IMG/VR virus record: IMGVR_UViG_3300045988_180316 | Direction: 5' to 3' (one strand) | DNA length: 37,769 nucleotides | Source of the DNA: a virus | Lineage: Duplodnaviria; Heunggongvirae; Uroviricota; Caudoviricetes | In this document: positions 1-37,769 of the stretch, piece after piece | How positions within the stretch are numbered: the stretch's first letter is position 1 | How the letters are laid out: every line of letters begins with the position of its first letter | The notes under the pieces: model-generated | Databases searched by the model: none | What the model was told of the DNA's origin: nothing | What the model saw: only the letters and a program-made list of their open reading frames with translations | Program-made: the position numbers and the translations under genes

Positions 1-38
1 TAATGAAACTTTTGAAAAAGTAATTCTTTTTCCATAAG

Positions 39-79
39 GCCCGATTGTTCTGAAAAAGAGCAATCGGGCTTGCTTTTTA
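39..79 (+). terminator. Rho-independent terminator of the upstream (host) gene
   Basis: 12-bp stem GCCCGATTGTTC / GAGCAATCGGGC (39-50 / 58-69) with a 7-nt loop, followed by T-rich TTGCTTTTT. Confidence 0.5.
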
Positions 80-160
80 CTCGTTTTCGCCTCTTTTATG
101 TACGTTTTGTTGCTATTCTGTTTAATAACTGTTAAATATATGCAGATTTCTGACAAAATG

Positions 161-192
161 TTTGGTGGGGTCGGAAAAAAGTCGTACCTTTG
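161..192 (+). promoter_or_regulatory. Bacteroidota-type promoter for the tRNA (-33 TTTG, -7 TAccTTTG)
   Basis: TTTG at 161-164, a 20-nt spacer, then TACCTTTG at 185-192. The tRNA starts about 30 nt downstream. Confidence 0.55.
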
Positions 193-223
193 CACTCGCA
201 ATTCAGAAATGAGTTGATTATAT

Positions 224-299
224 CGCGGTGTGGAGCAGTTGGTAGCTCGCCAGGCTCATAACCTGGAGGTCGCATGTTCGAGTCCTGCCGCCGCAACCA
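224..299 (+). tRNA. tRNA-Met (anticodon CAT), initiator-like
   Basis: Cloverleaf read by hand: acceptor CGCGGTG/CGCCGCA, D-arm GAGC..GCTC, anticodon arm CCAGG-CTCATAA-CCTGG, T-arm GCATG-TTCGAGT-CCTGC, encoded CCA. The C1xA72 mismatch and A11:U24 are initiator hallmarks. It aligns position by position with E. coli tRNA-fMet. Confidence 0.9.
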
Positions 300-301
300 A
301 T

Positions 302-345
302 ATCGGGTAAGAAGTTGGAAACAATATTCTTATCCGATTTTCCGT
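302..345 (+). terminator. Hairpin plus T-run after the tRNA
   Basis: ATCGGGTAAGAA (302-313) pairs with TTCTTATCCGAT (327-338): 12 bp with one G-U pair. TTTCCGTTTT follows. Confidence 0.45.
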
Positions 346-415
346 TTTGGGGAGGGACGGAAACAAAATACTTTATTGTTGAATATCATTGGCTGGCAAC
401 GGACAATGAAAAAAA

Positions 416-1579
416 ATGACTGCAAAAGAAATTGATTTTTTGAGCTCGCGTGAAATAGTAGGTTTCACGCTGCCTGTGTTGCATACCAAGGGCGGTTACT
501 GGTATGTTGACTTTACTGCCTTTGACCCTGTCTCGGGTCGGATGAAGCGCAAGAAGTACATGCTTAATAGGTACAAGACAGACCACAAGAAGCGTATGAT
601 GGGTACCTTGCTTATCCACAATATCACGGCAAAATTGACCGCTGGCTGGAATCCTTGGGTGAATGCCGACAAGTCGAGACAATTCACTGAAATACCAATT
701 ATCTTTAGTCGTTATCGTGATTATATTAAGTCGATGACCGACAAAAAGTCGATGAAGGAAAAGACCTCTATCGACTACCTCAGCCGCCTCAAGACTCTGG
801 AGTCTTTTATCTCTGAGTGCAAGAGTGTCAAATATGCCTATCAGATTGACCGTGCCTTTGCCATCGACTTCTTAGACCACCTGATGTATGACCGTGATGT
901 GAGTGCTACCACAAGAAACAACTATCGCTCTTGGCTTGTGTCCTTCGGCACTTGGCTTATGGATAGAAAATATATCAGCGAGAACCCTGCCATCGACATC
1001 AGAAACATCGCTCAGAAGGAGAAGTTCAGAGACCCTTTGACCGAGGGCGCACTTAAGAAGCTGAAGACTTATCTCTATGATAACAACAGACATTTTCTCT
1101 TGGCTTGCCTCTTTGAATATTATACCTTTATCCGACCGAATGAGTTGACGCAGATAAGAATCAAAGATGTGTCGATTGCTGACCAGACGGTCTTTATCAG
1201 TTCTGCCATCAGCAAGAACCGTAAGGACGGACTTGTGGCATTGAACGATGAAATCTTGAAGCTCATGATAGAGCTGAAGATATTTGAGCATCCGGGACAT
1301 TGTTTTATCTTTGGCAAGGGTTTGAAGCCCGGAGAGGAAAGAGCACCTTATAATCAGCTGAGAGTGGAGTGGGGTAAGATGAGAGATGCGATTGGGTTTC
1401 CGAAGGAGTATCAGTTTTATAGCCTGAAGGACACTGGCATCAGGGATTTGGCGAACGCACAGGGTATCGTGGTCGCCAAGGATCAGGCACGCCACTCTGA
1501 TATATCTGTGACGAATCGATATATCAAGAACCAGATGAAAGTGAACGAGGAGACCAAGCACTTCAAAGGTGGGCTTTAG
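416..1579 (+). CDS. int: Tyrosine recombinase / phage integrase
   Basis: 387 aa. The C-terminal catalytic region reads ...YSLKDTGIRDLA...ARHSDISVTNRYI (box II His/Arg and nucleophile Tyr). The position next to a tRNA fits an integrase. Confidence 0.9.
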   Translation: MTAKEIDFLSSREIVGFTLPVLHTKGGYWYVDFTAFDPVSGRMKRKKYMLNRYKTDHKKRMMGTLLIHNITAKLTAGWNPWVNADKSRQFTEIPIIFSRYRDYIKSMTDKKSMKEKTSIDYLSRLKTLESFISECKSVKYAYQIDRAFAIDFLDHLMYDRDVSATTRNNYRSWLVSFGTWLMDRKYISENPAIDIRNIAQKEKFRDPLTEGALKKLKTYLYDNNRHFLLACLFEYYTFIRPNELTQIRIKDVSIADQTVFISSAISKNRKDGLVALNDEILKLMIELKIFEHPGHCFIFGKGLKPGEERAPYNQLRVEWGKMRDAIGFPKEYQFYSLKDTGIRDLANAQGIVVAKDQARHSDISVTNRYIKNQMKVNEETKHFKGGL

Positions 1580-1597
1580 TCTCCTCGATGAGGTGGT

Positions 1598-1643
1598 GTC
1601 GTGGCTTCGCTGGTTTGTGTTTGATGAGTAGCGAAGTTACGAC
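1598..1643. terminator. Hairpin between the convergent int and tail genes
   Basis: 14-bp stem GTCGTGGCTTCGCT / AGCGAAGTTACGAC with 2 G-U pairs and an 18-nt loop. No clear U-run is present. Confidence 0.3.
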
Positions 1644-3535
1644 ATCATATAAAAATATCCTGTATAGATAGGCTCAATCTGGTCATCCTTGACCTCCATC
1701 TCTATTTTTTCGCATACGAATTTTTTGTTGTGTATGATGTATGTGTGAGATGGGTCAGGGATGGTATCAGATTGAAATTTTACCTGAAGGCAGTTTTTGT
1801 TGTCTATCTTGAGACCGCTGTCGTGGAGCTCACCCAAACAGGTTCCTGCTTGCCAAGCCTTGTTTAGGGATAGGGAAGCCATCAGAACGGTTGGAAACGT
1901 GCCAATATTGCCAGGATCGAGCAACTCCATCCTATACATGGAATTGATGCGGCTGTCAGTCATGAACTGCTGCCATCTGGACTTCTCCCCTACCCATGAG
2001 ACGTTGCCATTGAGTGGGTGTTCGTATTTTTGAACTTTGCCAGGCACTATGAAAAACACATTCATGCACTCCTGGTCATCCTCGGAATCATCCAAGGTGG
2101 ACTCATCATCGATGGCATCCTGTATGGAGACGTAGTTGTAGCCATCCTCGTCTGTGTCGCTCTCTTTGGCTTCGGCTTCTTTGTCGTTTGGCATAGACAG
2201 GAGGCAGCGCCATTCGCTGTGTTTACCCTCAAAAAGAAAAGACCTAAAGCTAACATTTTCCACGACCTGTGCTGCTGGGGATATGTTGAGGTCTGTGTAA
2301 TCATCGGAGGAGTTATCCCTTATCAGTGGCGACCAGACACCAGCCAACTGCCAGCTCTTGTTGCCGTCGGTATCCTCGACATATATATAATAATCGCTGC
2401 CCAGATGACGGATGATGGTGGTGCGCTTCTTCTTCTCGGACCATCCACTGGTAGTGGCAGGAAACTGAAAGTTGGTACCAACGGCTGTCTCGAACGAATC
2501 GACTATATCGAAATTATCAAAAACTTTTTTGGGAATGACTTCGTAATCACCTCTGTTGGCTGAGTCGCCTAAGTTGTACTGCAGGTTGGCTGTCGATGAG
2601 GTTGAGAACGAACCATCGGCATCGTAGTCGGTGGTGTACTCGTCGAGTGTCTCTATCTCTACGGAGTCGGCGGATGATAGCTCTGAGGACTTGATGACCT
2701 GACAAGTCTTTTTGATGTCGTCGAAGTATATGGTGGCGTTGAAGAGCTTGCGGAACTCCTCGATGAAGGTGTAGCTAGTCCAATGAGGAAGGGCACGGCG
2801 AAGCTCTAGGGTCTTGAAGGCGGAGGCGATGTAGAGCAAGTTCCATGGAGAAACATCGAGGTCGTTGCGTGTGAGGGTGTAGCCCTCGTAGGCGATGACT
2901 CGCTTGAAGATGTACATCAGGTTGGGCTGCACGGCGACGTTGCTGATGTATGGATCTTTGCTGCCTATGAAATTGCCCGTGCGGTCAACGCCCACGAAAT
3001 TGGCTATCATGTCGTTGGTCTCGTCTCTGACTGGCATGAAGCACCACTTGCCCTGCTCGCCCAGAAACTTGCTCTGGTCGGCGACGAGCCTATAGACGGA
3101 TTGAACCTTGGGGATGTTTTTCCAGCCCTGTGAAAAACCTTTATCTACCGTATAGCCTGGTGCGGATGCCTTGCCGAAGTCTATCTCGTCGATGTAGTGC
3201 TTGGTCATCTTGTCGTTGAACTTGATGCGAGACTTGCCGCCCACTATCTGAAGCTTTATCTCAGAGTCGGTGACGCTGATGATGGTACCCACGCCAGAGA
3301 GTACCAGGCGACCGCTCACGTAAAGCTTGCAATCGTTGTAGGTCTGGGTGGATTTGGAGACATCGAAGCGGCTCACGTTGTGGAAAACTCGGCGGTTGGG
3401 CATTATTGCCATGGGGAAATTGATGTCGTAGGAGTATTCGCCATCGTCGGTGACGTATTGGTTGGCGTATGTGAGCTTGATGGATTGGCTGGCAGCCGGA
3501 TAGGCTGCCATGCCATTGATGATGCATGTTATCAT
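1637..3535 (-). CDS. Tail protein downstream of the tape measure (distal tail / tail-tip candidate)
   Basis: 632-aa ORF with ATG at 3535, 33 nt after the tape-measure stop. The function is inferred from position only. Confidence 0.5.
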   Translation of the reverse strand: MITCIINGMAAYPAASQSIKLTYANQYVTDDGEYSYDINFPMAIMPNRRVFHNVSRFDVSKSTQTYNDCKLYVSGRLVLSGVGTIISVTDSEIKLQIVGGKSRIKFNDKMTKHYIDEIDFGKASAPGYTVDKGFSQGWKNIPKVQSVYRLVADQSKFLGEQGKWCFMPVRDETNDMIANFVGVDRTGNFIGSKDPYISNVAVQPNLMYIFKRVIAYEGYTLTRNDLDVSPWNLLYIASAFKTLELRRALPHWTSYTFIEEFRKLFNATIYFDDIKKTCQVIKSSELSSADSVEIETLDEYTTDYDADGSFSTSSTANLQYNLGDSANRGDYEVIPKKVFDNFDIVDSFETAVGTNFQFPATTSGWSEKKKRTTIIRHLGSDYYIYVEDTDGNKSWQLAGVWSPLIRDNSSDDYTDLNISPAAQVVENVSFRSFLFEGKHSEWRCLLSMPNDKEAEAKESDTDEDGYNYVSIQDAIDDESTLDDSEDDQECMNVFFIVPGKVQKYEHPLNGNVSWVGEKSRWQQFMTDSRINSMYRMELLDPGNIGTFPTVLMASLSLNKAWQAGTCLGELHDSGLKIDNKNCLQVKFQSDTIPDPSHTYIIHNKKFVCEKIEMEVKDDQIEPIYTGYFYMMS

Positions 3536-3568
3536 AAACTTATCATAAATGAGGTTTGATGAAAACCG

Positions 3569-6500
3569 TTATTTGTTTGACTTCATTTTTTGATATTGGC
3601 TCCATTGGCGGTCGAAGCCATCGGGGCCGGTGATGACCACGTATGACTTGATGCCAGCGTTGAGCTGCTCGTTGAGTCTGTCGATGGTGGTATGCACGCT
3701 ATCGAGGGATGCGCCCATCTGCTCGGTGTCGCCACCTGATACGTTGACCACTGGGGCGACCACGGCTGCGCTGCCTGTGCCCATGGCACGGCTCACGTCT
3801 TGGGCGGTGAGCGAGGCGACCGTGTTGTTGCGCTGCGCCATATCGATGAGCTGCAGGGCAGGGAGGAGCTGAGGATTGTTGACGGCGTTGTGGTTGGCGA
3901 CGAACTCGCCAGCGTGAACCACGCCAGCCTCTTTCTTGTAATTGCCAGGACCAGTGAAACCACCCTCGTAATAGCCAGCCGCCTCTGCCTGGTGCTGCTT
4001 TTTGATTGTTGCTATCTGGAGCATGCCCGCTGCGGTGGCGAGACCTGCGGCGATAGGACCAAGGATGTGACCCACCACTGGGATGGCTGCGGCTGATGAG
4101 TAGGCGTTGATGGCAGCCATGGCGGTTGAAGCTATGGCTTGTGCGATCTCTATCTTCATCGCCTTTTTGTTGGCCTTGCTCTTGGCTGCAGCCACCTCTT
4201 TGTCTCGCTTCGCCTCGAGACGCTTTTTCTTGGCTGAGTTGTTGCCAGCGGCAGAAATCTGCTTATCGTAGTTTTTCTCGATCTTGGCGACCTCTAGGTC
4301 TGAGCATGCCTGGGAGTAGGCGGAGGCAGCGCCCATCATCGTGTTGATGCTGCTGAAGGCAGCGCCAGCGATGGAGGCTATCTCTTGATAGGTCTCTTTG
4401 TTCATCTGCTTTTTGGCATCCTGGTATTGCTGCTCGCTGATTTTATCCTCGTCTCGAAGCTTCTGAAGGTTTTGGTTGACCATCTTTTGCTGTTGGATGG
4501 CTGCGATGGCACCACCTGCGATTGTGGCGAGGTTGTCGCTGCCCATGGCATTACTGTTGTCGCCATTGCCCTTGGTCATCTTTTTGGCGGTGTCGAGGGC
4601 GGTGTTGGCATCCTCTTTGCGCTGCTCATCGGCGGTAGGCTTGTATGAGGCGTATTTGTTGGCGATGCCCATCTTTGTGCGCTGGTATTCCTCCTCTCTG
4701 ATGAGACCTGCCTTGTAGATGGCTTCGAGCCCCTGCAGCTCTAGTTGCATCTGCTCTTCGTTGCCGAGCTTGCCGTATTCTTGGCGCAGCTGAAGGAGTT
4801 GTTCGTCGTGTTGCTTCTGAAGGTCGTATTTGCGTTGCTGTTGGGTCAGCTCTCGCTCTTTCTCGATCTGGGCGTACTCGTCAGATGAGGAGAGGTAGAG
4901 GGCTTGTTTTTTGTTGAGATAGTCCTGGTATGAGAGAAAGAGAGCCTCGTTGACGGCATCCTCATTGTGATAGAGGTTGGAGTCTTTGTTGTAGTAATCG
5001 GCATTGAGCTTCATTTCTTTTTTCTGTCGCTCGGTCTCCAGGGCTTCGAGGTCGGCGGTCTGCTTTTTCTCGTAGTCGGCAGCGATGTTTTCTTTCTCTG
5101 CATTGAGTCGCTTGTACTCTTCGCTCTCAGCCTCGCCATACTTTTTGAGAATGTCGAGGCGATCCTGAAGCCCCTGCTCTTTGATATTCTTCATCTTCTC
5201 GTTGTATTCGGCGAGTCGAATCTGACCTGTAGCGTAGAGGGTCTTGGCATCGAGCTCTTCGGCTTGGTTGGCTTTCTTAGCATCGTCTAGCTCTTTTTTC
5301 ATGTCGGCCTTGCGCTTTGCCTCTGCCTTGCGAGCGGCAGCCTCACGTTTCTTTTTCTCCTTTTCGGCAGCTTTGCGCTCTTTCTCGGTCATGGTATGGC
5401 CAGAGGAAGGGGTGGTGTGTGTCTCTGTAGTTGCGCTATTGTTTAGTAAATTCTTCTTTACAGTCTTGTTGTACTGTTTCTGCAAATTTACGTTTTTCTC
5501 TAATTGCTGATTATAGAAATTCTCTTCAGCATTGACTTGCTTTTGCAGGCTTAGGTTTGCCTGTAGTCTTTGCGTATGAACTTGCTTTTGCTTCTCGTTA
5601 CTCTTCAGTGCCTCGTTTTGTTCGATGAGCTGACCTGTCCATCCATCAGCCACGGCATTGCTCTCATATTGCTTAGGATGAGCCTTGCGCTCAGCATCGA
5701 CAGCCTTCAGCGAATATCGTATGCGGCTTTCTTTTTGTTTGAGTTCCAGTTTCTTTTTATTGATTTCCACCTTGCGCTCATAGATGGCTTCTGCCATGGC
5801 AGCATTTTCTAGCTCCTTGATGTAGTTTTGGATGGCAATCTGGTTGTCGTTATACAACTTGCCCTCTTTGGAGATAGAGGCGTGATATTCTGGGACGAGC
5901 TTTATCATATTTGCGATAGCTTGCTTTCGCTCGTCAACGGTATAGGCATTGGAGTGGATAACCTTGTTGAGCATATCGACCTTGTTGCGCTCATCGAGGG
6001 TAGCATCAGACACCTTTTTGGCGAGGCTGGCTTGAGCCTCTGCCACTGCTCTGTTGTTTTTAGCCTCTTGCGTGTTGTTGCGCATCGCCTCGTTGTAAGA
6101 TGTTATGGCTTTGTATGCCCCATAGGCAGCCACGCCCACCACGGTGATGACTGTGGCGAGGGCAGCCCATGGATTGGTGAGACTTGCTAGGCGTGCTGCC
6201 CTCATCACCACGATGTAGCCCTGTATGCCTTTTGTGAGATAAGCCCATGTGGCTTGCAGTGCCACTAAGGCAGCACGCAAGAGTGTAGATGTAGCGGTAT
6301 AAGCTTTATCGACAGCTGAAGCGTATTGTACGGCGGCTGTTTTAATCTTAATGGCGATGGTCTCCTTGTACCAGAGAGCAGTACAAACAGCGATGGCTGT
6401 TGACAGCACGGCTATTTGTTTTGCATAGGTGACGGTGAAGGTGATGAGCGTGGACATGACCTTTATGGTCAGACTGAATGATGTGATGCCATATTTCATG

Positions 6501-7915
6501 GCAGGGATGAGTTTTTCTCCGAGTTCGATGGTGAGGTCTTGGAATCGCTTCTTGGCTTTGTCTAGTTCTGCCTGTACCGTTGTATTCTGGGTATTGAACT
6601 CATTGATGACACTGGTACCGTCGGCATACGACTTGGTGGCGATGTCTTGCGCCTCTTTCACTTGGTCGAGGTGTGTAGCCACGGCGGAGAGAACGCCCAC
6701 GGCACGGGTGCCGTTAAGCTGCATCTCCTCAAACATCGGTGCCATCTCGGCGAAACCACCCTTTGACTTCATGGCTTGCATGAACTTCATCAAGCCCTCG
6801 TTGGCGTTGGTCTTCATCAGGTTGGAGAACTCCTTGACCTGCATGCCCGCTATCTTGGCGAACTTGGCTGGCTCTTGGTACATCTTGGTGATGAGCTGTG
6901 AGAAGACGGTGGCGGAAGTCGCCTCCTCTTGCATATTTTGGTCGAGGGCAGAGGCGAGACCCATGAGCTGTGCCTGGGTCATGCCGGCCTGGATGCCGAC
7001 ACCTGAGAGGTCGGCAGTGAAATCGACGATGTAGCCAGCGTTGGCTGATGAGCTTTGTGCCAGCTCATTGACGGCGGAACCTGTGGCGAGCATCGCACCA
7101 CGAAGGCCTTTGGTCTTATCCTCACCAAACATCTGGGCGAGCTTGCCGATTTTATCGACCGCCCCCTTGCCGAGGTCATCGCCGAGGGCGACATTGATTT
7201 TGTCGGCACCATCAACGAACTCCTCGATCATCTCTTTGCTGGTGATGCCGAGGCGACCGGCAGAGCCAGCCAGCTCGTTGAGCTGCTCACGAGCCGTGCG
7301 GGTATCCATGCGCTTGAAGTCCTCGTTCATCTGATGAACTTGCTCATCGGTCTGACCTGTATATTTGCGCACGTCAGCCATCGACTCCTCCATGTCGGCG
7401 TAGGCTTGAGCTGCAGCTCTCAAAGTAAGAGTGAGTGTGGTGAGACTGCCCAGTATCTGGGTGAAGGCACCCCAGTTTTTGTTAAGACCATCCCACATTC
7501 TAGAGAACAAACTTCTGGAAGCTTTACCTTCGTCGTTGATGTGCTGCATCTCTGCTCGCACTTGCTTTAATTGCTTTTGCAGTTTTTTCCATTCGTCTGA
7601 GTTGCGCTTGATGGCACCGCTTTTCAACTCTCTGTTGAGAGCCTTGGCGACTAGTTGCAGCTCCTTGTATGATGCAGAAGAAAGATTGTTGAGAACTTGG
7701 TTAACCTTCTCTTGGCTAGTCATGTATGCTTTTGTCTCAGCCTTTAATCTCTTTATCTGTCGTTCGAGGGCTGTTGTTGACTCGCCCTTTGCATAAGCCT
7801 CGTCTCTGGCTTTTTGCACTTCTTTCAGCTTGTTTTGCAATTCGTTGAGTTTATCCTTAGCCTCTTTGGTGTCAAGAATAACTCTGCTAACATGGGTATC
7901 TGTATTTGTTGCCAT
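3569..7915 (-). CDS. Tail tape measure protein
   Basis: 1448 aa. It has N- and C-terminal coiled coils, a TP901-type core (...NELAGSAGRLGITSKEM..., ...EATSATVFSQLITKMYQEP...) and central hydrophobic helices. Confidence 0.9.
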   Translation of the reverse strand: MATNTDTHVSRVILDTKEAKDKLNELQNKLKEVQKARDEAYAKGESTTALERQIKRLKAETKAYMTSQEKVNQVLNNLSSASYKELQLVAKALNRELKSGAIKRNSDEWKKLQKQLKQVRAEMQHINDEGKASRSLFSRMWDGLNKNWGAFTQILGSLTTLTLTLRAAAQAYADMEESMADVRKYTGQTDEQVHQMNEDFKRMDTRTAREQLNELAGSAGRLGITSKEMIEEFVDGADKINVALGDDLGKGAVDKIGKLAQMFGEDKTKGLRGAMLATGSAVNELAQSSSANAGYIVDFTADLSGVGIQAGMTQAQLMGLASALDQNMQEEATSATVFSQLITKMYQEPAKFAKIAGMQVKEFSNLMKTNANEGLMKFMQAMKSKGGFAEMAPMFEEMQLNGTRAVGVLSAVATHLDQVKEAQDIATKSYADGTSVINEFNTQNTTVQAELDKAKKRFQDLTIELGEKLIPAMKYGITSFSLTIKVMSTLITFTVTYAKQIAVLSTAIAVCTALWYKETIAIKIKTAAVQYASAVDKAYTATSTLLRAALVALQATWAYLTKGIQGYIVVMRAARLASLTNPWAALATVITVVGVAAYGAYKAITSYNEAMRNNTQEAKNNRAVAEAQASLAKKVSDATLDERNKVDMLNKVIHSNAYTVDERKQAIANMIKLVPEYHASISKEGKLYNDNQIAIQNYIKELENAAMAEAIYERKVEINKKKLELKQKESRIRYSLKAVDAERKAHPKQYESNAVADGWTGQLIEQNEALKSNEKQKQVHTQRLQANLSLQKQVNAEENFYNQQLEKNVNLQKQYNKTVKKNLLNNSATTETHTTPSSGHTMTEKERKAAEKEKKKREAAARKAEAKRKADMKKELDDAKKANQAEELDAKTLYATGQIRLAEYNEKMKNIKEQGLQDRLDILKKYGEAESEEYKRLNAEKENIAADYEKKQTADLEALETERQKKEMKLNADYYNKDSNLYHNEDAVNEALFLSYQDYLNKKQALYLSSSDEYAQIEKERELTQQQRKYDLQKQHDEQLLQLRQEYGKLGNEEQMQLELQGLEAIYKAGLIREEEYQRTKMGIANKYASYKPTADEQRKEDANTALDTAKKMTKGNGDNSNAMGSDNLATIAGGAIAAIQQQKMVNQNLQKLRDEDKISEQQYQDAKKQMNKETYQEIASIAGAAFSSINTMMGAASAYSQACSDLEVAKIEKNYDKQISAAGNNSAKKKRLEAKRDKEVAAAKSKANKKAMKIEIAQAIASTAMAAINAYSSAAAIPVVGHILGPIAAGLATAAGMLQIATIKKQHQAEAAGYYEGGFTGPGNYKKEAGVVHAGEFVANHNAVNNPQLLPALQLIDMAQRNNTVASLTAQDVSRAMGTGSAAVVAPVVNVSGGDTEQMGASLDSVHTTIDRLNEQLNAGIKSYVVITGPDGFDRQWSQYQKMKSNK

Positions 7916-7937
7916 AATTGAATATTTTATTTTATGG

Positions 7938-7945
7938 CAAAGGTA
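7938..7945 (-). promoter_or_regulatory. -7 box (TAccTTTG on the minus strand) for the tape-measure gene
   Basis: Plus-strand CAAAGGTA lies 23 nt upstream of ATG 7915. Confidence 0.5.
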
Positions 7946-7960
7946 ATAAGGAGGAAAATA

Positions 7961-8000
7961 TAATAAAAATACGAGACCGTATGTATTGCGGTCTCGTATT
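7961..8000 (-). terminator. Rho-independent terminator
   Basis: 12-bp stem AATACGAGACCG (7968-7979) / CGGTCTCGTATT (7989-8000) with a U-run on the minus strand (plus TAATAAAA). Confidence 0.7.
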
Positions 8001-8341
8001 TACTTGGTTATCTCTTGCTCTTTTTTAAAGAACTCGTATGCAAGATTGTTTGCATCCCAAACAAGATATTTCTTGTTGGTGTTTCTGAGTGTCTGTTTAT
8101 CACCTGTTATGGAGTTTGCTATCGTGACGCAGAAGAATCTGCCTCGCTTTACGATTTCGGTTGCCGTATTGTTTGGCGATGCCAGTCTTATAGGCTCGTC
8201 AAAATTCTCATCAAAAGTATCAAACAATGGTTCGGAAGCCACTGTGGCTGGGCAAGAACTATTGCCAAGCTTGTCGAGACCTTTGAGGAGTGCAACTGTT
8301 ATAATCGCTAGTATCCAGCATCCAAATATAGTCGTAATCAT
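8000..8341 (-). CDS. Small membrane-anchored protein (low-GC moron)
   Basis: ATG at 8341 gives MITTIFGCWILAIITVALLKG..., an N-terminal TM helix. The track start at 8539 adds an implausible AT-rich leader. Local GC is much lower than in the flanks. Confidence 0.55.
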   Translation of the reverse strand: MITTIFGCWILAIITVALLKGLDKLGNSSCPATVASEPLFDTFDENFDEPIRLASPNNTATEIVKRGRFFCVTIANSITGDKQTLRNTNKKYLVWDANNLAYEFFKKEQEITK

Positions 8342-8428
8342 AATTTGCAAGTTTATTATTATCTTTGTTGCAAATTTAATAATAATATTTGGAATATGCA
8401 AGTATTTTGTGTTAAATCTTTGATTTGT

Positions 8429-8459
8429 TTTGCGGTATGGTGGAAAAATATTATATTTG
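8429..8459 (+). promoter_or_regulatory. Canonical Bacteroidota promoter on the PLUS strand
   Basis: TTTG at 8429-8432, a 19-nt spacer, then TATATTTG at 8452-8459. ATG 8485 lies about 19 nt after the predicted TSS. Confidence 0.6.
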
Positions 8460-8484
8460 CAGTGGCAATTTAATTTTAGAAAGT

Positions 8485-8586
8485 ATGAATAAAGATTTTG
8501 CTTTAATATTGGTAAACATAATATGCGCCTTAACGGCATTTGTTTGTATGATAATCACTATTGTTATTTCATTAGTGAGATTATAA
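8485..8586 (+). CDS. 33-aa hydrophobic peptide (not in the ORF track because it is under 60 aa)
   Basis: Hand translation: MNKDFALILVNIICALTAFVCMIITIVISLVRL*. It has one TM helix and polar ends. Its 3' end overlaps the convergent gene 8564-8920 by 23 nt. Confidence 0.5.
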   Translation: MNKDFALILVNIICALTAFVCMIITIVISLVRL

Positions 8587-8920
8587 TAGTAATACACATA
8601 GATGCGATTGTAATAATCGTGCAAATGATATTGATATATTCTTTGTATTCTTTCAGAAGTGTCAGTCTCTCCTGTCTTCTCTTCTGTTTGTTATAGCCTT
8701 TCTTGGCAGCATTCTCCCCTTGTGGTGTCAGCTTATAATAAGCTTCTCCCCACTCATAAACAAGTCCCTCGTCTTGAAGTGATTGTAGAACATCGTATGG
8801 CTCAATGTCATATCCATACGTATCATTTATAGCACTGTGTACATCGTCTTTGTTAGGACTACCTTCTAAGAACTGGCTTAAAATGAAATCTGCGATTTCT
8901 ATTTGCTTTTTAGTCATCAT
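8564..8920 (-). CDS. Winged-helix-like protein with a C-terminal TM helix (low-GC moron)
   Basis: ATG-ATG at 8920/8917 gives MMTKKQIEIADFILSQ... ending ...INIICTIITIASMCITIIISLMK. The track start at 9004 is GTG and would translate through a terminator-like hairpin. Confidence 0.6.
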   Translation of the reverse strand: MMTKKQIEIADFILSQFLEGSPNKDDVHSAINDTYGYDIEPYDVLQSLQDEGLVYEWGEAYYKLTPQGENAAKKGYNKQKRRQERLTLLKEYKEYINIICTIITIASMCITIIISLMK

Positions 8921-8923
8921 AAT

Positions 8924-8972
8924 CAAATAAAAACGGCTCGTGCATCGGGAGGGCAGTCCTTCAGCACGAGCC
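8924..8972 (-). terminator. Terminator-like hairpin in the 5' leader, directly upstream of ATG 8920
   Basis: Minus strand reads GGCTCGTGC-(20 nt)-GCACGAGCC, then GTTTTTATTTGATT-ATG. Confidence 0.45.
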
Positions 8973-9055
8973 ATTAACAGCTGTATATCTTTATGTCTTG
9001 CCACTCATGAGACCTGCCCGAATCATGTTTGACATCATTGTCTTTAAATATGGTG

Positions 9056-9087
9056 CAAAGATAACGCTTTTATCTGAAAGCACCAAA
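9056..9087 (-). promoter_or_regulatory. Bacteroidota promoter (-7 TAtcTTTG, -33 TTTG) for the moron leader
   Basis: Plus CAAAGATA at 9056-9063 and CAAA at 9084-9087, with a 20-nt spacer. It is embedded in the imperfect palindrome GGTGC..AGATAA-CGCTT-TTATCT..GCACC. Confidence 0.5.
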
Positions 9088-9103
9088 TGATTTTACGAAA
9101 ACT

Positions 9104-9715
9104 TTATTTCACCACCTCTATGTATCTCGAGTAATCAATCTTGGAGTGGGGATTGTGGCTGACTATCTGCACCTGATAGCCCTTGGTGCCCCATCGCCAC
9201 CAGAGGAACTTGTGGCGGTAGGTGCGGCTCACGATGGTCGTCAGGCTGTCTCGAGACGAGTACTGGCACTCTCGCTTGGGGATGTCGATATGGAGGGAGA
9301 GCCATTGGTCTCGGTAGGTGTAGATGGAATCGGGGATGCCGGAACCAGCCACGGCGGCGGTCGGTTCGGGCGTGAGATAGACCGTATCGGCGGTGGTTGA
9401 CGAAGCTGTGTGGATAGACTGCACATCTTTGAGCCGCACTTTGAGGTCTTTGATGAGCTTGGTATCGGCGAGGTGGAGCTTTTGCAGCTCGTCGTATTTC
9501 GCCTGAAGGGCGTTGAATATGGCGACATTGAGAGTGTCTCTCACGTTGGCATATTCAATGTCGTAGTTGAGGTTGGCTACGTTGTAGCTCTGTCGGTCGA
9601 GGTCAGCCTGAAGCTGCTCGCACTTGTTGGCGGAGTGGATGAATGCGACGGCGGTCACGATGAGCAGGGCTGCCAGGAGCTGGATGATAATCTTGGGTGT
9701 GATTTTTTTTATCAT
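9104..9715 (-). CDS. Membrane-anchored coiled-coil protein, spanin-like lysis accessory candidate
   Basis: 203 aa with an N-terminal TM (IIIQLLAALLIVTAVAFI) and a coiled-coil segment. It lies directly downstream of the amidase. Confidence 0.4.
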   Translation of the reverse strand: MIKKITPKIIIQLLAALLIVTAVAFIHSANKCEQLQADLDRQSYNVANLNYDIEYANVRDTLNVAIFNALQAKYDELQKLHLADTKLIKDLKVRLKDVQSIHTASSTTADTVYLTPEPTAAVAGSGIPDSIYTYRDQWLSLHIDIPKRECQYSSRDSLTTIVSRTYRHKFLWWRWGTKGYQVQIVSHNPHSKIDYSRYIEVVK

Positions 9716-9745
9716 TGTCTTTTTATGGAATATTTGGTGAGTGAG

Positions 9746-10171
9746 TTATGCGATGTCTTTGTATTCGTCGATGGCATTGAAGCAAGGACACATCTTCTTC
9801 CATTTGGACTTGTCCTTGCCCCAGATGTCACGATGGCCCATTATCTGGGCATCAGGGAACTGAGCCTTCAGTTTGTGGAGAAGCAAAACGAGGGCGTCTT
9901 TTTGCTCTGGTGTGCGGTTGTCGATAGCCTTGCCCTTAGCATCGATGCCACCGATATAGGCGACGTTGATGGCTGTGGAGTTGTAGCCCTGCACGCCGTT
10001 GCTCACCTTTTCGATGGCTAGGAGTTGGTGGATGCCGCCGTTTGGGGCGATGACGTAGTGATAACCTGGATTGGTCCAGCCCTTGCGGCGGAACTCTGCC
10101 TTGAGGTCGTCGATGGACTGACTTTGTGAACCTGCGGTGCAGTGGACGAAAATGCGTTTAATCTGTCTCAT
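9746..10171 (-). CDS. Endolysin, N-acetylmuramoyl-L-alanine amidase (Amidase_2 / T7-lysozyme-like)
   Basis: ATG at 10171 gives MRQIKRIFVHCTAG...GYNSTAINVAYIGG...IMGHRDI...KMCPCF (Zn ligands His/His/Cys). The track's 5' extension was trimmed. Confidence 0.85.
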   Translation of the reverse strand: MRQIKRIFVHCTAGSQSQSIDDLKAEFRRKGWTNPGYHYVIAPNGGIHQLLAIEKVSNGVQGYNSTAINVAYIGGIDAKGKAIDNRTPEQKDALVLLLHKLKAQFPDAQIMGHRDIWGKDKSKWKKMCPCFNAIDEYKDIA

Positions 10172-10412
10172 TATTTTGCTTGTTATGATTGAACAATTTG
10201 TTTTTGATGTTGTCGAACTTGGCATCGATGGCGATGGCGACACCGAAGATGGATCCGGCATACATGAGCGACTGGGCGAAGTACCAGAGCACATTGTCGG
10301 TGACATCACGTGCCTGGGACGTGAAGTAACTGATGTAAACCAGTATGATGGCGAGGAGGAGCACGGCGATGGCTGAGCCGTATTGTATCCATTCTTTAGT
10401 ATTTCTCTGCAT
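10158..10412 (-). CDS. Holin candidate (2 TM helices)
   Basis: ATG at 10412 (MQRNTKEWIQYGSAIAVLLLAIILVYISYF...LMYAGSIFGVAIAI). The track ATG at 10442 lies inside the -7 box. The gene overlaps the amidase start by 14 nt. Confidence 0.6.
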   Translation of the reverse strand: MQRNTKEWIQYGSAIAVLLLAIILVYISYFTSQARDVTDNVLWYFAQSLMYAGSIFGVAIAIDAKFDNIKNKLFNHNKQNNETD

Positions 10413-10439
10413 GGTGAATCTTGTTTTTGTTTTACAGTG

Positions 10440-10447
10440 CAAAGATA
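10440..10447 (-). promoter_or_regulatory. -7 box (TAtcTTTG) of the lysis cassette
   Basis: Plus CAAAGATA lies 28 nt upstream of ATG 10412. Confidence 0.5.
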
Positions 10448-10462
10448 AGAAGGGTAGGGTGA

Positions 10463-10499
10463 TAATAAAAATACGAGACCGCCCTAACGATCTCGTATT
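10463..10499 (-). terminator. Rho-independent terminator ending the DGR operon
   Basis: Stem AATACGAGA (10470-10478) / TCTCGTATT (10491-10499) plus a U-run. The 5' arm and U-run are identical over 20 nt to the terminator at 7960-7979. Confidence 0.65.
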
Positions 10500-10512
10500 A
10501 TATGTTTAACTG

Positions 10513-10920
10513 TTAGACCTCTCTTGCGAGAATCTCCTTGGCTATCTCCTTGGCCTCTTTGCGCCACGACTGATAAGCCTCGAACTCTGCCTCGTGAGTC
10601 TCGTCACCATCGCCACGGTTGGCAAGAATAGCCTCGACCTGATTTTGGCTGTATCGGGTGCGAACCAAACCTGCGGTGAAATCGTCGTAGGTGGCTGCGG
10701 TCGCCTGAATCTTGGTCGAGCCATCAGGCTCTGTGCCCTCATAGCTGTAAGCAGTGACACCCTCGGAGTTTTCATCTTCTGACTGCTCTGAGGTATCGGA
10801 AGAGCCTGTAGCGGCCTCTGGGTGATAGTTTTCAACTTTCTGCTCACCAGTGTAGAGCAGATAATGGTTATCGTCATACTTGACGAAGCTCTTGCGAGCG
10901 AGATAATACTTCTTGTTCAT
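10513..10920 (-). CDS. Acidic 135-aa protein directly downstream of the RT (unknown function)
   Basis: ATG lies 6 nt after the RT stop. The middle is an acidic, low-complexity stretch (SSDTSEQSEDENSEG) and the C-terminus is helical. Confidence 0.7.
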   Translation of the reverse strand: MNKKYYLARKSFVKYDDNHYLLYTGEQKVENYHPEAATGSSDTSEQSEDENSEGVTAYSYEGTEPDGSTKIQATAATYDDFTAGLVRTRYSQNQVEAILANRGDGDETHEAEFEAYQSWRKEAKEIAKEILAREV

Positions 10921-10926
10921 AATTGA

Positions 10927-12501
10927 TCACGTGAATTTATAGAACTTCTTTTTGAACTTATTGTGAAGCTCTGCGACCACGGTGGAGAAGGGTAGCTCGT
11001 CACGACAGAAGTCGTTGAGGGCTTGGTCTATCAAGATCTTGGAGCCTGTATAGAGGTAGTGCTCCTGAGGCTGCCATACCTCGGTGCCGTCTGGCTCCAG
11101 GTGGTCGATGATGCGATAGCGAAGGGAGAGGCGCTTCTTGGGTACCTCTTTGGTGACCATGTGGGTGGAGCCGTCCGGGGCGGTCTCCTCTTGCTGGATG
11201 GTCTCCTTCTCTATCACCGAGTCATCGACCTTGTAGTCTATCACTTGGACGAGGAACTTGTTCTCGTCCTGACCCTCACGGCAGATGATGTCCTCGATGG
11301 ACTGCTGCTGTGATTTCTCCATACCGTCAAAAGGCACGCGCGCACGGCGAGCCTTGACGAGTTTACCGAATCTTTCCATACCGATTTTCTTATATAAGTG
11401 TTTTGAGTTTGCGTGGATGCCCAGTCCTAGGCGAGAGGCTGCCTTGATCTGTATCTGACGGTCTGTGAAGCCCGCCTTGCGTAAGTTGGCAATCTGTTTG
11501 CAGAGGTCGTGCTTGAACCGCTTGCGCAGCAGGGCGTGGTCAGCGTAGATGATCTGACCGCAGAAGTCGATGCCATCGCAGGTGCGGTGGATACCCCAAG
11601 ACTTATTGATGGATAGGTGCCAGTCACGGGCGAGGTGCATCACGGCAAGCTCTGCCATCAGCCTGAGGAACACCTTATCCTCGTGGAGGATGTAGATGTT
11701 GTCCATGAAGCGGTAATAATGGCGAAGACCTTGGCGGCAGAAGCGCTCGAACCTATCGTTGAGCGACTTCACCCCCCCACATAGCAGCTGAGCTTGCTGC
11801 TGAGTGCGACAGGTAACGAGCATGTCGCTCACGTAGCGAGCCTGCCAGTAACGGAACTTGTCGGTGTCTTGGAGAATGTCGAAGCATCGGAGTGCCAGGT
11901 AATCGAAGCGGGCGAGGAAGAGCTGACCCAAGAGTTGGGCGAGCTTGACGCCGAGCACGATGCCTGGATTGAAGCTATCGACCACCTCGTCGATGAAGGC
12001 GAGGAGCTTGCGGTCTTTGATCTTGCGGCGATATTCACTTTTGAGAAGAGCGTGGTCTATGCTCTGAAAATAATGGTGAATATCCATGGGCAAGCAGTAG
12101 AAGGTATCTTGCTGTGGCGAGTTGAAGATGTCTCGCTTGACAAGATTATAGAAATAATGGGTGCCCTTGCCCTTGGAACCAGCCGGACTGTGGCTGTAGA
12201 GTGTCTTGCGAAGGTTATCCTCTACAGGTTGCAGGGCAGCGTGCTGGATGACGTGGTCGATAACGGGCAGCTTGTTGACTTGGCGATGTTTTGGATAGTC
12301 GATATCTTTGGCGACATAGGCTGAGGTATGCCAAGTTTGTTGGGTGTAAGCATCGAGCATGCGTCCGATGTTATGGTCTAGGTTTGCCTCGAATTTTTGG
12401 ACCGCACGGCGAGACATCTTTTGTCGGGCGTAGTCATAGAATGCCCGACGAAAGTTGTCTAGTGTCTCGACCTGTGGCGATATGTTGCCAAACCTTTTCA
12501 T
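10927..12501 (-). CDS. DGR-type reverse transcriptase (atypical)
   Basis: 524 aa from ATG 12501. RT motifs: KLPVIDHVIQHAAL, SPAGSKGKGTH, CLPMDIHHYFQSIDH (motif A Asp), GIVLGVKLAQLLGQLFL (DGR-like motif B), YYRFMDNIYIL (motif C), IDFCGQIIY..LLRKRF. It lies next to a TR/VR pair. Confidence 0.88.
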   Translation of the reverse strand: MKRFGNISPQVETLDNFRRAFYDYARQKMSRRAVQKFEANLDHNIGRMLDAYTQQTWHTSAYVAKDIDYPKHRQVNKLPVIDHVIQHAALQPVEDNLRKTLYSHSPAGSKGKGTHYFYNLVKRDIFNSPQQDTFYCLPMDIHHYFQSIDHALLKSEYRRKIKDRKLLAFIDEVVDSFNPGIVLGVKLAQLLGQLFLARFDYLALRCFDILQDTDKFRYWQARYVSDMLVTCRTQQQAQLLCGGVKSLNDRFERFCRQGLRHYYRFMDNIYILHEDKVFLRLMAELAVMHLARDWHLSINKSWGIHRTCDGIDFCGQIIYADHALLRKRFKHDLCKQIANLRKAGFTDRQIQIKAASRLGLGIHANSKHLYKKIGMERFGKLVKARRARVPFDGMEKSQQQSIEDIICREGQDENKFLVQVIDYKVDDSVIEKETIQQEETAPDGSTHMVTKEVPKKRLSLRYRIIDHLEPDGTEVWQPQEHYLYTGSKILIDQALNDFCRDELPFSTVVAELHNKFKKKFYKFT

Positions 12502-12710
12502 AAGCGGTGTAATGTCTGTGTTGAACGGTGTATAAACTGTGTATAGTCTGAATCGTCTGCTTTTGTACACTTGATAACCTTCGACCGGATGACCGTGTTG
12601 TCATCATCTACCAGCTGTCTTATTGATGTGTATGTATCGCCATGGGGCGAGGATTGACCCTGTAATCTCGAAGTGGGAGCAAACGACCCACGAAGAGATA
12701 TGTCTGTAAG

Positions 12711-12831
12711 TTGAGGGCGGCGCCGTAGTTCACATTGGCATTCGAGACAGCATTGTTCACGTTGAGCGTCGAAAGACCGCATTGACCACCATTGTTAGCG
12801 TTAGCACCACGAAGGCAGACACGAAAACCGG
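12711..12831 (-). repeat. DGR template repeat (TR)
   Basis: 121 bp that align without gaps to 13122-13242 at a constant offset of 411. It is Asn(AAC)-rich in the VR reading frame (GANANNGG...LNVNNAVSNANVNY). Confidence 0.9.
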
Positions 12832-12865
12832 CACCTAGGGTCACACCCTGATATCATAACCGCCG

Positions 12866-12873
12866 CAAAGGTA
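12866..12873 (-). promoter_or_regulatory. -7 box (TAccTTTG) positioned to start the TR-RT transcript
   Basis: Plus CAAAGGTA. The predicted TSS is about 25 nt upstream of the TR 5' boundary. Confidence 0.5.
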
Positions 12874-13069
12874 ATAAAAATAATCGGTATGGAAGCATGT
12901 CAAAGAGCTTTTTTGATGTTTTTATTGATATTTTTTTTGTCGCCGACCGCCACAGGCGGTAACTTAAGGCGAGCTACGCTCGCTGGGTGCTTCGGCTTCG
13001 CCGAGGGTGCTCAGGTCTCTTTTGCACACCCAGTAAACCGATGCACACCCAGCAAACTGATGTAGTCTT

Positions 13070-14542
13070 TTAGGCCGCCTCGTAATACACGGGTTCCACT
13101 GACCACTCGGATGCTGCTTCGCAGAGGGCGGCGCCGCAGTACACATAGGCAAGCGAGACAGCATCGCTCACGTCGCGCGTCGAAAGACCGCATTGACCAC
13201 CAACGTAAGCGCTAGCACCACGAAGGCAGACACGAAAACCGGATGTAGCGCCGCTATTATTCCAGAAATAGCTAGTCCAATAGGTTGACTCGGATGCGCC
13301 CGTGGCGGTCGGGAAGTTCTCCAGATGCTCCATCGAGAGCGTCTTGATAAAGCCTTCGCCCTTGGTCGGCGAGGTGCTGTAAGCCACCATGCCATCGGCG
13401 GAACCTATCGTCCACGTGCCGTAGATGGACGGTGCCACGAGATGGGTCACGGAAGTGTCTTCGTTGCATCGCACCTGCTCGTCATCCATGTGTCGCCACA
13501 ACGAGCCGAAGCCATTTTTGTAGCCGAAGAAGGATGGTATCTTGGCGGTATAGACCACGGTGCCATCGTCTTTTTTGACCTCGTAGCTTGCCTCGCCACA
13601 AGCGTCGCCCAGCTCGATGCCGGCAGACATCGGCACGACAGGGCGATAGCCGTTGTAACCACCCCAATCAGGCATCTGTGTCACGCCAGCTCCGAGACCA
13701 CCCTGGTAGAGACCGTTGGCATCTTTTTGGCTGTTGACGGCATCCTGGTCGTAGTGGGTGCCGAAGATGACCCCGAAGAGCACGGCGATGGCAGAGGTGT
13801 GGCGCATGGTGGTGCAGAGCCAGCCTGTGCCGTTTTTGCGGGCAGCGGCACGCCAGTATTCGGTAGTCTGGTTGGTGGCAGCCTTGCCCAGCATGGTGCG
13901 GTTGGTGTTATCTAACGTTGAGTCGTTGTTGCCGCCTCGGTAGTCTGTGCCCTCGTTGATGTAACTCACCAGCTTGCCTGTGCTGCGCTCTAGCGTGGCG
14001 AAGCCAGCGGCGGAGATGCTGCCAACAGGTATCTTGTAGTTGTACTCGCCTGGTATCGGCGTAGGGCTGACCATCTCGTAATGGAGTCTGCCCACGGTCT
14101 TGATGACCATGTACCACTCCTTGCCCCAGCCCCACTGGTAGTGCCCCTCTGAGCCGTCGAGCTTGGCTGTCTCGCCGGTGGCATACTTGTAATGGTCTTT
14201 GGAGTCGAGCTTGCGACGGGAGTGGTCATTCTTGACTAGGTAGCAGCCCAGACCCAGCTCCGCTGGTAGGGTCTGCAGTAACTCCAGCGAGCCCACATAA
14301 GTGGCGGCCTTAGGGGTTGCATTGTCGAGGTTCCACACTCGACCACACCAAGGATGCTGTCCCATCTGGACGGCGCTTTTGAGCGACATCTGCTCAGACC
14401 TGCCAGACTTTTTGTCGAAGACCTCGACAATCTTGTCTGTGGCGCTCATGTCTGACTGTGGGAGGTCGTCAACCTGTTGACCTCCATCGAAAGCGGCTAT
14501 GATAGCCTTGAGCTTACTCTCTTCTTCTGATGTTAATGCCAT
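13070..14542 (-). CDS. DGR target: receptor-binding/tail-fibre-tip protein with a C-type-lectin-fold variable C-terminus
   Basis: 490 aa from ATG 14542 (MALTSEEESKL...); the track start at 14755 overlaps the upstream gene. The C-terminus reads ...GFRVCLRGASAYVGGQCGLSTRDVSDAVSLAYVYCGAAL. Confidence 0.85.
   Translation of the reverse strand: MALTSEEESKLKAIIAAFDGGQQVDDLPQSDMSATDKIVEVFDKKSGRSEQMSLKSAVQMGQHPWCGRVWNLDNATPKAATYVGSLELLQTLPAELGLGCYLVKNDHSRRKLDSKDHYKYATGETAKLDGSEGHYQWGWGKEWYMVIKTVGRLHYEMVSPTPIPGEYNYKIPVGSISAAGFATLERSTGKLVSYINEGTDYRGGNNDSTLDNTNRTMLGKAATNQTTEYWRAAARKNGTGWLCTTMRHTSAIAVLFGVIFGTHYDQDAVNSQKDANGLYQGGLGAGVTQMPDWGGYNGYRPVVPMSAGIELGDACGEASYEVKKDDGTVVYTAKIPSFFGYKNGFGSLWRHMDDEQVRCNEDTSVTHLVAPSIYGTWTIGSADGMVAYSTSPTKGEGFIKTLSMEHLENFPTATGASESTYWTSYFWNNSGATSGFRVCLRGASAYVGGQCGLSTRDVSDAVSLAYVYCGAALCEAASEWSVEPVYYEAA
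13122..13242 (-). repeat. DGR variable repeat (VR)
   Basis: It lies inside the 3' end of the target gene. It shows 15 mismatches to the TR, and 14 of them fall at TR adenines on the coding strand. Confidence 0.9.
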
Positions 14543-14564
14543 AATAAAAAATGTATTTAATCGA

Positions 14565-15329
14565 TTAAACAATGCGTAATTTATCACCAACTTTTCTAAG
14601 CTTGCTCGATGCCGACAGGCGAAGGCGAGGCTGGCGTACGGTGATGCTGACCTCTTGCCAGAGCGGTGTGTTGGCGGTGGGGATGACCCAGAACTTGGTG
14701 ATGCCCTCGCCCTTGATGGTGAGGTTGCCGCTTGGGTCTGCCACGAGCGAGTCACCCTCGGCTCGCTGGAAGAGCACGCTCTGTGGGAGGTAGCTCGGCA
14801 GGATCTGCACGGCGATGCGCTGAGCCACCTTGTTGCGCAGGCTTATCTCGGGGAGATAGGCCAGGTTCATGCGAGCTGGCGCGATGAAGCCTGTGGCTAT
14901 CTGAGCGGCGAGACCATCCATCTGCGCTATCTTGGCATCGGCTCGCTTGGATGCCGCGTCTGCCTCTGCAGCCTTGGTCTCTGCCAAGGCTGCCTGTGAT
15001 GCTGCCGCCTCGCCCTGCTCGCCAGCCGCCTTGGCTGCGCTCTGGGCGAGGTTAGCCGCCTTGTTGGCATCGTCGGCCGCACCCTGCGCTCTGACGGTCG
15101 GTGTCTTGTCGAGCCACAAGCGCCACTTGGCGTTGGTATCTGAAGGAGTCGTCGTGTTGCCATCCTCTAGGGAGGCGAAGACTCCTGACGATGTGTGAAC
15201 GATGTCGCCCTCGTCGTAGCCCTTGACGGTCTGGCCATCCTCATCTTGATAGGAGTAGCCCGACTGCCAGGTGCCCTGGTCGGTGAAGGCGACATTGCCC
15301 ACGACAATGATGTTTGTGTTATCTGCCAT
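14565..15329 (-). CDS. Tail fibre component with an Ala-rich coiled coil and a C-terminal Ig-like (Big_2-like) domain
   Basis: 254 aa with an AAxxA-rich helical middle. The C-terminus ...VQILPSYLPQSVLF...NLTIKGEGITKFWVIP...VSITV resembles bacterial Ig-like folds. Confidence 0.5.
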   Translation of the reverse strand: MADNTNIIVVGNVAFTDQGTWQSGYSYQDEDGQTVKGYDEGDIVHTSSGVFASLEDGNTTTPSDTNAKWRLWLDKTPTVRAQGAADDANKAANLAQSAAKAAGEQGEAAASQAALAETKAAEADAASKRADAKIAQMDGLAAQIATGFIAPARMNLAYLPEISLRNKVAQRIAVQILPSYLPQSVLFQRAEGDSLVADPSGNLTIKGEGITKFWVIPTANTPLWQEVSITVRQPRLRLSASSKLRKVGDKLRIV

Positions 15330-15335
15330 AATGAT

Positions 15336-16178
15336 TTATACTTTAATGACTAACTTGTTTCTGCGCTTGACAACGTGCTCAGCGACATGACTGCCGTAGT
15401 CGATCATGAGGAGTTTGTTGCGCCGTTGACGGAACGCCGGATACATGGCACCGCCTCGGGCGATGACTCCTGTATCGACATAGGTGTGCTTGGAGAGATC
15501 CCACTGCCACCAGTTGCCGTTGTCGCCCATCTTGGGTGGATGGTCGTTGAGTTCCTGGGCTAGGTTGGTCTGCTTCTCGCTCTCGGTGAGGGCTGTGAGC
15601 GTATCATCGATGCGCTTGTTCTCGGCGGTGACACGACCCGCCTCGGCGGCTATGCGAGCATTTTCGGCTGTCGCTCGCTTGGTCTCTGAATCCATGCGAG
15701 CTTGCTCTTGGGACTGTCGGGTCTGCTCGGCAGCTTGTCTCTTGGCCTCGTTGCTCTCAATGGCAGCCTTGGAAGAGAGCGTGGCTTCGGTCGCCTGTTT
15801 GGCAGCCTCGGTCTGCGACTTGCTGGCACTGACCGCATCCTCTACCTTTTTGCGTTCGGCGGTGAGGTCAGTTGTCGCCTTGTTGACGCTAGCCGCCGCA
15901 TCGTTGGCTTTGCCAGCTGCGGTGTTGGCCTCCTCTGTCGCCTGTTTCGCCTCCTCGATGCGGATATCCACATCTTTAGTCAAGAGTGACAGCGGTGCGA
16001 TGACTTGCTTTTGCACACCGTCTTTGCTGTAGAGGGCGGGTATCGTACTGATGCCATCGAGCGAGGTGGCGAGCTCGCAAGAGAAGATGTTCTTGCTGTG
16101 CCGCTGTAGATATTCGTTGAACTTAGGTAAGAGCCGGGCGCATAGCGCCTCGAACTCTGTGTCATTCTCTATGCCCAT
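15336..16178 (-). CDS. Coiled-coil tail fibre shaft protein
   Basis: 280 aa with a long A/E/K/T-rich heptad region (EEAKQATEEANTAAGKANDAAASVNKATTDL...). Confidence 0.5.
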   Translation of the reverse strand: MGIENDTEFEALCARLLPKFNEYLQRHSKNIFSCELATSLDGISTIPALYSKDGVQKQVIAPLSLLTKDVDIRIEEAKQATEEANTAAGKANDAAASVNKATTDLTAERKKVEDAVSASKSQTEAAKQATEATLSSKAAIESNEAKRQAAEQTRQSQEQARMDSETKRATAENARIAAEAGRVTAENKRIDDTLTALTESEKQTNLAQELNDHPPKMGDNGNWWQWDLSKHTYVDTGVIARGGAMYPAFRQRRNKLLMIDYGSHVAEHVVKRRNKLVIKV

Positions 16179-16181
16179 AGG

Positions 16182-16478
16182 CTATGATTTTAAGATGTCC
16201 TGTTTCCACTCGGCAATCTTGGCGAAGACAGCCCCTGCCTCTTCATCGCTCAGCACGGCAGTGTTGATGCGACATGAGAGGTTGGCATCCATAAAGCTGA
16301 TGTATCCAGCACCGCTCTCGGAGGCTGGTGCATCATCTTTGGACTCTGTACGTTTATAGACCTCACCGGAAAAAGAGACCTTGTCATCTCGCTTTGTCTT
16401 GGTGAACTTGACGAAAACGCCTGTAACAACCTCAATCTCCTGGATGTCGGTTGTCGTAACTGTTGACTCTACCTTCAT
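16182..16478 (-). CDS. Hypothetical phage protein
   Basis: 98-aa ORF with an ATG start, packed 3 nt from its neighbours. Confidence 0.6.
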   Translation of the reverse strand: MKVESTVTTTDIQEIEVVTGVFVKFTKTKRDDKVSFSGEVYKRTESKDDAPASESGAGYISFMDANLSCRINTAVLSDEEAGAVFAKIAEWKQDILKS

Positions 16479-16480
16479 AA

Positions 16481-16783
16481 TTAATCTTGCTCTATTAGTT
16501 TAACAATCTGACAATATACCCCTGGCACCAAGGAAGCCTTGGCGACCTCTTTGATCATGGTTAAGTCTTCGGTCGTACACTCGACCTCACTTGGTTTAGT
16601 GTGCATCTGCACACTCAGGTTGTAGGCTCTCTTAAGAGACTCATCATCAGCCTTGACGCTGTTATTGCTTCCGTTGAACAGATGAAGTCCGAGCACCTCA
16701 TTCATCATCTGAGGCTGTCCGTTGCTGTCTGTCATCACCCCGCCCCTGTAGTTACGGATGACGACCTTAAAATTTCTTTTCAT
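16481..16783 (-). CDS. Hypothetical phage protein
   Basis: 100-aa ORF with an ATG start, tightly packed. Confidence 0.6.
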   Translation of the reverse strand: MKRNFKVVIRNYRGGVMTDSNGQPQMMNEVLGLHLFNGSNNSVKADDESLKRAYNLSVQMHTKPSEVECTTEDLTMIKEVAKASLVPGVYCQIVKLIEQD

Positions 16784-16801
16784 ATCTGTCTAAGTTTAAA
16801 A

Positions 16802-19800
16802 TTAATATGCGTGGTTCAGCTTGCGCGCTGTGTATTTGGTCGTGTAGTCACTCACCTTGTTGCCCATGGTTGAGTTATAGACCAGCAGGAACGTCGCACT
16901 GTCGCCCTGTCCCATCTCTATGTAATCTTTGTTGCCGCAGTTCTCATCGAGAATCAAAGGTAACTCCTCTTTGTTCCATGCGTAGGAATCGCTTTTGTCT
17001 TTGATCTTGTTGCGCCCATAAATGAAGAAGTTTGTCGTGCCTGGCTCAGCGACCACCGTAAATGTCACGGCGAAGTTGGTAGATGAGCCACAGCCTAATG
17101 CGCTGCGCACCTCAGACAGTGTTGGCAGCGTTATGCCGCTTGACGAGACGTAGCTGTAGATGAGCCAGACGTTATTCTCAGAAATCTTGGCATAGCCATT
17201 GTAGATGGTGTTTTTTGTGCTAAGTGCATATCTGCTATACTTATATCCACCTATCCATCCATTGAGTACGCCATTGCCAGCACCTGTGAAAGCAAAATTA
17301 TAGGCACCGTTTTTAGCCGAGAGTATGGCTGCGATATTGTAACCAAGCCCCCACCAGTCGCTGCTGTCCTCATTTTCGAATCGGGCCACCGCACGCTGTC
17401 CTGACGACGCAGGGAGCACGTTGCCACCGATGCCCGCAAAGCATTTATGGGTATCGTTGCGAAATATGATGTATGCATCATTGGTAAATGGGTCGTTAGT
17501 CAGACCCGTGCCCTGGATAGTGAAGCCGGCGATCTTGCCCGCCAAAGCCTCCATGGAGCCATCTTTGTTGATTTTGAAATTGCTGTTGGCCGTGACCACA
17601 CCGTTAAGGTTGATTTGGTCTGCCGTGATGGTGGCAGAGGAGATGCCGTTGGCAATCATTGTCTTGATGGTAGCCTCGGATAGAATCTTGCCATCGACAC
17701 CCTCGATTTTTGTAGTCAACGCATTGTAGTCTGCCGTCACAAGCAAGCCACCTTTGTTTTTGAGCGTGCCATCGGCATTGAATCGCTCGCTCATCAGGGC
17801 GTTGTAGTCAGCGGTGGTGATAAGATAGCTCGTATCTTTGAGCTTGCCATTGGCATCGAAACGAGCAACTGCCGAAGACCACGAATCGGCGTTTTGACTG
17901 ACCAACGATATAGTCGGACCATAATCGTTGCGTATGTCTGAGCCTACGCTGTCGGCGTGTCTCCTGGCTTCGGCAACGGAACTGTTGAGGGCATTGTAGT
18001 TGTCAGACATAGTCCCTTGCAAAGTGTTTTTGGCTGCATTCAGCTCGTCTTTTGTCGCAGCCTTGCCCACCGTGGTATTGATGCCATTGACCGTTATCTT
18101 TAACTCAGCGAGTGCCGCCTTGGTGCCGTTGGCAGTATTGGTGACGCTCTCGACACGTGCAGTGATGCTGTCGATGTCGGTGTAGATGCCAGAAATTTTC
18201 TCGTTTGTGCTATCCTGCCAGGTGTTGATGAGGTCGATGCGACCTGCCTCTATCTCTATTCTTGACGAGAGTGTTGTGTTGAGTTCGCCGTATCTCTTAT
18301 CGACATATAGGCGTATTGCCTCTTTCTCAGCGTCCAGCTCGATGCCGAGCTGAGTTGTGGTACCATTGACCTTGTCGATGTTTTGTCCCAGCAGCTTGAT
18401 GTTTTTAGCCGTCTGAAGTATTTGTGTCGAGACGGTCTTGCTCAGGTTGTCGAGCGGCTCGTCGGTGATGGTGAGCAGCGCGACGTAGATGTCGCCTGTA
18501 TATCGGAGCACGAAGTCGCCTGTGCCATTCCACTTGCCATTTAGCTCTACCGTCTGCCACTCTGCCGAGTATGGCACGCTGACGCTCTGGGCTGACAGGT
18601 CGTTGGTCTTGCCTTCGACGGCCTTGCAACCCTCGAAGCCAAAGGTGAGGGTGCCAGCAGTCTTGGCATAGATGCGAGCACTTATATATAAGGTGTTTTG
18701 CACCTCGGTGTAGCTGTCGCCAGTGGTATTCATGCCATCCTCGCCTTTTTCTGCCGATGGCTGGGTATATTCCTTGTGAGTACCGGGCTTGCGGATGAGG
18801 TCATTGGATTGTTTGACGCCGCTGTCCTGTATATGCAGCATGTTGCGCCCCTCGTTGTTGTCGATGCTCACTCGGTGGTTGCCACTCACGGTGGCGGCAC
18901 CATTGACCATGACAGGTAAGCCATTGGCATCGACCCAGAACTGGGACTCGTCTGTATCGTCGATGGTCCAGCCATCAATGAGCTGCTCATCGTTATAGCC
19001 TATCGCCGTCAGAAACTGACCGTTATGGAGGTAGTTGTTCTCCTCTGTCGCCTCGTAGGAGGTCTGTGCGAAGCGGGTGGCGAACTGGTTCTGCAGCATC
19101 TGTATTTTGGTGTCGATGCTCTCACCTGTGCGGCGGAGCACGAAGTCGCCCGTGGCGTAGAGGTTCTGCAGGAACTCACCGAAGCCTGAGAGTGCACCGA
19201 AGAGTGGATGGGTGATGCCCCGTAAGTTGCCGAGGCGACCTTTGAGCGCATTGTCTGGGTCTGTCTTGAGACCATAGATGATGTCCATGTAGGGCGTATC
19301 GCTGCCCACGGTCATCATCTGTATGATGCCCTTGCGGTCGGGGTCGGTGAGGTTGTCGACCCTAACAAAAGTGTCTCGCTTGGTGATGAGCTGCTCTGCG
19401 GTGGCACCCTCCATCGATGAGGTGAAGTTCTTGAACTTAACCCATGCCAACATATCCTCGCCACTGCCCTCGCTGCCCACCTCTGTCACGATAAGCTCGT
19501 ATCGCTTGGTGACATAGTGGTTGTTTTCGGTGGAGGGCATGCCATTGTACTGCTGTACCATGATGTAGTCATCCTTGCGGAAGGGGTTGTACATCCTGCC
19601 CTCGTGGGTGTCGAGATAGACCCTGCCTGTCTCTGGATTGTAGTGGTCAACCTCTAGCATCGCCGTGAAGATGCGGTTGTCATTCTCACCCAAGAGTTGA
19701 GAGACGATCATCTCGAAGATGCGCATGGTACCACGCACGATGAGATTATCCAGCTCTAGGTTGTATTTATTCTCCTGTACCCCGGCAGCGTTGGTCGTGG

Positions 19801-20281
19801 GGTTGTTGGCGAGTCGCCAGCCCTTGCCATCGAGGAAGCCCGAGACGAAGTCGGGAGAGCCTATGGTATCATCAAAACGAGCAGCGCCCTTGACGTGCAG
19901 CGCACTGACTGTCGCCAAGCCCCACGCCAGGATCTCTTCGATGCAAAGCTTGTAACCCCCATTCTCTTTTGTGGCGAGGCAGAAGCCTTTTTGACCAGCC
20001 TCGGAGTAGTCATCAGTGGCGATGGAGTGGGCGATGATGTCGCCCTCTTTGGAGAAAGAAAAGAGGTTGCCTATCTTGATGCCCTTGAGAAAGGTGATGA
20101 GCCCATGGGCTGTATCGTCGTTGATGGCGGAGAGTTTATCGTTGTCAGCAGAGGAAGCATAGTCGAGCAGGGACAGGAAGGCGTTGCCAATGCGGCTTGC
20201 CGTATTGGCGTGCTTGACTCTCTCGTCACGGATGCCCTCGAAAGCCTCTCTGATTTTGTTGATGTCTTTATTTTCTGCCAT
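16802..20281 (-). CDS. Large tail fibre / host-specificity protein
   Basis: 1159 aa with fibre-like segments (...ITADQINLNGVVTANSNFKINKDGSMEALAGKIAGFTIQGTGL...) and internal TADYNAL repeats. It has its own -7 box. Confidence 0.6.
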   Translation of the reverse strand: MAENKDINKIREAFEGIRDERVKHANTASRIGNAFLSLLDYASSADNDKLSAINDDTAHGLITFLKGIKIGNLFSFSKEGDIIAHSIATDDYSEAGQKGFCLATKENGGYKLCIEEILAWGLATVSALHVKGAARFDDTIGSPDFVSGFLDGKGWRLANNPTTNAAGVQENKYNLELDNLIVRGTMRIFEMIVSQLLGENDNRIFTAMLEVDHYNPETGRVYLDTHEGRMYNPFRKDDYIMVQQYNGMPSTENNHYVTKRYELIVTEVGSEGSGEDMLAWVKFKNFTSSMEGATAEQLITKRDTFVRVDNLTDPDRKGIIQMMTVGSDTPYMDIIYGLKTDPDNALKGRLGNLRGITHPLFGALSGFGEFLQNLYATGDFVLRRTGESIDTKIQMLQNQFATRFAQTSYEATEENNYLHNGQFLTAIGYNDEQLIDGWTIDDTDESQFWVDANGLPVMVNGAATVSGNHRVSIDNNEGRNMLHIQDSGVKQSNDLIRKPGTHKEYTQPSAEKGEDGMNTTGDSYTEVQNTLYISARIYAKTAGTLTFGFEGCKAVEGKTNDLSAQSVSVPYSAEWQTVELNGKWNGTGDFVLRYTGDIYVALLTITDEPLDNLSKTVSTQILQTAKNIKLLGQNIDKVNGTTTQLGIELDAEKEAIRLYVDKRYGELNTTLSSRIEIEAGRIDLINTWQDSTNEKISGIYTDIDSITARVESVTNTANGTKAALAELKITVNGINTTVGKAATKDELNAAKNTLQGTMSDNYNALNSSVAEARRHADSVGSDIRNDYGPTISLVSQNADSWSSAVARFDANGKLKDTSYLITTADYNALMSERFNADGTLKNKGGLLVTADYNALTTKIEGVDGKILSEATIKTMIANGISSATITADQINLNGVVTANSNFKINKDGSMEALAGKIAGFTIQGTGLTNDPFTNDAYIIFRNDTHKCFAGIGGNVLPASSGQRAVARFENEDSSDWWGLGYNIAAILSAKNGAYNFAFTGAGNGVLNGWIGGYKYSRYALSTKNTIYNGYAKISENNVWLIYSYVSSSGITLPTLSEVRSALGCGSSTNFAVTFTVVAEPGTTNFFIYGRNKIKDKSDSYAWNKEELPLILDENCGNKDYIEMGQGDSATFLLVYNSTMGNKVSDYTTKYTARKLNHAY

Positions 20282-20297
20282 ATTTTTTATTTTGATG

Positions 20298-20305
20298 CAA
20301 AGATA
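20298..20305 (-). promoter_or_regulatory. -7 box (TAtcTTTG) for the 1159-aa gene
   Basis: Plus CAAAGATA lies 17 nt upstream of ATG 20281. Confidence 0.45.
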
Positions 20306-20333
20306 GGTATGATGAGAACTATATAAAAATACG

Positions 20334-20792
20334 CTAGATCGGTGTGCCGAACATCTGCTTGAAGATGTCGGCCATCAGTCCCTGGTATTCATCGCCATAG
20401 AAGTAGCCCTCCATGTCGTTGAGCTTCATGATGGAGGCGTAGTACTTGCGATTGAACCATGGACGGCGCTGTCGTGGCTCGCCCAAGTTATGCTTGGCAC
20501 GGTACTCAGGGTCGAGAAACTCTAGGTCGCCGGGGTTGCCATGGTAATAACCATTGCCCGTGCCTGTCTCTTGATAGAGGCCGTAGAGCAGGAACTTGTG
20601 GGCTATCTGGCGAGAGGAACCGCCAAAGGATGTGGCTTGGACGGAACTGAAGAGGGCTCCGGTATGTCGGATGCGATAGTGGATGATTTTCTCTTTCCAG
20701 ATATGCACCATCTCCTCAGCCCATCCTCGTTCGTAGGCGTAGATGTCCTCTTGTGAGACGGGTTGCTTGATGTCATTCGTTCCATTCCTCAT
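20334..20792 (-). CDS. Hypothetical virion/morphogenesis protein
   Basis: 152-aa ORF that overlaps the upstream gene by 20 nt. Confidence 0.6.
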   Translation of the reverse strand: MRNGTNDIKQPVSQEDIYAYERGWAEEMVHIWKEKIIHYRIRHTGALFSSVQATSFGGSSRQIAHKFLLYGLYQETGTGNGYYHGNPGDLEFLDPEYRAKHNLGEPRQRRPWFNRKYYASIMKLNDMEGYFYGDEYQGLMADIFKQMFGTPI

Positions 20793-21303
20793 AATTATAC
20801 TCCAGGTCTAGTGGCTCGCTCACGTCAAGATGAAACTCGACGCCTGTGAGACCGTTGATGAAATAGGCACCCATCTCTCGGCTGTCTATCTGGTCGCTGA
20901 GGGTGTAGGTGTTATAGTTGTCTTGCCAGTTGTATTTGTCGATGACAATCTTGCTCAGGAACTGTCGGAATATCTTGCGGCAGGTGTTGAGCTTCTCTTG
21001 TCGGTCGTTCATGTCGAACTGTTTGTATCGCATGAGAATCCACACGGTATAGGTCATCACCTTGCGATAGCTGCCATCGCCGTTGATGGCGACGTTGCCC
21101 TCGTTGGTGTCGTCGATGACCACGAAGTTTTTGCTCTTCGCCATATTCTGTAGCATGCCCTCAAACGAGGCAGGGGTGCTGCAGGTGGTAGGAGTGAAGC
21201 CAAGCTCGGAGGTGAGCTTGTTTTGTCGGGTGAGGTCTCGAAAGTAGGAGAAGGCATCGAAGCCCACCTGAGTGTCTGGAGTCTTAACATCTGTACTGAT
21301 CAT
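20773..21303 (-). CDS. Hypothetical virion/morphogenesis protein
   Basis: 176-aa ORF with an ATGA-type overlap with the upstream gene. Confidence 0.6.
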   Translation of the reverse strand: MISTDVKTPDTQVGFDAFSYFRDLTRQNKLTSELGFTPTTCSTPASFEGMLQNMAKSKNFVVIDDTNEGNVAINGDGSYRKVMTYTVWILMRYKQFDMNDRQEKLNTCRKIFRQFLSKIVIDKYNWQDNYNTYTLSDQIDSREMGAYFINGLTGVEFHLDVSEPLDLEYNYEEWNE

Positions 21304-22097
21304 GATTTTTGTTTTAATCGTTTGTCTAACTCGTCAGCCTCGCGAGCCTTGGCATCCAGTTCGGTGAGTGCTCGCCATACGTCAGAGTCTCTAATCTGCC
21401 CTTCTTTGGTGATGTCGCCGCCCGTGAGGGCACGGATCTGGGCGTTCATCGCCTCTATCATATCGTAGTCGCCATCAGCTGAAGCTGGCTTGAAGAGGTG
21501 TGGAAAACTTGTGGAAAAGTTTTGCTTGACCCACATGAACCACAGGAAGGCACCCATCACCTCGACTGGCGTACACTCGATATGTTCGGGTGGGTTGCCC
21601 TTGGCATCGAGATAGAGGTAGCGCATCATCTCTCTGAGCGGTGCGTCGCTCGACTGGTCTGACTGCAGAAACTGCTGGAAGTAGTTGTCGGCGATGAGGT
21701 AATGTTGAAATGGGTACTCGTGCAGCTCGATGTCGGCGGCTTGGAAAAGCCCGATATGATCGAGGCGGTTGTCTGCGCCCTTGCCGTCGAATATGTAGTC
21801 GAAGGCTTGGCAGAAGTCTTGCACTTGCCATAGCTGAAGGAAGAAGCGCACAGTCTTGCCACTGTCTAGCTGGGTTTGGCAGAGCCAGCCGTCTTTTTTC
21901 TCGTTGAGCACCTCGATGCCAGCGAAGCGAGCGAAGAGGTAGGTGCGCACCTGCCACTCTTGCCACCCTTGGGTGAGGAGGTAGAGCACGTAGCGCAGCT
22001 GGTCTTGGGTGAGCTCGCCCCAGGAGTGAGGCACGTGGAGGTTGAGCGTGCCGTCAGCCAGCAAAGAAGAAGGTTGTGTCGTCAGCATTGTTTTCAT
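21300..22097 (-). CDS. Hypothetical phage protein
   Basis: 265-aa ORF. Its start overlaps the upstream gene by 35-44 nt. Confidence 0.6.
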   Translation of the reverse strand: MKTMLTTQPSSLLADGTLNLHVPHSWGELTQDQLRYVLYLLTQGWQEWQVRTYLFARFAGIEVLNEKKDGWLCQTQLDSGKTVRFFLQLWQVQDFCQAFDYIFDGKGADNRLDHIGLFQAADIELHEYPFQHYLIADNYFQQFLQSDQSSDAPLREMMRYLYLDAKGNPPEHIECTPVEVMGAFLWFMWVKQNFSTSFPHLFKPASADGDYDMIEAMNAQIRALTGGDITKEGQIRDSDVWRALTELDAKAREADELDKRLKQKS

Positions 22098-22899
22098 AAG
22101 CTATATTGTGGCTAGCCTTGTAGGCGGTGGAATCTCTATATTTGGCGAAGTCATCGATGTTATCGTCTATGAGGGAGAGTAGGCTGAAGAAGAGTTTGTC
22201 TCTCGCCCTGAGGTCGATGGAATCGCCGTTTTTTGTGATATGGCACCCGATGAAATCGTAGATGCGCATGATGGCGACCCGATGGGAGGTGGTCGGGAAC
22301 TGAGCCTTGCGCTCCTCTTCGAGCAACTGGTCTATCTGTGCATCGGAGAGCTCTCGGCGCAGGAAGGTCTCGGCTTGGTCTATCTCGCCCTTGTGCGCCA
22401 CGAGGTCATCGAAGGTAAGCTTGCCGGGGATGCCGCAGAACTTGTTGAGGATGTATGGCGACCAAATGAAGGAGCGGATGGTGTTGAAGGCTTGCAAGCT
22501 GTCAGCCCAGCCCTCGACCTGTCGCAATCGGTTGATGACGTTGTGCAGGGCGTAGTCTCGCCTGTAGGCAAGCTCGTGCTCCATGGCATCGACACGAGCC
22601 TGTGAGGCTGGGGCGATGTTGTCGTTGGAGACCACCCCGAAGCCGTTGTCGGTCATGATGATGTCGTGGGAGTGGAGACTATCGAGGAAGGTGGCCAGTA
22701 TGACATAGTCTCTGGCGTAGCGCTGCAGGGGCGAGTCTTCGGTCGAGACCGCTTGCTCGGCATCTGCGCCCACGACGGTGGCGATAAGATCGTCAAAATG
22801 GTTCTCGAAGGATGGCTGCATCTTGGTGAAGACATCCTCGGAGGCTGCCGCCACGAATGGCAGCAGCTGCTCGAACTGGTTTATATCAATCTGTATCAT
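22054..22899 (-). CDS. Hypothetical phage protein downstream of the portal
   Basis: ATG at 22899 (MIQIDINQFEQLL...) is preferred. ATG 22941 is also possible but would overlap the portal by 56 nt. Confidence 0.6.
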   Translation of the reverse strand: MIQIDINQFEQLLPFVAAASEDVFTKMQPSFENHFDDLIATVVGADAEQAVSTEDSPLQRYARDYVILATFLDSLHSHDIIMTDNGFGVVSNDNIAPASQARVDAMEHELAYRRDYALHNVINRLRQVEGWADSLQAFNTIRSFIWSPYILNKFCGIPGKLTFDDLVAHKGEIDQAETFLRRELSDAQIDQLLEEERKAQFPTTSHRVAIMRIYDFIGCHITKNGDSIDLRARDKLFFSLLSLIDDNIDDFAKYRDSTAYKASHNIAYENNADDTTFFFAG

Positions 22900-24292
22900 C
22901 TTGTTGCTTTGATTTTGGGTTGTTGGAAACTTGCTTGGCATCCTTGTTCTCGTCGAGGGTGGTGAGCATGATGAGCGGCACGTCTGGATAGACCTTCTGC
23001 TCCCAGTGGTTGAAGTAGATGACCACCCAGTGAACGGTCTCCATGAGGTCGTGGAACGCCTTCTCTATCGACTGCTTGAGGGTGAAGAGCTCTCGCTTGT
23101 CTGAGCCAGAGTTGTTGGTTTGGCTCTTGCCCGGTGTGGCGCCCACGAGATTAGGGTGGATGTTGTCGGCATAACACTGCATGTTGTTGCTCTCGGCGAT
23201 GTCGTCGCTGTAGTCACCGCCATCCTTTGAGGTGTCGATGCGCGTGATGCGCACCATCTTTACCTCTTTGCCATCAGGTGTGGTGTAATAGCCCGCTATC
23301 CAGAGCTTGCCGCTATTCTCGATGCCTGAGATGAAGGAGCGGATTTTTTCTTTCTCCTTCAGCTTGCGCTCCTTTTGCTTTGCCTTGTCGGTGATGTGCT
23401 CCTCTTGGAAGATGCCACGCCAATAGTCGTTGTGTATCTCTACGAGGTATGGGATGGCGGCGTGGTTTTTGAGCTTCGCCATCTTGCCGATGGCGATGAG
23501 CCGGGAGATGTCGTACCACTTGTCTCGGAAGATGGCGCTGTAGTAGGGCACGGGGTAGTATTGGCTGCCAGGAGTAGGGAAGCGGGTCACGATGGCGAAG
23601 ACACGGTCATTGCACTTCGCGCCACCCGTCTGTCTGGTCAGGGTCTGTCCGCTTTGTCCGTCGAGCCCCATGCGCTGCTGCAGGTCGCCCAGTGGGTCTA
23701 GCTCGTCGAGGAGCGGCAGCACCTCGATGTTGTCGGGATTGACGGCATTGCGCCAGTTGGCATAGAGCACGTATTCGGAGCGACCGTTTTTGCTCTGGGT
23801 GAACCGACAGTAGCACGCCTCTTTGTGCCGTATGCCCACGATGCGATCGCCCTTTTTGTTGAGGATGATGGCTGAGACACAAAAGAAGAAGTACTTCATG
23901 TCTGTGATTTGCTCTAGGAAGAAGCGCGAGAGGTTGTTGTGCATCTTGAAGAGGTTGACCTCTTTGTCTTGTGTCGGAAGCTTTGTCTTGATGTCGTTGT
24001 ACTGGAAGCCCATGCCGTAGCAGGTGAGCACGTTGAAGAGCTTGTTTTGCGCCATCACGCTGCTCTCACCGATATTTTTGATGAGCTGGTAGGGCAGCTT
24101 GTTGTCTGCCCCGAAGGGGATGTAGGTGTATCGCTGCTTTCCCACCTCTACGGAGACGGTGGGTGTGGTACCATCATCATCGAAGATGGATGAGGACTCG
24201 ACGAAGCCGCTGGTGGGCGAGGAGGTCTGGTAATCGAGCACCTCGCCCATGGTTGCGTATGTGATGTTTATGTTATCGCTTTTGTCTGTCAT
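22886..24292 (-). CDS. Portal protein candidate
   Basis: 468 aa from ATG 24292 (MTDKSDNINITY...). The size and an acidic C-terminal tail fit a portal. No diagnostic motif was verified. Confidence 0.5.
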   Translation of the reverse strand: MTDKSDNINITYATMGEVLDYQTSSPTSGFVESSSIFDDDGTTPTVSVEVGKQRYTYIPFGADNKLPYQLIKNIGESSVMAQNKLFNVLTCYGMGFQYNDIKTKLPTQDKEVNLFKMHNNLSRFFLEQITDMKYFFFCVSAIILNKKGDRIVGIRHKEACYCRFTQSKNGRSEYVLYANWRNAVNPDNIEVLPLLDELDPLGDLQQRMGLDGQSGQTLTRQTGGAKCNDRVFAIVTRFPTPGSQYYPVPYYSAIFRDKWYDISRLIAIGKMAKLKNHAAIPYLVEIHNDYWRGIFQEEHITDKAKQKERKLKEKEKIRSFISGIENSGKLWIAGYYTTPDGKEVKMVRITRIDTSKDGGDYSDDIAESNNMQCYADNIHPNLVGATPGKSQTNNSGSDKRELFTLKQSIEKAFHDLMETVHWVVIYFNHWEQKVYPDVPLIMLTTLDENKDAKQVSNNPKSKQQDDTD

Positions 24293-24297
24293 AATTT

Positions 24298-24558
24298 TTA
24301 TAAGTATATTGAATGGTCGTTGTATCTGAAGATGAAGATGTCTCTCACCTTGCGTATCTGGTGGTTGACGGGATTGTAGAGGGTGTGGGTGCCATTCTGC
24401 CAGGATGAGGACTTGACGAGCCATCCCCGGTATTGGATGATGGAGCCGTCGCCGCCCTTCCAGCAGTCGATGTCAACGGTCGAGCGGTCGATGCGCGATA
24501 TGTCGAGGGCACGGCGCAGCTCGTTGATGTGTATTGCCTTGGGTGTCTTATCTGCCAT
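24298..24558 (-). CDS. Hypothetical small phage protein
   Basis: 86-aa ORF with an ATG start. Confidence 0.55.
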   Translation of the reverse strand: MADKTPKAIHINELRRALDISRIDRSTVDIDCWKGGDGSIIQYRGWLVKSSSWQNGTHTLYNPVNHQIRKVRDIFIFRYNDHSIYL

Positions 24559-24575
24559 ATATCTGAAGCTTTTGT

Positions 24576-25637
24576 TTAGTTGAACGTATCGTCGAAGGAG
24601 TCGTCGAAGATGCGACCGCCTGTGTTGCCGATGTTCTTGAACACGACATTCTGGACTCGCTGGGCATATTGGTAGCTGAAGGTGAACTCAGCCATGTCGT
24701 CCAGCTCGTTGGTGCGCTCGCTCTTGGAGTCGGTAAAGGTTATCTCTTTGTCCTGGGTGTAGTCACGGAACAGATAGATCTCATCGGAGCGCAGCAGGTC
24801 TTCGGCGAAGTGTGCCATGGACGGTGGGATAACGCCTGTGTCGCCCTCGAAGGTGCGGGTCTCTTTGACGGAGTAGTTGATCTTTTTGCCGCTGATGACG
24901 GCGCTCTTGCGCTCGAAGGTAGGTGCGATTTTCTTTTTGCCCAGGCAATAGAAGATCTCTTGGCACCCGAAGGAGTTGGTGAAGAGGAGCACCGGGTCGG
25001 CGACCGCCTCGGTATGGTCTATCTGGAAGTCTTGCACTCGCTTGCCCACGGTGACGGTGTAGGCGAAGAGGTCGCCACGGTCGGCATCGTAGTAACGGTC
25101 GGGCGAGACATCGAAGGTGGTGATGTTATTCACCGTATGGGTAGGGGTGGCATCGGCGGCGATATTGCCCTCCACGACCTTGCCGTCTTTGTAATATCGG
25201 GCTGTGACGGCGGCAGTGGTGCTGTCGGCACCTGCGGCATGGAGATATTCACGATGGCCGAGCTGTGTGAGCTTGGCACCATCGAGGAGGGTGAGGAAGT
25301 ATTGGTCGAGGAACGCCTGGCACGACATGTTGATGTCAACGGTGGCGTAGTAGGCGGTGAACTCGCACGACCAGTTGGCGACATCGCTCTCGCCATTGTG
25401 CTCGACAATCTTGATGGCGCACTTGGCGACCACGGTCGTGCGCACGGCATCGGAGATGAGCGTGCCGAGGTCGTAGATGGTGATGGTGCCAGCCACTGGG
25501 TAGTAAGTCTCGCTGAGCAGCTCTTCGCCCTCGCAGGTGATGGTAACGGTAGCGCGCTCGCCACCTATCTTGAAGGAGAAGGAGTCGAGCGCACTGGTGA
25601 ACAATGGCGAAGATGGTTGGTTGGTAACTGTAATCAT
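24576..25637 (-). CDS. Hypothetical phage structural protein
   Basis: 353-aa ORF, first gene after a terminator/promoter junction. Confidence 0.65.
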   Translation of the reverse strand: MITVTNQPSSPLFTSALDSFSFKIGGERATVTITCEGEELLSETYYPVAGTITIYDLGTLISDAVRTTVVAKCAIKIVEHNGESDVANWSCEFTAYYATVDINMSCQAFLDQYFLTLLDGAKLTQLGHREYLHAAGADSTTAAVTARYYKDGKVVEGNIAADATPTHTVNNITTFDVSPDRYYDADRGDLFAYTVTVGKRVQDFQIDHTEAVADPVLLFTNSFGCQEIFYCLGKKKIAPTFERKSAVISGKKINYSVKETRTFEGDTGVIPPSMAHFAEDLLRSDEIYLFRDYTQDKEITFTDSKSERTNELDDMAEFTFSYQYAQRVQNVVFKNIGNTGGRIFDDSFDDTFN

Positions 25638-25660
25638 ATCAATGTCTCATTAAAACGATG

Positions 25661-25668
25661 CAAAGATA
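25661..25668 (-). promoter_or_regulatory. -7 box (TAtcTTTG)
   Basis: Plus CAAAGATA lies 24 nt upstream of ATG 25637. Confidence 0.5.
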
Positions 25669-25682
25669 GGAAGGAAGGGGAG

Positions 25683-25722
25683 AAAATAAAAATACCTGAT
25701 TGTCATCACGACAACCAGGTAT
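25683..25722 (-). terminator. Rho-independent terminator
   Basis: 13-bp stem ATACCTGATTGTC (25692-25704) / GACAACCAGGTAT (25710-25722); the mismatch becomes a G-U pair on the minus strand. The loop is 5 nt and a U-run follows. Confidence 0.7.
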
Positions 25723-25810
25723 CGACTCATGGAGCTGACCACGCCTTGTTAAGCCTAAGGCTCCATTCCGAGACTGTTTTATGTTGTAAATGAAAAAAAA
25801 TGTATTTGCA

Positions 25811-26134
25811 TCATAATGGACTGCGCACGCCGTATTCCAGCTCCCAGACGAGACGACCACCACTTGGGCAAATCAGCTTGTAGCCATGTGCGACCATGTA
25901 TTCTGTAATGGTGGAGACGGAGGCTGTCACGATGTCTTTGATGTCGTCTTGTATCTCTTTTGATGTCATGACCTCTATCGGACCATCGCGCTCATCGGTT
26001 GGCGGGCGGTAGCCTTGGAAATAGGCATCGAGCGCCATATTGACGTAATCGACCTTAGTCTCTGGCTCTGGTGGTACAGCCGGGATGTCGGCTGTCACGT
26101 TGAAGCCCATGATGCGTTTGCGATTGTTGCTCAT
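25811..26134 (-). CDS. Hypothetical phage protein
   Basis: 107-aa ORF with an ATGA overlap with the upstream gene. Confidence 0.6.
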   Translation of the reverse strand: MSNNRKRIMGFNVTADIPAVPPEPETKVDYVNMALDAYFQGYRPPTDERDGPIEVMTSKEIQDDIKDIVTASVSTITEYMVAHGYKLICPSGGRLVWELEYGVRSPL

Positions 26135-26400
26135 GCCTCACCTCCTTTCGCCTCCAGGGCAATGTTGATGGTCTTGAAGAGCTTGCTCATGTGGTCGAAG
26201 TTATTGAGCATGAGCAGCACCCTGTCGGCACCGCCGAGGTCTTCGACGCAGTTGGTCACCACCTCGTCGGAGATGAGTACCTTTTTGACTTGCTCAAGGT
26301 ACTCGATGAAGTAGTTGAGCTGGTTGACATCCATCATATCTACGAGCGCATTCCAGACCTCTGCTGTCATGTGTATGTTTGTTGCGTTGTTTGTGTTCAT
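26131..26400 (-). CDS. Hypothetical phage protein
   Basis: 89-aa ORF with an ATGA overlap. Confidence 0.6.
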   Translation of the reverse strand: MNTNNATNIHMTAEVWNALVDMMDVNQLNYFIEYLEQVKKVLISDEVVTNCVEDLGGADRVLLMLNNFDHMSKLFKTINIALEAKGGEA

Positions 26401-26660
26401 GCTGCAATTCCTCCCATCAGATAACCACCAGCAATCATCACTACCGCGAAGCAGGCTATGCCCACCATGGTCAATGCCACCTCGCCATAAGTAACCGTCT
26501 CTTCGCAGAGGTAGCTGAAGGTCTCGCTCCTGGTAGCCATGAGGCGCTTAGCCTCACGCTTGATTGCACACTTGAGGGATTTCATTCCCTCGTTCACATT
26601 CACGTGGATGCCGGCAGGCTTAGCCTGCATCGCATCATTTAATAAAATAGAATTCTGCAT
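26397..26660 (-). CDS. Small protein with a C-terminal TM helix
   Basis: 87 aa ending ...VALTMVGIACFAVVMIAGGYLMGGIAA. ATG 26660 lies 4 nt after repeat element E3. Confidence 0.55.
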   Translation of the reverse strand: MQNSILLNDAMQAKPAGIHVNVNEGMKSLKCAIKREAKRLMATRSETFSYLCEETVTYGEVALTMVGIACFAVVMIAGGYLMGGIAA

Positions 26661-26664
26661 ATTG

Positions 26665-26680
26665 CATCATCTGTTAAGCA
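26665..26680 (-). repeat. Element E3 (RNA: UGCUUAACAGAUGAUG), abuts the start codon
   Basis: Perfect 16-nt reverse complement of 26732-26747. Confidence 0.8.
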
Positions 26681-26712
26681 TTAGCAGCCAACTTGATTTC
26701 GTGAGAAAAGGG

Positions 26713-26795
26713 TGGCGGCTGCATTCCCCGTTGCTTAACAGATGATGACTTATCCGAGAGGACTAATCAAAAATCTACGGTTCATGCAGCCGCCA
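26713..26795 (-). repeat. 12-bp perfect inverted repeat enclosing E2
   Basis: TGGCGGCTGCAT (26713-26724) pairs with ATGCAGCCGCCA (26784-26795). Confidence 0.8.
26732..26747 (-). repeat. Element E2 (RNA: CAUCAUCUGUUAAGCA)
   Basis: Complementary to both E3 (16 nt) and E1 (14 nt). Confidence 0.8.
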
Positions 26796-26844
26796 TATTG
26801 GTACACCTTTTTCCCGTTGCCGGGAAAATGATACTCTTGGGCAT

Positions 26845-26875
26845 AAAAAAAGCCTGCGGCTGAGAAGCCATAGGC
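26845..26875 (-). terminator. Intrinsic terminator inside the leader
   Basis: Minus strand reads GCCUAUGGCU-UCUC-AGCCGCAGGC (9 of 10 pairs) followed by U7. It lies about 45-70 nt after the predicted TSS. Confidence 0.6.
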
Positions 26876-26904
26876 GAAACGGTCGCCCTGCCGGATAGAT
26901 TACT

Positions 26905-26918
26905 ATCATCTGTTAAGC
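26905..26918 (-). repeat. Element E1 (RNA: GCUUAACAGAUGAU), at the predicted 5' end of the transcript
   Basis: 14-nt direct repeat of 26666-26679. Confidence 0.8.
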
Positions 26919-26923
26919 GTTGG

Positions 26924-26955
26924 CAAAGGTAAGAAGAAAATCCGGAACCGCCAAA
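26924..26955 (-). promoter_or_regulatory. Full Bacteroidota promoter (-33 TTTG, 20-nt spacer, -7 TAccTTTG)
   Basis: Plus CAAAGGTA at 26924-26931 and CAAA at 26952-26955. The -33 box is formed by the end of the upstream terminator's U-run. Confidence 0.6.
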
Positions 26956-26984
26956 AAAAAAGCGAGAAATTTTCATTCCTCGCT
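26952..26984 (-). terminator. Rho-independent terminator of the secreted-protein gene
   Basis: Minus strand reads AGCGAG-(12 nt)-CUCGCU followed by U9. Confidence 0.7.
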
Positions 26985-27017
26985 CAATTTTATTTTCAAA
27001 ACATGTTTAATAACATA

Positions 27018-27416
27018 TTATTGCTCATCTTTGGTAATTAACCCTGCTCGAATCTCATCATCGTTCTTCACTCTCTTCACCAGAACATAGTGGAGAACAG
27101 CCCTGCCGGCACCCTCTGTTATATAATATGTCTTGTCAAGTTTCCAACCTTTCTTAGCCATATAATTCACGGCTGCCATGACGGTATTGAACTTGATCTG
27201 TTTGCCATCCTCACCATATAAGCTCTCGAAAGAACCTCCACCATTGGAGACTGCACCCATATCAAGCATGACCTTCACTTTGCCGACGCCCCAAAAGTTA
27301 TATGCCTTGAGGTCGCAATAAACCGGATACTTACCATCCTCAGACTGGATGGTGCTCTGCGCTCTAGCGCCAATAGCCATAAAAATGATGGCCATCATAA
27401 CTAAAAACCTTTTCAT
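27018..27416 (-). CDS. Small secreted protein (signal peptide), moron
   Basis: 132 aa. MKRFLVMMAIIFMAIGARA-QS is an SPase I-type signal with no lipobox Cys. The gene has its own -7 box and terminator. Confidence 0.7.
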   Translation of the reverse strand: MKRFLVMMAIIFMAIGARAQSTIQSEDGKYPVYCDLKAYNFWGVGKVKVMLDMGAVSNGGGSFESLYGEDGKQIKFNTVMAAVNYMAKKGWKLDKTYYITEGAGRAVLHYVLVKRVKNDDEIRAGLITKDEQ

Positions 27417-27443
27417 TTTTTAATGTTTAAATTTAAATCGATA

Positions 27444-27451
27444 CAAAAATA
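27444..27451 (-). promoter_or_regulatory. -7 box (TAttTTTG)
   Basis: Plus CAAAAATA lies 28 nt upstream of ATG 27416. Confidence 0.4.
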
Positions 27452-27544
27452 ACAATAAAATATTAGTTATTCTAACCATTTTATCTGTATTTATATAAAA
27501 TCTGCTGGAAATATGTTGTAGAGCATAAAAACGAGGGACTTTGG

Positions 27545-27581
27545 GAAGAAAAAAGCCCCGATGCATCACGCACCGGGGCTT
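27545..27581 (-). terminator. Rho-independent terminator after hicB
   Basis: 8-bp stem AAGCCCCG (27553-27560) / CGGGGCTT (27574-27581) followed by a U-run on the minus strand. Confidence 0.65.
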
Positions 27582-27647
27582 CTAAAGCGATCTTTTAATT
27601 TTTAATTGCATGAAGTACAATCGGCATGAAGCCGATCGAACTGTTCT

Positions 27648-28073
27648 TTAAACATACTGTAGAACTGGTCTATCTATCAAGAGTCCAGTATCTATATCTC
27701 CTTTAACTTTTGCTATACCTTGTCTAATTTTCTCCAAGCTTTTGCCTTGTGGTACCTTGATGCCTGCTGCATATTGTCGAAGCAACGAGGCGTTCATGCC
27801 GATATACTTGGCGAAGGCTGAGATACTTAGAGGATAGTAGTTGAAAAATGCCCCAACATCGAAGACGAAGTGAAACTCCAAGTCTGGGTACTCCTTACCT
27901 TCCTCCTCATAGAATTCTCTCATTTCCTTATCTGCAATGAGGAAATCTTCCATAGCAGCCTTTGCGGTCTTGCCGTCACCAATAAGGCCAAACGTCAAGT
28001 CATCAGTCCCAGTCATGAAGCAAGAATATAAATCCTTGCCAGACTCCACTACAACAGTAACTTTTCTTGCCAT
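27648..28073 (-). CDS. hicB: HicB-family antitoxin (N-terminal HicB fold plus C-terminal HTH)
   Basis: 141 aa: MARKVTVVVESGKDLYSCFMTG...TAKAAMEDF... with a C-terminal HTH-like ISAFAKYIGMNASLLRQYAAG. It lies downstream of hicA. Confidence 0.75.
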   Translation of the reverse strand: MARKVTVVVESGKDLYSCFMTGTDDLTFGLIGDGKTAKAAMEDFLIADKEMREFYEEEGKEYPDLEFHFVFDVGAFFNYYPLSISAFAKYIGMNASLLRQYAAGIKVPQGKSLEKIRQGIAKVKGDIDTGLLIDRPVLQYV

Positions 28074-28149
28074 ATCTTTCTATATATAAAGTTCATAATC
28101 AAAAGTGTCCTTCTTGCATACCAAGAAAATCATGGAAGAAGAACCTGGG

Positions 28150-28332
28150 CTAAAGCCCAAGTTCTTGATAGATAGATTTCAGAGTGCGAATATTCACCTC
28201 TTCAGTTCCATGCCGAGGAACGGCAGTGCTCTTCCCATTGGCTGGGTTGAACCAAATGTCGTGTCGGCCTCCATGACGAAGTAGAAAGCATCCCGCTTTC
28301 TTTAACTTCCGATACAGTTCACTGTATTTCAT
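28150..28332 (-). CDS. hicA: HicA-family mRNA interferase toxin
   Basis: 60 aa from ATG 28332: MKYSELYRKLKKAGCFLLRHGGRHDIWFNPANGKSTAVPRHGTEEVNIRTLKSIYQELGL, the typical HicA pattern. The track start at 28407 lies upstream of the promoter. Confidence 0.85.
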   Translation of the reverse strand: MKYSELYRKLKKAGCFLLRHGGRHDIWFNPANGKSTAVPRHGTEEVNIRTLKSIYQELGL

Positions 28333-28376
28333 AATCTCAGTATGTTTAAAGAACACTTTGTCCTTATTGGACGATG

Positions 28377-28408
28377 CAAAGGTAACAATAAAGTTATAAA
28401 TAACCAAA
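28377..28408 (-). promoter_or_regulatory. Full Bacteroidota promoter for hicAB
   Basis: Plus CAAAGGTA at 28377-28384 and CAAA at 28405-28408, with a 20-nt spacer. Confidence 0.6.
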
Positions 28409-28530
28409 TATTTCGGTAACTATTTTGTTATATTACCTAAGATTTAACATTTATACATAAAGATAAGCGATGTCCCTACCTCTTTTAGGCTCTTGCCAGA
28501 CCGCTTTCGCCGCTAGGCGAAAAATTTTCA

Positions 28531-28561
28531 GAAAAATAGGGAAGGTCGAAAAACCTTCCCT
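28531..28561 (-). terminator. Rho-independent terminator after radC
   Basis: 9-bp stem AGGGAAGGT (28538-28546) / ACCTTCCCT (28553-28561) followed by a U-run on the minus strand. Confidence 0.7.
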
Positions 28562-28576
28562 TGTACCTATTATATA

Positions 28577-29263
28577 TTATAGCTTTCCCTTGTCGTGGTA
28601 GCTGTAGAAGCCATCCTCGGCTAAGATGATGTGGTCCATCAAGAAGAGTCTCATCACCTCGCACGCCTTGGCTATCTTCTGCGTGAGCATATCGTCCGCC
28701 TTGCTCGGCTGCGTGCTGTTCGATGGGTGGTTGTGCGCCACGGCGATGATGGTTGCGTTGTTGAGCACGGCTTCTTTCATTATCAGCCTTATGTCCACCG
28801 CTGTGTCGGTGATGCCTCCCTCGCTGAGCTTCACACTCTTTATCAGTCTGAAGTTTTGGTTCATCAGCACTACCCAAAAGCCCTCTGTCTCATTGCTTCC
28901 CATCATCGGGCGAAGATAGTTGTAGAGTGCTAGGCTGCTGCCTAGGTCGGTATTACGTGCCACCTTTTCCATTTGGTAGCGTCTGCCTAGCTCGATGGCT
29001 GCCTGTAGGGCTATCGCCTTGCAGTCGCCGATGCCTGGTACCACCTCTAGGTCTTCGATTCTCGCCTTGCCGATATTGCGAAGTGAGTTGTCCATGATGT
29101 TATAAATCTGTCGTGCCTGCTCTTGGCTGTCCTTGGTACCTGCCCCTCTGTTGATTACCAAAGAAATCAAGTCAACGTTGGTTAGGGTGTCGAAGCCTTG
29201 GTTATAGGCTCTGTACTGCGGTCTCTCCTCCATACAAAGGTCGTTATAATTTTGTCGTATCAT
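28577..29263 (-). CDS. radC: RadC-like JAB/MPN-domain protein
   Basis: 228 aa with an HhH-like GIGDCKAIALQAAIELGRR and a JAMM motif ...ATIIAVAHNHPSNSTQPSKADDMLT.... Confidence 0.85.
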   Translation of the reverse strand: MIRQNYNDLCMEERPQYRAYNQGFDTLTNVDLISLVINRGAGTKDSQEQARQIYNIMDNSLRNIGKARIEDLEVVPGIGDCKAIALQAAIELGRRYQMEKVARNTDLGSSLALYNYLRPMMGSNETEGFWVVLMNQNFRLIKSVKLSEGGITDTAVDIRLIMKEAVLNNATIIAVAHNHPSNSTQPSKADDMLTQKIAKACEVMRLFLMDHIILAEDGFYSYHDKGKL

Positions 29264-29279
29264 AGCTATATTGTTTTAA

Positions 29280-29804
29280 TTAGTTATACATTCTCTTGGT
29301 TCTCGCTAGGAACATCGCTCCCATCACTTGTGCGCCACATTCTGCTAGCTCGTTGGCGAACTCTCGGGCGGTCGCACCGCTTGTCACCACATCGTCGAAG
29401 ATGATGACTTTCTTTCCGTTGAAATACTCTCTATCGAGTGCCACTCTGTAGTCGAAGCTCTCGCACACTCTGTCGGCGCTGAAGTGCTTTGCCGTGCGCT
29501 CGCCATAGATGGAAATGTGCTCGCTTCCGTTCTGTACCTTTGCGCCTTGGCTCACCTTTTGGGCGAAGCGAGAAAAGCGCTTGTTGTACTTCTTGGAGTT
29601 GGCTGCTGGTGCGCATACCATCACGAAGTCGCTGGCTTTGTCGCCATAGGTGTTGACGAAAGAGCTGACCACCATATCGGCTGCGGCGTCTGTCGCCCAC
29701 TGCTTGCCATCCTTGAAAGCAAAGATGAAGTTTCTCACTTGCTCGGCTTGCGCTGAGCGGTCGAAACGCTTGGAGTTGTACTCGTAATAATTGAAAGTTT
29801 TCAT
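29280..29804 (-). CDS. ComF-like phosphoribosyltransferase (type I PRTase domain)
   Basis: 174 aa with the PRPP-binding loop GKKVIIFDDVVTSGATAREF. It lacks an N-terminal zinc finger. Its stop lies 16 nt upstream of the radC ATG. Confidence 0.75.
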   Translation of the reverse strand: MKTFNYYEYNSKRFDRSAQAEQVRNFIFAFKDGKQWATDAAADMVVSSFVNTYGDKASDFVMVCAPAANSKKYNKRFSRFAQKVSQGAKVQNGSEHISIYGERTAKHFSADRVCESFDYRVALDREYFNGKKVIIFDDVVTSGATAREFANELAECGAQVMGAMFLARTKRMYN

Positions 29805-30596
29805 ACGCTCAAAATTTTTATTCTAGCCAGAGGGAGGAAGGAGCTTTTTGTTTGAACTCGTCTTTGCCTGCCCGTCTGAGAGTTTTTTTTATTCTGTCCG
29901 TCGGTCGTTTTTGTCGCTTTTTACGGTGCGATGCAGACGAGCGGAGAAGAGGTATGAAAGCCAAGGAATTTTGCAAAAAGTTTATGGAAAACCGCCATCT
30001 CTGATTGCGGAAGGCTGCCGAAAAGTTTTTGGAAAATAGATTTATCGGTACTTGGTGCATACCATCCGCCGTACCTTTGCACCCGAAAAAGAGATAATGA
30101 CCGATGGATAACCGATAAAGGGAAAAGCTCTCGGACAGGAAAAGCGGGCAAAGAAAAGGCTCTGCCTTACCTTGGTGGTTAAGCCTTAGCGACGTTTGAG
30201 CGCCATCACGGTCACCACCGCTTGAAAATTCGCAAATTTTAACCCTAGCGTATGAAATGAAAGATGGAAAATTTGCGTCATCAAAAACACCATGTTTTTC
30301 AGACTTCAGGAGGAAAAACATACCTTGGAGCGATGAAATCGCAGCATTTGGCAGGCTTCGACCCCGAGGTTGAAGATGCCAAATGTGTCGTTTTACGACA
30401 GGTTTTCCACACCCACGGATTGGAAAACCCCGATTTTATCGTGGTTTTAGGGATTCAAAGGGAAAATAATTCCCCTTTGTCGGCGATAGCACCCCCCACC
30501 GCCCTACGCCCGAGGGCGCCTTCCGCCCCCTTGGAAAAGACGGAATATGTAAAAGACCGTTAACGTTTTTGTAGGAATGTAAAAAGCCAAAAGGCA
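29805..30596. other. 0.8-kb region without convincing coding potential; GGAAAA/TGGAAAA motif array; candidate large ncRNA or protein-binding array
   Basis: Only junk-like ORFs occur here. GGAAAA appears 9 times on the plus strand (29986, 30031, 30121, 30138, 30266, 30312, 30422, 30461, 30533), and 5 of these extend to TGGAAAA. One inverted copy forms the 9-bp hairpin GGTTTTCCA-N11-TGGAAAACC (30401-30429). Confidence 0.45.
30072..30079 (+). promoter_or_regulatory. Lone canonical -7 box (TAccTTTG) on the plus strand within the non-coding region
   Basis: TACCTTTG at 30072-30079. No good -33 box is present, and no minus-strand -7 box occurs anywhere in 29805-30700. Confidence 0.3.
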
Positions 30597-30633
30597 CGAA
30601 AAAAGGGAACACGCTTCGCAGCGCACTCCCCTT
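30597..30633 (-). terminator. Rho-independent terminator after terL
   Basis: Minus strand reads AAGGGGA..CGCU-GCGA(GNRA)-AGCG..UUCCCUU followed by U6. One pair is G-U only on the minus strand. Confidence 0.6.
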
Positions 30634-30701
30634 ATCGGCGGTCAAGCAAGAATGCCAGCCACCTAACTTATATAAGAATCGTACTATCTAAAGAAATCAA
30701 A

Positions 30702-32303
30702 CTATAGCATGGAACCCGTGGCGATGTAGCCATCAGCCTGAGGGTATTTCTCCATGCCAATCATGAGCGTGTCGTAGGCATCGGAGCCATCGGTGCGAGC
30801 CTCCAACTTATCCTCCTCGGTCTCTGCCAGCTTCTCGCCTCGCTTATCCTTCTTGCCGTTGTAGACCCCGGCCAGGCGGATGGAGATGAGCAGGTCTTCG
30901 TTGTTCTCGCTGTTGATCATCGAGCGATGCTCAGCCTTGCCGAGGAACATGCGGTTGAGCAGAAGCATCTTTTCGAGATGTCCCATCGGGTTGCCCAGAT
31001 AGACCTCGTTGACATACCAGCCATGGTCGGTGAGGTAGTCGGTGATGAAGGTATGGAAGTCATCGTTCATCAGGGCGTAGTTGTTGCCCACGAAGGTGGA
31101 GTCGTAGTAGAAGTTGACCTCCTTGCACCGATGGTACTCATAGTACTGCATGAACTTGTCGAGCAGGGCGGGCAGCTTCTCCTCATACTTCACGAAGATG
31201 CTCTTGAGGCAGCGTGCCTCGCCCCGCAGGTTGTCTTGTCCGACGGCTATCCAGTTGATGAGGGCGTTGGCATCGAAGGCGATGCAGAGCGGACGGTCGG
31301 GGTCAACGTCGGCATCCATTCTGGAATCTACATGCTTGAGCTTGTCGATGTCGTAGCCTAAGCCATCGAGGTAGGCGAGGTTGGGCGCCGTGTATAGGTT
31401 GGCATCCCTGAGGTTGGAGTAGAAGCCATCGAGCGAGATGGAAGGCCGCTTGCACATGATGGAGGTCTGGAAGGTGAGGGCAGGGAGGTCTCGCTTCATC
31501 TGCTTGATGAACTCCATGCCGAGCACCTCGATGTTATAGACCGATGAGTACTCTTTATAGAAGAGTGCCTTGGAGCGCAGTTGCGCCAGGAGCTGACCAA
31601 TCTCTCGGAGTCGGCGCTGGGCATAGCCTGAGACATGGCCCGAGGTCTTGATGCGGTTGCGTATGTCATACTCCTCTACCACGAGCGAGGCGATGGCGTC
31701 GATGAGCAGCTGGTCGCAGTCTTTCTTGTAGTTGAGGAACCAGGAGCCCTTCTTGGTCACGGGCATATCAGAGGTGATGAGCATGCCATGGTGGTAGTAG
31801 TGCTGGCCGAAGAGGTTGACGTTGCCTCGATTGGCAGGGAAGGTCTCGTCTTTGAGCTGTTCGAAGTTGATGAACTTCGCCTCGTCGATGTCGAGGTAGT
31901 CGAGCGAGAGGGAGTTGGAGGTACCCTTGCGGTCTTGCGAGATGATGGTACCGATGGAGCCGTTATAGAAAGAGATGGTGTTCTCCCAGTTGCTGGGCGG
32001 TATGACCGGGTCGGGCCATCCCAGTTTTTTGGGAGGCTTGACCCCGATGAGATAATGCTTGCCCCGGTGGAAGCCCCATCGCTCCCAGTGCTGAAGCATC
32101 GACGGTATGGTGTTGGTGAGGCATCGCTTGGTGTTGGCGGATACGAAGCCGCCGTTGCTGCCAGGCATGCGCTGCATGTTGCGCAGGTTGAAGGTGGCGT
32201 GGAGAATGCTCTTGCCGATGCCTCGACCGCCCACGACCACGTTGTCGCGGGCGGAGATGAGGTTGACCTCCATCTGGGCTGGGTTGAGATATTGATCTAT
32301 CAT
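30702..32303 (-). CDS. terL: Terminase large subunit
   Basis: 533 aa with Walker A VVVGGRGIGKS, Walker B-like LDYLDIDEAKF and a C-terminal nuclease-sized domain. Confidence 0.88.
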   Translation of the reverse strand: MIDQYLNPAQMEVNLISARDNVVVGGRGIGKSILHATFNLRNMQRMPGSNGGFVSANTKRCLTNTIPSMLQHWERWGFHRGKHYLIGVKPPKKLGWPDPVIPPSNWENTISFYNGSIGTIISQDRKGTSNSLSLDYLDIDEAKFINFEQLKDETFPANRGNVNLFGQHYYHHGMLITSDMPVTKKGSWFLNYKKDCDQLLIDAIASLVVEEYDIRNRIKTSGHVSGYAQRRLREIGQLLAQLRSKALFYKEYSSVYNIEVLGMEFIKQMKRDLPALTFQTSIMCKRPSISLDGFYSNLRDANLYTAPNLAYLDGLGYDIDKLKHVDSRMDADVDPDRPLCIAFDANALINWIAVGQDNLRGEARCLKSIFVKYEEKLPALLDKFMQYYEYHRCKEVNFYYDSTFVGNNYALMNDDFHTFITDYLTDHGWYVNEVYLGNPMGHLEKMLLLNRMFLGKAEHRSMINSENNEDLLISIRLAGVYNGKKDKRGEKLAETEEDKLEARTDGSDAYDTLMIGMEKYPQADGYIATGSML

Positions 32304-32929
32304 AGTGCTTTGTCCTCCTTGACTTCTTCTGTAGGTGTATATTCCAAGAGCTGTTCGTCGTAGTCCTCGGCCTCGATCTTGACGAGATCCATGGAGTTGT
32401 CGGTGTATTTCTTGACGAGCTTCTTGATGGTCTGCATCACGTTAGGGATGCGCTTGAGACCCAAGTGTCGTGGGTCGGTGGTAGGGATGAAGACCTGAGG
32501 CTGAATCTGGTCGTAGCCGTTGTCGGTAGGATCCTCTTTGTCGAGCAGGTGATATTTGCCGTATGCCGCTGCGGCGGCAGCCATGGCCCGGGCATCGCCC
32601 ACGGAGTCGGCCTTGTCGTAGGTGCGCTGTATCATCTGGTCGAAGCGATAGCGGGCGAAGTCTTTTGACACTTTTTGCAGGTTGCCCAATATGAGCTTGA
32701 TGAGGTGCAGGTCGTTGTAAGCCATCATGCGCTGCACCTTGTAGTCGTGCATATCTTTATAGACCAGCTCTTGGTCGCTCTTGCGAGGGTTGATGAGCCA
32801 CCAGGCATAGAGGGCACGGATGCGCAAAATGCGGTCGCGCACTGGGGCGGGCACATTTTGCGCATCCATCTCTTCGGGTGTGCGGTCCATCAGTTCGATG
32901 ATGGCATCGATGTTGGCGGGTTCTCTCAT
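32300..32929 (-). CDS. Putative terminase small subunit / packaging accessory
   Basis: 209 aa, translationally coupled (ATGA) to terL. The call rests on position only. Confidence 0.4.
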   Translation of the reverse strand: MREPANIDAIIELMDRTPEEMDAQNVPAPVRDRILRIRALYAWWLINPRKSDQELVYKDMHDYKVQRMMAYNDLHLIKLILGNLQKVSKDFARYRFDQMIQRTYDKADSVGDARAMAAAAAAYGKYHLLDKEDPTDNGYDQIQPQVFIPTTDPRHLGLKRIPNVMQTIKKLVKKYTDNSMDLVKIEAEDYDEQLLEYTPTEEVKEDKAL

Positions 32930-33207
32930 ATTCTAATCTCCTCTAACATTTGGTTCAGATATTCGTGTGTGCGCTGCACCGCCTGTGGCGAGCCAGCCGC
33001 AGCCAGGTCTAGCTCGTTTTTGCGTATCTGCTGGCGCACCGTCGCCATGCCCAAGTAATAGACACGGTGAAGCTCGGAGTCGGGCTTCAGTATCTCGTCA
33101 CGCAGATCGTCCTCGCTAATATCCAAAAGGACGGACATCTCGGATATCGGAGTCAACGTCTCCGCGAAGTCTTGCACTTTTTTGAGTAATTCCTGAGAAA
33201 TTTCCAT
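32926..33207 (-). CDS. Small HTH-like protein in the packaging operon
   Basis: 93 aa. TPISEMSVLLDISEDDLRDEI resembles an HTH. The start has an ATGA overlap with the downstream gene. Confidence 0.45.
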   Translation of the reverse strand: MEISQELLKKVQDFAETLTPISEMSVLLDISEDDLRDEILKPDSELHRVYYLGMATVRQQIRKNELDLAAAGSPQAVQRTHEYLNQMLEEIRI

Positions 33208-33691
33208 TGATTCTTAAGCTTTGAGTGTCACAATGTAGGGTATATCCGCCGAAGAGGTCGGCGAAGACCTGCGGGTCGGTGGTGATGATGGTTGACTCGT
33301 CTCGGCTGCCATAGGTCTGGTTTTGCGAGGTGACGACCGACACGACGTGCTGGTCGTTGCGGAAGAGTGTCACCTTGGAGTGGTTTTGCCCCAGGAACAC
33401 ATCGTCGAAGCAGGTCTGCATCATGCGCCACAGCTGCACGGTCTTCTTGCTCGCCTTGACATCGAGCAGCATCGTTGCCGACAGGATGCTGCCCGACTGG
33501 CGCATCAGGCGGAAGCCACGCAGGAACTCCTCGGAGGTGGAGTAGGAAGACACCCACACATCTGCAGGACCTATCTGGGAGAGAATCCACTTGATGAGAC
33601 CGAGGGTGTGGAGGTGTCGCCCGAAGTAGGCTTGCGTCTGGGCATCGGCGATGGGACGGAGCAGGTCACTGACCTTGACCTTGGTCGGCAT
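33116..33691 (-). CDS. HKD (phospholipase-D superfamily) nuclease-like protein
   Basis: 191 aa. NHSKVTLFRNDQHVVSVVTSQNQT resembles a single HxK...(G/T)SxN motif. The 3' end overlaps the next gene by 92 nt. Confidence 0.4.
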   Translation of the reverse strand: MPTKVKVSDLLRPIADAQTQAYFGRHLHTLGLIKWILSQIGPADVWVSSYSTSEEFLRGFRLMRQSGSILSATMLLDVKASKKTVQLWRMMQTCFDDVFLGQNHSKVTLFRNDQHVVSVVTSQNQTYGSRDESTIITTDPQVFADLFGGYTLHCDTQSLRINGNFSGITQKSARLRGDVDSDIRDVRPFGY

Positions 33692-34409
33692 TGGCGGCTA
33701 GCTTAGCCTTGGCTACACGGTCACGGTCGGCAGTGGTGACCTGGTATGAGTCGTAGGTGAGCATGTCGGCACGATAGCGCTTGTCGAGGTCGGAGAGTAT
33801 CTTGAGAAGCTCGTATCTGTCGCATGGCTCCTGGTGCTCCATCGTCTTGAGCGTCTCGAAGGTGGATTTAATCTGCTTGTATCGCTTGGCGTTGGCATCC
33901 CAGAGAGCGGCAACCTCGGCAGGAAGAAACTCATGGTCGCTGCGCTTGCCCTTGCGGATGACCGCCACGCCATCGCTCTCGGAGGAAGGAAGCTCGGCAT
34001 CATCGGTCGAGCCATCATCGTCGATGGAATCGGCATTTTTTGCGATTTCATTGCCATTTTCGTCGGTTTCATCGGTCTTTTTGGTCGTTTTCTCGGTCGT
34101 ATCGGTCGTTTCTTCGGTCGTTGCCACAGGTACGCCCTCACTGATGATGGCTTGCGCCTCTGGTATGACGATGGCATCCATCTGCTTGACCTCTTCGATG
34201 GTCATGCCATCGAGACGAATCTTCAGGAACTTATTCAGCTCATACTCAATGTTGGAACGATAAGCCTGTGGCTGTCGGGTGGCACGAGCATGGTAGAAGC
34301 GATTGCGGTTGAGACGGAAGAGCATGCCTGCGCCCTTGATGATGTCAGCGTCGCTCTCGTGCTTGGCATTGAGCCACGCCTGTATCTGTTTGGTGAATTG
34401 ATGATCCAT
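33666..34409 (-). CDS. Hypothetical protein with an acidic T/E/D-rich linker
   Basis: 247 aa from ATG 34409 (MDHQFTKQIQAWL...). The track start at 34649 overlaps the upstream gene and its terminator. Confidence 0.6.
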   Translation of the reverse strand: MDHQFTKQIQAWLNAKHESDADIIKGAGMLFRLNRNRFYHARATRQPQAYRSNIEYELNKFLKIRLDGMTIEEVKQMDAIVIPEAQAIISEGVPVATTEETTDTTEKTTKKTDETDENGNEIAKNADSIDDDGSTDDAELPSSESDGVAVIRKGKRSDHEFLPAEVAALWDANAKRYKQIKSTFETLKTMEHQEPCDRYELLKILSDLDKRYRADMLTYDSYQVTTADRDRVAKAKLAANADQGQGQ

Positions 34410-34427
34410 ATATAAGAATGTTTTTGA

Positions 34428-34470
34428 TGAAAAGAACAAAGGTGGCTCAGGCACGAAGCGAGAGCCACCT
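34428..34470 (-). terminator. Rho-independent terminator after the capsid block
   Basis: 9-bp stem AGGTGGCTC (34440-34448) / GAGCCACCT (34462-34470), then UUGUUCUUUU on the minus strand. Confidence 0.6.
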
Positions 34471-34525
34471 AAGCTTTGAAGTTTAAACTGTATGTAGTTA
34501 TGCAAAAATTTGGGCAAATGAACGT

Positions 34526-35122
34526 TTATGCCGCCACCCATACAGAGCCATCGGCACCGCTGATGTCTCCGGACTCTGTCTCGATCTTGCCAGGATAGAA
34601 CGGTGTAGGGCAGAAGTCTGTCGCCTCGGTGTTGACGGTTGTGGTGCAAGCATCGGTCACGCCGCTGCCTGAAGCCTGGCTGACGGTAATCTTAGGAGCG
34701 AAAGCCTCGCAGCCGATGAGACGGGCACGACCCTTGCGGTCTTGCACCATCATGATGAGTTCGTCGTTGATAGCCATGGTAGCGAAGCCACTGATGTCCT
34801 CGTCGGTACCACCGACCACGAACTCGCCCTTGTTGAGGAACGTAGCGGAAGGTGCCTCGCCCTGAGTCTCAGCTGTAAAATTGCTCTTGGCATCGACAAG
34901 GTCTAGGCTGTGCCACTTGGCATCGCTCGCCAATGTGAAGTCGCCCGTATATTGAGCGAGCTTGGCCGGGTCTGTGGTCTTGTCATCAGCTGCTGGCAAT
35001 GTTGGCCAAGTCAGGATCTGACTCTTGAGGATGAAGAATACACGAGGTTTAATGCCTGGGGCTATGCGAGCCCCAGGACATTTTTTGACTGATTTATATA
35101 AATCTTTTGTAGTACAAGCCAT
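34526..35122 (-). CDS. Abundant virion structural protein candidate (decoration or major tail)
   Basis: 198 aa, immediately after the capsid gene and followed by a terminator. No motif was recognised. Confidence 0.45.
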   Translation of the reverse strand: MACTTKDLYKSVKKCPGARIAPGIKPRVFFILKSQILTWPTLPAADDKTTDPAKLAQYTGDFTLASDAKWHSLDLVDAKSNFTAETQGEAPSATFLNKGEFVVGGTDEDISGFATMAINDELIMMVQDRKGRARLIGCEAFAPKITVSQASGSGVTDACTTTVNTEATDFCPTPFYPGKIETESGDISGADGSVWVAA

Positions 35123-35155
35123 AATTTAATCTCCTATATATAATAAGGTGAAACT

Positions 35156-36259
35156 TTACTCCTTGCCCTCATCGTCAGTGTCGCTTGAAGACGTATCCAC
35201 TGGGTCGCCACTGGCAGTGTTGCTTGCAGCCTCTGCGAGCGAAGTCTTCTGGATGAGCGGTGTGGTACCATCGTTGGTGATGACAAGAAGGCGCTCTTTG
35301 TTGATGCTCTCGTACTGGCAGCCGAAGAACTTGGTGGCGATGAAGTCGAGCTTCCAAGGGTGGTACTTCTCCACGCTGATCTTCTCCTCGTCGCTGTTGT
35401 TTGCCTCGTTGACACCCACGAGCATGTTGTTGCGAGTGGTGAGCTGGAAGAATGGCGCATTCTTCTTGTTGACGAGCGGTACCATCTCTACGTTGTCGAA
35501 GCCCTCGATGGTGTTGTGGTTGTAACCTGTATTGTATGGCACATTGCCAAACTTTTTGAGGTAGTTGCGGTTGTAGAGGTTGATGAACGCCTGTGGCACG
35601 TAGAGATAAAGCTTCTCTTCGCCAATCAGCTCTTCGTCAGCCGACTCGCAGATGGCCTGAGCGAAGTCAACGGCGTTGTCGTCGCTGATGGAAGCGTCGC
35701 TGCCCAGAATGTCTGAGACCTTGATGAGGTTGCCGAGTTCGCTAGACAGCTTGGCATTGGTCAACTCTGTCTTGGCGATGGTATCGAAACCATTGAAAAG
35801 GTCTTTTGAACCCTTGCCCTGGTCGTTGCGCACGGCATCGAAGAGGTGGAGGTTGAGGTTTTTGCCCATCTTGAGCGCAAGCAACTGCAGCACCTGAAGG
35901 GTGATAGGCACGTTCTTAAGCGCTTCGCCATTCATGGCGTTGGCACCCCAGATAGTGGAATAAACCGAGTTAGGGGAGAACTTGATGTCAACGTTGCCGA
36001 GGTACACCTGCAGGGTACGAGGTGTAATCTTAACGCCACCATCGCCCACACGGTTCTCGTCGTATGGACCGAGCTCAGCGTTGCCGAGCAACTCGCCCAC
36101 GGTCTCTGAAACTCTGATGCCCGGGCGCAGGGTCATATATTTGAGCGACTGAGCCAAGCCCTTTGTCGGCATCGTAATCAACTGCGAACGGTAAGTTTTC
36201 GCAGTGTTCTGCAGCTGTACATCGACATCTGCAGGCGCAATGAATTTATTATCTGCCAT
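35156..36259 (-). CDS. Major capsid protein (HK97-fold expected)
   Basis: 367 aa, starting 1 nt after the protease/scaffold gene. The size and synteny are typical. Confidence 0.7.
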   Translation of the reverse strand: MADNKFIAPADVDVQLQNTAKTYRSQLITMPTKGLAQSLKYMTLRPGIRVSETVGELLGNAELGPYDENRVGDGGVKITPRTLQVYLGNVDIKFSPNSVYSTIWGANAMNGEALKNVPITLQVLQLLALKMGKNLNLHLFDAVRNDQGKGSKDLFNGFDTIAKTELTNAKLSSELGNLIKVSDILGSDASISDDNAVDFAQAICESADEELIGEEKLYLYVPQAFINLYNRNYLKKFGNVPYNTGYNHNTIEGFDNVEMVPLVNKKNAPFFQLTTRNNMLVGVNEANNSDEEKISVEKYHPWKLDFIATKFFGCQYESINKERLLVITNDGTTPLIQKTSLAEAASNTASGDPVDTSSSDTDDEGKE

Positions 36260-36260
36260 A

Positions 36261-37286
36261 TTATGCGAACTGATTTAAAGCATCCAACACTTGATCTGAG
36301 CAGAAATCCTCGACCTTGGTGTCATCGACAGCAGTGTGCGTGTCGCCACCAGGCTCTCCCTCCAGATCCTTCACTTTATCCTTCAGGTCATCTCTCTCCT
36401 TTTCGAGATTCTTGACCTGAGTCTCTAACTCCTTCTTCTCATCCTTGACCTTCTGAAGCTCTGTGTCTTTGTCGGTCACGGCCTTGGAGTCGGCAGCGAT
36501 CTTATCCTCCAGCTTCTGCATCTGCTCCTGAGAGATGGTGCAGTCTTTGGCTGAATCCTCTGCCTCAATGCCCTCGATGTTGAGGACATTGTTGATGTGA
36601 GTCCATTTTTTAATCATATTAATAATTTTGTTTTGAGATTTATCTTTGCCGAAAATTCGGTCGATGAAGCTTGGCTTTTTATCATACCAGGAGTTGACAA
36701 CCTCAGGGAGCACCGGAAGATTGTTGTACTTGATGAAGTCTTGTGTCTGCTCAGTGATGTCAGCAGGTTTGCCATCCATGGACTCATCGACGAGACCCAG
36801 TTCGATGCACTCATCGACGGTGTGCCACTTTGCCTCGGACATCACCTTGACGATGTCCTCGTGCTTCTTGCCCGAGCGATCGCAGTAAACGTTGGCGATG
36901 ATGTTGTCGATTTTCTGCTGGTTCTCTTGCTGTTTCTGTAGCTGTTCGATGAGCGATCCAATCTGCTCCTCGTTGAGCGCAGACCACACAAACTGCTCGG
37001 TAGAGCACTTGTGTACCAGGAGTAAGCTATATTTGCTCATGCGAATCTTGCTGGCACCCATCGCACAGATGGTGGCAGCAGAGGCAGAGAAGCCAGCCTG
37101 GAAGTCAACGGTCACATCACCATGTGACTTGAACATCTGGCAGATGGCGAGACCTGCGGAGACCTCGCCACCCAAGGAGTCGATGGCAACATCGACGTGC
37201 TTGTCTTTGTTAGCCTTGAGAATGTCGCGGACCATGAGCTTGGTCCACGAGCCAATATATCCTGTGATAGAAATTTGGTACTTCAT
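36261..37286 (-). CDS. ClpP-like (S14) prohead protease fused to a coiled-coil scaffold-like C-terminus
   Basis: 341 aa: ...DSLGGEVSAGLAI...GFSASAATICAMG...LLLVHKCS (Ser/His). The C-terminal heptads read QKLEDKIAADSKAVTDKDTELQKVKDEKKELETQVKNLEKERDDLKDKVKDLE. Confidence 0.8.
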   Translation of the reverse strand: MKYQISITGYIGSWTKLMVRDILKANKDKHVDVAIDSLGGEVSAGLAICQMFKSHGDVTVDFQAGFSASAATICAMGASKIRMSKYSLLLVHKCSTEQFVWSALNEEQIGSLIEQLQKQQENQQKIDNIIANVYCDRSGKKHEDIVKVMSEAKWHTVDECIELGLVDESMDGKPADITEQTQDFIKYNNLPVLPEVVNSWYDKKPSFIDRIFGKDKSQNKIINMIKKWTHINNVLNIEGIEAEDSAKDCTISQEQMQKLEDKIAADSKAVTDKDTELQKVKDEKKELETQVKNLEKERDDLKDKVKDLEGEPGGDTHTAVDDTKVEDFCSDQVLDALNQFA

Positions 37287-37320
37287 ATATCTTTGCGATT
37301 TTTACGGCGCAAAGATATAT
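37287..37320. promoter_or_regulatory. Perfect palindrome carrying the head-operon -7 box
   Basis: TATATCTTTGCG-N10-CGCAAAGATATA. The minus-strand -7 box is plus CAAAGATA at 37310-37317. The left arm ends 1-2 nt from ATG 37286. Confidence 0.5.
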
Positions 37321-37346
37321 AATAATGTATAAGGATAAAAAAACTT

Positions 37347-37766
37347 TTATTGGATGATTTGGAGTGGTTTTATCACGTCAGACCATGTCACGGTATAAGT
37401 GATGAGCGATGAATCTGTGTGCGAGCTTGGCATATTTTCGGTGCGAGTGAGCACCGGGAAGGGACGCTGGTCTCTGCCCAGAAGATAGGCGCACCCATCG
37501 GCGGTAGTCACCTTGTAGGCGAGCGGGTGAACCTCTGAGTCTATCTGCTCGCTCGACTTGAAGGTGAGCTTTGAAGTGAAAATGCGAACCTTGGACTCAA
37601 TTTTGTCAGTGATTTCACAACTCGACGGCGTTTTGCACTTTATCTGCTGGAAGACTGCGCTTGCAGGAATGATGGAAAGATTTTTGGCTGGGAAGATGAC
37701 AGCCTTGAGGTCATCGGCTCTCACGACCTCAATCTTGATGATGTTTTTGATGTATGACATAAGCAT
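37347..37766 (-). CDS. Hypothetical phage protein (the reading frame stays open to the window edge)
   Basis: 139-aa ORF with ATG at 37766 or 37760. The upstream codon is not a stop, so the gene may be truncated by the window. Confidence 0.5.
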   Translation of the reverse strand: MLMSYIKNIIKIEVVRADDLKAVIFPAKNLSIIPASAVFQQIKCKTPSSCEITDKIESKVRIFTSKLTFKSSEQIDSEVHPLAYKVTTADGCAYLLGRDQRPFPVLTRTENMPSSHTDSSLITYTVTWSDVIKPLQIIQ

Positions 37767-37769
37767 GAA

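Follow-up and report, generated by a model that had tools for sequence, protein, structure and literature searches.

A small open reading frame (sORF) on the plus strand of a temperate phage genome is very probably a genuine protein-coding gene that has never been annotated. The DNA analysed, which we refer to as the window, is a stretch of 37,769 nucleotides from a virus of the Caudoviricetes. Judged from sequence comparison, the sORF and the gene that converges on it, here called gene A, make up a small cassette of two genes that is mobile, and rare but recurrent, in phages of gut Bacteroidales. Our preferred reading, which we hold tentatively, is that this is a convergent cassette in which the sORF peptide would act as the cognate membrane partner or antagonist of gene A. 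The coordinates of the features discussed below are collected in Table 1.

Table 1. Features of the cassette, of its phage surroundings and of the partner genes at related loci. Positions are those of the window.
Feature	Position	Strand	Description
sORF promoter, Bacteroidetes type	8429..8459	+	-33 TTTG at 8429-8432, 19-nt spacer, -7 box TATATTTG at 8452-8459
sORF coding sequence	8485..8586	+	33 aa plus stop, MNKDFALILVNIICALTAFVCMIITIVISLVRL, one hydrophobic helix
Overlap of the two coding sequence 3' ends, opposite strands	8564..8586		23 nt
Gene A, convergent partner of the sORF	8564..8920	-	118 aa, tail-anchored winged-helix protein
Gene A leader hairpin	8932..8975	-	12-bp outer stem, then U-run; predicted fold
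Gene A promoter motif	9056..9087	-	TTTG-N20-TATCTTTG; conserved in L017, L024 and L035
Accessory cassette, low G+C	about 8422..9103		about 680 bp; missing in related phages
Coding core replaced as a unit in sister phage L035	8496..8878		window-L035 comparison
Tape-measure-like gene	3569-7915	-	1448 aa
Gene B	8000-8341	-	
DUF6549 gene	9104-9715	-	
Amidase_2 endolysin	9746-10177	-	
L032 partner			104 aa; convergent, 3' overlap
L033 partner			63 aa; convergent, 3' overlap
L035 partner			46 aa; convergent, 3' overlap
L037 partner			51 aa; convergent, 3' overlap
L038 partner			35 aa, MERKELFYDILVTLTNAVCAIVSVVCALIILLHCK; uncalled; convergent, 3' overlap
L040 partner			49 aa; uncalled; convergent, 3' overlap
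L041 partner			39 aa; convergent, 3' overlap

The original prediction had placed here a hidden plus-strand gene for a 33-aa single-helix peptide that converges on the gene at 8564-8920 and overlaps it by 23 nt. Both the gene and the geometry are borne out, and so is the end of the stop codon at 8586; the start codon is an ATG at 8485, not at about 8486. The best 18-residue Kyte-Doolittle mean of the peptide is 2.86. The length of the sORF is not beyond chance, since 48 ORFs of at least 25 aa occur in 3.5 kb around it, and it is conservation in relatives, not ORF length, that marks it as a gene. Three distinct alleles, those of the window and of loci L017 and L015, all retain the ATG, the frame and the stop, and they lie beside gene A homologues with 100, 82 and 58% identity, respectively. 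The L017 allele, MNKDFSLILINIICALTAFICMIVTLVTSLVR, has the same convergent position. The allele shared by L015 and L016, MDKDLTLTLINVVCALLALISMIVSIVLH, stands in another genomic context, in a cassette that adjoins HicA/HicB-like and DUF5053 genes.

The differences between these alleles are of the coding type. Counted by first, second and third codon position, they number 6/1/11 between the window and L017 and 13/3/17 between the window and L015. For the window-L017 pair the Nei-Gojobori dN/dS is 0.11 in frame +0, a value based on 32 codons, the last seven of them under a separate constraint because they overlap gene A (23 nt), in a close clade of three alleles only; in the remaining five frames the ratio is 0.45-3.8 and stops occur. 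A retained frame, an excess of third-position changes and a dN/dS below 1 are the signs of purifying selection. Furthermore, a more distant homologue of the peptide is present at L038, where the score against the window peptide was reached by 1 of 2000 shuffles. The relation of the window peptide to the L035 partner is weak, the observed score being reached by 38 of 2000 shuffles.

Promoters of the Bacteroidetes sigma-A type have the consensus TAnnTTTG at -7, with TTTG at -33 about 19-21 nt upstream. The promoter that had been proposed for the sORF, a TTTG separated by 19 nt from its box, matches this consensus exactly. Within the window, the arrangement TTTG-N18-21-TAnnTTTG occurs 6 times against 0.29 expected from shuffles (20-fold), and TAnnTTTG alone occurs 38 times against 14.7 expected; because of this over-representation we regard the motifs as real signals in this genome. 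The -7 box stands 25 nt from the sORF ATG, so that the leader should measure about 19-20 nt, in agreement with the ATG previously placed about 19 nt past the predicted start site, and we infer that transcription starts at about 8465. The leader of about 20 nt is AT-rich and the predicted fold of 8466-8660 is unremarkable (z = -1.2).

The -7 element is conserved well beyond the window. In each close allele the ATG is preceded, at a distance of 33-38 nt, by a TAnnTTTG box (TATATTTG, TATTTTTG and TAATTTTG). Of the seven loci whose upstream sequence extends far enough, six show a -7 box at 33-40 nt from the partner ATG, and the flanking bases align over six loci as GAAAA..TAnnTTTGC.G. The canonical spacing of the -33 TTTG is not conserved in L017 or L015. 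Conservation in related prophages had been suggested as a check on both sORF and promoter: the sORF passes it with coding-type changes and the -7 box is kept, but the -33 TTTG is not.

In the convergent partner, gene A, residues 4-74 make up a winged helix, which is followed by a basic linker and by a membrane helix at the C-terminus. In its AlphaFold model (20-sequence alignment, pLDDT 92.7) a three-helix winged helix with a beta-hairpin wing is followed by a short helix and by a long helix, residues 76-117, that spans linker and anchor. The closest folds in the PDB are PadR-like proteins, LmrR, SSV1 F-93, RosR and MarR types, and DNA binding by gene A is plausible. The Pfam PadR match is weak (E 0.037, 14.5 bits against a gathering cut-off of 27), and PADLOC gives only WH_III-A at E 0.019; neither gene A nor the peptide has a significant match among the PADLOC models of known anti-phage defence systems. 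One gene A allele carries the depositor's label 'Mrr N-terminal domain'.

Downstream of the gene A promoter is a predicted hairpin that ends just before the ATG of gene A and looks like a terminator or attenuator. Its stem shows three compensatory changes in L017, it has a match in phage MT835559, and in L015 an unrelated terminator-like hairpin occupies the same place ahead of the gene A homologue. Among the INPHARED phages, the matches were limited to 70 nt of this leader hairpin and to distant similarities in structural genes.

A profile search with three gene A sequences recovered a family of 29 representatives at E below 1e-3, of about 115-160 aa, which share the architecture of N-terminal domain, basic linker and C-terminal hydrophobic helix. 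Ten loci were inspected for a partner, the three close alleles and seven further ones (L032, L033, L035, L037, L038, L040 and L041), and all ten have a convergent ORF of 29-104 aa that ends in a hydrophobic helix and overlaps gene A at the 3' end, the coding sequences sharing 9-53 nt. The same mechanical screen gave 2 positives among about 69 other genes of the window and the loci. The pairing is strict, and at the level of sequence the peptide is the obligate partner of this tail-anchored winged-helix family in 10 of 10 relatives. The longer partners have 15-80 polar N-terminal residues without a signal peptide, and 1-6 residues after the helix, a layout that points to an N-in topology, parallel to the tail anchor of gene A. 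Elsewhere, members of the gene A family adjoin HicAB-like and DUF5053 genes, not lysis genes. Variants of gene A without the anchor (P0003 and P0004) were set aside as artefacts because their contigs break off there, L023 running into the Nextera adapter CTGTCTCTTATACACATCT.

In the close clade the peptide also resembles the anchor of its partner. In an ungapped alignment of the peptide segment NIICALTAFVCMIITIVISLVRL with the C-terminal 22 residues of gene A, NIICTIITIASMCITIIISLMK, 11 of 22 residues and 43 of 69 nt are identical. By codon position, 15, 17 and 11 of 23 are identical at positions 1, 2 and 3. As the third positions are the least alike, and as no DNA palindrome is present at the sORF and gene A (the best inverted repeat extends over only 19 nt at 74% complementarity), we take the resemblance to be that of two coding copies and not that of a hairpin or other DNA structure. 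The peptide-anchor scores of the window, L017 and L015 pairs are 61, 58 and 55 against shuffle means of 24-32, and each was reached by at most 1 of 3000 composition-preserving shuffles, which control only partly for the likeness that hydrophobic helices may owe to composition.

This likeness has a z of about 7 in the close sub-clade, is weak in L038 (z = 3.4) and is not seen by the shuffle test in L032, L033, L035 and L037, so that helix-helix contact is not readable from similarity across the whole family. On a helix with 100 degrees per residue, the shared small and polar positions of the peptide, N11, C14, A15, A18, C21, M22, T25 and S29, occupy an arc of 120 degrees, which suggests a packing face. 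Two other origins for the sORF were considered and rejected. A mirror ORF arising from a palindrome or a bidirectional terminator does not agree with the lack of a strong inverted repeat or with the coding-type substitutions, and a shufflon-like alternative C-terminus of gene A does not agree with the lack of exact inverted repeats or with the sORF having its own promoter and ATG.

The two genes travel together. The window is a temperate phage, with a tRNA-Met at 224-299, a tyrosine integrase gene (int) at 416-1579 and nearly all of its long ORFs on the minus strand, where the order from high to low positions is holin-like gene, Amidase_2 endolysin, DUF6549, gene A, gene B and tape-measure-like gene. 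Related phages (L007-L014), whose gene B homologue is 42-44% identical, pass from DUF6549 directly to gene B, and their homology to the window resumes at about 8426. We therefore regard about 680 bp of the window, roughly 8422-9103, as an insertion. Besides gene A with its promoter and conserved hairpin, it holds the sORF together with the promoter of the sORF. The G+C of the kilobase 8001-9000 is 0.36, whereas the remainder of the phage has about 0.5. In the BLAST alignment with L015, the matching stretch of the window is exactly 8909..8442 and takes in gene A, the sORF and its -7 box.

Alleles of the cassette are also swapped within a constant backbone. The sister phage L035 has the same succession of holin, amidase, DUF6549, cassette, gene B and tape-measure gene, and it matches the window at 94% as far as 8879 and again, at 98.6%, from 8495 on, with no similarity between these points. 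Where the window has its core, L035 has another gene A-like gene, 162 aa long, and another partner, of 46 aa. The conserved flanks of the swap comprise the promoter and the first codons of each gene, together with the leader hairpin of gene A. This joint replacement means that the two genes were exchanged as one unit, as expected for cognate pairs.

The convergent arrangement also bears on transcription. A simple consensus scan, of a kind that may miss Bacteroidetes terminators, gave no terminator on either strand between 8001 and 9200, its sole hit being a hairpin at 7967-8001, after gene B. There is no minus-strand TAnnTTTG box between 8586 and 8920, and the mRNA of gene A, a gene for a conserved protein, is the only antisense transcript predicted for the sORF. 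If the scan is right, the lack of a terminator between the genes makes each transcript antisense to the other, those of the sORF crossing gene A and those of gene A crossing the whole sORF, and the RNA duplex would extend far beyond 23 nt.

The comparisons show that the sORF codes, that its promoter is conserved, that the pairing is strict and the architecture shared, and that the cassette moves and swaps alleles. Beyond this we infer a course of events that runs from transcription and membrane insertion, through helix-helix contact and the direction of antagonism, to a phenotype. The sORF would be read from its own promoter of the Bacteroidetes sigma-A type into an mRNA with a short, unstructured leader, and the 33-aa peptide would enter the cytoplasmic membrane as one helix with its N-terminus in the cytoplasm. 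In gene A, the C-terminal anchor would keep a winged-helix domain of the PadR/MarR-like kind at the membrane. At the protein level, the peptide helix may lie parallel to the homologous helix of the gene A anchor and pack on it, along the stripe common to both, N-x2-C-[A/T]-x2-[A/T]-x2-[C/S]-M-x2-T-x3-S, and may in this way set the oligomeric state or activity of gene A, either as a cognate antagonist or as a co-subunit. At the RNA level, convergent transcription would make the expression of the two genes mutually antagonistic. The open leader behind a consensus promoter on one side, and the terminator-like hairpin on the other, suggest that the peptide is 'on' by default and that gene A is low or conditional. 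As with other prophage morons, the role would most likely lie in conflict, either of phage with host or between phages, in a toxin/antidote-like manner or by exclusion. Of the labels that the original prediction had offered, the alternative one of a small membrane modulator fits this reading best.

A narrower version, which we consider doubtful, fixes the direction of the antagonism: gene A would be the harmful or effector component, and the abundant peptide its antidote, acting as a decoy of the anchor and through antisense transcription. Such reversed roles are a sub-case of the preferred reading. They accord with the consensus promoter and open leader of the sORF, with a conserved terminator-like hairpin before gene A and likewise one before the L015 homologue, with a peptide that is a near-copy of the gene A anchor, and with the swapping of gene A and its partner together, as specific pairs should be. 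However, harm by gene A is a supposition, the similarity to the anchor is missing in half of the family, and the hairpin may do no more than terminate the upstream lysis operon.

The first label given to the locus was that of a toxin of the Hok/Fst/TisB class, and a classical type I toxin-antitoxin (TA) system is a rival reading: a pore-forming or depolarising peptide, repressed by antisense RNA from the 3' part or the read-through of the gene A mRNA, that would stabilise the prophage by killing cells which lose it. We judge this unlikely. The mRNAs of type I toxins are kept from translation by 5' structure or by processing and typically carry structures that sequester the start site; here the predicted leader is about 20 nt and the predicted fold ordinary (z = -1.2), and a consensus promoter with an open leader would give unrestrained toxin. 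Type I toxins are hydrophobic and usually under 60 aa, as the peptide is, and its size, single helix and short polar ends fit their general description (PMC12648545). The prophage location recalls txpA/ratA, bsrG/SR4 and C. difficile CD/RCd (PMC12648545), the convergent 3' overlap is kept in 10 of 10 loci, and no terminator motif stands between the sORF and gene A. Against this, the partners of relatives reach 63 and 104 aa and have soluble N-terminal parts, beyond the usual limit.

Furthermore, a dedicated non-coding antisense antitoxin with its own promoter was not found, as no minus-strand -7 box for such an sRNA lies in 8586-8920 and the antisense partner codes for a protein. The type I toxin families in Pfam, PHROG, NCBIfam and PADLOC (Hok/Gef, Fst/Ldr, TisB, Ibs, ShoB and TxpA/BsrG) gave no profile match at E up to 1. 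Neither the peptide nor gene B matched any family in these four collections, and Rfam yielded no antitoxin RNA, with nothing near gathering scores. A toxic role is possible for the peptide; since several defining features of type I systems are lacking or in doubt here, we do not class the locus as one, although antisense control stays in our model, and the Hok/Fst/TisB assignment is not supported in the form proposed.

It is more doubtful still that the peptide acts independently of gene A, in lysogenic conversion, in superinfection exclusion or, like small proteins of the MgrB, AcrZ or MgtR type, by modulating a membrane protein of the host, with its linkage to gene A reflecting only shared regulation. 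The cassette is moron-like in its low G+C, its own promoters and its presence or absence among related phages, and it adjoins tape-measure and lysis genes. But the strict co-occurrence with gene A in two unrelated contexts, and the replacement of both together, argue for functional dependence. Largely refuted, and highly improbable, is the reading of the sORF as no gene at all (a chance ORF in AT-rich DNA, the mirror image of a terminator, or a dead inverted duplicate of the gene A 3' end), because, abundant as short ORFs are at this locus and much as the peptide resembles the tail of gene A on the opposite strand, the substitutions are of coding type, the ATG, stop and promoter are conserved across relatives of 58-100% identity, the inverted repeats are weak (19 nt, 74% complementarity), and third codon positions are the least similar between peptide and tail.

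The exact gene A sequence is recorded on 626 contigs; its relatives are few, and the viral contigs gave only three near-identical phages. A search of the JGI metagenomes with gene A gave no match, and one with the peptide returned identical copies only. No relative of the peptide was found in a collection of 5.8 billion proteins, queried with the 53-aa extended frame, and no gene is called at the sORF position on those family contigs whose gene tables were inspected. A single weak match among species-representative genomes comes from Clostridium neonatale (L018, 40% identity over 50 residues). In the literature, we came across no account of a winged-helix protein with a tail anchor that is paired with a convergent mini-protein.

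It is conceivable, and in our estimate improbable, that the cassette represents an undescribed class of membrane-embedded two-component conflict module of Bacteroidales phages, in which the tail-anchored protein and the mini-protein would neutralise each other by the pairing of TM helices, combined with mutual antisense transcription, and the pairs would be swapped between fixed promoters; on such a reading the small partner would have been overlooked by gene callers, which pass over it. The annotation of phages and gut microbes systematically misses small membrane proteins. To our knowledge, very few accessory or conflict systems have been characterised in temperate Bacteroidales phages, and the strict pairing with an uncharacterised winged-helix family offers an experimentally tractable two-gene module in them. 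If the helices do pair, the module would offer a natural case in which a free copy of a protein's membrane anchor regulates that same protein.

[quoted passage not shown] Features of type I systems in general, and of the prophage-borne convergent ones, are described in PMC12648545. The cassette has in common with them a small hydrophobic single-helix peptide, a prophage location and a convergent partner transcript that overlaps at the 3' end. It differs in that their partner is a non-coding sRNA, whereas here it is a conserved protein-coding gene; in that their peptides have a charged C-terminal tail after the helix, whereas here the helix is the C-terminal end; and in the lack of a sequence family match, the short leader predicted to be unstructured, and partners of up to 104 aa in relatives. 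For Bacteroidota, a literature search gave no type I system with a hydrophobic peptide, SymE being the sole mention.

Prophage morons are accessory genes of the kind exemplified by HK97 gp15 and lactococcal Sie2009. With such superinfection-exclusion morons the cassette shares its nature as a variably present insert of lower G+C that has its own promoters and encodes small membrane proteins. Unlike HK97 gp15 and Sie2009, to which it has no homology, it is a convergent two-gene pair, and exclusion is only supposed. Gene A, for its part, has an N-terminal fold closest to PadR, LmrR and MarR and may be compared with the PadR regulators, including membrane-sequestered ones; in PadR proteins, however, the C-terminal helix serves dimerisation, whereas that of gene A is a membrane anchor, and gene A scores below the family cut-offs.

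In MgrB, MgtR, AcrZ and SafA, small membrane proteins regulate a larger membrane protein by helix-helix contact. The pairs MgrB-PhoQ, MgtR-MgtC, AcrZ-AcrB and SafA-PhoQ resemble our system in having a one-helix peptide of about 30 aa, for which packing on a TM helix of the partner is proposed here. Unlike the targets of MgrB-type regulators, the predicted target of the peptide is encoded convergently in the same cassette and is only tail-anchored, and the peptide is, in this clade, a paralogue of the target helix with which it is proposed to interact. This class of small membrane-protein regulators is reviewed in PMC12648545. The holin/antiholin pairs share two traits with the cassette, a common helix and a place beside lysis genes. 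In pairs such as lambda S105/S107, two proteins have nearly the same helix and one antagonises the oligomerisation of the other. Holin and antiholin arise from dual starts, whereas here there are separate convergent genes, one of which, gene A, has a cytoplasmic winged-helix domain. On the present comparison, the module would work most like a partner-bound small membrane regulator or a helix-sharing pair of the holin/antiholin type.

The locus flanked by the lysis genes on one side and gene B on the other is a hot spot for cassette swapping. At the same locus in the sister phage L035, positions 1591-2067, corresponding to window 8496-8878, hold a different gene pair, a 162-aa gene A-like gene and a 46-aa partner, both unlike the window's gene A (a tail-anchored, predicted DNA-binding winged-helix protein) and its small convergent partner, and the promoters flanking the swapped pair are identical in the two phages. 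Gene B is an independent accessory gene, since its homologues (42-44% identity) are conserved in phages that lack the cassette. Its product has a hydrophobic segment at the N-terminus, possibly making it a lipoprotein or a protein with a signal anchor, and gave no family match. The hairpin past gene B is the sole consensus terminator within window 7800-9200.

Features of the cassette surroundings and promoter motifs elsewhere in the window
Feature	Position	Strand	Remark
Full promoter motif	161-192		Directly upstream of tRNA-Met
tRNA-Met	224-299		Beside integrase; likely the attachment-site tRNA
Full promoter motif	1283-1313		Inside integrase gene
Tape-measure gene promoter box	7938-7945		
Hairpin, 15-bp stem	7967-8001		Past gene B, just ahead of tape-measure gene promoter box
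Gene B	8000-8341	-	113-aa protein
Promoter box TAAATTTG	8371-8378	-	Gene B's own box
Conserved hairpin, 12-bp stem and U-run	within 8932-9087	-	About 75 nt past promoter motif 9087-9056
Full promoter motif	9087-9056	-	Upstream of gene A
Exact promoter motif	26924-26955	-	
Exact promoter motif	28377-28408	-	
RadC-like gene	28577-29263		Near the two exact motifs

On the minus strand, the gene A ATG lies about 8 nt beyond the end of the leader hairpin and its U-run. Relative to the window, the stem carries three compensatory changes in L017, another locus with a convergent gene A/partner pair, and phage MT835559 matches the hairpin region at 88.6%. This element (window 8932-9087) could terminate the lysis operon, act as an attenuator or be a small RNA roughly 120 nt long. 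Farther away, both exact promoter motifs fall in a stretch of lower G+C at 27-29 kb, probably an early or regulatory region.

In the related locus L038, four to five tandem copies of a 21-bp repeat (unit GGATATTCAATAAAATTCCAC, about 1990-2100) lie directly upstream of the -7 box of a hidden 35-aa partner gene, and may form an operator array for the winged-helix protein. The apparently truncated gene A proteins P0003 and P0004 in the protein collection were rejected as spurious, because their source contigs (Logan L022 and L023) both break off inside gene A, in the AT-rich stretch that encodes the anchor; L023 terminates in Nextera adapter sequence.

Gene A/partner pairs also occur in other genomic contexts. 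HicA-like, HicB-like and DUF5053 genes are found a few genes away from the pair in L015 (876-1553) and in L033 (821-1303); this points to an accessory region, or one rich in toxin-antitoxin genes, on another Bacteroidales element.

Follow-up and report, generated by a model that had tools for sequence, protein, structure and literature searches.

The window analyzed here, the whole 37,769-nucleotide length of the viral record IMGVR_UViG_3300045988_180316 (Caudoviricetes), contains a target gene, a reverse transcriptase (RT) gene and a small acidic ORF, together with a template repeat (TR), a variable repeat (VR) and several candidate RNA and DNA elements around them. All lie on the minus strand and are given below in the direction of reading:

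13070-14542, minus strand: target gene, 490 aa, with a C-terminal CLec/FGE-type fold, a presumed virion receptor-binding protein; TAA stop at 13070-13072
13124-13242, minus strand: VR, codons 434-473 of the target
13114-13124, minus strand: CTGC-GAA-GCAG, a short inverted repeat across the 3' boundary of the VR homology, found at the VR end only; candidate target-recognition hairpin
12866-12873, minus strand: -7 promoter box TACCTTTG of Bacteroidota type, assigned to the TR-RT transcript, with TTTG upstream within 12895-12907
12837-12843, minus strand: TGACCCT in the leader, complementary to AGGGTCA at 12655-12661, with which it is proposed to form, as the 5' strand, a long-range RNA duplex bracketing the TR
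12713-12831, minus strand: TR, with 22 adenines, mostly in AAY (Asn) codons
12665-12699, minus strand: stem-loop just 3' of the TR, with stem ATCTC..GTGGG/CCCAC..GAGAT and a GTTTGCT-type loop
12655-12661, minus strand: AGGGTCA, which would form the 3' strand of that long-range duplex; RT-17 stem 1 lies 4 nt further on
12553-12654, minus strand: RT-17 RNA (Rfam RF03020) in the TR-RT spacer, 59.4 bits
10927-12501, minus strand: RT, 524 aa, of a divergent clade of diversity-generating retroelement (DGR) RTs; motif 4 LGVKLAQ, motif C FMDN
10513-10920, minus strand: small acidic ORF, 135 aa, pI 4.6, starting 6 nt past the RT stop; candidate accessory protein

A repeat search of the window recovered the TR and VR as a gapless direct repeat of 119 nt with 89% identity, at the offset of 411 given by the original prediction, which had been made from the letters alone. 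On the coding (minus) strand the two copies differ at 13 positions, 12 of which are among the 22 TR adenines (hypergeometric p for at least 12 of 13 mismatches on adenines, 8.1e-10), and all 12 adenine changes fall at codon position 1 or 2 of AAY-type codons. The sole non-adenine mismatch in the window is a T-to-G change (TR 12765, VR 13176), giving L456R. The prediction had counted 15 mismatches and 14 substitutions among 24 adenines; the bias holds, but this count takes in positions 12711-12712 (AA in the TR, TG in the VR), just beyond the end of the homology. Among relatives the two flanks differ in a constant way, AAC or AAG beside the TR and TGC or CTGC beside the VR, which is not a product of mutagenesis. 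The in-frame translations proposed for both repeats were reproduced exactly, with AAY-type codons diversified, and the VR, which had been placed about 50 nt before the target stop, lies 51 nt before it. No second VR was found within the window.

The same pattern was evident across relatives of this locus. Counted over 66 unique TR/VR pairs, changes affected 645 of the 1402 adenines (46%), compared with 12 of 6253 other bases (0.19%), an excess of ~240-fold across about 55-66 independent pairs. The change was also directional, as the copy adjacent to the RT was always the adenine-bearing and invariant one. Were the repeats an ordinary duplication or gene-conversion tract, with an adenine bias that is coincidental or compositional, the existence of a repeat would be explained and nothing besides, and a DGR-type RT would adjoin it for no reason given by that reading. 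We regard this account as vanishingly improbable; the p-value from the window, the multi-pair pattern and the directionality effectively refute it.

The adjoining RT starts at ATG 12501, a start supported by its homologues, all of which begin with MKR. It does lie downstream of the TR, as proposed, although the spacer measures 211 nt from the end of the TR homology rather than 209 nt. None of the three proteins (RT, target and small ORF) had a Pfam match, and NCBIfam gave solely a far sub-threshold group II RT match for the RT. Motif 4 of the RT family is of the DGR type, [IL]GxxxSQ, with Ala in this copy where the family consensus has Ser, and the enzyme falls within the DGR clade both by this motif (defined as [IVL]GxxxSQ) and by being closest to known DGR RTs. 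The RT does not belong to a non-DGR clade, which had been named as one finding that would speak against the prediction. Motif C is unusual: the canonical Y-x-D-D is absent, and in its place stands F-M-D-N, of which F265, D267 and N268 are invariant in 18 homologues, N268 aligning with the second Asp of the bRT YMDD. An Asn replacing the second catalytic Asp would be expected to impair RT catalysis. In 39 loci with F-x-D-N RTs, as assigned by pairwise alignment, we counted 398 adenine changes versus 9 at other sites; such loci diversify adenine-specifically as normal, and Y-x-D-D does not define DGRs as such. The literature searched held nothing on a Y-x-D-N motif in DGR RTs. The RT further carries a ~59-aa helical insert before motif C (about residues 200-258) and a beta-rich C-terminal domain (about residues 395-524). 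Searches of PDB sequences yielded chance-level matches only, both with a profile of the small ORF (eL21, E 1.3) and with the C-terminal 142 aa of the RT (SAM synthase, E 0.05).

The target carries a C-terminal CLec fold resembling the DGR variable proteins TaqVP, TvpA and Mtd, which bears out the lectin fold that had been predicted for it. Its proposed location at the tip of a tail fibre is a different matter, derived solely from the PHROG label "tail protein" and the gene's position; from the same two sources we infer a virion location, and a receptor-binding role is presumed. In a cluster of 15 members with at least 90% identity, target residues 444, 446, 447, 450, 455, 457, 459, 460, 464, 466 and 468 each take 4-9 residue types, and variation of this extent is confined to TR-adenine codons. 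Five related phage contigs have an identical TR (0 differences over 119 nt), and each has a different VR. Thus, compared between assemblies, the VR is hypervariable in populations exactly at TR-adenine codons, where an invariant VR lacking adenine bias had been named as evidence against the prediction. The DGR of this lineage has been recently active; this follows from differences between assemblies (identical TR, differing VRs), so the copy at hand may itself be silent.

The two repeats share an identical, GC-rich and adenine-free 13-nt 3' end, CGGCGCCGCCCTC (TR 12713-12725, VR 13124-13136), and diverge completely right past it. As this end is the same in both, IMH is indistinguishable from IMH*, and any directional signal must reside in the flank. 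A candidate is the inverted repeat at the VR end, which in the window has a stem of 4 bp and lies inside coding sequence (Leu-Cys-Glu-Ala). Over 25 unique loci, the mean best stem was 5.0 bp at the VR end versus 2.7 bp at the TR end, and the stems of relatives reach 7-9 bp at the same place with other loops. A single-strand DNA fold of the VR flank was no better than shuffles (z +0.6). Of the IMH-like end that had been predicted, the GC-rich stretch common to both repeats stands, while the IMH and hairpin features are weak in this copy.

These features raise the question of whether the cassette on this contig is an inactive relic, in a lineage that diversified earlier, which has stopped retrohoming. 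The T-to-G change could be drift since the last homing event, the hairpin has 4 bp only, motif C reads FMDN and motif 4 has Ala for Ser. Yet the T-to-G change is also found in another locus (L010), FMDN is the invariant state of a clade whose adenine-specific diversification is described above, and all ORFs are intact. Moreover, four or five sister contigs carry the identical TR and yet a VR of their own, which places homing more recently than any TR divergence. We therefore consider a relic improbable and return to the reading of a DGR that has been active in this lineage.

The TR appears to have its own promoter. The -7 box, which had been placed about 25 nt from the TR, exists, but 34 nt separate its 3' end from the start of the TR homology; a distance of ~25 nt better suits the expected transcription start. 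All 15 loci compared carry TAnnTTTG upstream of the TR, and in 14 it sits between -40 and -53; by chance, ~0.03 occurrences would be expected per 110 nt. A scan of 12400-13200 for sigma-70 promoters and intrinsic terminators found nothing. Separately, a hairpin after the target gene was rejected as a terminator, as it is followed by an A-run and not a T-run.

Folded as a single sequence, the TR-spacer RNA did not outperform its shuffles (z +1.5), and structure emerged in comparative analysis only. For the proposed long-range duplex, 13 of the 16 loci show a 7/7 match located -10 to -21 relative to the TR, with a sequence that differs between loci. For the stem 3' of the TR, relatives keep complementarity with changed sequence (TCCACA/TGTGGA, CTGCAG/CTGCAG, TGCAATT/AATTGCA and GCATGG/CCATGC, compared by eye). 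RT-17 was identified by its covariance model over positions 1-95 of 95 (59.4 bits, where the gathering score is 40.4; E 3.3e-10) and was detected in 9 of 11 relatives, or 10 of 12 tested loci when this one is included, between a verified TR and its RT. Its first stem covaries, being 95% paired versus 25-46% in slid controls, with changes on both sides in three of five pairs. Weinberg et al. 2017 (PMC5737381) assigned a DGR to RT-10 only, the motif in the BPP-1 spacer, and speculated on other DGRs for the other RT motifs; the position found here provides a DGR context for RT-17.

Avd is essential in the Bordetella system. We found no ORF of its kind (basic, ~120-130 aa, of the Pfam PF05635 family) between VR and TR, and no PF05635 match in the 36 prophage ORFs or in the neighbours of relatives. 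Because avd genes are poorly conserved (Wu et al. 2018, PMC5758913), a very divergent Avd may still be present. The acidic ORF or the C-terminal domain of the RT may act in Avd's place. The ORF belongs to a family of 120-152 aa proteins with a pI of 4.3-5.2, whose 745 clusters are all unnamed and which has no match in Pfam, PHROG or PDB; homologues in distant loci share 32-46% identity. An RT lies directly upstream of it in 80 of 80 viral loci found by searching with the ORF, and in 3 of 3 further contigs; that search returned no locus lacking an RT. Even where RT identity falls to 27%, the ORF always starts 1-29 nt past the RT stop, whereas what comes after the ORF varies: lysis genes, Mu-like head genes or, at the edge of the prophage, host genes. 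Such constancy speaks against the ORF being simply a phage gene, for example a virion or assembly partner of the target, that by chance follows the RT, with the RT, its C-terminal domain and the RNA doing all of Avd's work. So does the description of an acidic accessory, CH1, restricted to avd-less Bacteroides-type DGRs (PMC5758913). On the other side, the ORF is acidic, unlike the nucleic-acid-binding Avd (pI 9.5; Wu et al. 2018, PMC5758913), it has no detectable homology to any accessory family, and target, RT and ORF always travel together, so linkage alone would look the same whether the ORF works with the RT or with the target. We give the chance-neighbour account clearly less than an even prospect.

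The element is located inside an integrated prophage, with an integrase beside tRNA-Met, a tape measure protein, an amidase and a head protease, and the host is Segatella copri (Segatella = Prevotella). The order target, VR, TR, RT and small ORF is conserved in >85 loci. A megablast of the cassette against 50,697 phage records retrieved a single unannotated faecal contig. The suggestion that a subgroup of ~35% identity corresponds to a described phage such as Hankyphage was unsupported, with no match in the same records. The DGR prophage occurs in the cultured S. copri isolates OF03-3 and iAP1412, and the literature searched returned nothing on S. copri DGR prophages.

Taken together, adenine-specific mismatches, the DGR-type motif 4, VR variation in populations and the prophage setting support the predicted phage DGR with a lectin-fold target, and we conclude with high confidence that the region is a DGR carried by a temperate phage of S. 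copri. In the mechanism that we propose, the Bacteroidota-type promoter (12866-12873) would drive a single transcript comprising the leader, the 119-nt TR, the structured spacer (stem-loop and RT-17), the RT and the small acidic ORF. The RT would bind the structured RNA flanking the TR and copy the TR to cDNA, misincorporating opposite template adenines, and the cDNA would then take the place of the VR in the 3'-terminal part of the 490-aa gene upstream. The shared GC-rich 3' end would guide homing, probably together with the inverted repeat exclusive to the VR end; the RNA intermediate, self-priming and the homing steps are inferred. Since the TR adenines are the first and second bases of AAY codons, homing would randomise about 11-12 residues of the C-type-lectin-fold domain, on its ligand-binding face, and leave the scaffold fixed, presumably letting the phage track receptor changes.

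More tentatively, and with slightly less than even confidence, we propose that the lineage is a DGR subtype of its own, working by a different, Avd-independent mechanism and common among phages of gut Bacteroidales. Here the bRT-Avd-Sp ribonucleoprotein would be replaced by an enlarged RT (insert, C-terminal domain and F-x-D-N), RT-17 with its TR-bracketing duplex, and the translationally coupled 135-aa acidic protein as a new obligatory accessory factor; the D-to-N change might alter active-site metal coordination and so bear on adenine misincorporation.

To our knowledge, DGRs are the only natural machines for targeted protein hypermutation in prokaryotes, and all mechanistic knowledge of them that we are aware of comes from the Avd-dependent Bordetella system. 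They are being developed as directed-evolution tools, and S. copri is a dominant, much-studied human gut species. The lineage thus offers natural tests of reverse transcription and adenine mutagenesis without Avd, of the same processes with Asn in the catalytic motif, and of the role of the orphan RT-17 RNA, and a defined DGR prophage in cultured isolates is a tractable entry to S. copri phage-host receptor dynamics.

The likeness to BPP-1 that had been claimed is right as to a DGR and overstated beyond that, given the missing Avd, the divergent F-x-D-N RT and the weak IMH and hairpin. As in BPP-1 (mtd-avd-TR-brt), a TR and VR of ~120 nt, with adenine-specific changes in AAY codons, sit at the 3' end of the gene for a CLec-fold protein (here a presumed virion protein); they share a GC-rich adenine-free 3' end with an inverted repeat at the VR end; and the TR is immediately upstream of the RT with structured spacer RNA between. 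The BPP-1 RT is the nearest solved relative by sequence and fold, and the distal duplex, stem-loop and A-run are reminiscent of cPRT Stop, an element in the DGR RNA of Bordetella (Handa et al., bioRxiv 10.1101/2023.10.23.563531). Unlike in BPP-1, no avd was found between VR and TR or elsewhere in the prophage, a Bacteroidota promoter serves the TR itself, the RT is followed by an acidic ORF, and the spacer RNA is RT-17 rather than RT-10. The RT, at 524 aa versus 328 aa, is about 23-26% identical, has F-M-D-N for Y-M-D-D, and adds the helical insert and a beta-rich domain of ~130 aa. The 4-bp stem with a GAA loop overlaps the VR end, whereas hairpins/cruciforms of the BPP-1 type are GC-rich, 7-10 bp long, with GRNA tetraloops, 4-34 bp downstream of the VR (Guo et al. 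2011).

Other known systems were also compared. Macadangdang et al. (bioRxiv 10.1101/2024.11.15.621889) studied five DGRs experimentally, every one of them encoding an Avd-like protein, for which we found no equivalent here; their "domain group 2" DGRs come from a survey of Bacteroides species, and the present element is in S. copri. RT-17 is full-length, above the gathering score and upstream of an RT gene, as in the known motif. The CH1 of Wu et al. 2018 (PMC5758913) is a small acidic conserved hypothetical protein (pI 4.7, 160-169 aa) that, compared by description only, is similar to the present ORF family in pI and avd-less context and longer than its 120-152 aa, and their only coordinate-named CH1-associated DGR spans ~830 nt, far shorter than the RT here if those coordinates denote the RT gene. 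The avd-less lineages of the same study (Lineage 3/3a; Architecture A1, TR-RT, or E, with CH1; PMC5758913) likewise lack avd and occur in Bacteroides and relatives, and C-terminal extensions of up to ~150 aa, a feature shared by the present RT, are found in about 20% of DGR RTs (Wu et al. 2018, PMC5758913). Avd-less Bacteroidales lineages, RT C-terminal extensions, RT-17 and TaqVP-like prophage targets are already published, and nothing in the system described here overturns the current understanding of DGRs.

The window carries a genuine diversity-generating retroelement (DGR), and all long ORFs of this region lie on the minus strand. A repeat search revealed a gap-free direct repeat of 119 nt at 12713-12831 and 13124-13242 (offset 411). 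On the coding strand, the template repeat (TR), which adjoins the reverse transcriptase (RT) gene, and the variable repeat (VR), located within a 490-aa target ORF, differ at 13 positions. TR adenines, 22 in all, account for 12 of these mismatches, and the remaining one is T->G. The probability that at least 12 of 13 random mismatches would fall on TR adenines is 8.1e-10, and every one of the 12 adenine changes occupies codon position 1 or 2. The original prediction listed 15 mismatches, with 14 of 24 adenines substituted; its adenine bias stands, and its count needs correction because it includes 12711-12712, past the end of the homology, a flank that is a fixed TR/VR difference in the relatives and hence not a product of mutagenesis. 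The predicted in-frame translations of both repeats were reproduced exactly, as was their common GC-rich end, CGGCGCCGCCCTC. The distance from the VR end to the target stop codon is 51 nt (predicted, about 50 nt), the RT start codon at 12501 lies 211 nt after the TR (predicted, 209 nt), and the anticipated -7 box is located at 12866-12873. No second VR was found within the window.

We investigated diversification among relatives of the window, itself a whole 37,769-nt JGI contig whose target belongs to a 545-member cluster (90% identity). In 15 cluster members that are elsewhere 92-98% identical, target residues 444, 446, 447, 450, 455, 457, 459, 460, 464, 466 and 468 each take 4-9 residue types. 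All variable residues derive from adenine-containing TR codons, and the non-adenine codons between them are constant. The TRs of five sister contigs show no differences over 119 nt, whereas their VRs are all distinct, each carrying 8-13 changes at adenine sites and 0-1 elsewhere. In a set of 66 unique TR/VR pairs drawn from related loci, 645 of 1402 TR adenines were changed (46%; A->G 315, A->T 218, A->C 112), compared with 12 of 6253 other bases (0.19%). Since these comparisons are between assemblies, they demonstrate recent activity for the lineage, not for the window's own copy.

Several repeat-associated observations concern individual loci. The T->G mismatch of the window (TR 12765, VR 13176; Leu456Arg) recurs at the same index in the related locus L010, whose VR otherwise differs, and does not occur in the other 14 members of the cluster that were compared; its sharing could stem from a repeated error of the RT, from selection or from partial replacement of the VR. 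In two relatives (L026:774-864 and L029:771-867), another direct repeat, 91-97 nt long and with its second copy 327 nt downstream, lies some 3 kb upstream of the VR. Only 4-5 of its 8 mismatches are at adenines, and a connection with the DGR is unlikely. In some assemblies, in P0248 (cluster of the window's target) and in loci L039, L045, L048, L049, L052, L057 and L072, the target passes from the VR position directly into exact TR and TR-downstream sequence, and the intervening VR-TR stretch is missing; in the seven L loci, the shift equals exactly the 373-nt VR-TR spacing. This stretch was lost either because the assembler collapsed the repeat, an outcome that polymorphism in the VR would favor, or through a real deletion by VR/TR recombination.

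The 524-aa RT (10927-12501, minus strand) matched PHROG 1423 "reverse transcriptase" (4.8e-54) and had no Pfam match, even at E 0.01. An exhaustive search of 1.84 billion representatives reduced the full-length family to roughly a dozen clusters at 50% identity; around them lie canonical DGR-type RTs, 320-450 aa long, bearing the motifs IGNYLSQ and Y-x-D-D. Compared with these neighbors, the clade has an insert of about 59 aa between motif 4 and motif C and a C-terminal extension of about 130-150 aa, confidently modeled as a beta-rich domain with very long strands. Its motif C reads F-x-D-N: F265, D267 and N268 do not vary among 18 homologues reaching down to 35% identity, and this Asn aligns with the second Asp of the YMDD of the Bordetella RT. 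The DGR signature is retained in motif 4 (consensus LGVKLSQ, with Ala replacing Ser in the window copy). The D->N substitution is recurrent, as Y-x-D-N also appears in a few canonical-length neighbors. Among the 66 TR/VR pairs, 39 adjoin F-x-D-N RTs and hold 398 adenine changes versus 9 others; thus, an RT with this Asn is evidently compatible with adenine mutagenesis.

A further 21 pairs adjoin RTs of an L-A-D-D subgroup. This large sister subgroup (L034-L085, IMG/VR contigs of about 40-57 kb, e.g., L036:4420-5931), at about 35% RT identity, carries L-A-D-D in motif C and PGTKLAQ in motif 4, and retains the RT insert, the C-terminal extension, the small ORF that follows the RT and adenine-specific VRs. 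A megablast comparison with 50,697 phage records gave no match to it.

The same cassette order was observed in three distant relatives reached via the RT, in 80 viral contigs reached via the small ORF and in three additional long contigs. The VR-containing target (about 470-490 aa) is followed, after about 300-430 nt, by the TR and, after about 160-260 nt, by the RT (about 510-550 aa); the small ORF, 120-152 aa in length, starts 1-29 nt past the RT stop. What lies past the cassette varies: some loci have lysis genes together with a tape measure, others Mu-like head genes, and others, where the prophage ends, host genes. No gene resembling avd, which encodes the accessory protein of the Bordetella BPP-1 DGR, was found between VR and TR, and none of the 36 prophage ORFs matched the Avd Pfam family. 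The small ORF of the window (10513-10920) belongs to an acidic family (pI 4.3-5.2 in six loci; 32-46% identity) of 745 clusters, none of them named, and has no relative in Pfam, PHROG or PDB. We consider its product a candidate accessory protein; linkage alone would also accommodate a partner of the target instead of the RT.

The noncoding elements include:

12553-12654: RT-17 RNA (Rfam RF03020), full-length, in the TR-RT spacer, 59.4 bits (threshold 40.4)
13023-13038 and 13042-13057, plus strand: 16-nt direct repeat TGCACACCCAG[T/C]AAAC, copies 19 nt apart

The Bacteroidota -7 box TAnnTTTG precedes the TR in all 15 loci compared (at -40 to -53 in 14), against a chance expectation of about 0.03 per 110 nt, indicating that the TR-RT unit has its own promoter. 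The 16-nt repeat lies between the target stop codon and this promoter, and might bind a protein that regulates transcription of the TR-RT unit.

RT-17 was detected in 9 of 11 relatives checked; the spacer of L036, the one L-A-D-D locus examined, scores below the gathering score. The first RT-17 hairpin, also found independently of Rfam, is 95% paired across 16 loci compared with 25-46% in slid controls, a figure inflated because the segments were partly located by their pairing, and three of its five pairs have changed on both sides. In 13 of 16 loci, the 7 nt preceding this hairpin are complementary to a leader segment that lies 10-21 nt before the TR, and the pairing sequences differ from locus to locus. 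We propose that they form a long-range duplex, based on consistent position and covariation, each single locus being weakly significant. The leader between promoter and TR (12837-12849, minus strand) can also fold locally as AGGGT-GTG-ACCCT, in competition with the proposed pairing of TGACCCT with 12655-12661. Together with the small hairpin and subsequent GGTTGT-like motif in the leader of relatives, this fold makes alternative RNA conformations possible.

Downstream of the TR, a stem-loop with covarying stems and a GTTTGCT-type loop was recognized by eye. The long-range duplex, a stem-loop and an A-run resemble the cPRT Stop element of the Bordetella DGR RNA, which also has an Avd-binding stem-loop just downstream of its TR (Handa et al., bioRxiv 10.1101/2023.10.23.563531); by analogy, this likeness suggests that the self-priming mechanism may be conserved. 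At the VR end, but not at the TR, an inverted repeat spans the point where homology stops. Its stem has 4 bp around a GAA loop in the window and reaches 7-9 bp in some relatives. This repeat falls inside coding sequence, is without significance when taken alone, and is weaker than the GRNA hairpins of 7-10 bp described for BPP-1-type targets.

The 490-aa target has no Pfam family and matches PHROG 5302 "tail protein". Its predicted lectin fold was confirmed, and its PHROG label and position in the structural-gene block suggest that it may be a tail-fibre tip protein. The element resides in an integrated prophage, which carries a ClpP-type head protease and the following genes:

224-299, plus strand: tRNA-Met
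416-1579, plus strand: tyrosine integrase, at the left contig end
3569-7915, minus strand: tape measure protein, 1448 aa
9104-9715, minus strand: DUF6549
9746-10309, minus strand: amidase
28577-29263 and 29280-29804, minus strand: adjacent RadC-like JAB (PF04002, 9e-36) and phosphoribosyltransferase-domain (PF00156, 6.5e-07) genes

The tRNA-Met immediately adjoins the integrase and is thus the likely attachment site. The gene order over 3569-10309 (minus strand) is unusual, with the DGR followed first by the amidase and DUF6549, and only afterwards by the tape measure and a 632-aa ORF adjoining the integrase; the related contig L005 has the same order. RT homologues occur in the cultured Segatella copri strains OF03-3 and iAP1412 (87-88% identity), other S. 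copri and Prevotella genomes (57-60%) and Alistipes MAGs (34-36%).

Elements of this kind have been published, as have, taken singly, most of the unusual traits seen here. Wu et al. 2018 (PMC5758913) reported that avd is absent in 26% of DGRs and from the whole of "Lineage 3", whose Lineage 3a is limited to Bacteroides and relatives. They also described C-terminal extensions of up to about 150 aa in about 20% of DGR RTs, and an acidic accessory protein, CH1 (160-169 aa, pI 4.7), found only in avd-less DGRs. Bacteroides prophage DGRs with TaqVP-like variable proteins were described by Macadangdang et al. (bioRxiv 10.1101/2024.11.15.621889). Weinberg et al. 2017 (PMC5737381) defined RT-17, assigned RT-10 to the BPP-1 spacer and speculated that further RT motifs might act in other DGRs. 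Our search of the accessible literature, weak evidence of novelty, recovered no description of the clade's invariant F-x-D-N with evidence of continued diversification, of the strict linkage of the acidic ORF family to the RT, or of RT-17 lying between a verified TR and its RT together with a duplex that brackets the TR. The window DGR belongs to an Avd-less Bacteroidales lineage; it would not surprise a specialist, and provides a good, tractable representative for how DGRs work without Avd. Its RT, RNA and accessory gene set it apart from the Bordetella prototype.

Follow-up and report, generated by a model that had tools for sequence, protein, structure and literature searches.

An Avd-less DGR of Bacteroidales gut phages with a conserved Asp-to-Asn change in the catalytic motif of its reverse transcriptase

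All reverse transcriptases (RTs) are said to contain three aspartates, one in motif A and two in the YxDD box (PMC2148107), and both motif-C aspartates were 100% conserved in a survey of DGRs (PMC3521204). The DGR of a tailed phage held in IMG/VR as IMGVR_UViG_3300045988_180316 (the window hereafter being the whole stretch of 37,769 nt that was analysed) encodes an RT with asparagine in place of the second of these two residues. Can such an element still diversify its target, and what takes the place of Avd? An earlier note on this DNA had left two explanations standing, either a recently inactivated RT with a frozen variable repeat (VR), or a distinct Avd-independent lineage in which the RT extension substitutes for Avd. 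Comparisons at the level of sequence make it probable that the protein is an active RT of an Avd-less DGR, belonging to a gut-phage clade in which an Asp-to-Asn change arose once and has been stable since, with the D-N enzyme itself presumably carrying out catalysis.

The protein belongs to the DGR class of RTs by several measures (Table 1). The Bordetella enzyme bRT (8ub7) is its best PDB match both by sequence and by fold (full model, E 1.5e-15), motif 4 reads LG.K.SQ or LG.K.AQ across the clade and is thus of the [LIV]GxxxSQ type, and PHROG 1423 is matched along with these. The positions associated with adenine mutagenesis (fidelity) are likewise conserved, R73 corresponding to bRT R74, L183 to I181, and Q189 to Q187. 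Pfam RVT_1 gives no match to the RT, and the source annotation of these RTs is "hypothetical protein"; domain-based surveys may therefore undercount them. A phmmer search against the PDB pairs motif C of the query, RHYYRFMDNIYIL, with RHWARYMDDIVVL of bRT, so that D267-N268 correspond to D215-D216 of bRT, which together with D138 are its catalytic aspartates (bioRxiv 10.1101/2023.10.23.563531). The asparagine is encoded by AAC at 11700-11698 on the minus strand, one transition away from GAC, and the earlier reading of this codon is borne out. The canonical Y/F-x-D-D box of DGR RTs is replaced by FMDN, which breaks with a conserved feature while leaving the functional hallmarks of DGRs in place.

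Table 1. Features of the DGR locus, listed along the minus strand of the window
Feature	Position	Strand	Basis or remark
Target of the DGR, a phage tail protein gene with C-terminal VR	13070..14542	(-)	PHROG 5302 "tail protein", E 5.5e-58
Variable repeat (VR), 119 nt	13124..13242	(-)	direct repeat of TR, 89% identity
Template repeat (TR), 119 nt, 22 adenines, mostly AAC codons	12713..12831	(-)	GC-rich GGCGCCGCCCTC end common to VR
Hairpin directly 3' of TR	12660..12693	(-)	read by eye
RT-17 RNA (Rfam RF03020), structured spacer RNA between TR and RT	12553..12654	(-)	59.4 bits
Run of (A/G)ACAC(C/A)G words, from RT-17 RNA to RT start codon	12502..12552	(-)	sequence
DGR reverse transcriptase	10927..12501	(-)	524 aa; stop codon 10927-10929; PHROG 1423 "reverse transcriptase", E 4.8e-54
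Motif A catalytic Asp140, in LPMDIHHYF	12082..12084	(-)	invariant in clade alignment; aligns with bRT D138 region
Motif B / RT motif 4, LGVKLAQ	11935..11955	(-)	DGR-type [LI]GxxxSQ signature, Ala for Ser in this copy
Clade-specific insertion between motifs B and C, residues 200-258	11728..11904	(-)	four helices predicted
G7 homopolymer inside insertion, codons C241-G242-G243-V244	11772..11778	(-)	in frame in this copy
Motif C, F265-M266-D267-N268	11698..11709	(-)	second Asp of YxDD replaced by Asn
C-terminal β-rich domain, residues 385-524, about 140 aa	10930..11349	(-)	basic, low-confidence linker to thumb
Acidic conserved ORF, 135 aa, pI 4.6	10513..10920	(-)	starts 7 nt past RT stop

Those hallmarks are present at the locus. 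The single TR/VR pair within the window is adenine-specific, with 12 of its 13 differences falling at TR adenines; the target gene has the VR at its 3' end, 52 nt from the stop codon, the TR is found by the RT gene, 211 nt upstream of its start, and all elements occupy the minus strand. The target ORF, which has no Pfam match, is covered by PHROG 5302 over residues 70-548 of 561. As called mechanically this ORF reaches 14755, and homology together with a Met (MALTSEE...) places the start near 14542. Among six near-identical phages the VR is variable at 23 of 119 sites, 21 of which are TR-adenine positions, compared with 0 of 119 in the TR and with 0-8 differing sites per 100 nt in the flanks. 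A VR that varies in the population beside a constant TR indicates ongoing mutagenic retrohoming, and the question raised earlier of whether the VRs of homologues vary is thereby answered positively.

The absence of Avd noted earlier also stands, the accompanying figure of 225 nt between VR and TR being only approximate: the gap from the target stop codon to the TR is about 238 nt and that from VR to TR 292 nt, and no ORF there reaches 80 aa. A Pfam scan of 94 window ORFs (80-230 aa, six frames) returned neither bAvd (PF22296) nor 23S_rRNA_IVP (PF05635) at E <= 0.05, while a BPP-1-type Avd used as positive control matches PF22296 at 7e-36, and precomputed Pfam tables likewise list no Avd family up to 8 kb away from three divergent relatives. 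The discovery of an Avd by profile search in the window, which would have spoken against an Avd-independent lineage, did not occur. A match to the four-helix bundle Cytochrom_B562 (E 0.006), considered as a cryptic Avd, is in none of the 20 plausible same-strand genes and thus lies on a spurious ORF. With no Avd gene in the window, the element is not an Avd-dependent DGR of the BPP-1 type (architecture B). Avd-less DGRs are already known as lineage 3 / architecture A (Wu et al. 2018) and from crAss-like phages, and the order TG-VR-TR-RT, the lack of avd, the phage context, and the Bacteroidales hosts of relatives place the element there, as judged by architecture and hosts. The earlier suggestion of a distinct Avd-independent lineage is supported as far as lineage and Avd absence are concerned; the RT extension might conceivably stand in for Avd.

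The RT is enlarged at two places. From the Gln of motif B to the Asp of motif C there are 77 residues (a spacing put earlier at about 65 against roughly 20), compared with 27 in each of bRT, Lactobacillus phage LBR48 RT, and Butyrivibrio phage Closwp03 RT, which defines an insertion of 50 aa that is predicted by AlphaFold2 to form four helices (pLDDT ~87-96) and is conserved across the clade alignment. Beyond the thumb, 152 residues were counted, in agreement with the extension of about 150 aa and the 524-aa length already described, compared with 0-48 in the same three enzymes. The C-terminal domain that they form has a confidently predicted β fold, is acidic and highly conserved within this RT clade, and is found nowhere else; two independent fold searches returned single-strand-binding proteins for it (SSB/OB-like), though the matches are weak. 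Sister lineages whose D-D box is canonical likewise carry both of these additions and the small ORF found after the RT, so none of the three is tied to the asparagine.

The small acidic ORF following the RT has 33-43% identity to the post-RT ORF of three relatives, and a profile search gathered 764 homologues (family median pI 4.5), the best 120 of which measure 120-142 aa and are recorded with no Pfam domain. When loci were retrieved by way of this protein alone, 85 of 86 had the RT directly upstream at a spacing of 5-70 nt, and the genes beyond the small ORF differ, being lysis genes, a 1154-aa protein, or the end of the prophage. The ORF has no similarity to BPP-1 Avd or, by hhalign, to the post-RT ORF of Hankyphage, and it has no match in the PDB (by profile), Pfam, PHROG, or PADLOC. 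It is a candidate for a non-Avd accessory protein, as good a candidate as the RT extension, although it could also be a gene merely inherited along with related phages. An acidic ORF of ~130 aa always located after the RT and a clade-specific β-rich C-terminal domain are apparently undescribed so far.

Structured RNA occupies the space between TR and RT. The window matches positions 1-95 of 95 of the RT-17 covariance model, well above its gathering score of 40.4 bits, in the position taken by the Sp / Phage_DGR RNA in BPP-1, and the same family lies between TR and RT in four other loci, while a BPP-1-type phage has RF03022 in its spacer instead. A spacer alignment (MAFFT, RNAalifold) recovered the first RT-17 hairpin alone, and the Rfam covariance model carries more weight as evidence. 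The RT-17 family has been described just as occurring "near RT genes", and the DGR link made in that work concerns RT-10 only (Weinberg et al. 2017, PMC5737381); its placement between TR and RT is apparently undescribed so far. Read by eye, the hairpin directly after the TR differs in stem sequence among lineages with pairing kept (GTGGG/CCCAC, ACAGGGC/GCCCTGT, CTGCAG/CTGCAG, TCCACA/TGTGGA, TGTGCGG/CCGCACA, GCATGG/CCATGC, and CCGGT/ACCGG), and its loop often contains GTTTGC. The (A/G)ACAC(C/A)G words number from 2 to 7 between lineages.

It is possible, if somewhat doubtful, that any replacement of Avd involves neither the C-terminal domain nor the small ORF. The active RT and the structured RNA would then be enough, as is presumed for other lineage-3 DGRs, with the extension active at another step, for instance in protecting the cDNA, in homing to the target site, or in oligomerisation, and with the small ORF as an ordinary phage gene. 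The crAss-like DGRs, which have the order TG-VR-TR-RT and an RT of ~340 aa, are to present knowledge functional with neither Avd nor these two additions; the domain and the small ORF are acidic, as opposed to the basic, nucleic-acid-binding Avd; the structural matches of the domain are weak; and DGR cassettes are commonly found between tail and lysis genes, so that synteny may reflect shared phage ancestry. This explanation has to contend, however, with the near-constant pairing of the small ORF with the RT while the genes beyond change, with the restriction of a highly conserved domain to this one RT clade, and with the recurrence of single-strand-binding proteins in both fold searches.

The asparagine is widely shared and not peculiar to this copy. 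It occupies the second motif-C position (F[A/V/M]DN) in 120 of 121 homologue clusters at 35-92% identity, which is the reverse of the pattern foreseen for simple decay, namely, YMDD in all close homologues with this copy as a singleton. The codon is AAC or AAT, both within each sub-lineage, and in an NJ tree of the RTs, drawn with no support values, the D-N sequences all group in a single derived clade, to which the LADD sister lineages are basal. The RT of cr60_1, which ends after 132 aa under translation table 11, did not serve as an outgroup. D140, D267, fingertip residues K71/R73, and the Gln of motif B are invariant in the clade alignment. Relatives come from Muribaculaceae, Duncaniella, Phocaeicola, Parabacteroides, and Bacteroides hosts. 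A literature search for D-N motifs as literal strings (FADN, FVDN, FMDN, YADN, etc.) returned unrelated acronyms only, and a D-N active site in a DGR RT is apparently undescribed so far.

The record of mutagenesis in the clade was read from TR/VR pairs that were found by self-comparison with filters and de-duplicated. Differences fall at TR adenines in 692 of 713 cases in 65 FMDN loci, 141 of 143 in 13 FADN loci, and 8 of 8 in the one FVDN locus, giving 841/864 for the D-N loci pooled (97-99% in the 78 FMDN and FADN loci), and in 191 of 200 cases in 20 LADD loci. The fraction of TR adenines changed is 0.48-0.49 in FMDN and FADN and 0.44 in LADD, similar to the ~50% known from Bordetella and Bacteroides DGRs (PMC11601372). 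Such population patterns are past events in the lineage and not a measure of the competence of this particular copy.

Some copies are interrupted: 55 of 68 distinct FMDN RT genes are intact and 13 of 68 are not. The poly-G tract within the insertion ranges from 0 to 10 in length among relatives, and most of the interrupted genes are shifted exactly there; judged from sequence, a tract of variable length may act as an on/off switch for the enzyme. This tract, the RT-17 RNA, and the conserved 135-aa ORF had not figured in the earlier note.

Less probable by far than an active enzyme is a dead D-N protein kept as an RNA-binding scaffold, with cDNA supplied in trans by a polymerase or RT of the host or of a co-resident element. 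Loss of the second Asp normally cripples RTs (PMC2148107), and the RT search covered the window alone, which is less than the whole phage, related IMG/VR contigs being ~44 kb. No second RT is nevertheless present within its 37.8 kb, the invariance of the catalytic, fingertip, and motif B residues is hard to explain for a non-enzyme, the outcome of adenine mutagenesis is indistinguishable from that of the D-D sisters, the BPP-1 RNA is gripped by its cognate RT (bioRxiv 10.1101/2023.10.23.563531), and the same architecture recurs in at least 79 distinct loci from many hosts. Recent decay, in which a single G-to-A change of a YMDD-type GAC to AAC killed the RT and froze the VR, fits the one-transition distance from Asp and the inactivity of retroviral RTs with any of the three aspartates mutated (PMC2148107), but it is refuted, with hardly any probability left to it, by the conservation of Asn down to 35% identity, the synonymous turnover between AAC and AAT, the clear constraint on the rest of the RT, and VRs that still change between near-identical phages beside an invariant TR.

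The preferred explanation is accordingly that of an active D-N enzyme. The ORF would be the RT of a complete Avd-less DGR in a temperate, siphovirus-like prophage of Bacteroidales, arranged along the minus strand as the tail-protein target with its VR, the TR, the hairpin and RT-17 RNA, the RT, and the small acidic ORF. Four features would mark the gut-phage clade, namely, the RT-17 RNA, the small ORF next to the RT, and within the RT the helical insertion of 50 aa and the β-rich C-terminal domain of ~140 aa. L-A-D-D would have been kept by the basal lineages, and one derived sub-clade (FMDN, FADN, and FVDN) would have passed from Asp to Asn once and then kept the asparagine under purifying selection. 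The D-N enzyme itself would make the adenine-mutagenised cDNA, with D140 and D267 as metal ligands and N268 as an uncharged partner; its catalysis is probably slower, or its metal preference shifted, as in Ty1 RT D211N, and slower synthesis might be affordable for a cDNA of ~120 nt. Tolerance of Asn in a phage RT presumably needs compensating features. The task of Avd in BPP-1, holding the template-primer RNA, would here be done in cis, by the C-terminal domain and/or the insertion taking hold of the RT-17 RNA, possibly with help from the small acidic protein. A still fuller picture can be offered tentatively: a natural and widespread RT lineage that has given up the third catalytic carboxylate, with a site of two Asp and one Asn, and still performs mutagenic retrohoming; a new accessory set in place of Avd, made up of the RT-17 RNA, an acidic partner of ~130 aa, the helical insertion, and an OB-like cis domain; and poly-G slippage as a reversible switch.

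A large and abundant lineage of human-gut phages with Asn and normal adenine mutagenesis amounts to a natural experiment on the needs of two-metal active sites, and the D-N lineage may point to altered metal use or kinetics that suit short mutagenic cDNAs. The parts of this compact Avd-free DGR are easily defined (a defined RNA, an RT with its extra domains built in, and a single small partner ORF), and an Avd-free D-N DGR is relevant to the engineering of DGR-based tools for targeted mutagenesis.

Among known systems, the BPP-1 DGR shares the order of target and VR, TR, structured spacer RNA, and RT, as well as the mutation of about half of the TR adenines, but its bRT, at 328 aa, has a YMDD box, lacks the C-terminal domain, and spaces motifs B and C by 27 residues; its spacer RNA is RF03022, and it depends on a basic Avd pentamer (pI 9.6) whose gene lies between VR and TR. 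The DGRs of crAss-like phages (crAssphage LMMB and cr60_1) are similar in their gut Bacteroidales hosts, TG-VR-TR-RT order, and lack of avd, and their RTs are the nearest annotated phage RTs (28-29% identity); these are, however, only ~320-340 aa long, without the 50-aa insertion or the C-terminal domain (matches end at query residue ~375), and cr60_1 has no small ORF after the RT. Hankyphage (Bacteroides phage p00 / jmh72_hp; Benler et al. 2018) is likewise a temperate Bacteroides phage with a tail-fibre target, an extended RT (434 aa, 24% identity) that has in common with the query an unusual motif A, DIHH(F/Y), as well as the thumb motifs, and a small ORF directly behind the RT. Its RT differs in having a canonical RYCDD motif C and no insertion and in being recognised by Pfam RVT_1, and its post-RT ORF, which was named Avd on size and pI only (PMC6199706), is 161 aa long, matches DUF4376, and is dissimilar to the small ORF described here. 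The CH1 accessory gene of lineage 3a, confined to Avd-less DGRs of Bacteroides and relatives (Wu et al. 2018), resembles the small ORF, as compared by description alone, in being small and acidic (pI 4.7) with no recognisable motifs, but is 160-169 aa long as opposed to 120-142 aa. The closest parallel to the active site itself is Ty1 RT D211N, in which the second Asp of YXDD is likewise changed to Asn and which polymerises in vitro ~223-fold more slowly, favours Mn2+, and no longer supports transposition in vivo (PMC2148107); that enzyme is a laboratory mutant, whereas the D-N version in these phages is natural, ancient, and apparently functional in vivo.

The RT ORF sits in a complete diversity-generating retroelement (DGR) within a temperate siphovirus-like prophage, in which a tyrosine-type integrase and the tRNA-Met gene that it adjoins probably mark the attachment site and the prophage end. 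The window also encodes a tape-measure protein and a head maturation protease, with an amidase, a holin-like ORF and a DUF6549 protein lying just downstream of the DGR. Prophage cargo is present at 28150-29804 (-), comprising a HicA toxin (28150-28407), a RadC-like JAB protein (28577-29263) and a phosphoribosyltransferase-domain protein (29280-29804). Relatives occur in genomes of Muribaculaceae, Duncaniella, Phocaeicola, Parabacteroides, and Bacteroides. The variable repeat (VR) lies at the 3' end of the target, a gene that hits PHROG 5302 'tail protein', and it makes up with the template repeat (TR) the sole TR/VR pair in the window, with 12 of 13 differences falling at TR adenines. A non-adenine difference at 13177 (T in TR, G in VR) is common to the window and one close phage (L004) and is absent from four others (L001-L003 and L062).

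Features of the DGR and of the prophage end in the window
Feature	Position	Strand	Description
tRNA-Met	224-299	+	adjoins tyrosine-type integrase
Tyrosine-type integrase	416-1579	+	adjoins tRNA-Met
Small ORF	10513-10920	-	135 aa, pI 4.6, begins 7 nt past RT stop
RT ORF	10927-12501	-	524 aa
G7 tract	11772-11778	-	inside RT insertion, in frame in window
RT-17 RNA	12553-12654	-	between TR and RT
TR	12713-12831	-	upstream of RT, on its strand; 119-nt direct repeat with VR
VR	13124-13242	-	upstream of RT, on its strand; 119-nt direct repeat with TR

The RT ORF matches PHROG 1423 'reverse transcriptase' (E 4.8e-54), and its closest PDB sequence is the Bordetella phage DGR enzyme bRT (8ub7), which is also the top Foldseek match (E 1.5e-15) of an AlphaFold2 model (pLDDT 85), followed by group II intron RTs. 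In the HMMER alignment, RHYYRFMDNIYIL of the RT falls on RHWARYMDDIVVL of bRT, and D267-N268 therefore correspond to D215-D216, the residues that make up the active site of bRT together with D138 (bioRxiv 10.1101/2023.10.23.563531). The protein had been described correctly in the earlier note. The second motif C aspartate is Asn (codon AAC, 11700-11698), 77 residues separate the Gln of motif B from the Asp of motif C, compared with 27 in bRT and two other phage DGR RTs, and 152 residues follow the thumb, compared with 0-48 in the same three enzymes. The bRT residues responsible for adenine infidelity have conserved counterparts in R73, L183, and Q189. The insertion splits the Pfam RVT_1 domain, which is why a Pfam scan of the RT ORF missed it; precomputed Pfam assignments record it in only about 9 of the best 120 of 252 homologues, few of which carry source names, mostly 'hypothetical protein' with one 'RNA-directed DNA polymerase'. 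This RT clade may consequently be undercounted in DGR surveys that rely on domain matches.

The Asn is a trait of a lineage. Among 5.8 billion protein clusters searched, 252 RT homologues were found, the best 120 of which share 35-92% identity and are nearly all 510-550 aa in length, and the motif C column of the MAFFT alignment reads FADN in 49 sequences, FVDN in 45, FMDN in 26, and LADD in one. Both AAC and AAT encode the Asn within every F-x-D-N (D-N) sub-lineage, so the residue has persisted despite synonymous codon change. Loci fetched via the small ORF included a second abundant set with a canonical D-D box (LADD), and this set shares the insertion and the C-terminal extension with the D-N enzymes. 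This sister lineage (L084-L085, L115-L169; 34-40% identity) also has the small ORF, and its motif C, R-L-A-D-D, places Leu where reported DGR RTs have only Tyr or Phe. In a neighbor-joining tree rooted on bRT and drawn without support values, the LADD lineages are basal and all F-x-D-N sequences fall in one derived clade; the most economical reading of these sequences is one ancient Asp-to-Asn change, retained since.

Recent inactivation of the RT, with the VR frozen in its current state, had been one of two explanations proposed previously, and it is refuted both by the F-x-D-N box in 120 of the 121 aligned sequences, with either codon, and by VRs that are still changing. Among the window and five IMG/VR phages, which show 0-8 differing sites per 100 nt over 3 kb around the cassette, the TR is identical and 23 of 119 VR positions differ, 21 lying opposite TR adenines, which shows that the VR is not frozen. 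In addition, 171 related loci were collected from IMG/VR, genome assemblies, and metagenome assemblies, TR/VR pairs were located by self-comparison upstream of each RT, and duplicate VRs were removed. Differences fell at TR adenines in 692 of 713 cases for FMDN (65 loci), 141 of 143 for FADN (13 loci), 8 of 8 for FVDN (one locus), and 191 of 200 for LADD (20 loci). The share of TR adenines altered is about 48% for D-N loci and 44% for D-D loci, in agreement with the ∼50% reported for Bordetella and Bacteroides DGRs (PMC11601372). Judged from sequence, the D-N elements evidently behave as active DGRs, and the adenine pattern, the VR variability, the conserved infidelity residues, and the finding of no second RT in the window indicate that the D-N protein itself most probably makes cDNA.

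Among 68 distinct FMDN RT genes, 13 are interrupted, most of them by a frameshift at one site, a G-run within the insertion (codons 241-244). In relatives, the tract is 0 to 10 G long. L062, a phage sharing 98% identity with the window, carries G8, another lineage is intact with G7 and shifted with G6 or G8, and a third is intact with G8 and shifted with G7 or G10. The tract is broken (GGGGGAG) in some close relatives, and the LADD lineages have no G tract. Slipped-strand on/off switching of the DGR is a possible cause of this variation, as is homopolymer assembly error.

The second explanation, a distinct Avd-independent lineage, was right in outline, although its Avd-less aspect is not new. 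A six-frame Pfam scan of all 94 window ORFs of 80-230 aa detected no Avd family, whereas a BPP-1-type Avd used as positive control scored 7e-36 on PF22296; three divergent relatives have none on record within 8 kb, and the VR-TR gap (158-314 nt across the clade) leaves no room for an avd gene. The absence is real and of a known kind, as 29% of DGRs lack accessory genes, and lineage 3, which is associated with Bacteroides and phages, is Avd-less (Wu et al., 2018). The DGRs of crAss-like phages, whose RTs are the nearest annotated phage relatives (28-29% identity), are likewise Avd-less. The annotated 341-aa RT of crAss-like cr60_1 (L173, 1501-2526) yields only 132 aa with table 11, which suggests stop-codon reassignment. 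The post-RT ORF of Hankyphage jmh72_hp (L176, 3802-4287), annotated 'Avd' and called Avd-like in the original paper from size and pI only, matches Pfam DUF4376 (E 1.3e-5) and no Avd family.

The small ORF is conserved in divergent loci, where it likewise follows the RT, and genes past it differ between loci. A profile search found 764 family members, the best 120 of which are acidic (median pI 4.5), 120-142 aa in length, and without a known domain. When loci were fetched via this protein alone, an RT lay 5-70 nt upstream in 85 of 86, the single exception beginning at the small ORF itself. The protein is unrelated to Avd, no similarity having been found, and is a candidate new DGR accessory protein. 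Hypothetically, it, the insertion, or the C-terminal domain would stand in for Avd; all three also occur in the D-D sisters and so are not adaptations to Asn.

The RT-17 RNA, published only as an RNA near RT genes (PMC5737381), occupies the TR-RT position also in L065, L082, L084, and L088, which include FADN and LADD relatives. Directly 3' of the TR, a hairpin (12660-12693, -) read by eye keeps its pairing with a lineage-specific stem sequence. Immediately ahead of the RT start codon is a run of (A/G)ACAC(C/A)G words (12502-12552, -), the number of which varies.

Against the literature searched, the F-x-D-N catalytic box, conserved in an RT clade that is evidently active, appears to be new, as do the insertion and C-terminal domain, the partner ORF, and the assignment of RT-17 to a DGR, and the clade is of relevance to RT and DGR specialists. 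The small ORF resembles Wu's CH1 as described, an acidic accessory gene of Avd-less Bacteroides DGRs, and may be related to it, the two having been compared by description only and CH1 proteins being longer (160-169 aa). In a BPP-1-type phage the position of RT-17 is occupied by RF03022, and by its placement RT-17 corresponds to the Sp RNA of BPP-1, which serves to prime and position the template (bioRxiv 10.1101/2023.10.23.563531). The closest experimental precedent for a D-N active site is the D211N mutant of Ty1 RT. A natural GDN occurs in the equivalent motif of non-segmented negative-strand RNA virus polymerases. Ty1 D211N keeps polymerase activity in vitro, ∼223-fold slower and with a preference for Mn2+, and fails in vivo (PMC2148107).

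Follow-up and report, generated by a model that had tools for sequence, protein, structure and literature searches.

A conserved, folded leader RNA with a three-copy complementary element ahead of the portal operon of a Segatella/Prevotella gut prophage

In the immI locus of phages P1 and P7 (a1 b1 - c4 - a2 b2 - icd - ant), the antisense RNA c4 shares a transcript with its target, which overlaps the first gene's ribosome binding site, and matched changes in the two give rise to heteroimmunity. RNase P processes both the c4 RNA, whose mature form it cuts from a helix bearing a CCA-like tail, and the CI RNA of phage P4. For the plasmid antisense RNAs CopA/CopT of R1 and RNA I/RNA II of ColE1, a short exposed loop sets the partner, and matched changes lead to mutually blind groups. 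The late leader of lambda (PR' - 6S RNA - tR') consists of a constitutive promoter and a short terminated leader, and expression of the operon needs passage of the terminator. In phage P4, seqA - cI/seqB - seqC are arranged behind the promoter PLE, and control is exerted by RNA-RNA pairing (PMC4825925). In the Gifsy-1 locus isrK - STnc1160 - orf45 - anrP, IsrK acts on its own read-through mRNA, as the short RNA opens in trans a first ribosome binding site that is closed by the leader (PMC4825925). By analogy, the leader described here appears to be the counterpart, in Bacteroidota, of these antisense-RNA modules from P4, P1 and Gifsy-1.

The leader lies in a 0.27-kb gap preceding the minus-strand portal (virion) operon of a Segatella/Prevotella gut prophage, within a 37.8-kb stretch of DNA that was analysed as a whole and is called the window below. 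Our analysis supports the conclusion that this gap encodes a conserved, folded leader RNA of the portal operon. A preliminary description of the sequence had listed here a full promoter, a three-copy element, a U7 intrinsic terminator, a perfect 12-bp helix around the second copy, and a portal gene in the downstream operon; all of these features were recovered in place on the minus strand. The gene upstream of the gap (27018-27416) is followed by its own intrinsic terminator (26953..26985, minus strand; an 11-bp stem and then a T run), which probably marks the close of the preceding transcription unit. The operon itself contains three small genes, the portal gene and structural genes. Its first gene (26397..26660, minus strand; ATG at 26660-26658) encodes an 87-aa product with a C-terminal hydrophobic segment, for which no family match was obtained. 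Since PHROGs and Pfam searches of ten flanking genes gave almost no annotation, the portal gene (22886..24292, minus strand; 468 aa from an internal ATG), located 2.2 kb downstream in the same orientation, was identified by structure prediction and Foldseek. The best 50 PDB matches of the structure model (mean pLDDT 61) were all phage portals, with a top E-value of 6e-7, which identifies the gene product as a portal protein. A search of annotated phage records returned only one match, which is itself unannotated.

The promoter (26924..26955, minus strand) is of the Bacteroidota type, not TTGACA/TATAAT, with TTTG (-33; 26955-26952) and TAccTTTG (-7; 26931-26924) separated by 20 nt. The sigma-70 promoter scan thus failed to detect it, because the organism uses the Bacteroidota motif. 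The match to this motif is perfect; 6 full copies of the pattern are present in the window, where chance predicts 0.28, and the promoter is kept in 75/76 loci and in 160/166 of a larger set. The first copy of the element, E1, begins 6 nt downstream of the -7 box. Placed by the usual distance to that box, the predicted 5' end of the RNA would fall at, or within a few nt of, E1.

The exact 14-mer GCTTAACAGATGAT occurs in three copies and nowhere else in the window. E1 (GCUUAACAGAUGAU) lies at 26905..26918 on the minus strand. E3 (UGCUUAACAGAUGAUG) is a 16-mer at 26665..26680, minus strand (14-mer at 26666-26679), which spans -22 to -7 from the A of the start codon, with 4 nt between its end and the ATG. 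The middle copy is read on the plus strand (26733-26746); hence E2 (16-mer at 26732..26747, minus strand; CAUCAUCUGUUAAGCA) is the complement of both, and it pairs perfectly with E1 over 14 bp or with E3, across a spacer of 51 bp, over 16 bp, as had been proposed. The order target-antisense-target, in which the distal target occupies the first ribosome binding site, was found here and is conserved in 184 unique leaders. As in P4, one promoter is followed by a target, a complement within a stable structured RNA and a second target copy before the first ORFs, and the complementary sequences would carry the specificity. The leader differs from P4 in that no sequence or structure homology and no Rfam match could be detected, in its host (Bacteroidota versus Proteobacteria), in the structural (portal) nature of the operon, which in P4 serves replication, and in a conserved intrinsic terminator between E1 and E2. 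With c4 it shares an antisense and a target on the same transcript and the position of the target at the ribosome binding site of the first gene, whereas c4 uses two short loop-target pairs instead of one 14-16-nt element, controls an antirepressor, and belongs to an Rfam family that does not include this leader. In contrast to the plasmid antisense RNAs, which are opposite-strand transcripts, all elements here are on one transcript.

Hairpin H1 (26894..26907, minus strand; GAUAG-UAAU-CUAUC) overlaps the final 3 nt of E1, and is followed by hairpin H2 (26872..26888, minus strand; GGGCGA-loop-UCGCCU). In relatives, 98.9% of the H1 cells are paired, with 4/5 pairs changed on both sides, and H2 is 99.1% paired, with C-G replaced by U·G in 6 sequences. 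The intrinsic terminator T1 (26845..26875, minus strand; GCCUAUGGC-loop-GCCGCAGGC, then U7) has a 9-bp stem with one internal mismatch. This stem is 90% paired among relatives (U-A to U·G in 18 sequences), and a run of at least 6 U follows it in 184/184 unique leaders. With its G+C-rich stem, direct U run and conserved position, T1 has the features of an intrinsic (Rho-independent) terminator, and would free an E1-bearing RNA some 76 nt long (predicted median length 76 nt over the unique leaders). Because the 3' arm of H2 has GCCU in common with the 5' arm of T1, as read from the sequence, H2 is a possible antiterminator candidate. Further downstream, the preliminary description had noted a GNRA-capped 8-bp hairpin, which is present here (UUUUCCCG-GCAA-CGGGAAAA; 26809..26828, minus strand). 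A hairpin at this position is conserved, but the GNRA loop is not: relatives carry in its place one to three copies of UUUUCC-UAACU-GGGAAAA.

A promoter-proximal short RNA ending at an intrinsic terminator, a read-through mRNA with a closed first ribosome binding site, and a complementary stable RNA between the short RNA and the target are all points of likeness to IsrK, although trans action of the E1 RNA is a prediction here, no homology was detected, and IsrK controls a regulator leading to an antiterminator, as opposed to virion genes. We know of no description of comparable type diversity for IsrK. The predicted short terminated leader RNA ahead of structural genes also recalls the lambda late leader; however, Q of lambda is a DNA- and RNAP-binding protein that acts without RNA-RNA pairing, no Q-like gene was identified here, and lambda lacks translation control at the first start codon. 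With the trp and pyrBI attenuators the leader shares mutually exclusive helices that set the fate of downstream genes, but it has no conserved leader peptide, its predicted step is translation initiation, and its terminator precedes the competing helices instead of forming part of them. The stretch had been called ORF-less. Read strictly this is not so, since two mechanical ORFs, 44 and 64 aa long, overlap with it, but in what counts it holds: the start codon of the 44-aa ORF, an ATG within E1, is absent in relatives of the AGACGAT and AGAAGAT types. Ribosome-mediated leader-peptide attenuation is not supported, since its candidate, the 44-aa ORF, loses its start codon in relatives.

E2 resides in a module (26713..26795, minus strand) closed by the perfect 12-bp helix P1 (arms 26784-26795 and 26713-26724, minus strand) and followed by CCC. 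Across 109 sequences P1 is 99.8% paired; C-G has become U-A in 16, and U·G and G·U occur in 19 each, both of which the opposite strand would read as A·C mismatches. All relatives have a closing helix of 11-12 bp and then A-CC(C/A), and a U run after P1 is not conserved among them. Inside the module, the small hairpin P2 (26747..26768, minus strand) is 100% paired, with U-A to C-G in 17 sequences. The segment at 26773..26780 (minus strand) comprises the 5' strand of helix P1b (CCGU) and E0 (AGAU), a fourth, partial E-like copy overlooked in the preliminary description, which pairs with the conserved half of E2 to form helix P1c and thereby masks it. Between the base after AGA in E0 and the variable base of AUC-N-UCU in E2, we found U-A 77 times, U·G 18, A-U 8, G·U 3 and A·G once; P1c is thus paired in 106/107 leaders, although E0 is no copy of E1 or E3. 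The variable 3' half of E2 is located in an internal loop of the module and is unpaired with a probability of 0.87 on folding of 100 leaders, against 0.31 for the conserved half. Also overlooked was the anti-P1 segment (26684..26689, minus strand; GGCUGC), which can pair with GCAGCC of the P1 3' arm and so elongate the E2:E3 helix into a single long hairpin. One of its pairs is G·U in 61 and G-C in 29 sequences, and two others change from A-U to G-C in 18 and from G-C to A-U in 16. An approximate search with a conserved 20-mer of the E2 module (up to 3 mismatches) gave one copy per window.

The 291-nt leader, folded as the minus strand, is indeed highly structured, in agreement with the preliminary description: z = -4.07, and 0/200 shuffles were as stable. 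The E2 module by itself gave z = -5.19 and -39.7 kcal/mol. The E1:E2, E2:E3 and P1 states were calculated at -92.0, -90.8 and -90.2 kcal/mol, all within 2 kcal/mol of each other, E2:E3 together with P1 being a pseudoknot beyond the scoring of the folding tools used. These values fit the 1:2 / 2:3 logic of alternative helices.

Relatives were collected with the 87-aa first-gene product as the query. The leader was found in hundreds of gut contigs, and the comparison set comprised 184 distinct leaders from Segatella/Prevotella prophages and human-gut contigs; an alignment of 109 leaders, all collinear, contained many gaps. Both E helices are perfectly Watson-Crick in 123 of the 184 unique leaders, and 27 further leaders, all of a single clade, share a fixed A·C mismatch in E1:E2. 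In the alignment, E1:E2 is 97.2% paired, with both-side changes at 8/14 pairs; sliding the partner by 1-3 columns lowers the pairing to 16-75%. A total of 222 cells changed on both sides, compared with 58 in shuffles, and 0/500 shuffles reached 222; this covariation is largely inherited, and the independent events are far fewer than the cell counts. Likewise, pairing reaches 96.8% in the structure composed of E2:E3, anti-P1 and H2, where both sides have changed at 11 pairs. As the reading in the preliminary description requires, the repeats are conserved, and E1:E2 and E2:E3 co-vary strongly. The covariation, threefold and strictly speaking fourfold, is exceptionally clean. H1, P1, P1b, P1c, P2 and anti-P1 all show compensatory and G·U changes that are consistent with the transcribed strand only, and therefore reflect RNA structure. 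Within the E helices, single transitions were wobble-compatible in 7 cases versus 1 A·C (hand tally; one-sided binomial p = 0.035), which is only suggestive because the E helices are nearly always perfect; with G·U so rare, they would by themselves also allow selection for DNA identity. The decisive RNA-level evidence is provided by P1, P1c and anti-P1. The preliminary description had not recognised in it any known riboswitch or RNA family. In line with this, Rfam cmscan of the whole window at gathering scores returned only tRNA and RT-17, a permissive search of 26500-27100 (E up to 10) gave chance-level unrelated matches without C4, IsrK or SeqA, and in the literature we found no Bacteroides or Segatella phage RNA of a similar kind.

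The E1/E2/E3 sequences fall into about 42 types among the 184 leaders, and the triplet changes together within a genome. Two phages (L014 and L015) have flanks that are 99.93% and 99.76% identical, but their leaders differ at 32/300 positions (Fisher p = 7e-35) and their E types are different. In near-identical phages, whose flanks (2.5 kb upstream and 3 kb downstream) are 99.8-99.9% identical, the leaders are 50-100 times more different than the flanks; since such phages can have different types, no protein encoded within 3 kb co-varies with type. One contig (L181) carries two tandem leader cassettes, unlike in type. Among leaders whose backbones differ by no more than 3%, divergence is 8.4% at the E positions, 1.7% elsewhere in the leader and 10.0% in the adjacent gene. 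Recombination of leader modules explains part of the type pattern without recourse to selection. By analogy with P4, P1 and IsrK, the swapping of types points to type-specific, possibly trans-acting recognition.

We propose that the leader is a multi-state RNA switch, OFF when E2 pairs with E3 and ON when it pairs with E1, with recognition private to each type, and we give this reading a probability of roughly 55%. Transcription from the consensus housekeeping-type promoter would start at or just before E1, and the majority of transcripts would probably end at T1, yielding the roughly 76-nt RNA whose 5' end carries E1. In the read-through RNA, E2 would be held in the scaffold of P1, P1b and P1c, which masks its conserved half and leaves the variable half on show in the internal loop. 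E3 would cover the ribosome landing site just 5' of the start codon. In the OFF state, the 16-bp E2:E3 helix, elongated by pairing of the P1 3' arm with anti-P1, would block translation of the first gene and probably expression of the operon too. In the ON state, E1 would seed on the exposed variable loop of E2 and zip up to 14 bp, so that E3 is freed. E1 would act in cis and, like IsrK, may in addition work in trans in the form of the short terminated RNA; the variable halves would make this recognition private to each phage type. Within this model, the ends of the transcripts, the identity of the ON state, trans action and a signal that throws the switch are what we infer. As each read-through RNA carries E1 in cis, the switch might be ON by default. 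The reverse direction could also be considered, with the E2 RNA as a repressor in trans, like CI in P4.

Such a reversal would make the locus an immunity system of the P4 CI or P1 c4 kind, which we regard as rather unlikely. The E2 module would be excised as a stable sRNA in lysogens and pair with E3 and E1 in trans, E2:E3 blocking translation of the operon and E2:E1 promoting termination or decay, on the phage's own transcripts as well as those of an incoming phage of the same type; new E types would escape, hence the diversity. The order behind a single promoter is that of seqA-CI-seqC in P4, the E2 scaffold is very stable with an exposed variable half, its 11-12-bp closing helix and A-CC(C/A) resemble an acceptor-type minihelix, and the consensus promoter is likely to be active in lysogens. 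The 42 types, the exchange of entire modules between near-identical phages and the unlike types of the L181 tandem are also consistent with immunity. However, the operon is structural (portal) and not a replication or antirepressor operon, so that blocking it would not save the host cell from killing. Moreover, neither a promoter nor processing sites of its own can be shown for the E2 module, no U run is conserved after P1, and the E1 on each read-through RNA, with more on the terminated RNAs, should titrate E2. We also put forward, as a tentative extension with the odds against it, that the leader is a type-specific addressing system made of RNA only. The tRNA-minihelix-like E2 scaffold, possibly matured by RNase P, would read E1 and E3 of its own type through a 7-8-nt variable loop, so that a prophage silences or licenses translation of virion genes, its own and those of superinfecting phages of the same type, and the 42 or more mutually blind types of human-gut Segatella phages would be the outcome of frequency-dependent escape.

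A structured leader that acts only in cis, for example in mRNA stability or processing or as a fixed translational set-point, would need no recognition in trans: intramolecular pairing accounts for all of the helices, the complementary elements would need no more than to fit one another, and the types, devoid of specificity, could be neutral compensatory drift together with recombination, which exchanges entire leader modules. The divergence of the E positions, close to that of the adjacent gene (8.4% and 10.0%), agrees with such drift, but a triple coordinated change should be slower than change at neutral sites, and the E positions evolve 5 times faster than the rest of the leader. The 50-100-fold excess of leader over flank differences in near-identical phages is also unfavourable, and a static structure requires neither the display of the E2 loop nor a terminator that frees an E1-only RNA; we consider this explanation improbable. 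Still less credible are DNA-level protein sites, either operators of a repressor or activator or terminase repeats of the cosB/pac type, recognised by a co-evolving protein. Lambda cosB has three R sites, and the leader has three asymmetric 14-16-bp copies, two direct and one inverted, that are nearly always identical and not wobble-paired; one copy overlies the start site, and the other two closely precede the first gene. Nevertheless, 42 types would require 42 protein specificities, and types differ between phages with 99.8-99.9% identical flanks, where no nearby protein follows the type; a co-evolving neighbour protein is thereby ruled out within about 3 kb. Furthermore, E0 tracks E2 by pairing rules including wobble and not by identity, single-base departures run 7 to 1 towards G·U on the minus strand, the surrounding helices are of the RNA type, and contig ends near the leader are scattered, without the fixed position that a terminase site would give. 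Invertons are frequent in Bacteroidota/Bacteroidales, and the cwpV switch of C. difficile is a terminator in a flipped leader. Here too, perfect inverted repeats surround a 158-bp terminator-bearing segment downstream of a promoter, so that a recombinase might flip the E1-E2 or the E2-E3 segment. But the 109/109 aligned leaders are collinear, the E2-E3 spacer is merely 51 bp, 0/230 contexts with sufficient upstream sequence were inverted, T1 was forward in 223/223 where found, and no recombinase was found among the flanking genes, the sole integrase (416-1579) being 25 kb off; the probability of an inverton is close to nil. As for a riboswitch, no Rfam aptamer matched, and the invariant stretches lie mostly in helices; the leader may have a ligand or protein partner.

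Few bacteria of the human gut are as abundant as Segatella (Prevotella) copri, whose phages are, to our knowledge, almost unstudied. If the switch mechanism holds, tandem RNA control in the style of P4, P1 and IsrK would have evolved independently in Bacteroidota, and would govern virion genes rather than early genes. The addressing reading, if true, would supply the first description of an RNA-based heteroimmunity from outside Proteobacteria, and the first known on a structural operon. Bacteroidales, in which initiation is not driven by Shine-Dalgarno sequences, have few genetic tools, and the approximately 42 matched types would give a ready library of orthogonal RNA-RNA regulators for them. 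The leader system would also give direct access to the ways in which related gut prophages evade or take advantage of one another.

Departures from the common arrangement were observed in a few relatives. Two contigs (L047 and L192) retain E2 and E3 without the promoter, E1 and the T1 stem. Of two distant relatives, one (L169) has a leader region that looks unrelated, and the other (L168) retains the promoter and a T1-like terminator together with different long complementary elements.

The leader starts on the minus strand, after a gene at 27018-27416 (-) with its own terminator (26985-26953), at a perfect sequence match to the Bacteroidota-type promoter (TTTG 26955-26952, 20 nt, TAccTTTG 26931-26924), which was not picked up by a sigma-70 scan. 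The pattern TTTG-N19-21-TAnnTTTG matched six times in the whole window against 0.28 expected, and three further full matches, at 8429-8459 (+), 9056-9087 (-) and 1283-1313 (+), could, judging from the pattern, mark prophage units expressed in lysogeny. The first of three matching elements, E1 (GCUUAACAGAUGAU, 26918-26905 (-)), starts 6 nt past the -7 box and, because of the spacing from this box to the RNA 5' end that is usual in Bacteroidota, would lie at the predicted 5' end or within a few nucleotides of it. It is followed by hairpins H1 and H2, the intrinsic terminator T1 with U7 (26875-26845 (-)), an 8-bp GCAA-capped hairpin (26828-26809 (-)) and the perfect 12-bp helix P1 (arms 26795-26784 and 26724-26713 (-)). 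P1 encloses E2 (26747-26732 (-)), the complement of E1 and E3, and 4 nt separate the end of E3 (26680-26665 (-)) from the ATG at 26660 of the first gene (87 aa, 26397-26660 (-)). The exact 14-mer occurs in these three copies and nowhere else in the window. Every detail of the leader listed in the preliminary description was indeed present on the minus strand, and compared with shuffled sequence the whole leader folds with z = -4.07 and the E2 module with z = -5.19. E3 itself ends in an AUG, from which a 10-codon ORF (MQYAEFYFIK, 26628-26667 (-)) runs into the start of the 87-aa gene in a different frame; some leaders of the L034 clade of relatives have the equivalent AUG in frame with that gene.

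The window is a prophage, and its relatives were found in Segatella copri and Prevotella genomes. At one end, probably the attachment end, a tRNA-Met with its own consensus promoter (161-299 (+)) adjoins a tyrosine integrase (416-1579 (+)), and the other genes include those for a tape measure, a tail protein, a reverse transcriptase with RT-17 RNA and a head protease, along with a weak terminase match. The reverse transcriptase (PHROG 1423, E 1e-54) belongs to a diversity-generating retroelement (10927-12654 (-) and 13070-14755 (-)), in which the RT-17 RNA (59.4 bits, 12553-12654) overlaps the 5' end of the reverse transcriptase gene and the adjoining tail protein gene is the likely target. 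Upstream of the leader, between it and the terminase-like gene, lies an accessory-gene island that varies between relatives. It includes, at 27648-28408 (-), a HicA toxin gene (Pfam PF07927, E 1e-12) with a full consensus promoter (28377-28408 (-)) and, following it, the gene for a 141-aa protein that is probably its HicB partner; a secreted protein is also encoded in the island. The genes directly downstream of the leader gave no family matches in PHROGs or Pfam. A model of the 468-aa product of 22886-24292, built from 22 homologues (mean pLDDT 61), had phage portal proteins as all of its 50 best PDB matches (best E 6e-7), and therefore the leader heads an operon of small genes, portal and structural genes, which bears out the earlier guess of a portal operon.

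To collect relatives, we searched with the 87-aa gene and with a 20-mer conserved in the E2 module; viral and genome collections yielded 167 loci and metagenomes 120, with 184 distinct leaders of 251-315 nt. The promoter is kept in 75 of 76 loci of an initial set and in 160 of the 166 leaders of a larger one, and T1 with at least six U in all 184. The leader backbone is strongly conserved, and the most variable positions form a fixed subset inside E1, E2 and E3, in a mirror-image pattern. We distinguished 42 element types (e.g. GCUUAACAGAUGAU, GGUUACAAGAUGAU, GCUAAUAAGAAGAU and GUCUACAAGAUGAU), and the three copies nearly always match within one genome. Both E helices are perfectly Watson-Crick paired in 123 of the 184 leaders; 27, from a single clade, share a fixed A·C mismatch in E1:E2, 11 depart from perfect pairing by wobble pairs only, free of mismatches, and in the other 23 at least one of E1:E2 and E2:E3 is mismatched or shortened. 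Among these 23, the E1 type is often unlike the shared type of E2 and E3, which suggests from the sequences that such leaders are recombinants.

Pairing was counted in A3, an alignment of 109 leaders in which shared ancestry inflates the covariation counts. E1:E2 was 97.2% paired, with both sides changed in 8 of 14 pairs; the both-side-changed cells numbered 222 versus 58 in shuffles, a value reached by 0 of 500 shuffles, and control pairings with the partner shifted by 1-3 columns were 16-75% paired. For E2:E3, taken together with H2 and anti-P1, a segment just upstream of E3, pairing came to 96.8%, and 11 pairs had changed on both sides.

In principle, the three identical copies might instead be sites in DNA for a protein or for recombination. 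Against this, P1 is 99.8% paired in the 109 sequences, with C-G replaced by U-A in one clade and with U·G and G·U pairs that would be A·C mismatches on the opposite strand, and H1, T1 and the helices P1b and P2 of the E2 module behave alike. Furthermore, a fourth, partial copy in the P1 loop, E0 (CCGU(A)AGAN), pairs with the conserved half of E2, and its base N tracks the variable E2 base by pairing rules and not by identity (U-A 77, U·G 18, A-U 8, G·U 3, A·G mismatch 1). Anti-P1 can likewise pair with the P1 3' arm, one pair being G·U in 61 and G-C in 29 leaders and two others changed on both sides. Single transitions in the E helices were wobble-compatible in seven cases versus one A·C (hand tally; one-sided p = 0.035), and a single A-to-G change in E2 of two relatives (L219 and L282) keeps pairing with both partners. 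No inverted segment was found in 230 contexts with enough upstream sequence, T1 being forward in each of the 223 that showed it, and no nearby protein tracked the E type, which differs between the relatives L014 and L015 despite near-identical flanks. From the pairing behaviour, together with this lack of inversion and of a tracking protein, our conclusion is that the leader RNA is structured and that its E elements work through base pairing.

Folded by itself, the E2 module pairs the conserved half of E2 with E0 and leaves the variable half open in an internal loop of 7-8 nt (mean unpaired probability 0.31 for the conserved versus 0.87 for the variable half over 100 different leaders); antisense RNAs usually present their recognition seed as such an exposed loop. 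When P1 is unformed, folding lets E2 and the P1 3' arm pair with anti-P1 and E3, in a long hairpin that would bury the stretch directly upstream of the start codon. The full-leader states are nearly isoenergetic (E1:E2 -92.0, E2:E3 -90.8, P1 -90.2 kcal/mol), and E2:E3 together with P1 would be a pseudoknot, to which folding tools give no score. H2 (26872-26888 (-)) overlaps T1 (26845-26875 (-)) by GCCU, the 3' arm of the one with the 5' arm of the other, and H2 could, on this overlap, be an antiterminator setting the ratio of short to read-through RNA. The 11-12-bp P1 is followed by A-CCC in the window (3' arm and tail, 26710-26724 (-)) and by A-CCA in the L034 clade, and together helix and tail resemble the acceptor/T-arm minihelix of a tRNA and its 3' tail, a shape that RNase P recognises in c4 and CI precursors.

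Phage P4 (seqA-CI-seqC), P1/P7 (c4) and Gifsy-1 isrK have the same layout of target, antisense and target under one promoter, the distal target lying at the first start codon. The host phylum differs, however, the operon controlled here is structural and not early, an Rfam search gave no match to the C4, CI or IsrK RNAs, and our literature searches turned up no account of an element like this from a Bacteroidales phage. We therefore rate the leader as a variation on this known design, outside those families.

In the best-supported reading, for which we infer RNA starts, ends and direction of control from the sequence, E1 opens a read-through RNA otherwise closed by E2:E3. The promoter would act constitutively and yield mostly a 76-nt RNA that bears E1 and stops at T1; in the read-through RNA, E2:E3 pairing would block translation until E1 captured E2 via the exposed variable loop. 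Each read-through RNA would carry its own E1 in cis, to which the short RNA may add in trans, as IsrK opens its own read-through mRNA in Gifsy-1 (PMC4825925). The main rival has the opposite sign: by analogy with P4, where CI RNA acts on seqA and seqC (PMC4825925), the same parts in the same arrangement could make the E2 module a stable trans-acting repressor with E1 and E3 as its targets. The data fit either reading, and both predict type-specific recognition. Such recognition would account for the 42 types, for an E divergence of 8.4% versus 1.7% in the backbone (a 5-fold excess), and for the exchange of entire leader modules among phages that are otherwise nearly identical: L014 and L015 have flanks 99.93% and 99.76% identical (3 kb and 2.5 kb), whereas their leaders differ at 32 of 300 positions and in E type (Fisher p = 7e-35). 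It would also account for the metagenome contig L181 (760-5060), in which upstream region, leader and small genes are duplicated in tandem as a whole cassette, with two leaders of unlike type (GTCTACAAGATGAT and GCTTATAAGAAGAT); the junction falls in the first codons of a 352-aa gene, and the duplication could be real or two strains joined in assembly. A purely cis-acting leader under neutral compensatory drift is possible, yet explains the types, the divergence, the swaps and L181 less well.

Two relatives, L047 (2670-3000) and L192, are natural variants that keep E2 and E3 but have the 3' end and terminator of a different gene in place of promoter, E1 and T1 stem, joined exactly at the U run preceding AUGCCCAAG; E1 may be dispensable, or the elements of these variants may be defective. 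Several viral contigs (L024, L027, L032 and L054) stop at differing positions inside the leader, 94-385 nt upstream of the 87-aa gene, probably as assembly breaks from strain variation in the elements and hairpin module and not as defined genome ends. That module, the hairpin at 26809-26828 (-) (A3 columns 100-165), consists of UUUUCCCG-GCAA-CGGGAAAA or of one to three tandem UUUUCC-UAACU-GGGAAAA units, and might bind a protein or stabilise the RNA. Finally, a distant relative (L168, 2320-2700; portal 57% identical) has a similar promoter, set in a 9-bp inverted repeat, a T1-like terminator and different long complementary elements (a 21-bp helix and a third partial copy; fold z = -6.9), which suggests an old site of regulation at the leader position, with parts that are replaced over time.

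Follow-up and report, generated by a model that had tools for sequence, protein, structure and literature searches.

The interval between the gene for the large terminase subunit (TerL) and g87, the first backbone gene past it, is an accessory-gene slot in a family of temperate tailed phages with Segatella/Prevotella hosts. The window, i.e., the whole stretch of DNA analysed, comprises 37,769 nucleotides. According to our overall reading, to which we assign a probability of about 0.7, the slot is a hotspot that carries two morons, hicAB and the gene of a signal-peptide protein (SP132), and an older module composed of a hairpin, a phosphoribosyltransferase (PRTase) gene and radC, with a regulatory leader on the right-hand side.

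The island units and the morphogenesis genes all lie on the minus strand in one orientation, and all features noted in the preliminary description were located there, at the positions given. On this strand, PRTase-RadC, hicA-hicB and SP132 come in this order after TerL (30702-32303; PHROG 2 ‘terminase large subunit’, 1.1e-4), and an intrinsic terminator closes each unit. In tblastn searches, TerL matched Porphyromonas phage ‘terminase LSU’ with 25-26% identity (down to 2e-22), and homologues were present in 72 IMG/VR loci. On the other side, g87 (26397-26660, minus strand, from the tblastn map) encodes a C-terminal membrane helix. Behind it come g89, g107, g353 and the gene of the portal, g512 (22886-24424), called by 25.6% identity to the portal of Polaribacter phage Leef_1 (1e-22). 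The proposed placement of the island between terminase and portal is thus correct on the TerL side, but the portal gene is not adjacent, as g87, g89, g107 and g353 intervene. The three units had also been described as independently punctuated; all three have a terminator, and hicAB and SP132 have a -7 box, but PRTase-RadC lacks a conventional promoter. The whole window contains 38 boxes of the TAnnTTTG type, versus 14.7 ± 3.6 expected; minus-strand boxes precede hicA, SP132 and the next operon.

Cargo turnover, which a comparison of relatives had been proposed to reveal, was seen. Among 66 related loci (53 close and 13 distant relatives), the interval measured 2304-5760 bp and showed 40 gene orders, all of these relatives coming from one host group, in which shared descent inflates the counts. 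Because of this range in length (2.3-5.8 kb) and the number of gene orders, we regard the interval as a real cargo-turnover hotspot. HicA was found in 4/53 close and 6/13 distant relatives, SP132 in 15/53 and 3/13, always as the last cassette, and PRTase-RadC directly after TerL in 34/53 and 12-13/13, respectively; the cassette combination of this window was unique among the compared loci. Other cargo included three HicAB types, a SocA_Panacea antitoxin pair and the PADLOC candidate PDC-S02, which are of the toxin-antitoxin or defence type, in agreement with the defence genes anticipated for such a hotspot. A coding-strand -7 box preceded the first gene of cassettes c6 (28/28), c19 (15/15), the HicA types (17/17) and SP132 (17/18), and such boxes stood 35-65 nt ahead of the first gene in every cassette but PRTase. 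The G+C content of the hicAB/SP132 part was 0.38-0.43, versus about 0.52-0.56. The anchors on both sides of the slot are kept whatever the cargo, and cassettes may be exchanged by homologous recombination within them.

The regions flanking the island are non-coding and structured, as had been supposed, with z-scores of -4.4 (26655-26922), -7.6 (29805-30215, plus strand) and, for 30231-30598, -4.6 on the minus and -5.8 on the plus strand. Two open reading frames located in them, of 167 aa and 99 aa (the latter at 30264-30563, plus strand), were rejected as coding. These flanks do anchor the slot, but they are not mere borders, being conserved, probably functional backbone or regulatory elements. 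Nor is the left border, delimited earlier as 29805-30596, one unit: it consists of the TerL terminator (30599-30631, minus strand), the element ncr1a (30231-30598) and the hairpin of PRTase-RadC (29805-30215). The terminator, GGGGAGTGCGCTGCGAAGCGTGTTCCC with a T-run directly after TerL, is conserved throughout the close clade, where changes in its stem are compensatory (e.g., GGGGAGTTCGCAGCGATGCGGACTCCCC in L028). The ncr1a element, a conserved structured non-coding part of the backbone, ends with the invariant GTTAAAATTTGCG (30231-30243) and occurs in every locus of the 92-100% TerL clade with a nucleotide identity of 70-98%, whether PRTase-RadC is present or not; its core of ~180 nt also occurs in the 52% TerL clade, there after RadC. 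Neither ncr1a nor the right-hand element, ncr2, had a match in Rfam. The slot is framed by the TerL terminator plus ncr1a on the left and the promoter-leader of the next morphogenesis operon on the right.

The hicAB and SP132 units are classical morons, each with its own -7 promoter box and terminator. The hicA unit (28150-28384, minus strand) comprises the toxin gene (28150-28332, 60 aa; Pfam HicA_toxin 1.1e-12; PHROG 353 ‘toxin’ 3e-17) and the -7 box TACCTTTG (28377-28384). A start at TTG 28407 was rejected; the real start is ATG 28332, giving 60 aa. The hicB-like antitoxin gene (27648-28073, minus strand), which is the second gene in hicA-hicB pairs of three sequence types, encodes 141 aa with a C-terminal HTH and was assigned by the names of its homologues (‘HicB’ or ‘HTH transcriptional regulator’ in NCBI, two with PF01381); the protein itself had no match in Pfam or PDB. 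An orphan hicB in a chromosomal locus has the same promoter as the hicA cassette. The intrinsic terminator AGCCCCGGTGCGTGATGCATCGGGGCTTTTTT (27549-27580, minus strand), read from the sequence, aligned to the terminator part of Spot_42. The SP132 unit (26960-27451, minus strand) contains the -7 box TATTTTTG (27444-27451), the gene (27018-27416) and a terminator (26960-26985). Its product consists of a signal peptide, as which the N-terminal MKRFLVMMAIIFMAIGARA/QS reads (Sec type), and ~110 further residues; only close homologues (at least 73% identity) were found, none with a Pfam domain, and the AF2 model was unusable (pLDDT 47). Since each unit has a host-type -7 box and an intrinsic terminator, both would be transcribable from the repressed prophage. 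Most likely, hicAB is a type II toxin-antitoxin pair that would provide stabilisation or protection of the abortive-infection type, whereas SP132 would be secreted or periplasmic and perhaps serve surface modification or exclusion.

The moron reading of the preliminary description is upheld for these two units, which come and go and have a -7 box, a terminator and low G+C, but it does not extend to PRTase-RadC, which is semi-core and lacks a moron-type promoter. Universal conservation at the locus, named there as the observation that would oppose such a reading, was found in part: PRTase-RadC keeps its place in phages with TerL only 27-56% identical (there PRTase is 49% and RadC 46% identical), but hicAB and SP132 are variable. 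Because its position after TerL is kept at such distances, we consider PRTase-RadC an old semi-core module; it is nevertheless missing from 19/53 close relatives, and L004 and L066/L067 have only decayed versions.

The PRTase (29280-29804, minus strand, 174 aa; Pfam Pribosyltran 6.5e-7) belongs to the ComF/ShosT/PsyrT clade and matched the PADLOC models ShosT (3.9e-10) and PsyrT (2.6e-8). Its PRPP loop VIIFDDVVTSGAT is invariant, and the AF2 model (pLDDT 91) has a type-I PRTase fold, with which Foldseek did not single out ShosT. RadC (28577-29263, minus strand), in an operon with the PRTase, is a JAB/JAMM protein with an N-terminal UPF0758/HhH region (Pfam RadC 9e-36; UPF0758_N 6e-12; TIGR00608 149.9 bits, above the cut-off; PDB 2qlc 2.3e-14) and an intact JAMM motif, HxHx7Sx2D. 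In the 52% TerL clade, the two reading frames overlap at the stop of the PRTase and the start of RadC. The module ends in an intrinsic terminator with a 10-bp stem followed by ATTTTTCT (28538-28561, minus strand). The PRTase has 1574 relatives in the library. Genes of PRTase relatives are followed by YpsA-SLOG or DprA genes, with frames overlapping or 5 nt apart. Because a PRTase of the ShosT/ComF clade is here joined to RadC where relatives have DprA/SLOG, we read PRTase-RadC as a ShosTA-like two-gene module for nucleotide and DNA processing, which may serve defence or establishment. Neither antitoxin nor DNA-processing activity is demonstrated for RadC (PMC5512222).

There is a substantial chance, although short of even, that the module specifically serves establishment or anti-defence, as in the leading regions of conjugative elements, and helps the incoming element rather than defending the lysogen. 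RadC, SSB and the PRTase family occur together at an ICE-like Bacteroidaceae locus, RadC and ComF-like PRTases have been counted as conflict proteins carried by phages and conjugative elements (Iyer et al. 2017, PMC5512222), anti-defence genes are driven by Frpo-type promoters (PMC11541004), and a function beneficial to the phage suits the long conservation in the backbone. However, the best model matches of the PRTase are the defence toxins ShosT and PsyrT, and its relatives have DprA-like partners, which is precisely the ShosTA arrangement.

PRTase-RadC always has a covarying hairpin of ~400 nt ahead, which travels with it. In the window this rod-like element (29805-30215) folds best on the plus strand, the template strand of the PRTase, with an RNA minimum free energy of -160.2 (z -7.6) versus -113.6 (z -2.6) on the minus strand, and of -74.3 (z -5.7) with DNA parameters. 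Its consensus helices contain 219 G.U versus 26 A.C cells; 94.9% of cells are paired, with 20 pairs changed on both sides versus 12.8 ± 1.8 after shuffling (0/500). The hairpin was also detected upstream of the PRTase in L074-L077 (nhmmer), and the 52% TerL clade has an equally stable one with no sequence similarity. Ahead of the PRTase, a coding-strand promoter box was found in 0/35 loci and template-strand boxes in 34/35. In the window, the box TACCTTTG (30072-30079, plus strand) occupies an internal loop of the far arm and points to the hairpin base and the PRTase. One TAnnTT[TC]G lies 267-304 nt from the PRTase ATG in 20/20 modules examined, with 1-4 of its 8 bases paired, and L096 also has this box. 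The strand call leans on structure predicted on the same strand. The L074-L077 clade has TAnnTTCG as its box, a single mismatch away from the consensus, and the -33 element is weak and irregularly spaced (TTG-N17 in one clade, TTTG-N13 in another). At the ICE-like locus, the intergenic regions ahead of ssb and of its neighbour have boxes on the template strand only, and this strand is the one on which they fold slightly better.

Because the covarying hairpin contains the sole promoter motif, on the template strand and facing the gene, we tentatively suggest, at a little under even odds, that the element is a Frpo-type ssDNA promoter, with which the operon would be on when this strand is single-stranded, but off in the duplex DNA of the prophage. 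The DNA injected by tailed phages is duplex, and there is thus no obvious moment for such a promoter to act. Rather doubtful is the alternative that the element is a structured plus-strand RNA, either antisense or antitoxin-like and controlling PRTase-RadC or a stand-alone ncRNA, with TAnnTTTG as its ordinary duplex promoter. The far better plus-strand fold with its many G.U pairs, the covariation behind the helices and a consensus -7 box that would work in duplex DNA agree with it. Yet, with the box located within the far arm, a transcript from it would lack the near arm and be unable to form the conserved rod; no conserved plus-strand promoter able to transcribe the whole hairpin was found upstream of it, and the PRTase would be left without any promoter. 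The strand asymmetry cannot separate RNA from DNA, because G.T wobble also stabilises folded ssDNA.

The right anchor, ncr2 (26661-26931, minus strand), comprises a promoter and a structured leader of ~260 nt of the g87 operon: the -7 box (26924-26931), motif copy 1 (26905-26918), an intrinsic terminator (26844-26875), the inverted copy 2 (26733-26746) and, with its end 5 nt ahead of the g87 ATG, copy 3 (26666-26679). It retains 77-96% nucleotide identity in 70/87 loci, including the 52% TerL clade, and the three copies covary in concert. For both alternative helices, 98.5% of cells are paired, with 109-135 cells changed on both sides versus 26-33 after shuffling (0/500); the minimum-energy fold (z -4.36) pairs copies 2 and 3, and the centroid pairs copies 1 and 2. 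The covariation shows these alternative structures, from which we infer a regulatory leader. An early terminator follows the promoter; past it, a segment can pair either with the leader 5' end or with the stretch next to the start codon of g87, and this choice would gate expression of the downstream head genes. It is improbable that the three 14-nt motifs are instead sites of a DNA-binding phage regulator co-evolving with its protein: two direct and one inverted copy changing in concert do resemble operator families, and copy 1 just downstream of the -7 box is in an operator-like position, but closely related phages show at least ten variants of the motif, G.U wobbles occur in both helices, five further leader helices covary or keep pairing, and single-sequence folding gives both pairings.

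That the island is fixed late-gene content, universal at the locus, co-transcribed with the structural genes and devoid of cargo, is very improbable in spite of the presence of PRTase-RadC after TerL in most relatives, very distant ones included, and of the common gene orientation, since the comparative map refutes it for hicAB and SP132, which occur in a minority of loci and are swapped for unrelated cassettes, and since PRTase-RadC is itself absent or decayed in some loci and conserved terminators follow TerL and each unit.

Among known systems, PRTase-RadC resembles ShosTA, an anti-phage toxin-antitoxin system of type IV (PMC11961720, PMC12961424). In both, the first gene encodes a PRPP-binding PRTase of the same HMM clade, the second comes from the competence/DNA-processing set, and the two are tightly coupled; nearer PRTase relatives pair with DprA/YpsA-SLOG proteins. 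Unlike in ShosTA, the partner is RadC (JAMM fold) rather than DprA-like, the PRTase has 174 aa versus 432 aa in ShosT and lacks the ShosT N-terminal part, and the module is part of a phage backbone and has a long hairpin ahead of it.

The hairpin is comparable to Frpo/ssi, the ssDNA promoters known from the leading regions of conjugative plasmids (Masai and Arai 1997; PMC11541004; PMC6294495). The resemblance is one of geometry: a long imperfect hairpin, measuring a few hundred nt, immediately precedes genes of the establishment or anti-defence type, the folding strand is the template, the promoter element is on the arm mimicking the non-template strand and faces the gene, and there is no duplex promoter. 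The motif differs, however, being a Bacteroidota TAnnTTTG -7 box instead of -35/-10, and the element lies in a tailed dsDNA prophage, not beside oriT.

Late-operon leaders with a promoter-proximal terminator are known from lambda pR'-tR'/6S with Q antitermination, and cis-acting leader switches from attenuators and put/EAR-type RNAs. Like the former, ncr2 has a promoter with an intrinsic terminator within about 80 nt at the head of a long morphogenesis operon, and like the latter, it has mutually exclusive helices, one over the translation start region; it differs in that it matches no Rfam family and in that its putative switch has three copies in a long-range arrangement spanning about 250 nt.

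Finally, the slot as a whole follows the moron concept of lambdoid and HK97 phages, i.e., autonomous units in temperate phages, and the defence hotspots reportedly present in P2 and P4 (Rousset et al. 2022): autonomous promoter-gene-terminator units lie between conserved morphogenesis genes, vary in presence among otherwise collinear relatives, are lower in G+C and carry toxin-antitoxin or defence-type cargo. It differs from those cases in that the host group uses Bacteroidota -7/-33 promoters, in that the resident PRTase-RadC is semi-core and without a moron-type promoter, and in that two long conserved structured non-coding elements frame the slot.

According to our analysis, the window is a prophage, and its context is that of a tailed one, with the large terminase subunit gene (TerL), a portal, tail genes, an integrase and a tRNA; a minor-tail/tape-measure protein, an amidase and a ClpP-like protease are also encoded. 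The tRNA (224-296, + strand) adjoins the gene of the tyrosine integrase (416-1579, + strand) at the left end of the window, which is probably the attachment end of the prophage. The nearest genome record is a MAG of Segatella copri (L073), and a megablast search of 22000-34000 against 50,697 phage records gave a single partial match. Segatella (Prevotella) copri is a dominant, hard-to-study bacterium of the human gut, and to our knowledge its prophages are almost uncharacterised. Head-related genes appear to lie on both sides of the terminase, an unusual order: the ClpP-like protease (36261-37286) and a 367-aa gene (within 35156-37286, - strand) are upstream of the terminase genes, and the portal is downstream of the island. 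Elsewhere in the window, the Rfam RT-17 RNA was matched at full length (12553-12654, - strand; 59.4 bits, gathering score 40.4), just upstream of, and overlapping the start of, a 547-aa ORF (10927-12570) without a Pfam match. This motif is named for its association with reverse transcriptases; here it seems to stand without one, and no reverse-transcriptase domain was found in the 30 window ORFs scanned against Pfam.

Every gene of the region lies on the minus strand. TerL (30702-32303) matches PHROG-2 weakly and is 25-26% identical to annotated Porphyromonas phage terminases. It is separated by 898 nt, with no credible gene inside, from the PRTase gene (29280-29804; 174 aa; PF00156, 6.5e-7), which is followed by radC (28577-29263; PF04002, 9e-36, with UPF0758_N) and a terminator (28538-28561). 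The second unit consists of hicA (28150-28332; PF07927, 1.1e-12, 48 bits against a cut-off of 27; PHROG 353 "toxin"), a hicB-like gene (27648-28073) with a 141-aa product, and a terminator (27549-27580); the third, of a gene for a 132-aa protein with a Sec-type signal peptide (SP132, 27018-27416) and a terminator (26960-26985). The terminators of all three units are canonical, and the G+C content of the hicAB/SP132 part is 38-43%, versus ~52-56% in the flanking genes. After a non-coding stretch of ~300 nt come the backbone genes g87, g89, g107 and g353 and then the gene of a 512-aa protein, 25.6% identical (1e-22) to the annotated portal of Polaribacter phage Leef_1. The island therefore does lie between terminase and portal, as the preliminary description had it, but the portal is not adjacent and four genes intervene.

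A search with back-translated TerL yielded 72 viral contigs; TerL is 92-100% identical in 56 of them and ~52% identical in the other 16. The window proteins were mapped onto these contigs, and all ORFs between TerL and g87 were clustered. The TerL-g87 interval varied from 2304 to 5760 bp, and 40 distinct orders of credible genes were present among 66 loci, that of the window just once; the proposed accessory hotspot with morons was thus borne out. Alternative cargo included a cassette of three genes (ORF clusters c6-c7-c8, with c8 = DUF6941; 28 loci), c19 accompanied by a DUF2335 membrane protein, a DUF5053 protein present in 33 copies, a SocA/Panacea antitoxin together with a membrane protein, a 338-aa protein that matched PDC-S02, a PADLOC candidate, and HicA-HicB pairs of three sequence types. 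The slot was also found, with different cargo, in Prevotella merdae and further genomes. At its end, 16-19 loci (L018, L026, L032, L044 and others) carry a conserved stretch of ~300-480 nt, just upstream of SP132 or g87 and absent from the window, whose ORFs differ in length (clusters c14 and c3) and are all spurious; it may be a further conserved non-coding linker. The locus is now mapped as a site of cassette exchange, and candidate genes for defence and anti-defence can readily be drawn from its cargo list.

The window contains 38 copies of the Bacteroidota -7 box TAnnTTTG, where 14.7 +/- 3.6 would be expected. On the minus strand, hicA is preceded at 45 nt by TACCTTTG (28377-28384), SP132 at 28 nt by TATTTTTG (27444-27451), and g87 has a box at 26924-26931. 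Among the compared loci, a coding-strand box precedes the first gene of every cassette except PRTase, 35-65 nt from the ATG, with the distance rising to ~140-230 nt in two cassette families; by first gene the counts were 28/28 for c6, 15/15 for c19, 17/17 for the HicA types, 17/18 for SP132 and 4/4 for c49. Thus hicAB and SP132 each have their own promoter and terminator, as had been claimed from the sequence, and both are patchily present among collinear relatives: HicA in 4 of the 53 close loci (TerL 92-100%) and 6 of the 13 distant ones (~52%), SP132 in 15 and 3, respectively. Given the coding-strand boxes ahead of the first genes of the cassettes, the reading of hicAB and SP132 as morons is well supported, and, judging from these signals, both would be transcribed in the lysogen. 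PRTase-RadC has the terminator only: no coding-strand box was present in any of 35 loci, and the presence of this unit is only weakly patchy.

The HicA toxin domain (PF07927) expected of a type II HicAB toxin-antitoxin system is present. The hicB-like protein had no match in Pfam, NCBIfam or PDB; its homologues bear the names HicB or HTH regulator, two of them have PF01381, and the gene is in conserved synteny with three HicA types. On a chromosomal, non-phage contig (L088:5560-6430, GCA_977044075.1) a hicB of 84% identity lies between mannosidase and lipase genes and shares its promoter sequence with the window, which shows that the hicAB cassette moves as a unit; hicA is deleted there, leaving an orphan antitoxin. 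SP132 had no match in Pfam, PHROG, PADLOC, NCBIfam or PDB, its homologues were found only at >=73% identity, and its AF2 model has a pLDDT of 47. Of the defence-type cargo anticipated for the island, the PADLOC run returned the PDC-S02 candidate of other loci and defence-toxin matches for PRTase.

The borders are the most interesting parts of the locus. Both had been described as non-coding and structured, and so they are, although the left one is made up of three different things: a terminator, a conserved element that we call ncr1a, and a hairpin. A search of 26300-30800 against Rfam 15 (gathering threshold and E<=1) gave no family match in the island or in either border; the only similarities, to the terminator portions of the models for the L20 leader, Spot_42 and asX2, were below threshold.

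The right border, ncr2 (26661-26931, - strand), comprises the promoter and leader of the g87 operon. It is 77-96% identical in 70 of 87 loci, the 52% clade included, far above the neighbouring proteins. A 14-nt motif stands at the 5' end of the leader (copy 1, 26905-26918) and recurs inverted (copy 2, 26733-26746) and direct (copy 3, 26666-26679, ending 5 nt ahead of the g87 ATG); an intrinsic terminator (26844-26875), small hairpins and a long-range 12-bp helix complete the element. The three copies covary concertedly; a position has as many as three types of pair, and both of the alternative helices contain G.U wobbles. In either helix 98.5% of cells are paired, and double-change cells number 109-135; shuffles gave 26-33 of these (0/500), and sliding gave no more than 25. 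The two helices are mutually exclusive, and folding of a single sequence (z -4.4) gives copy 2:copy 3 as MFE and copy 1:copy 2 as centroid. The structure of ncr2 is shown by covariation. We infer that a promoter-proximal terminator is combined here with a bistable leader, which would expose or sequester the g87 start region and so act as a control element of the late operon. The leader may thus be a new RNA switch of phage late genes; as a structured RNA it is a new, well-supported candidate for the control of late genes in phages of Bacteroidota, a process for which we know of no described mechanism.

On the left, TerL is directly followed by a conserved terminator (30599-30631) with compensatory stem changes, and then by ncr1a (30231-30598), a conserved, structured, non-coding element of ~370 nt that all close-clade loci retain, those without PRTase-RadC behind it included. 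Both of its strands are structured (z -4.6 and -5.8), and a part of ~150 nt is self-complementary; consensus folding across clades gave no convincing structure. Its end is the invariant GTTAAAATTTGCG, the point at which loci that differ in cargo cease to be homologous. In the 52% clade, a core of ~180 nt lies after RadC and not before PRTase, so that the fast-changing slot begins at ncr1a in both clades. A 99-aa ORF within this element (30264-30563, + strand) was rejected as a gene: its substitutions have no codon-position bias (596/518/617) and it is broken in most variants.

PRTase-RadC is not fast-turnover cargo. Universal conservation of the island genes, which would speak against an accessory character, does not hold for hicAB or SP132, whereas most loci keep PRTase-RadC (34/53 of the close and 12-13/13 of the distant ones), in every case as the first unit after TerL. 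The order TerL-gap-PRTase-RadC persists where TerL is 56% or only 27-28% identical (L074-L077; PRTase 49%, RadC 46%), and gap-PRTase-RadC is kept in a still more distant locus (L096; PRTase 39%, RadC 52%), where it follows a 562-aa gene unmatched to TerL by tblastn. The two reading frames overlap in the 52% clade, at the stop of PRTase and the start of RadC. RadC remnants without PRTase were also seen, as a 40-aa fragment (L004:12119-12241) and a truncated 194-aa gene (L066 and L067:11727-12332); the module decays as well as being conserved.

The 420 nt ahead of the PRTase ATG (29805-30215) are found only together with PRTase-RadC, and nhmmer detected them upstream of the L074-L077 PRTase, despite only 49% protein identity. 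In the window, the + strand folds into a single long rod (-160.2 kcal/mol, z -7.6; z -5.7 with DNA parameters), compared with -113.6 kcal/mol and z -2.6 for the minus strand. The equivalent ~440 nt of the 52% clade have no sequence similarity and an equally strong fold (MFE -137 to -165), with z-scores that are rough, as they derive from mononucleotide shuffles, 16 each. In an alignment of 14 sequences 94.9% of cells are paired, and in 20 pairs both partners have changed; shuffles gave 12.8 +/- 1.8 such pairs (0/500), and sliding the partners gave no more than 6. G.U cells outnumber A.C cells 219 to 26, which indicates that the folding strand is the + strand, i.e., the PRTase template strand, with the caveat that the helices were predicted on that strand. 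A 167-aa ORF inside the hairpin (29818-30321, - strand) had no family matches; like the 99-aa ORF, it is likely to be annotated by gene callers, and both are artefacts of conserved structured sequence.

On the coding strand, TAnnTTTG was absent within 300 nt of PRTase in all 35 loci; on the template strand, it was present near PRTase in 34 of them. This box is single and in the same place in 20/20 modules from three deep clades and in L096: 263-304 nt from the ATG, on the far (3') arm, within an internal loop of 4-7 nt, and oriented to the hairpin base and the gene. In the window it is again TACCTTTG (30072-30079, + strand). The template position opposite the predicted start lies ~110-135 nt ahead of the PRTase ATG, and a -33-like TTG/TTTG motif accompanies the box at irregular spacing.

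By analogy with conjugative elements, the hairpin may be an Frpo-type single-stranded-DNA promoter of PRTase-RadC, a reading to which we give a probability of about 0.4. It is weakened by the irregular -33 element and by the fact that a tailed phage delivers duplex DNA. A fitting case was found in an ICE-like region of a Bacteroidaceae MAG (L078:4894-5917; RadC, SSB, DUF2958 and PRTase with YpsA), where the intergenic regions before ssb and the next gene have TAnnTTTG on the template strand only and a slightly better fold there; this hints that such hairpin promoters may be common in Bacteroidota conjugative elements. That the 400-nt element is instead a regulatory RNA made from the + strand, on which the rod folds, appears unlikely: we found no conserved + strand promoter able to transcribe the whole rod, which we count in favor of the Frpo-type reading. 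The near-consensus GTTAAAATTTGCG at the end of ncr1a may still serve as a PRTase promoter, but it is not specific to PRTase, being invariant also before other cargo with its own promoter. A + strand box inside the PRTase gene (29535-29542) was rejected as promoter of a hairpin RNA because it is not conserved.

If the hairpin is an ssDNA promoter, Frpo-type control reaches Bacteroidota promoter chemistry and a tailed phage, RadC gains its first testable functional context as the partner of a ShosT-like PRTase, and the question arises at what point phage DNA becomes single-stranded inside a cell. Such moments could come with replication, with resection of the DNA after injection, or with transfer of the prophage as ssDNA, by conjugation or otherwise. 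The full combination is doubtful as a whole: an Frpo-type promoter of Bacteroidota, set in a tailed-prophage backbone, would control a ShosT-family PRTase and RadC, the pair would be the RadC-based equivalent of ShosTA, some of the genome of a dsDNA phage would be read only when single-stranded, and phage late genes would be under a three-way RNA switch of a new class, the g87 leader.

The PADLOC models matching PRTase were those of the defence toxins ShosT (3.9e-10, residues 30-171) and PsyrT (2.6e-8), and the PRPP loop VIIFDDVVTSGAT is intact. The protein has 174 aa, versus 432 aa for ShosT, and matched the PDB ShosT sequence only at E 0.1. A full HMMER scan gave 1574 relatives, and many of these form the C-terminal domain of a protein of 500-1000 aa. 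The AF2 model (pLDDT 91) has the type-I PRTase fold with no close solved relative; an assignment to ShosT by structure was rejected, as Foldseek returned the generic PRTase fold, ranking ComF 5th and leaving ShosT outside the top 50. Its partner belongs to the RadC/JAB (JAMM) family, with TIGR00608 above cut-off, a match to PDB 2qlc (2.3e-14) and the motif HxHx7Sx2D kept (AHNHPSNSTQPSKAD). A DprA or YpsA partner was absent at the window module, and such partners were confined to PRTase relatives that are more distant. In L078 and L084 the partner is a YpsA-SLOG protein whose start codon overlaps the PRTase stop, in L097 a small DprA/YAcAr protein beginning 5 nt past PRTase, and in L087 a full DprA next to a 415-aa PRTase protein.

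Compared with known systems, the hairpin has the same geometry as the Frpo/ssi ssDNA promoters of conjugative leading regions (PMC11541004, PMC6294495): a long imperfect hairpin, conserved in structure as judged by stability and covariation, directly upstream of the gene, and folding on the template strand. It differs by its Bacteroidota promoter motif and by its setting, as the known promoters lie in a leading region beside oriT, on DNA entering single-stranded, whereas the window is a tailed prophage, in whose context no transfer genes were seen. The last of the PRTase relatives, with its DprA partner, has the architecture of ShosTA (PMC11961720, PMC12961424). The module of the window has RadC (PF04002) in place of the DprA-like ShosA, and it falls outside ShosTA because partner and toxin size differ; the most economical reading would be a ShosTA-like two-gene module with RadC in the DprA position, which may defend the lysogen or help the element establish (Iyer et al., 2017, PMC5512222). 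Overall, the hotspot is of an ordinary kind, in a poorly known phage group, and the hairpin-PRTase-RadC module and the leader switch are new variants.

Follow-up and report, generated by a model that had tools for sequence, protein, structure and literature searches.

A prophage cassette of Segatella copri with a ShosT/ComF-like phosphoribosyltransferase, RadC and a palindromic, promoter-bearing leader

A prophage of the gut bacterium Segatella copri was found to contain a mobile and self-contained cassette of roughly 1.7 kb (approximately 30170 to 28528) that consists of a palindromic leader, a minimal phosphoribosyltransferase (PRTase), a canonical RadC and a terminator. The window, which is the whole stretch of DNA that was analysed (37,769 nt), contains tRNA-Met, integrase, protease, tail protein and terminase large subunit (TerL) genes as prophage marks, and the cassette occupies a cargo hotspot just 3' of the terminase gene. 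Here it is tentatively proposed that the cassette may be a RadC-partnered variant of the ShosTA-like modules, composed of a PRTase effector and a DNA-processing partner, with a leader hairpin that would make its expression dependent on single-stranded DNA (ssDNA).

Genes and protein families of the cassette

Both genes lie on the minus strand with 16 nt between them, where the original prediction had placed them, and the two-gene operon that it described is closed by a strong terminator directly 3' of RadC. The features are the following:

29280..29804, minus strand: PRTase, 174 aa, a stand-alone type I phosphoribosyltransferase of the ShosT/ComF-like mobile-element clade, putative effector or toxin
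29264-29279: intergenic gap between PRTase and RadC, 16 nt
28577..29263, minus strand: RadC, 228 aa, N-terminal HhH and C-terminal JAB/MPN with intact metal site, obligate partner
28528..28561, minus strand: intrinsic terminator closing the operon, a 10-bp stem AGGGAAGGTT/ACCTTCCCT and then ATTTTTCT
29805-30701: ORF-free stretch upstream of PRTase, 897 nt
Beside this stretch: 533-aa gene, with homologues annotated as TerL

The PRTase matches Pfam PF00156 (E 6.5e-7, above the gathering score). It contains the predicted PRPP loop VIIFDDVVTSGAT and, also as predicted, lacks the ComF zinc finger, having no four-Cys finger and no CxxC pair in residues 1-63. Its AlphaFold (AF2) model (pLDDT 89.8) is a single type I PRTase fold that starts directly with the PRTase core, and residues D137, D138, T141 and G143 of the PRPP loop, plus R76 and R103, are invariant in the family. 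The label "ComF-like" stands at the domain level, as ComF TIGR00201 is the best NCBIfam match (E 7.7e-8) and spans the whole PRTase domain, and fails at the family level, the score being 32.5 bits against a cut-off of 233.55. In the fold comparison, the top query TM-score among the 50 matches listed corresponds to Helicobacter pylori ComF (7p0h, 0.54), and ShosT was not found among these 50 matches. In the PADLOC library, the best match is ShosT (E 3.9e-10; residues 30-171 on profile positions 79-213 of 237), as it also is for the seven relatives tested (E 1e-10 to 1e-16), followed by PsyrT (E 2.6e-8; profile positions 554-685 of 689). At the PDB sequence level, only the PRPP loop resembles ShosT (E 0.028), and a profile of the PRTase family matched PRTases, salvage enzymes included, through this loop only. 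By sequence, the family appears to be nearer to toxin PRTases than to salvage enzymes. The domain is also found in multidomain proteins, together with DUF6273, ankyrin repeats or HTH_40, or at the C-terminus of proteins of 430-1200 aa; however, among the ten long proteins checked, none was a fusion to RadC or SLOG (Rosetta-stone check).

The partner matches PF04002 (E 9e-36) and the N-terminal HhH domain PF20582 (E 6e-12), scores above the NCBIfam cut-off of TIGR00608 (149.9 bits vs 133.85) and aligns with the RadC homologue 2qlc of the PDB (E 2e-14), with the HNHPS...D metal motif aligned and intact. The original prediction of a RadC-type JAB protein with this motif and an HhH is borne out, and the HhH and the JAB with its metal motif place the protein, as judged by sequence, in the RadC family (UPF0758). 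Aligned end to end, it shares approximately 60% identity with the protein annotated on the Segatella copri chromosome as "DNA repair protein RadC". From this identity, it appears to be a close paralogue of that protein, the housekeeping RadC of the host.

Partner exchange and accessory distribution

The gene directly 3' of the PRTase was recorded in 200 related loci (131 distinct PRTase sequences), being RadC in 143 and a YpsA-type SLOG/DprA-like protein in 55, with two loci cut by the contig end; in a one-genome-per-species collection, the corresponding counts are 28, 50 and 2 (truncated). The gene neighbourhood of the predicted pair is conserved, one of the two partners coming right after the PRTase in 198 of the 200 loci and the other two being located at contig ends, and the pairing of the PRTase with its partner is not chance. 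At least two partner switches were found on the PRTase tree, and two loci (L061 and L062) have all three genes together, in the order PRTase-RadC-SLOG. The SLOG partners match YpsA PF06908 (E 1e-21 to 1e-24), and those of the sister cassettes show weak similarity to ShosA (E 2.8e-5 and 3.3e-3). The contig-end cases aside, no PRTase without a partner was found in the 200 loci; RadC without the PRTase occurs alone after TerL in two loci (L266 and L267) and as a remnant in L204. This asymmetry, in which the PRTase is never alone and RadC sometimes is, fits a toxin-antitoxin-like relationship.

The RadC-type cassettes are tied to phages, where they follow TerL, and the SLOG-type cassettes to contexts resembling conjugative elements, adjoining genes for SSB, Toprim-domain proteins, DUF1281-type genes and the TraG/TraD coupling protein. 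Among phages, the order TerL, gap, PRTase and RadC is held with TerL identities of 28-100%. TerL is 92-100% identical in 57 phages, of which 33 have the cassette and 24 do not; in these last, the site may carry instead a SocA/Panacea antitoxin (PF13274, E 7e-18) with a small hydrophobic ORF matching no family, or a three-gene cassette that includes a DUF6941 protein. In most relatives without the cassette the homology ends at about 30223, and at 30170 and 30116 in L204 and L252, respectively. The pair behaves as mobile accessory cargo beside toxin-antitoxin cassettes, and in the window itself a HicA gene with a putative HicB partner is located just downstream.

The palindromic leader

The gap upstream of the PRTase gene is non-coding, with variable positions by codon phase of 114/118/106 compared with 72/38/366 in the adjoining 533-aa gene, and no ORF conserved among the relatives was found in it, including the 99-aa plus-strand ORF at 30264-30563. 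It is composite, having about 480 nt of hairpin-rich phage backbone next to TerL and a module-specific leader of about 340 nt next to the PRTase gene, with which only this part travels. The TerL-proximal 480 nt are kept in relatives that have no cassette and therefore lie outside of it. Both halves fold better than shuffled sequence; searches against Rfam gave no match to the gap at the gathering thresholds (window) nor at E <= 1 (26600-30800). The original prediction of a single 0.8-kb ncRNA upstream of the pair did not hold, and the stretch measures 897 nt instead of 0.8 kb. The leader itself contains the following features:

29835..29983, plus strand: proximal arm (R), the template arm in the hairpin model, where the promoter box has just a degenerate mirror copy
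29984..30021, plus strand: spacer between the best-aligning arms, apical part of the predicted hairpin
30022..30167, plus strand: distal arm, the non-template arm in the hairpin model, carrying the promoter box
30072..30079, plus strand: canonical Bacteroidetes -7 box TACCTTTG(CA), directed outward from the PRTase in double-stranded DNA (dsDNA) and into the PRTase in the plus-strand hairpin
30147-30168, minus strand: terminator-like hairpin between TerL and the cassette, overlapping the outer end of the distal arm

Arm R (-179 to -30 from the start codon) has 105 identities in 130 positions with the reverse complement of arm L (z 18.8) and pairs with the distal arm in the plus-strand fold. The wider centre of the leader (about 29976-30036) holds two 16-nt direct repeats (29976-29991 and 30021-30036), and the 16-nt motif CGGCAGCCTTCCGCAA of the spacer (30005-30020) has an exact match in an unrelated PRTase-SLOG leader (L035). 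Leaders are homologous across cassettes, as the profile of another leader cluster finds that of the window with an E of 5e-14; an nhmmer search with the gap profile of the window cluster gave no match in the gap of a distant phage (L034). Long imperfect palindromes were present in 13 of the 16 leader clusters (z 4-20). As ssDNA, the leader folds with -68.6 kcal/mol in the plus strand (z -6.8) and -48.4 kcal/mol in the minus strand (z -2.6), and the template strand gives the more stable fold in 12 of 13 clusters, an asymmetry that could partly reflect base composition. The alignment of the window cluster gave a clear hairpin of 82 pairs, 96.7% paired, 18 of them with compensatory changes, compared with 8.6 +/- 1.7 in shuffled controls (0 of 500 reaching 18) and 1-3 in slid controls. 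For a diverged leader cluster, RNAalifold gave weak consensus energies of -12 and -16 kcal/mol, for which the alignment is probably responsible. The leader is a conserved template-strand DNA hairpin that bears a promoter box. Two other repeats were considered: an 11-nt repeat over the start codon (29799-29809 / 30247-30257) is not conserved among the subgroups, and AAAAGGCTC, a candidate for a shared recombinase-site consensus, was rejected, being enriched near the gene (8-9 of 16 clusters) without its inverse partner (3 of 16 vs 1.2 expected).

The box of the leader has the extended form TAyCTTTGCA, as do the boxes directly upstream of other genes in the window. It is found in the outward orientation 210-345 nt upstream in 12 of the 16 leader clusters, with a near-match (TTCG) in three more, and in 12-15 of the 16 it lies on the distal non-template arm, facing the gene in the hairpin. 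The leader clusters have hardly any gene-sense boxes, and no gene-sense promoter was found anywhere in the gap between TerL and the PRTase gene. The window box is partly in an internal loop of the hairpin; across the clusters, the box is partly unpaired in seven of 12 and no less paired than its flanks in the other five, and the -33 TTTG-like element is approximate only (CTTG or TTTG at 14-19 nt).

In the dsDNA prophage state, the two genes have no gene-sense promoter, a terminator-like hairpin upstream and a sole canonical box directed outward, and a plus-strand hairpin would set this box on the non-template arm, toward the PRTase gene. Since the template-strand hairpin turns the box toward the PRTase and dsDNA offers no gene-sense promoter, ssDNA-dependent transcription is predicted, mainly when the template strand is single-stranded, as rolling-circle replication, transfer or resection could make it, on the pattern of Frpo/ssi. 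According to PMC11541004 (Samuel 2024), Frpo/ssi elements are ssDNA promoters in the leading regions of conjugative plasmids, with leading-region anti-defence genes behind them. By analogy, the leader of the cassette may be a promoter of this type, active only in ssDNA. As in Frpo/ssi, the non-coding sequence just 5' of early or accessory genes is an imperfect palindrome of about 300 nt, the template-strand hairpin would present promoter elements toward the downstream gene, with the putative melting-region element in a partly unpaired stretch, and the sister SLOG cassettes adjoin SSB and conjugation genes. In contrast to Frpo/ssi, the element is a Bacteroidetes -7 box (TAnnTTTG) instead of sigma-70 -35/-10 hexamers, and the leader is in a dsDNA prophage after a terminase gene and not in a plasmid leading region; the likeness is by described features, not by sequence, and ssDNA activity is putative. 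The box would also be expected to give an outward antisense transcript in dsDNA, a point against the proposal, and, as the dsDNA phage has no obvious ssDNA entry stage, the Frpo-like reading needs a replication or damage intermediate.

Relation to known systems and proposed roles

PADLOC returned only PRTase-domain matches of ShosT/PsyrT for the pair and none for the partner, ShosA included, and no description of a PRTase-RadC pair was found in the literature searched, in line with the original prediction that the pair fits no described system. The DprA-PRTase pair mentioned in that prediction is ShosTA (Millman 2022). This is indeed the nearest described system, since in sister lineages the partner of this PRTase is a SLOG/DprA-like protein and not RadC. 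In PMC11961720 (Pu 2025) and PMC12961424 (Yang 2026), ShosTA is described as a type IV toxin-antitoxin and abortive-infection defence system of E. coli, in which ShosT is reported to disturb nucleotide metabolism or DNA replication, and ShosA counters or repairs the consequence at the DNA level without sequestering or directly binding the toxin. Like ShosTA, the cassette is a two-gene operon with a PRPP-binding PRTase followed by a DNA-binding, repair-linked partner and is carried on prophages and mobile elements; its PRTase is a homologue of ShosT that never occurs without a partner, and the sister lineages have partners of the SLOG/DprA superfamily with weak ShosA similarity. Unlike ShosT (424 aa), whose residues 1-164 form an N-terminal pyrophosphatase-like hydrolase domain according to PMC11961720, the 174-aa PRTase of the window has no such domain. 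Further differences are the partner, RadC (HhH and JAB) being unrelated to DprA/ShosA, the host phylum, which is Bacteroidota, and the palindromic promoter-bearing leader, with nothing comparable in the available portions of the ShosTA literature.

A gene pair of a YpsA-clade SLOG protein and a PRTase has been noted by Burroughs 2015 and Brzozowski 2019 (PMC6459960) and is not known to have been characterised. It is exactly the pair of 55 of the 200 related loci, where the PRTase belongs to the same family and some of the leaders are homologous, and on sequence grounds the window cassette can be regarded as its RadC-partnered sibling, differing in the RadC found in place of the SLOG protein and in the phage context. 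Neither the RadC pairing nor the leader was found in text searches of Burroughs 2015 and Brzozowski 2019 (PMC6459960). PsyrTA/RqlHI, which consists of a RecQ-like helicase-PRTase toxin and a DprA-like partner, has a PRTase of the same mobile-element clade and a partner linked to DNA processing; however, the window PRTase is stand-alone, without helicase, and only the C-terminal 130 of the 689 PsyrT positions match. ComFC has a similar PRTase fold and a DprA/RadC-type functional neighbourhood; the window PRTase differs in being below the family cut-off, in lacking the N-terminal zinc finger and in being encoded by a prophage, with no ComFA helicase and no competence context. The link to retrons suggested in the original prediction turned out to be weak, with a PRTase_III-A match of E 2.5e-4 and no reverse transcriptase or msr/msd at the locus; the sole reverse transcriptase of the window (10927-12570) is beside an RT-17 RNA, about 17 kb from the cassette.

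If the cassette is a ShosTA-like module, the PRTase would bind PRPP and then disturb nucleotide metabolism or DNA replication, as is reported for ShosT, and RadC, with its HhH for DNA binding and its JAB metallo-hydrolase site, would counteract or repair the damage on the DNA instead of sequestering the toxin. A toxic PRTase, an antitoxin role of RadC and a defence phenotype are suggested by analogy with ShosTA, and RadC is here taken as the putative functional analogue of the DprA-like ShosA. Counting against a defence reading, the cassette has one fixed place after TerL even at TerL identities of 28-52%, which could instead reflect a function that serves the phage itself during its life cycle.

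A rather unlikely alternative is that the cassette serves establishment or anti-defence, a ComFC-like, ssDNA-associated PRTase handling incoming DNA or blunting immunity together with RadC or SLOG; in a version that we also consider doubtful, the proteins protect, process or prime new ssDNA, the promoter works in ssDNA, and phages obtained the cassette from conjugative elements. ComFC, DprA and RadC are members of the competence regulon that handle incoming ssDNA, and ComF is the best match of the PRTase in NCBIfam and, among the matches listed, in the fold comparison. The neighbourhood of the SLOG cassettes (SSB, Toprim-domain, DUF1281-type and TraG/TraD genes) points the same way, and a Frpo-like leader fits the logic published for leading-region anti-defence genes (PMC11541004). 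However, the window cassette is beside HicA (and a putative HicB) and swaps with a Panacea antitoxin cassette, which is typical toxin-antitoxin or defence cargo, dsDNA phages do not enter cells as ssDNA, and the PRTase that is never partnerless, with RadC sometimes found without it, fits toxin logic. In addition, the only characterised relatives, ShosT and PsyrT/RqlH (the latter as cited in PMC11961720), are toxins.

It is conceivable, though we would not expect it, that the cassette is an ssDNA-triggered system of an undescribed kind, in which the TAnnTTTG hairpin promoter, as a functional analogue of Frpo, keeps the PRTase and RadC silent in dsDNA and turns them on only when the template strand is exposed, RadC being the enzymatic counterpart of the PRTase and interchangeable with DprA/SLOG. 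The exposing events would, with similar reserve, be conjugative entry, rolling-circle replication and nuclease resection. More speculatively, and by analogy with DarT/DarG, the PRTase might add phosphoribosyl to bases of ssDNA and RadC might remove it. Should such a system exist, it would provide the first defined biochemical context for RadC and extend ssDNA promoters to Bacteroidota and to phages.

That the pair serves phage DNA metabolism, by nucleotide salvage or modification or by processing replication or packaging intermediates, is improbable, and so is the version in which it is expressed late by read-through from the terminase operon, with the hairpin as a signal for RNA/DNA processing, priming or packaging. 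The gene order kept from TerL to RadC at TerL identities down to 28%, the missing gene-sense promoter upstream of the PRTase gene and the closeness of RadC to the housekeeping protein of the host would agree with such a role, as would Frpo being also a primer-RNA site according to the title of Masai and Arai 1997, cited in PMC11541004. Against it, 24 of the 57 near-identical phages lack the cassette, this PRTase and its leader also occur, with another partner, in conjugative contexts outside phages, the terminator-like hairpin separates TerL from the cassette, and the PRTase is nearest to toxin PRTases, its matches to salvage PRTases being limited to the PRPP loop.

An inverton, in which a site-specific recombinase would flip the outward promoter between inverted repeats, the assemblies representing the OFF state and rare ON cells expressing the genes, is very improbable. 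Bacteroidales are rich in invertible promoters, the promoter is wrong-way in 12-15 of the 16 leader clusters with inverted repeats on both sides, and an 11-nt repeat pair has one compensatory change. This explanation was nevertheless rejected on the junctions, as the flipped pattern was found 0 times in IMG/VR and 0 times in a metagenome collection compared with 17 metagenome contigs with the unflipped one, and on the position of the promoter inside the arms: the "repeats" are arms of 70-180 nt that hold the promoter itself, so exchange between them would not reorient it. Moreover, no cluster has a member in the inverted orientation, there is no recombinase in the cassette, and the repeats have no common consensus. 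Equally far-fetched, one structured ncRNA of about 0.9 kb acting with both proteins, as in retrons or type III antitoxins, would agree with a non-coding gap as conserved as the adjoining genes and with the folding of both halves, and it was rejected because the TerL-proximal half survives without the cassette, with the lack of Rfam matches, gene-sense promoter and local reverse transcriptase, the low RNAalifold energies of the diverged cluster and a module-specific part that forms one long palindrome, the box being in one of its arms, rather than an RNA fold of several domains, also against it.

To our knowledge, few bacterial proteins as widespread as RadC still lack a known activity, and the position of RadC here as the obligate partner of a toxin-type PRTase, interchangeable with a DprA-like SLOG protein, offers a handle on its chemistry. 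Similarly, we know of no physiological substrate for ShosT-type PRTases, for which a minimal PRTase of 174 aa with two alternative partners is a simpler handle. If the leader is an ssDNA promoter, it would be the first of the Bacteroidetes type and the first in a phage, as far as the literature searched, and a searchable marker for early or replication-coupled genes of the phylum. Prophages and conjugative elements of gut Bacteroidales, including Segatella, Prevotella, Bacteroides, Phocaeicola and Parabacteroides, commonly carry the cassette; as these bacteria are dominant in the human gut, it may shape phage-host and phage-phage dynamics there.

The PRTase-RadC pair and its exchangeable partner

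The window represents a prophage of Segatella copri, and one S. copri genome bin (L041) contains a near-identical locus. Its minus strand carries nearly all the large ORFs of the window, among them a cassette formed by a palindromic leader, a phosphoribosyltransferase (PRTase) gene, a radC gene and a terminator.

Features of the cassette and of the DNA upstream of it
30702-32303: 533-aa gene upstream of the PRTase gene, with homologues annotated as terminase large subunit (TerL)
30701 to ~30223: backbone part of the intergenic gap, ~480 nt without ORF directly after the terminase gene
~30170 to 29805: module-specific leader, which travels with the PRTase gene
30072-30079, plus strand: promoter box TACCTTTGCA, facing away from the PRTase gene in duplex DNA
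29280-29804, minus strand: type I PRTase of 174 aa (PF00156, E 6.5e-7)
28577-29263, minus strand: canonical full-length RadC of 228 aa (PF04002, E 9e-36; HhH PF20582, E 6e-12)
28561-28538 plus T-run, minus strand: strong intrinsic terminator directly 3' of radC

The original prediction had described a PRTase and a RadC-type protein separated by 16 nt, and this is confirmed by the ORF positions (the radC start codon lies 16 nt past the PRTase stop codon) together with the domain, motif and structure matches, including the HNHPS...D motif, which can be aligned to the structure of a RadC homologue (2qlc). The window RadC scores above the TIGR00608 cut-off and shares ~60% identity with the RadC encoded on the S. 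copri chromosome; RadC has been predicted to be a nuclease or nucleotide-processing enzyme (PMC3239186). As also predicted, the PRTase carries a PRPP loop, VIIFDDVVTSGAT, of which DD..T.G is invariant across the family, and direct reading of its sequence found no cysteine-rich zinc finger of the ComF type. Its AlphaFold model (pLDDT 89.8) matches the folds of PyrR, HGPRT, APRT and Helicobacter pylori ComF, the last having the top query TM-score (0.54) among the matches listed; ComF is also the top NCBIfam match, with a score far under the family cut-off. The defence library gives ShosT as the best match (E 3.9e-10, residues 30-171), with the PRTase end of PsyrT next; for relatives of the window PRTase the ShosT match has E 1e-10 to 1e-16. 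When 1.84 billion representatives were searched with a profile, 1182 relatives at E <= 1e-10 came up, many of them C-terminal domains within large multidomain proteins, in keeping with what Iyer et al. (PMC5512222) describe as the "mobile-element PRTase" clade. In representative proteins (P0354, P0368, P0371, P0367) the domain is joined to DUF6273, with or without ankyrin repeats, or to HTH_40, and it also forms the C-terminus of many polyvalent-protein-like sequences of 430-1200 aa with unannotated N-termini.

A survey of IMG/VR, GenBank phages and a collection with one genome per species for similar PRTases gave 200 loci (131 distinct PRTase sequences; the source sets overlap). Immediately 3' of the PRTase gene lies radC in 143 of them, so the co-occurrence proposed as a check on the original prediction was borne out, and in 55 a gene for a YpsA-type SLOG protein (PF06908, E 1e-21 to 1e-24) with weak similarity to the DprA-like ShosA. 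The only two loci without a partner are both at contig ends. L266/L267 have RadC but no PRTase, and L204 has a RadC remnant; a PRTase that is never alone and a RadC that sometimes is form the asymmetry expected of a toxin and its protector.

The two partner types occupy different surroundings, with a TerL homologue at most 2 kb upstream of 138/143 RadC-partnered PRTase genes and none of the 55 SLOG-partnered genes lying within 2 kb downstream of one. The single SLOG context examined closely has an SSB gene directly upstream and a TraG/TraD coupling protein and a Toprim-domain protein nearby, which points to a conjugative element. Partner type switches at least two times on the neighbour-joining PRTase tree. 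In L061/L062, the genes for the PRTase, RadC and SLOG are consecutive (locus positions 3947-5772) and the leader is homologous to those of SLOG-only relatives, showing that both partners can coexist with one PRTase; the arrangement looks like an intermediate of a partner swap. These two loci belong to Bacteroides gallinaceum and Ca. Bacteroides avicola, and their three genes adjoin a HipA-like kinase and an SSB.

The post-terminase cargo site and the leader

The 897-nt gap between the TerL and PRTase genes (29805-30701) is non-coding and as conserved as the flanking genes. The original prediction had taken 0.8 kb of it as one putative ncRNA region, a view that did not hold, the gap consisting of phage backbone and a module-specific leader; a single large ncRNA partner is accordingly very improbable. 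The backbone part is kept in relatives without the cassette, with 70-95% identity in all close relatives, and forms a run of at least eight stem-loops (RNA fold z -4.5 on the minus and -4.7 on the plus strand). It has no Rfam match and may serve as a packaging signal or a terminator array, or encode an ncRNA. The leader belongs to the cassette: a leader profile built from another phage group recovers the window leader at E 5e-14 as well as those of three further groups, SLOG-partnered ones included.

A second search, anchored on TerL instead of the PRTase, found the cassette in 33 of 57 phages with TerL 92-100% identical; variants of this prophage with and without it are both present in metagenomes. 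The other 24 retain the first ~370-590 nt of the gap, followed by other cargo, namely a SocA/Panacea antitoxin (PF13274, E 7e-18) accompanied by a small hydrophobic ORF of 123 aa, a cassette of three genes of 142, 147 and 130 aa (the last DUF6941), or a HicB-like gene. Such alternative cargo lies at 6234-7110 in L206/L224 and at ~6140-7600 in L211/L239/L252; L252 also has, further downstream, an uncharacterised 327-aa ORF ended by the contig edge. The order TerL, gap, PRTase, RadC was found in 14/16 loci of a phage group with TerL 52% identity, and also in one with TerL 28% identity. With alternative cargo at one site and the cassette across TerL groups, the post-TerL site is a cargo hotspot that often holds this cassette.

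The Bacteroidetes promoter box has the consensus TAnnTTTG. In the 650 nt upstream of the PRTase genes, gene-sense boxes are almost absent, and 12 of 16 leader clusters have an opposite-strand box 210-345 nt upstream (three more have a TTCG near-match). The window box has the same extended form as boxes before other genes of the phage. The window leader is a long imperfect palindrome (arm L 30022-30167 against arm R 29835-29983, 105/130 identities, z 18.8), and palindromic arms of 50-180 nt (z 4-20) were found in 13/16 clusters, the box always being in the distal arm and its mirror copy in the proximal arm degenerate. In single-stranded form, the plus strand (the PRTase template strand) folds into one long hairpin (-68.6 kcal/mol, z -6.8) and the minus strand reaches -48.4 kcal/mol (z -2.6); the template strand gives the more stable fold in 12/13 clusters. 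Across 14 leaders, with PRTase identity down to 53%, 82 pairs are 96.7% paired, and compensatory changes mark 18 pairs, where shuffles give 8.6 +/- 1.7 (0/500 reach 18) and slid controls 1-3. On the opposite strand, many of the hairpin's G-T pairs would be A-C mismatches. The fold is strand-specific and under selection; the leader itself is unusual and, as far as the searched literature goes, undescribed.

The box lies on the 3' arm of the predicted hairpin, reading towards the stem base, with its ACCT part in an internal loop, so that a polymerase bound there would copy the 5' arm and then enter the PRTase gene. The hairpin model predicts that gene-sense transcripts begin ~125 nt before the PRTase ATG, on the single-stranded plus strand alone, and outward ones near 30087 on the duplex. 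This geometry matches that of the Frpo/ssi promoters of plasmid leading regions (PMC11541004), and the leader may likewise work as a ssDNA promoter. From the box in double-stranded DNA an antisense RNA may start, but it would span the stretch where the leader is least conserved. The strand asymmetry of the fold and the lack of a sense promoter speak against a structured sense RNA. An invertible promoter, also considered for the leader, is hardly credible: the flipped-junction pattern had no occurrence in IMG/VR and the metagenome collection (unflipped, 17 metagenome contigs), no cluster has a flipped member, and inversion between the arms cannot reorient a promoter that the arms themselves contain.

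A second consensus-like box, TACCTTTGCG (29535-29542, plus strand), lies antisense within the PRTase coding sequence (codons A-K-V). It is probably there by chance, because other clusters do not conserve the encoded amino acids; if active, it would give an antisense RNA over the 5' end of the PRTase gene and the hairpin.

Relation to ShosTA and possible function

According to two papers (PMC11961720, PMC12961424), ShosTA was shown experimentally to be a type IV toxin-antitoxin and abortive-infection system. In it, ShosT depends on PRPP binding for its toxicity and disturbs purine metabolism and replication, and ShosA, a DprA-like protein that binds ssDNA and RecA, neutralises ShosT with no binding between the two. 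Unlike ShosTA, the window PRTase lacks the N-terminal domain of ShosT and its partner is RadC, not a DprA-like protein. With these two defining features missing, the cassette is set outside ShosTA, as a new RadC-partnered variant that is probably ShosTA-like in its working. The proposal of a defence or anti-defence module is upheld in part, with the obligate pairing, the accessory cargo status and the best match to ShosT speaking for it. The combination had also been considered outside described systems, in agreement with the searched literature, in which no paper describing a PRTase-RadC pair was found; a YpsA-PRTase gene pair has been noted earlier, uncharacterised (PMC6459960).

The leading, though tentative, reading is that the cassette is a ShosTA-like effector/protector pair travelling as cargo of the prophage. 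Within the double-stranded prophage it would be silent, and exposure of the template strand would allow its transcription. The target of the PRTase would be nucleotide metabolism that depends on PRPP, or replication, with RadC offsetting the damage on the DNA. It is considered unlikely that the pair serves establishment or anti-defence on ssDNA that enters or replicates, and a part in the DNA metabolism of the phage itself is more doubtful still. The analysis establishes the gene identities, the pairing, the exchange of partners, the cargo status and the conserved hairpin, and infers toxicity, neutralisation, defence and ssDNA-dependent transcription. The finding offers a testable function for RadC and a minimal model for PRTase toxins, and it hints at a possible Bacteroidetes and phage version of ssDNA promoters.

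Other features of the prophage

Neighbouring genes and elements
224-299: tRNA-Met (CAT) at the start of the window, with its own TACCTTTGCA box at 185
416-1579: tyrosine integrase, next to the tRNA-Met
10927-12570: reverse transcriptase (phrog_1423, E 1e-54)
12553-12654: RT-17 RNA (Rfam, 59 bits), just upstream of the reverse transcriptase
27648-28407: HicA toxin gene (PF07927, E 1e-12) and 141-aa putative HicB, directly downstream of the cassette

The tRNA-Met/integrase end is the probable attachment site and left prophage end, and the window also encodes a head protease and a tail protein. The 533-aa gene has no match in Pfam or PHROG, and its terminase-annotated homologues are from Microcystis and Porphyromonas phages. 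Downstream of the pair, the HicA gene (box at 28377) and the gene of a predicted secreted protein each have their own Bacteroidetes promoter box; HicA/HicB are independent cargo, since they are present in only some relatives. The reverse transcriptase and RT-17 RNA, beside tail genes, are probably a diversity-generating retroelement, and a minus-strand promoter box lies near them at 12866. Four further minus-strand promoters (7938, 10440, 20298, 25661) share a phage-specific element, (T)CTCGTATTTTTAT(T)A, ~20 nt before TAyCTTTGCA, and look like a co-regulated, perhaps late, class. A related element, GAGCGTATTTT, recurs in the leaders of SLOG-type PRTase cassettes.
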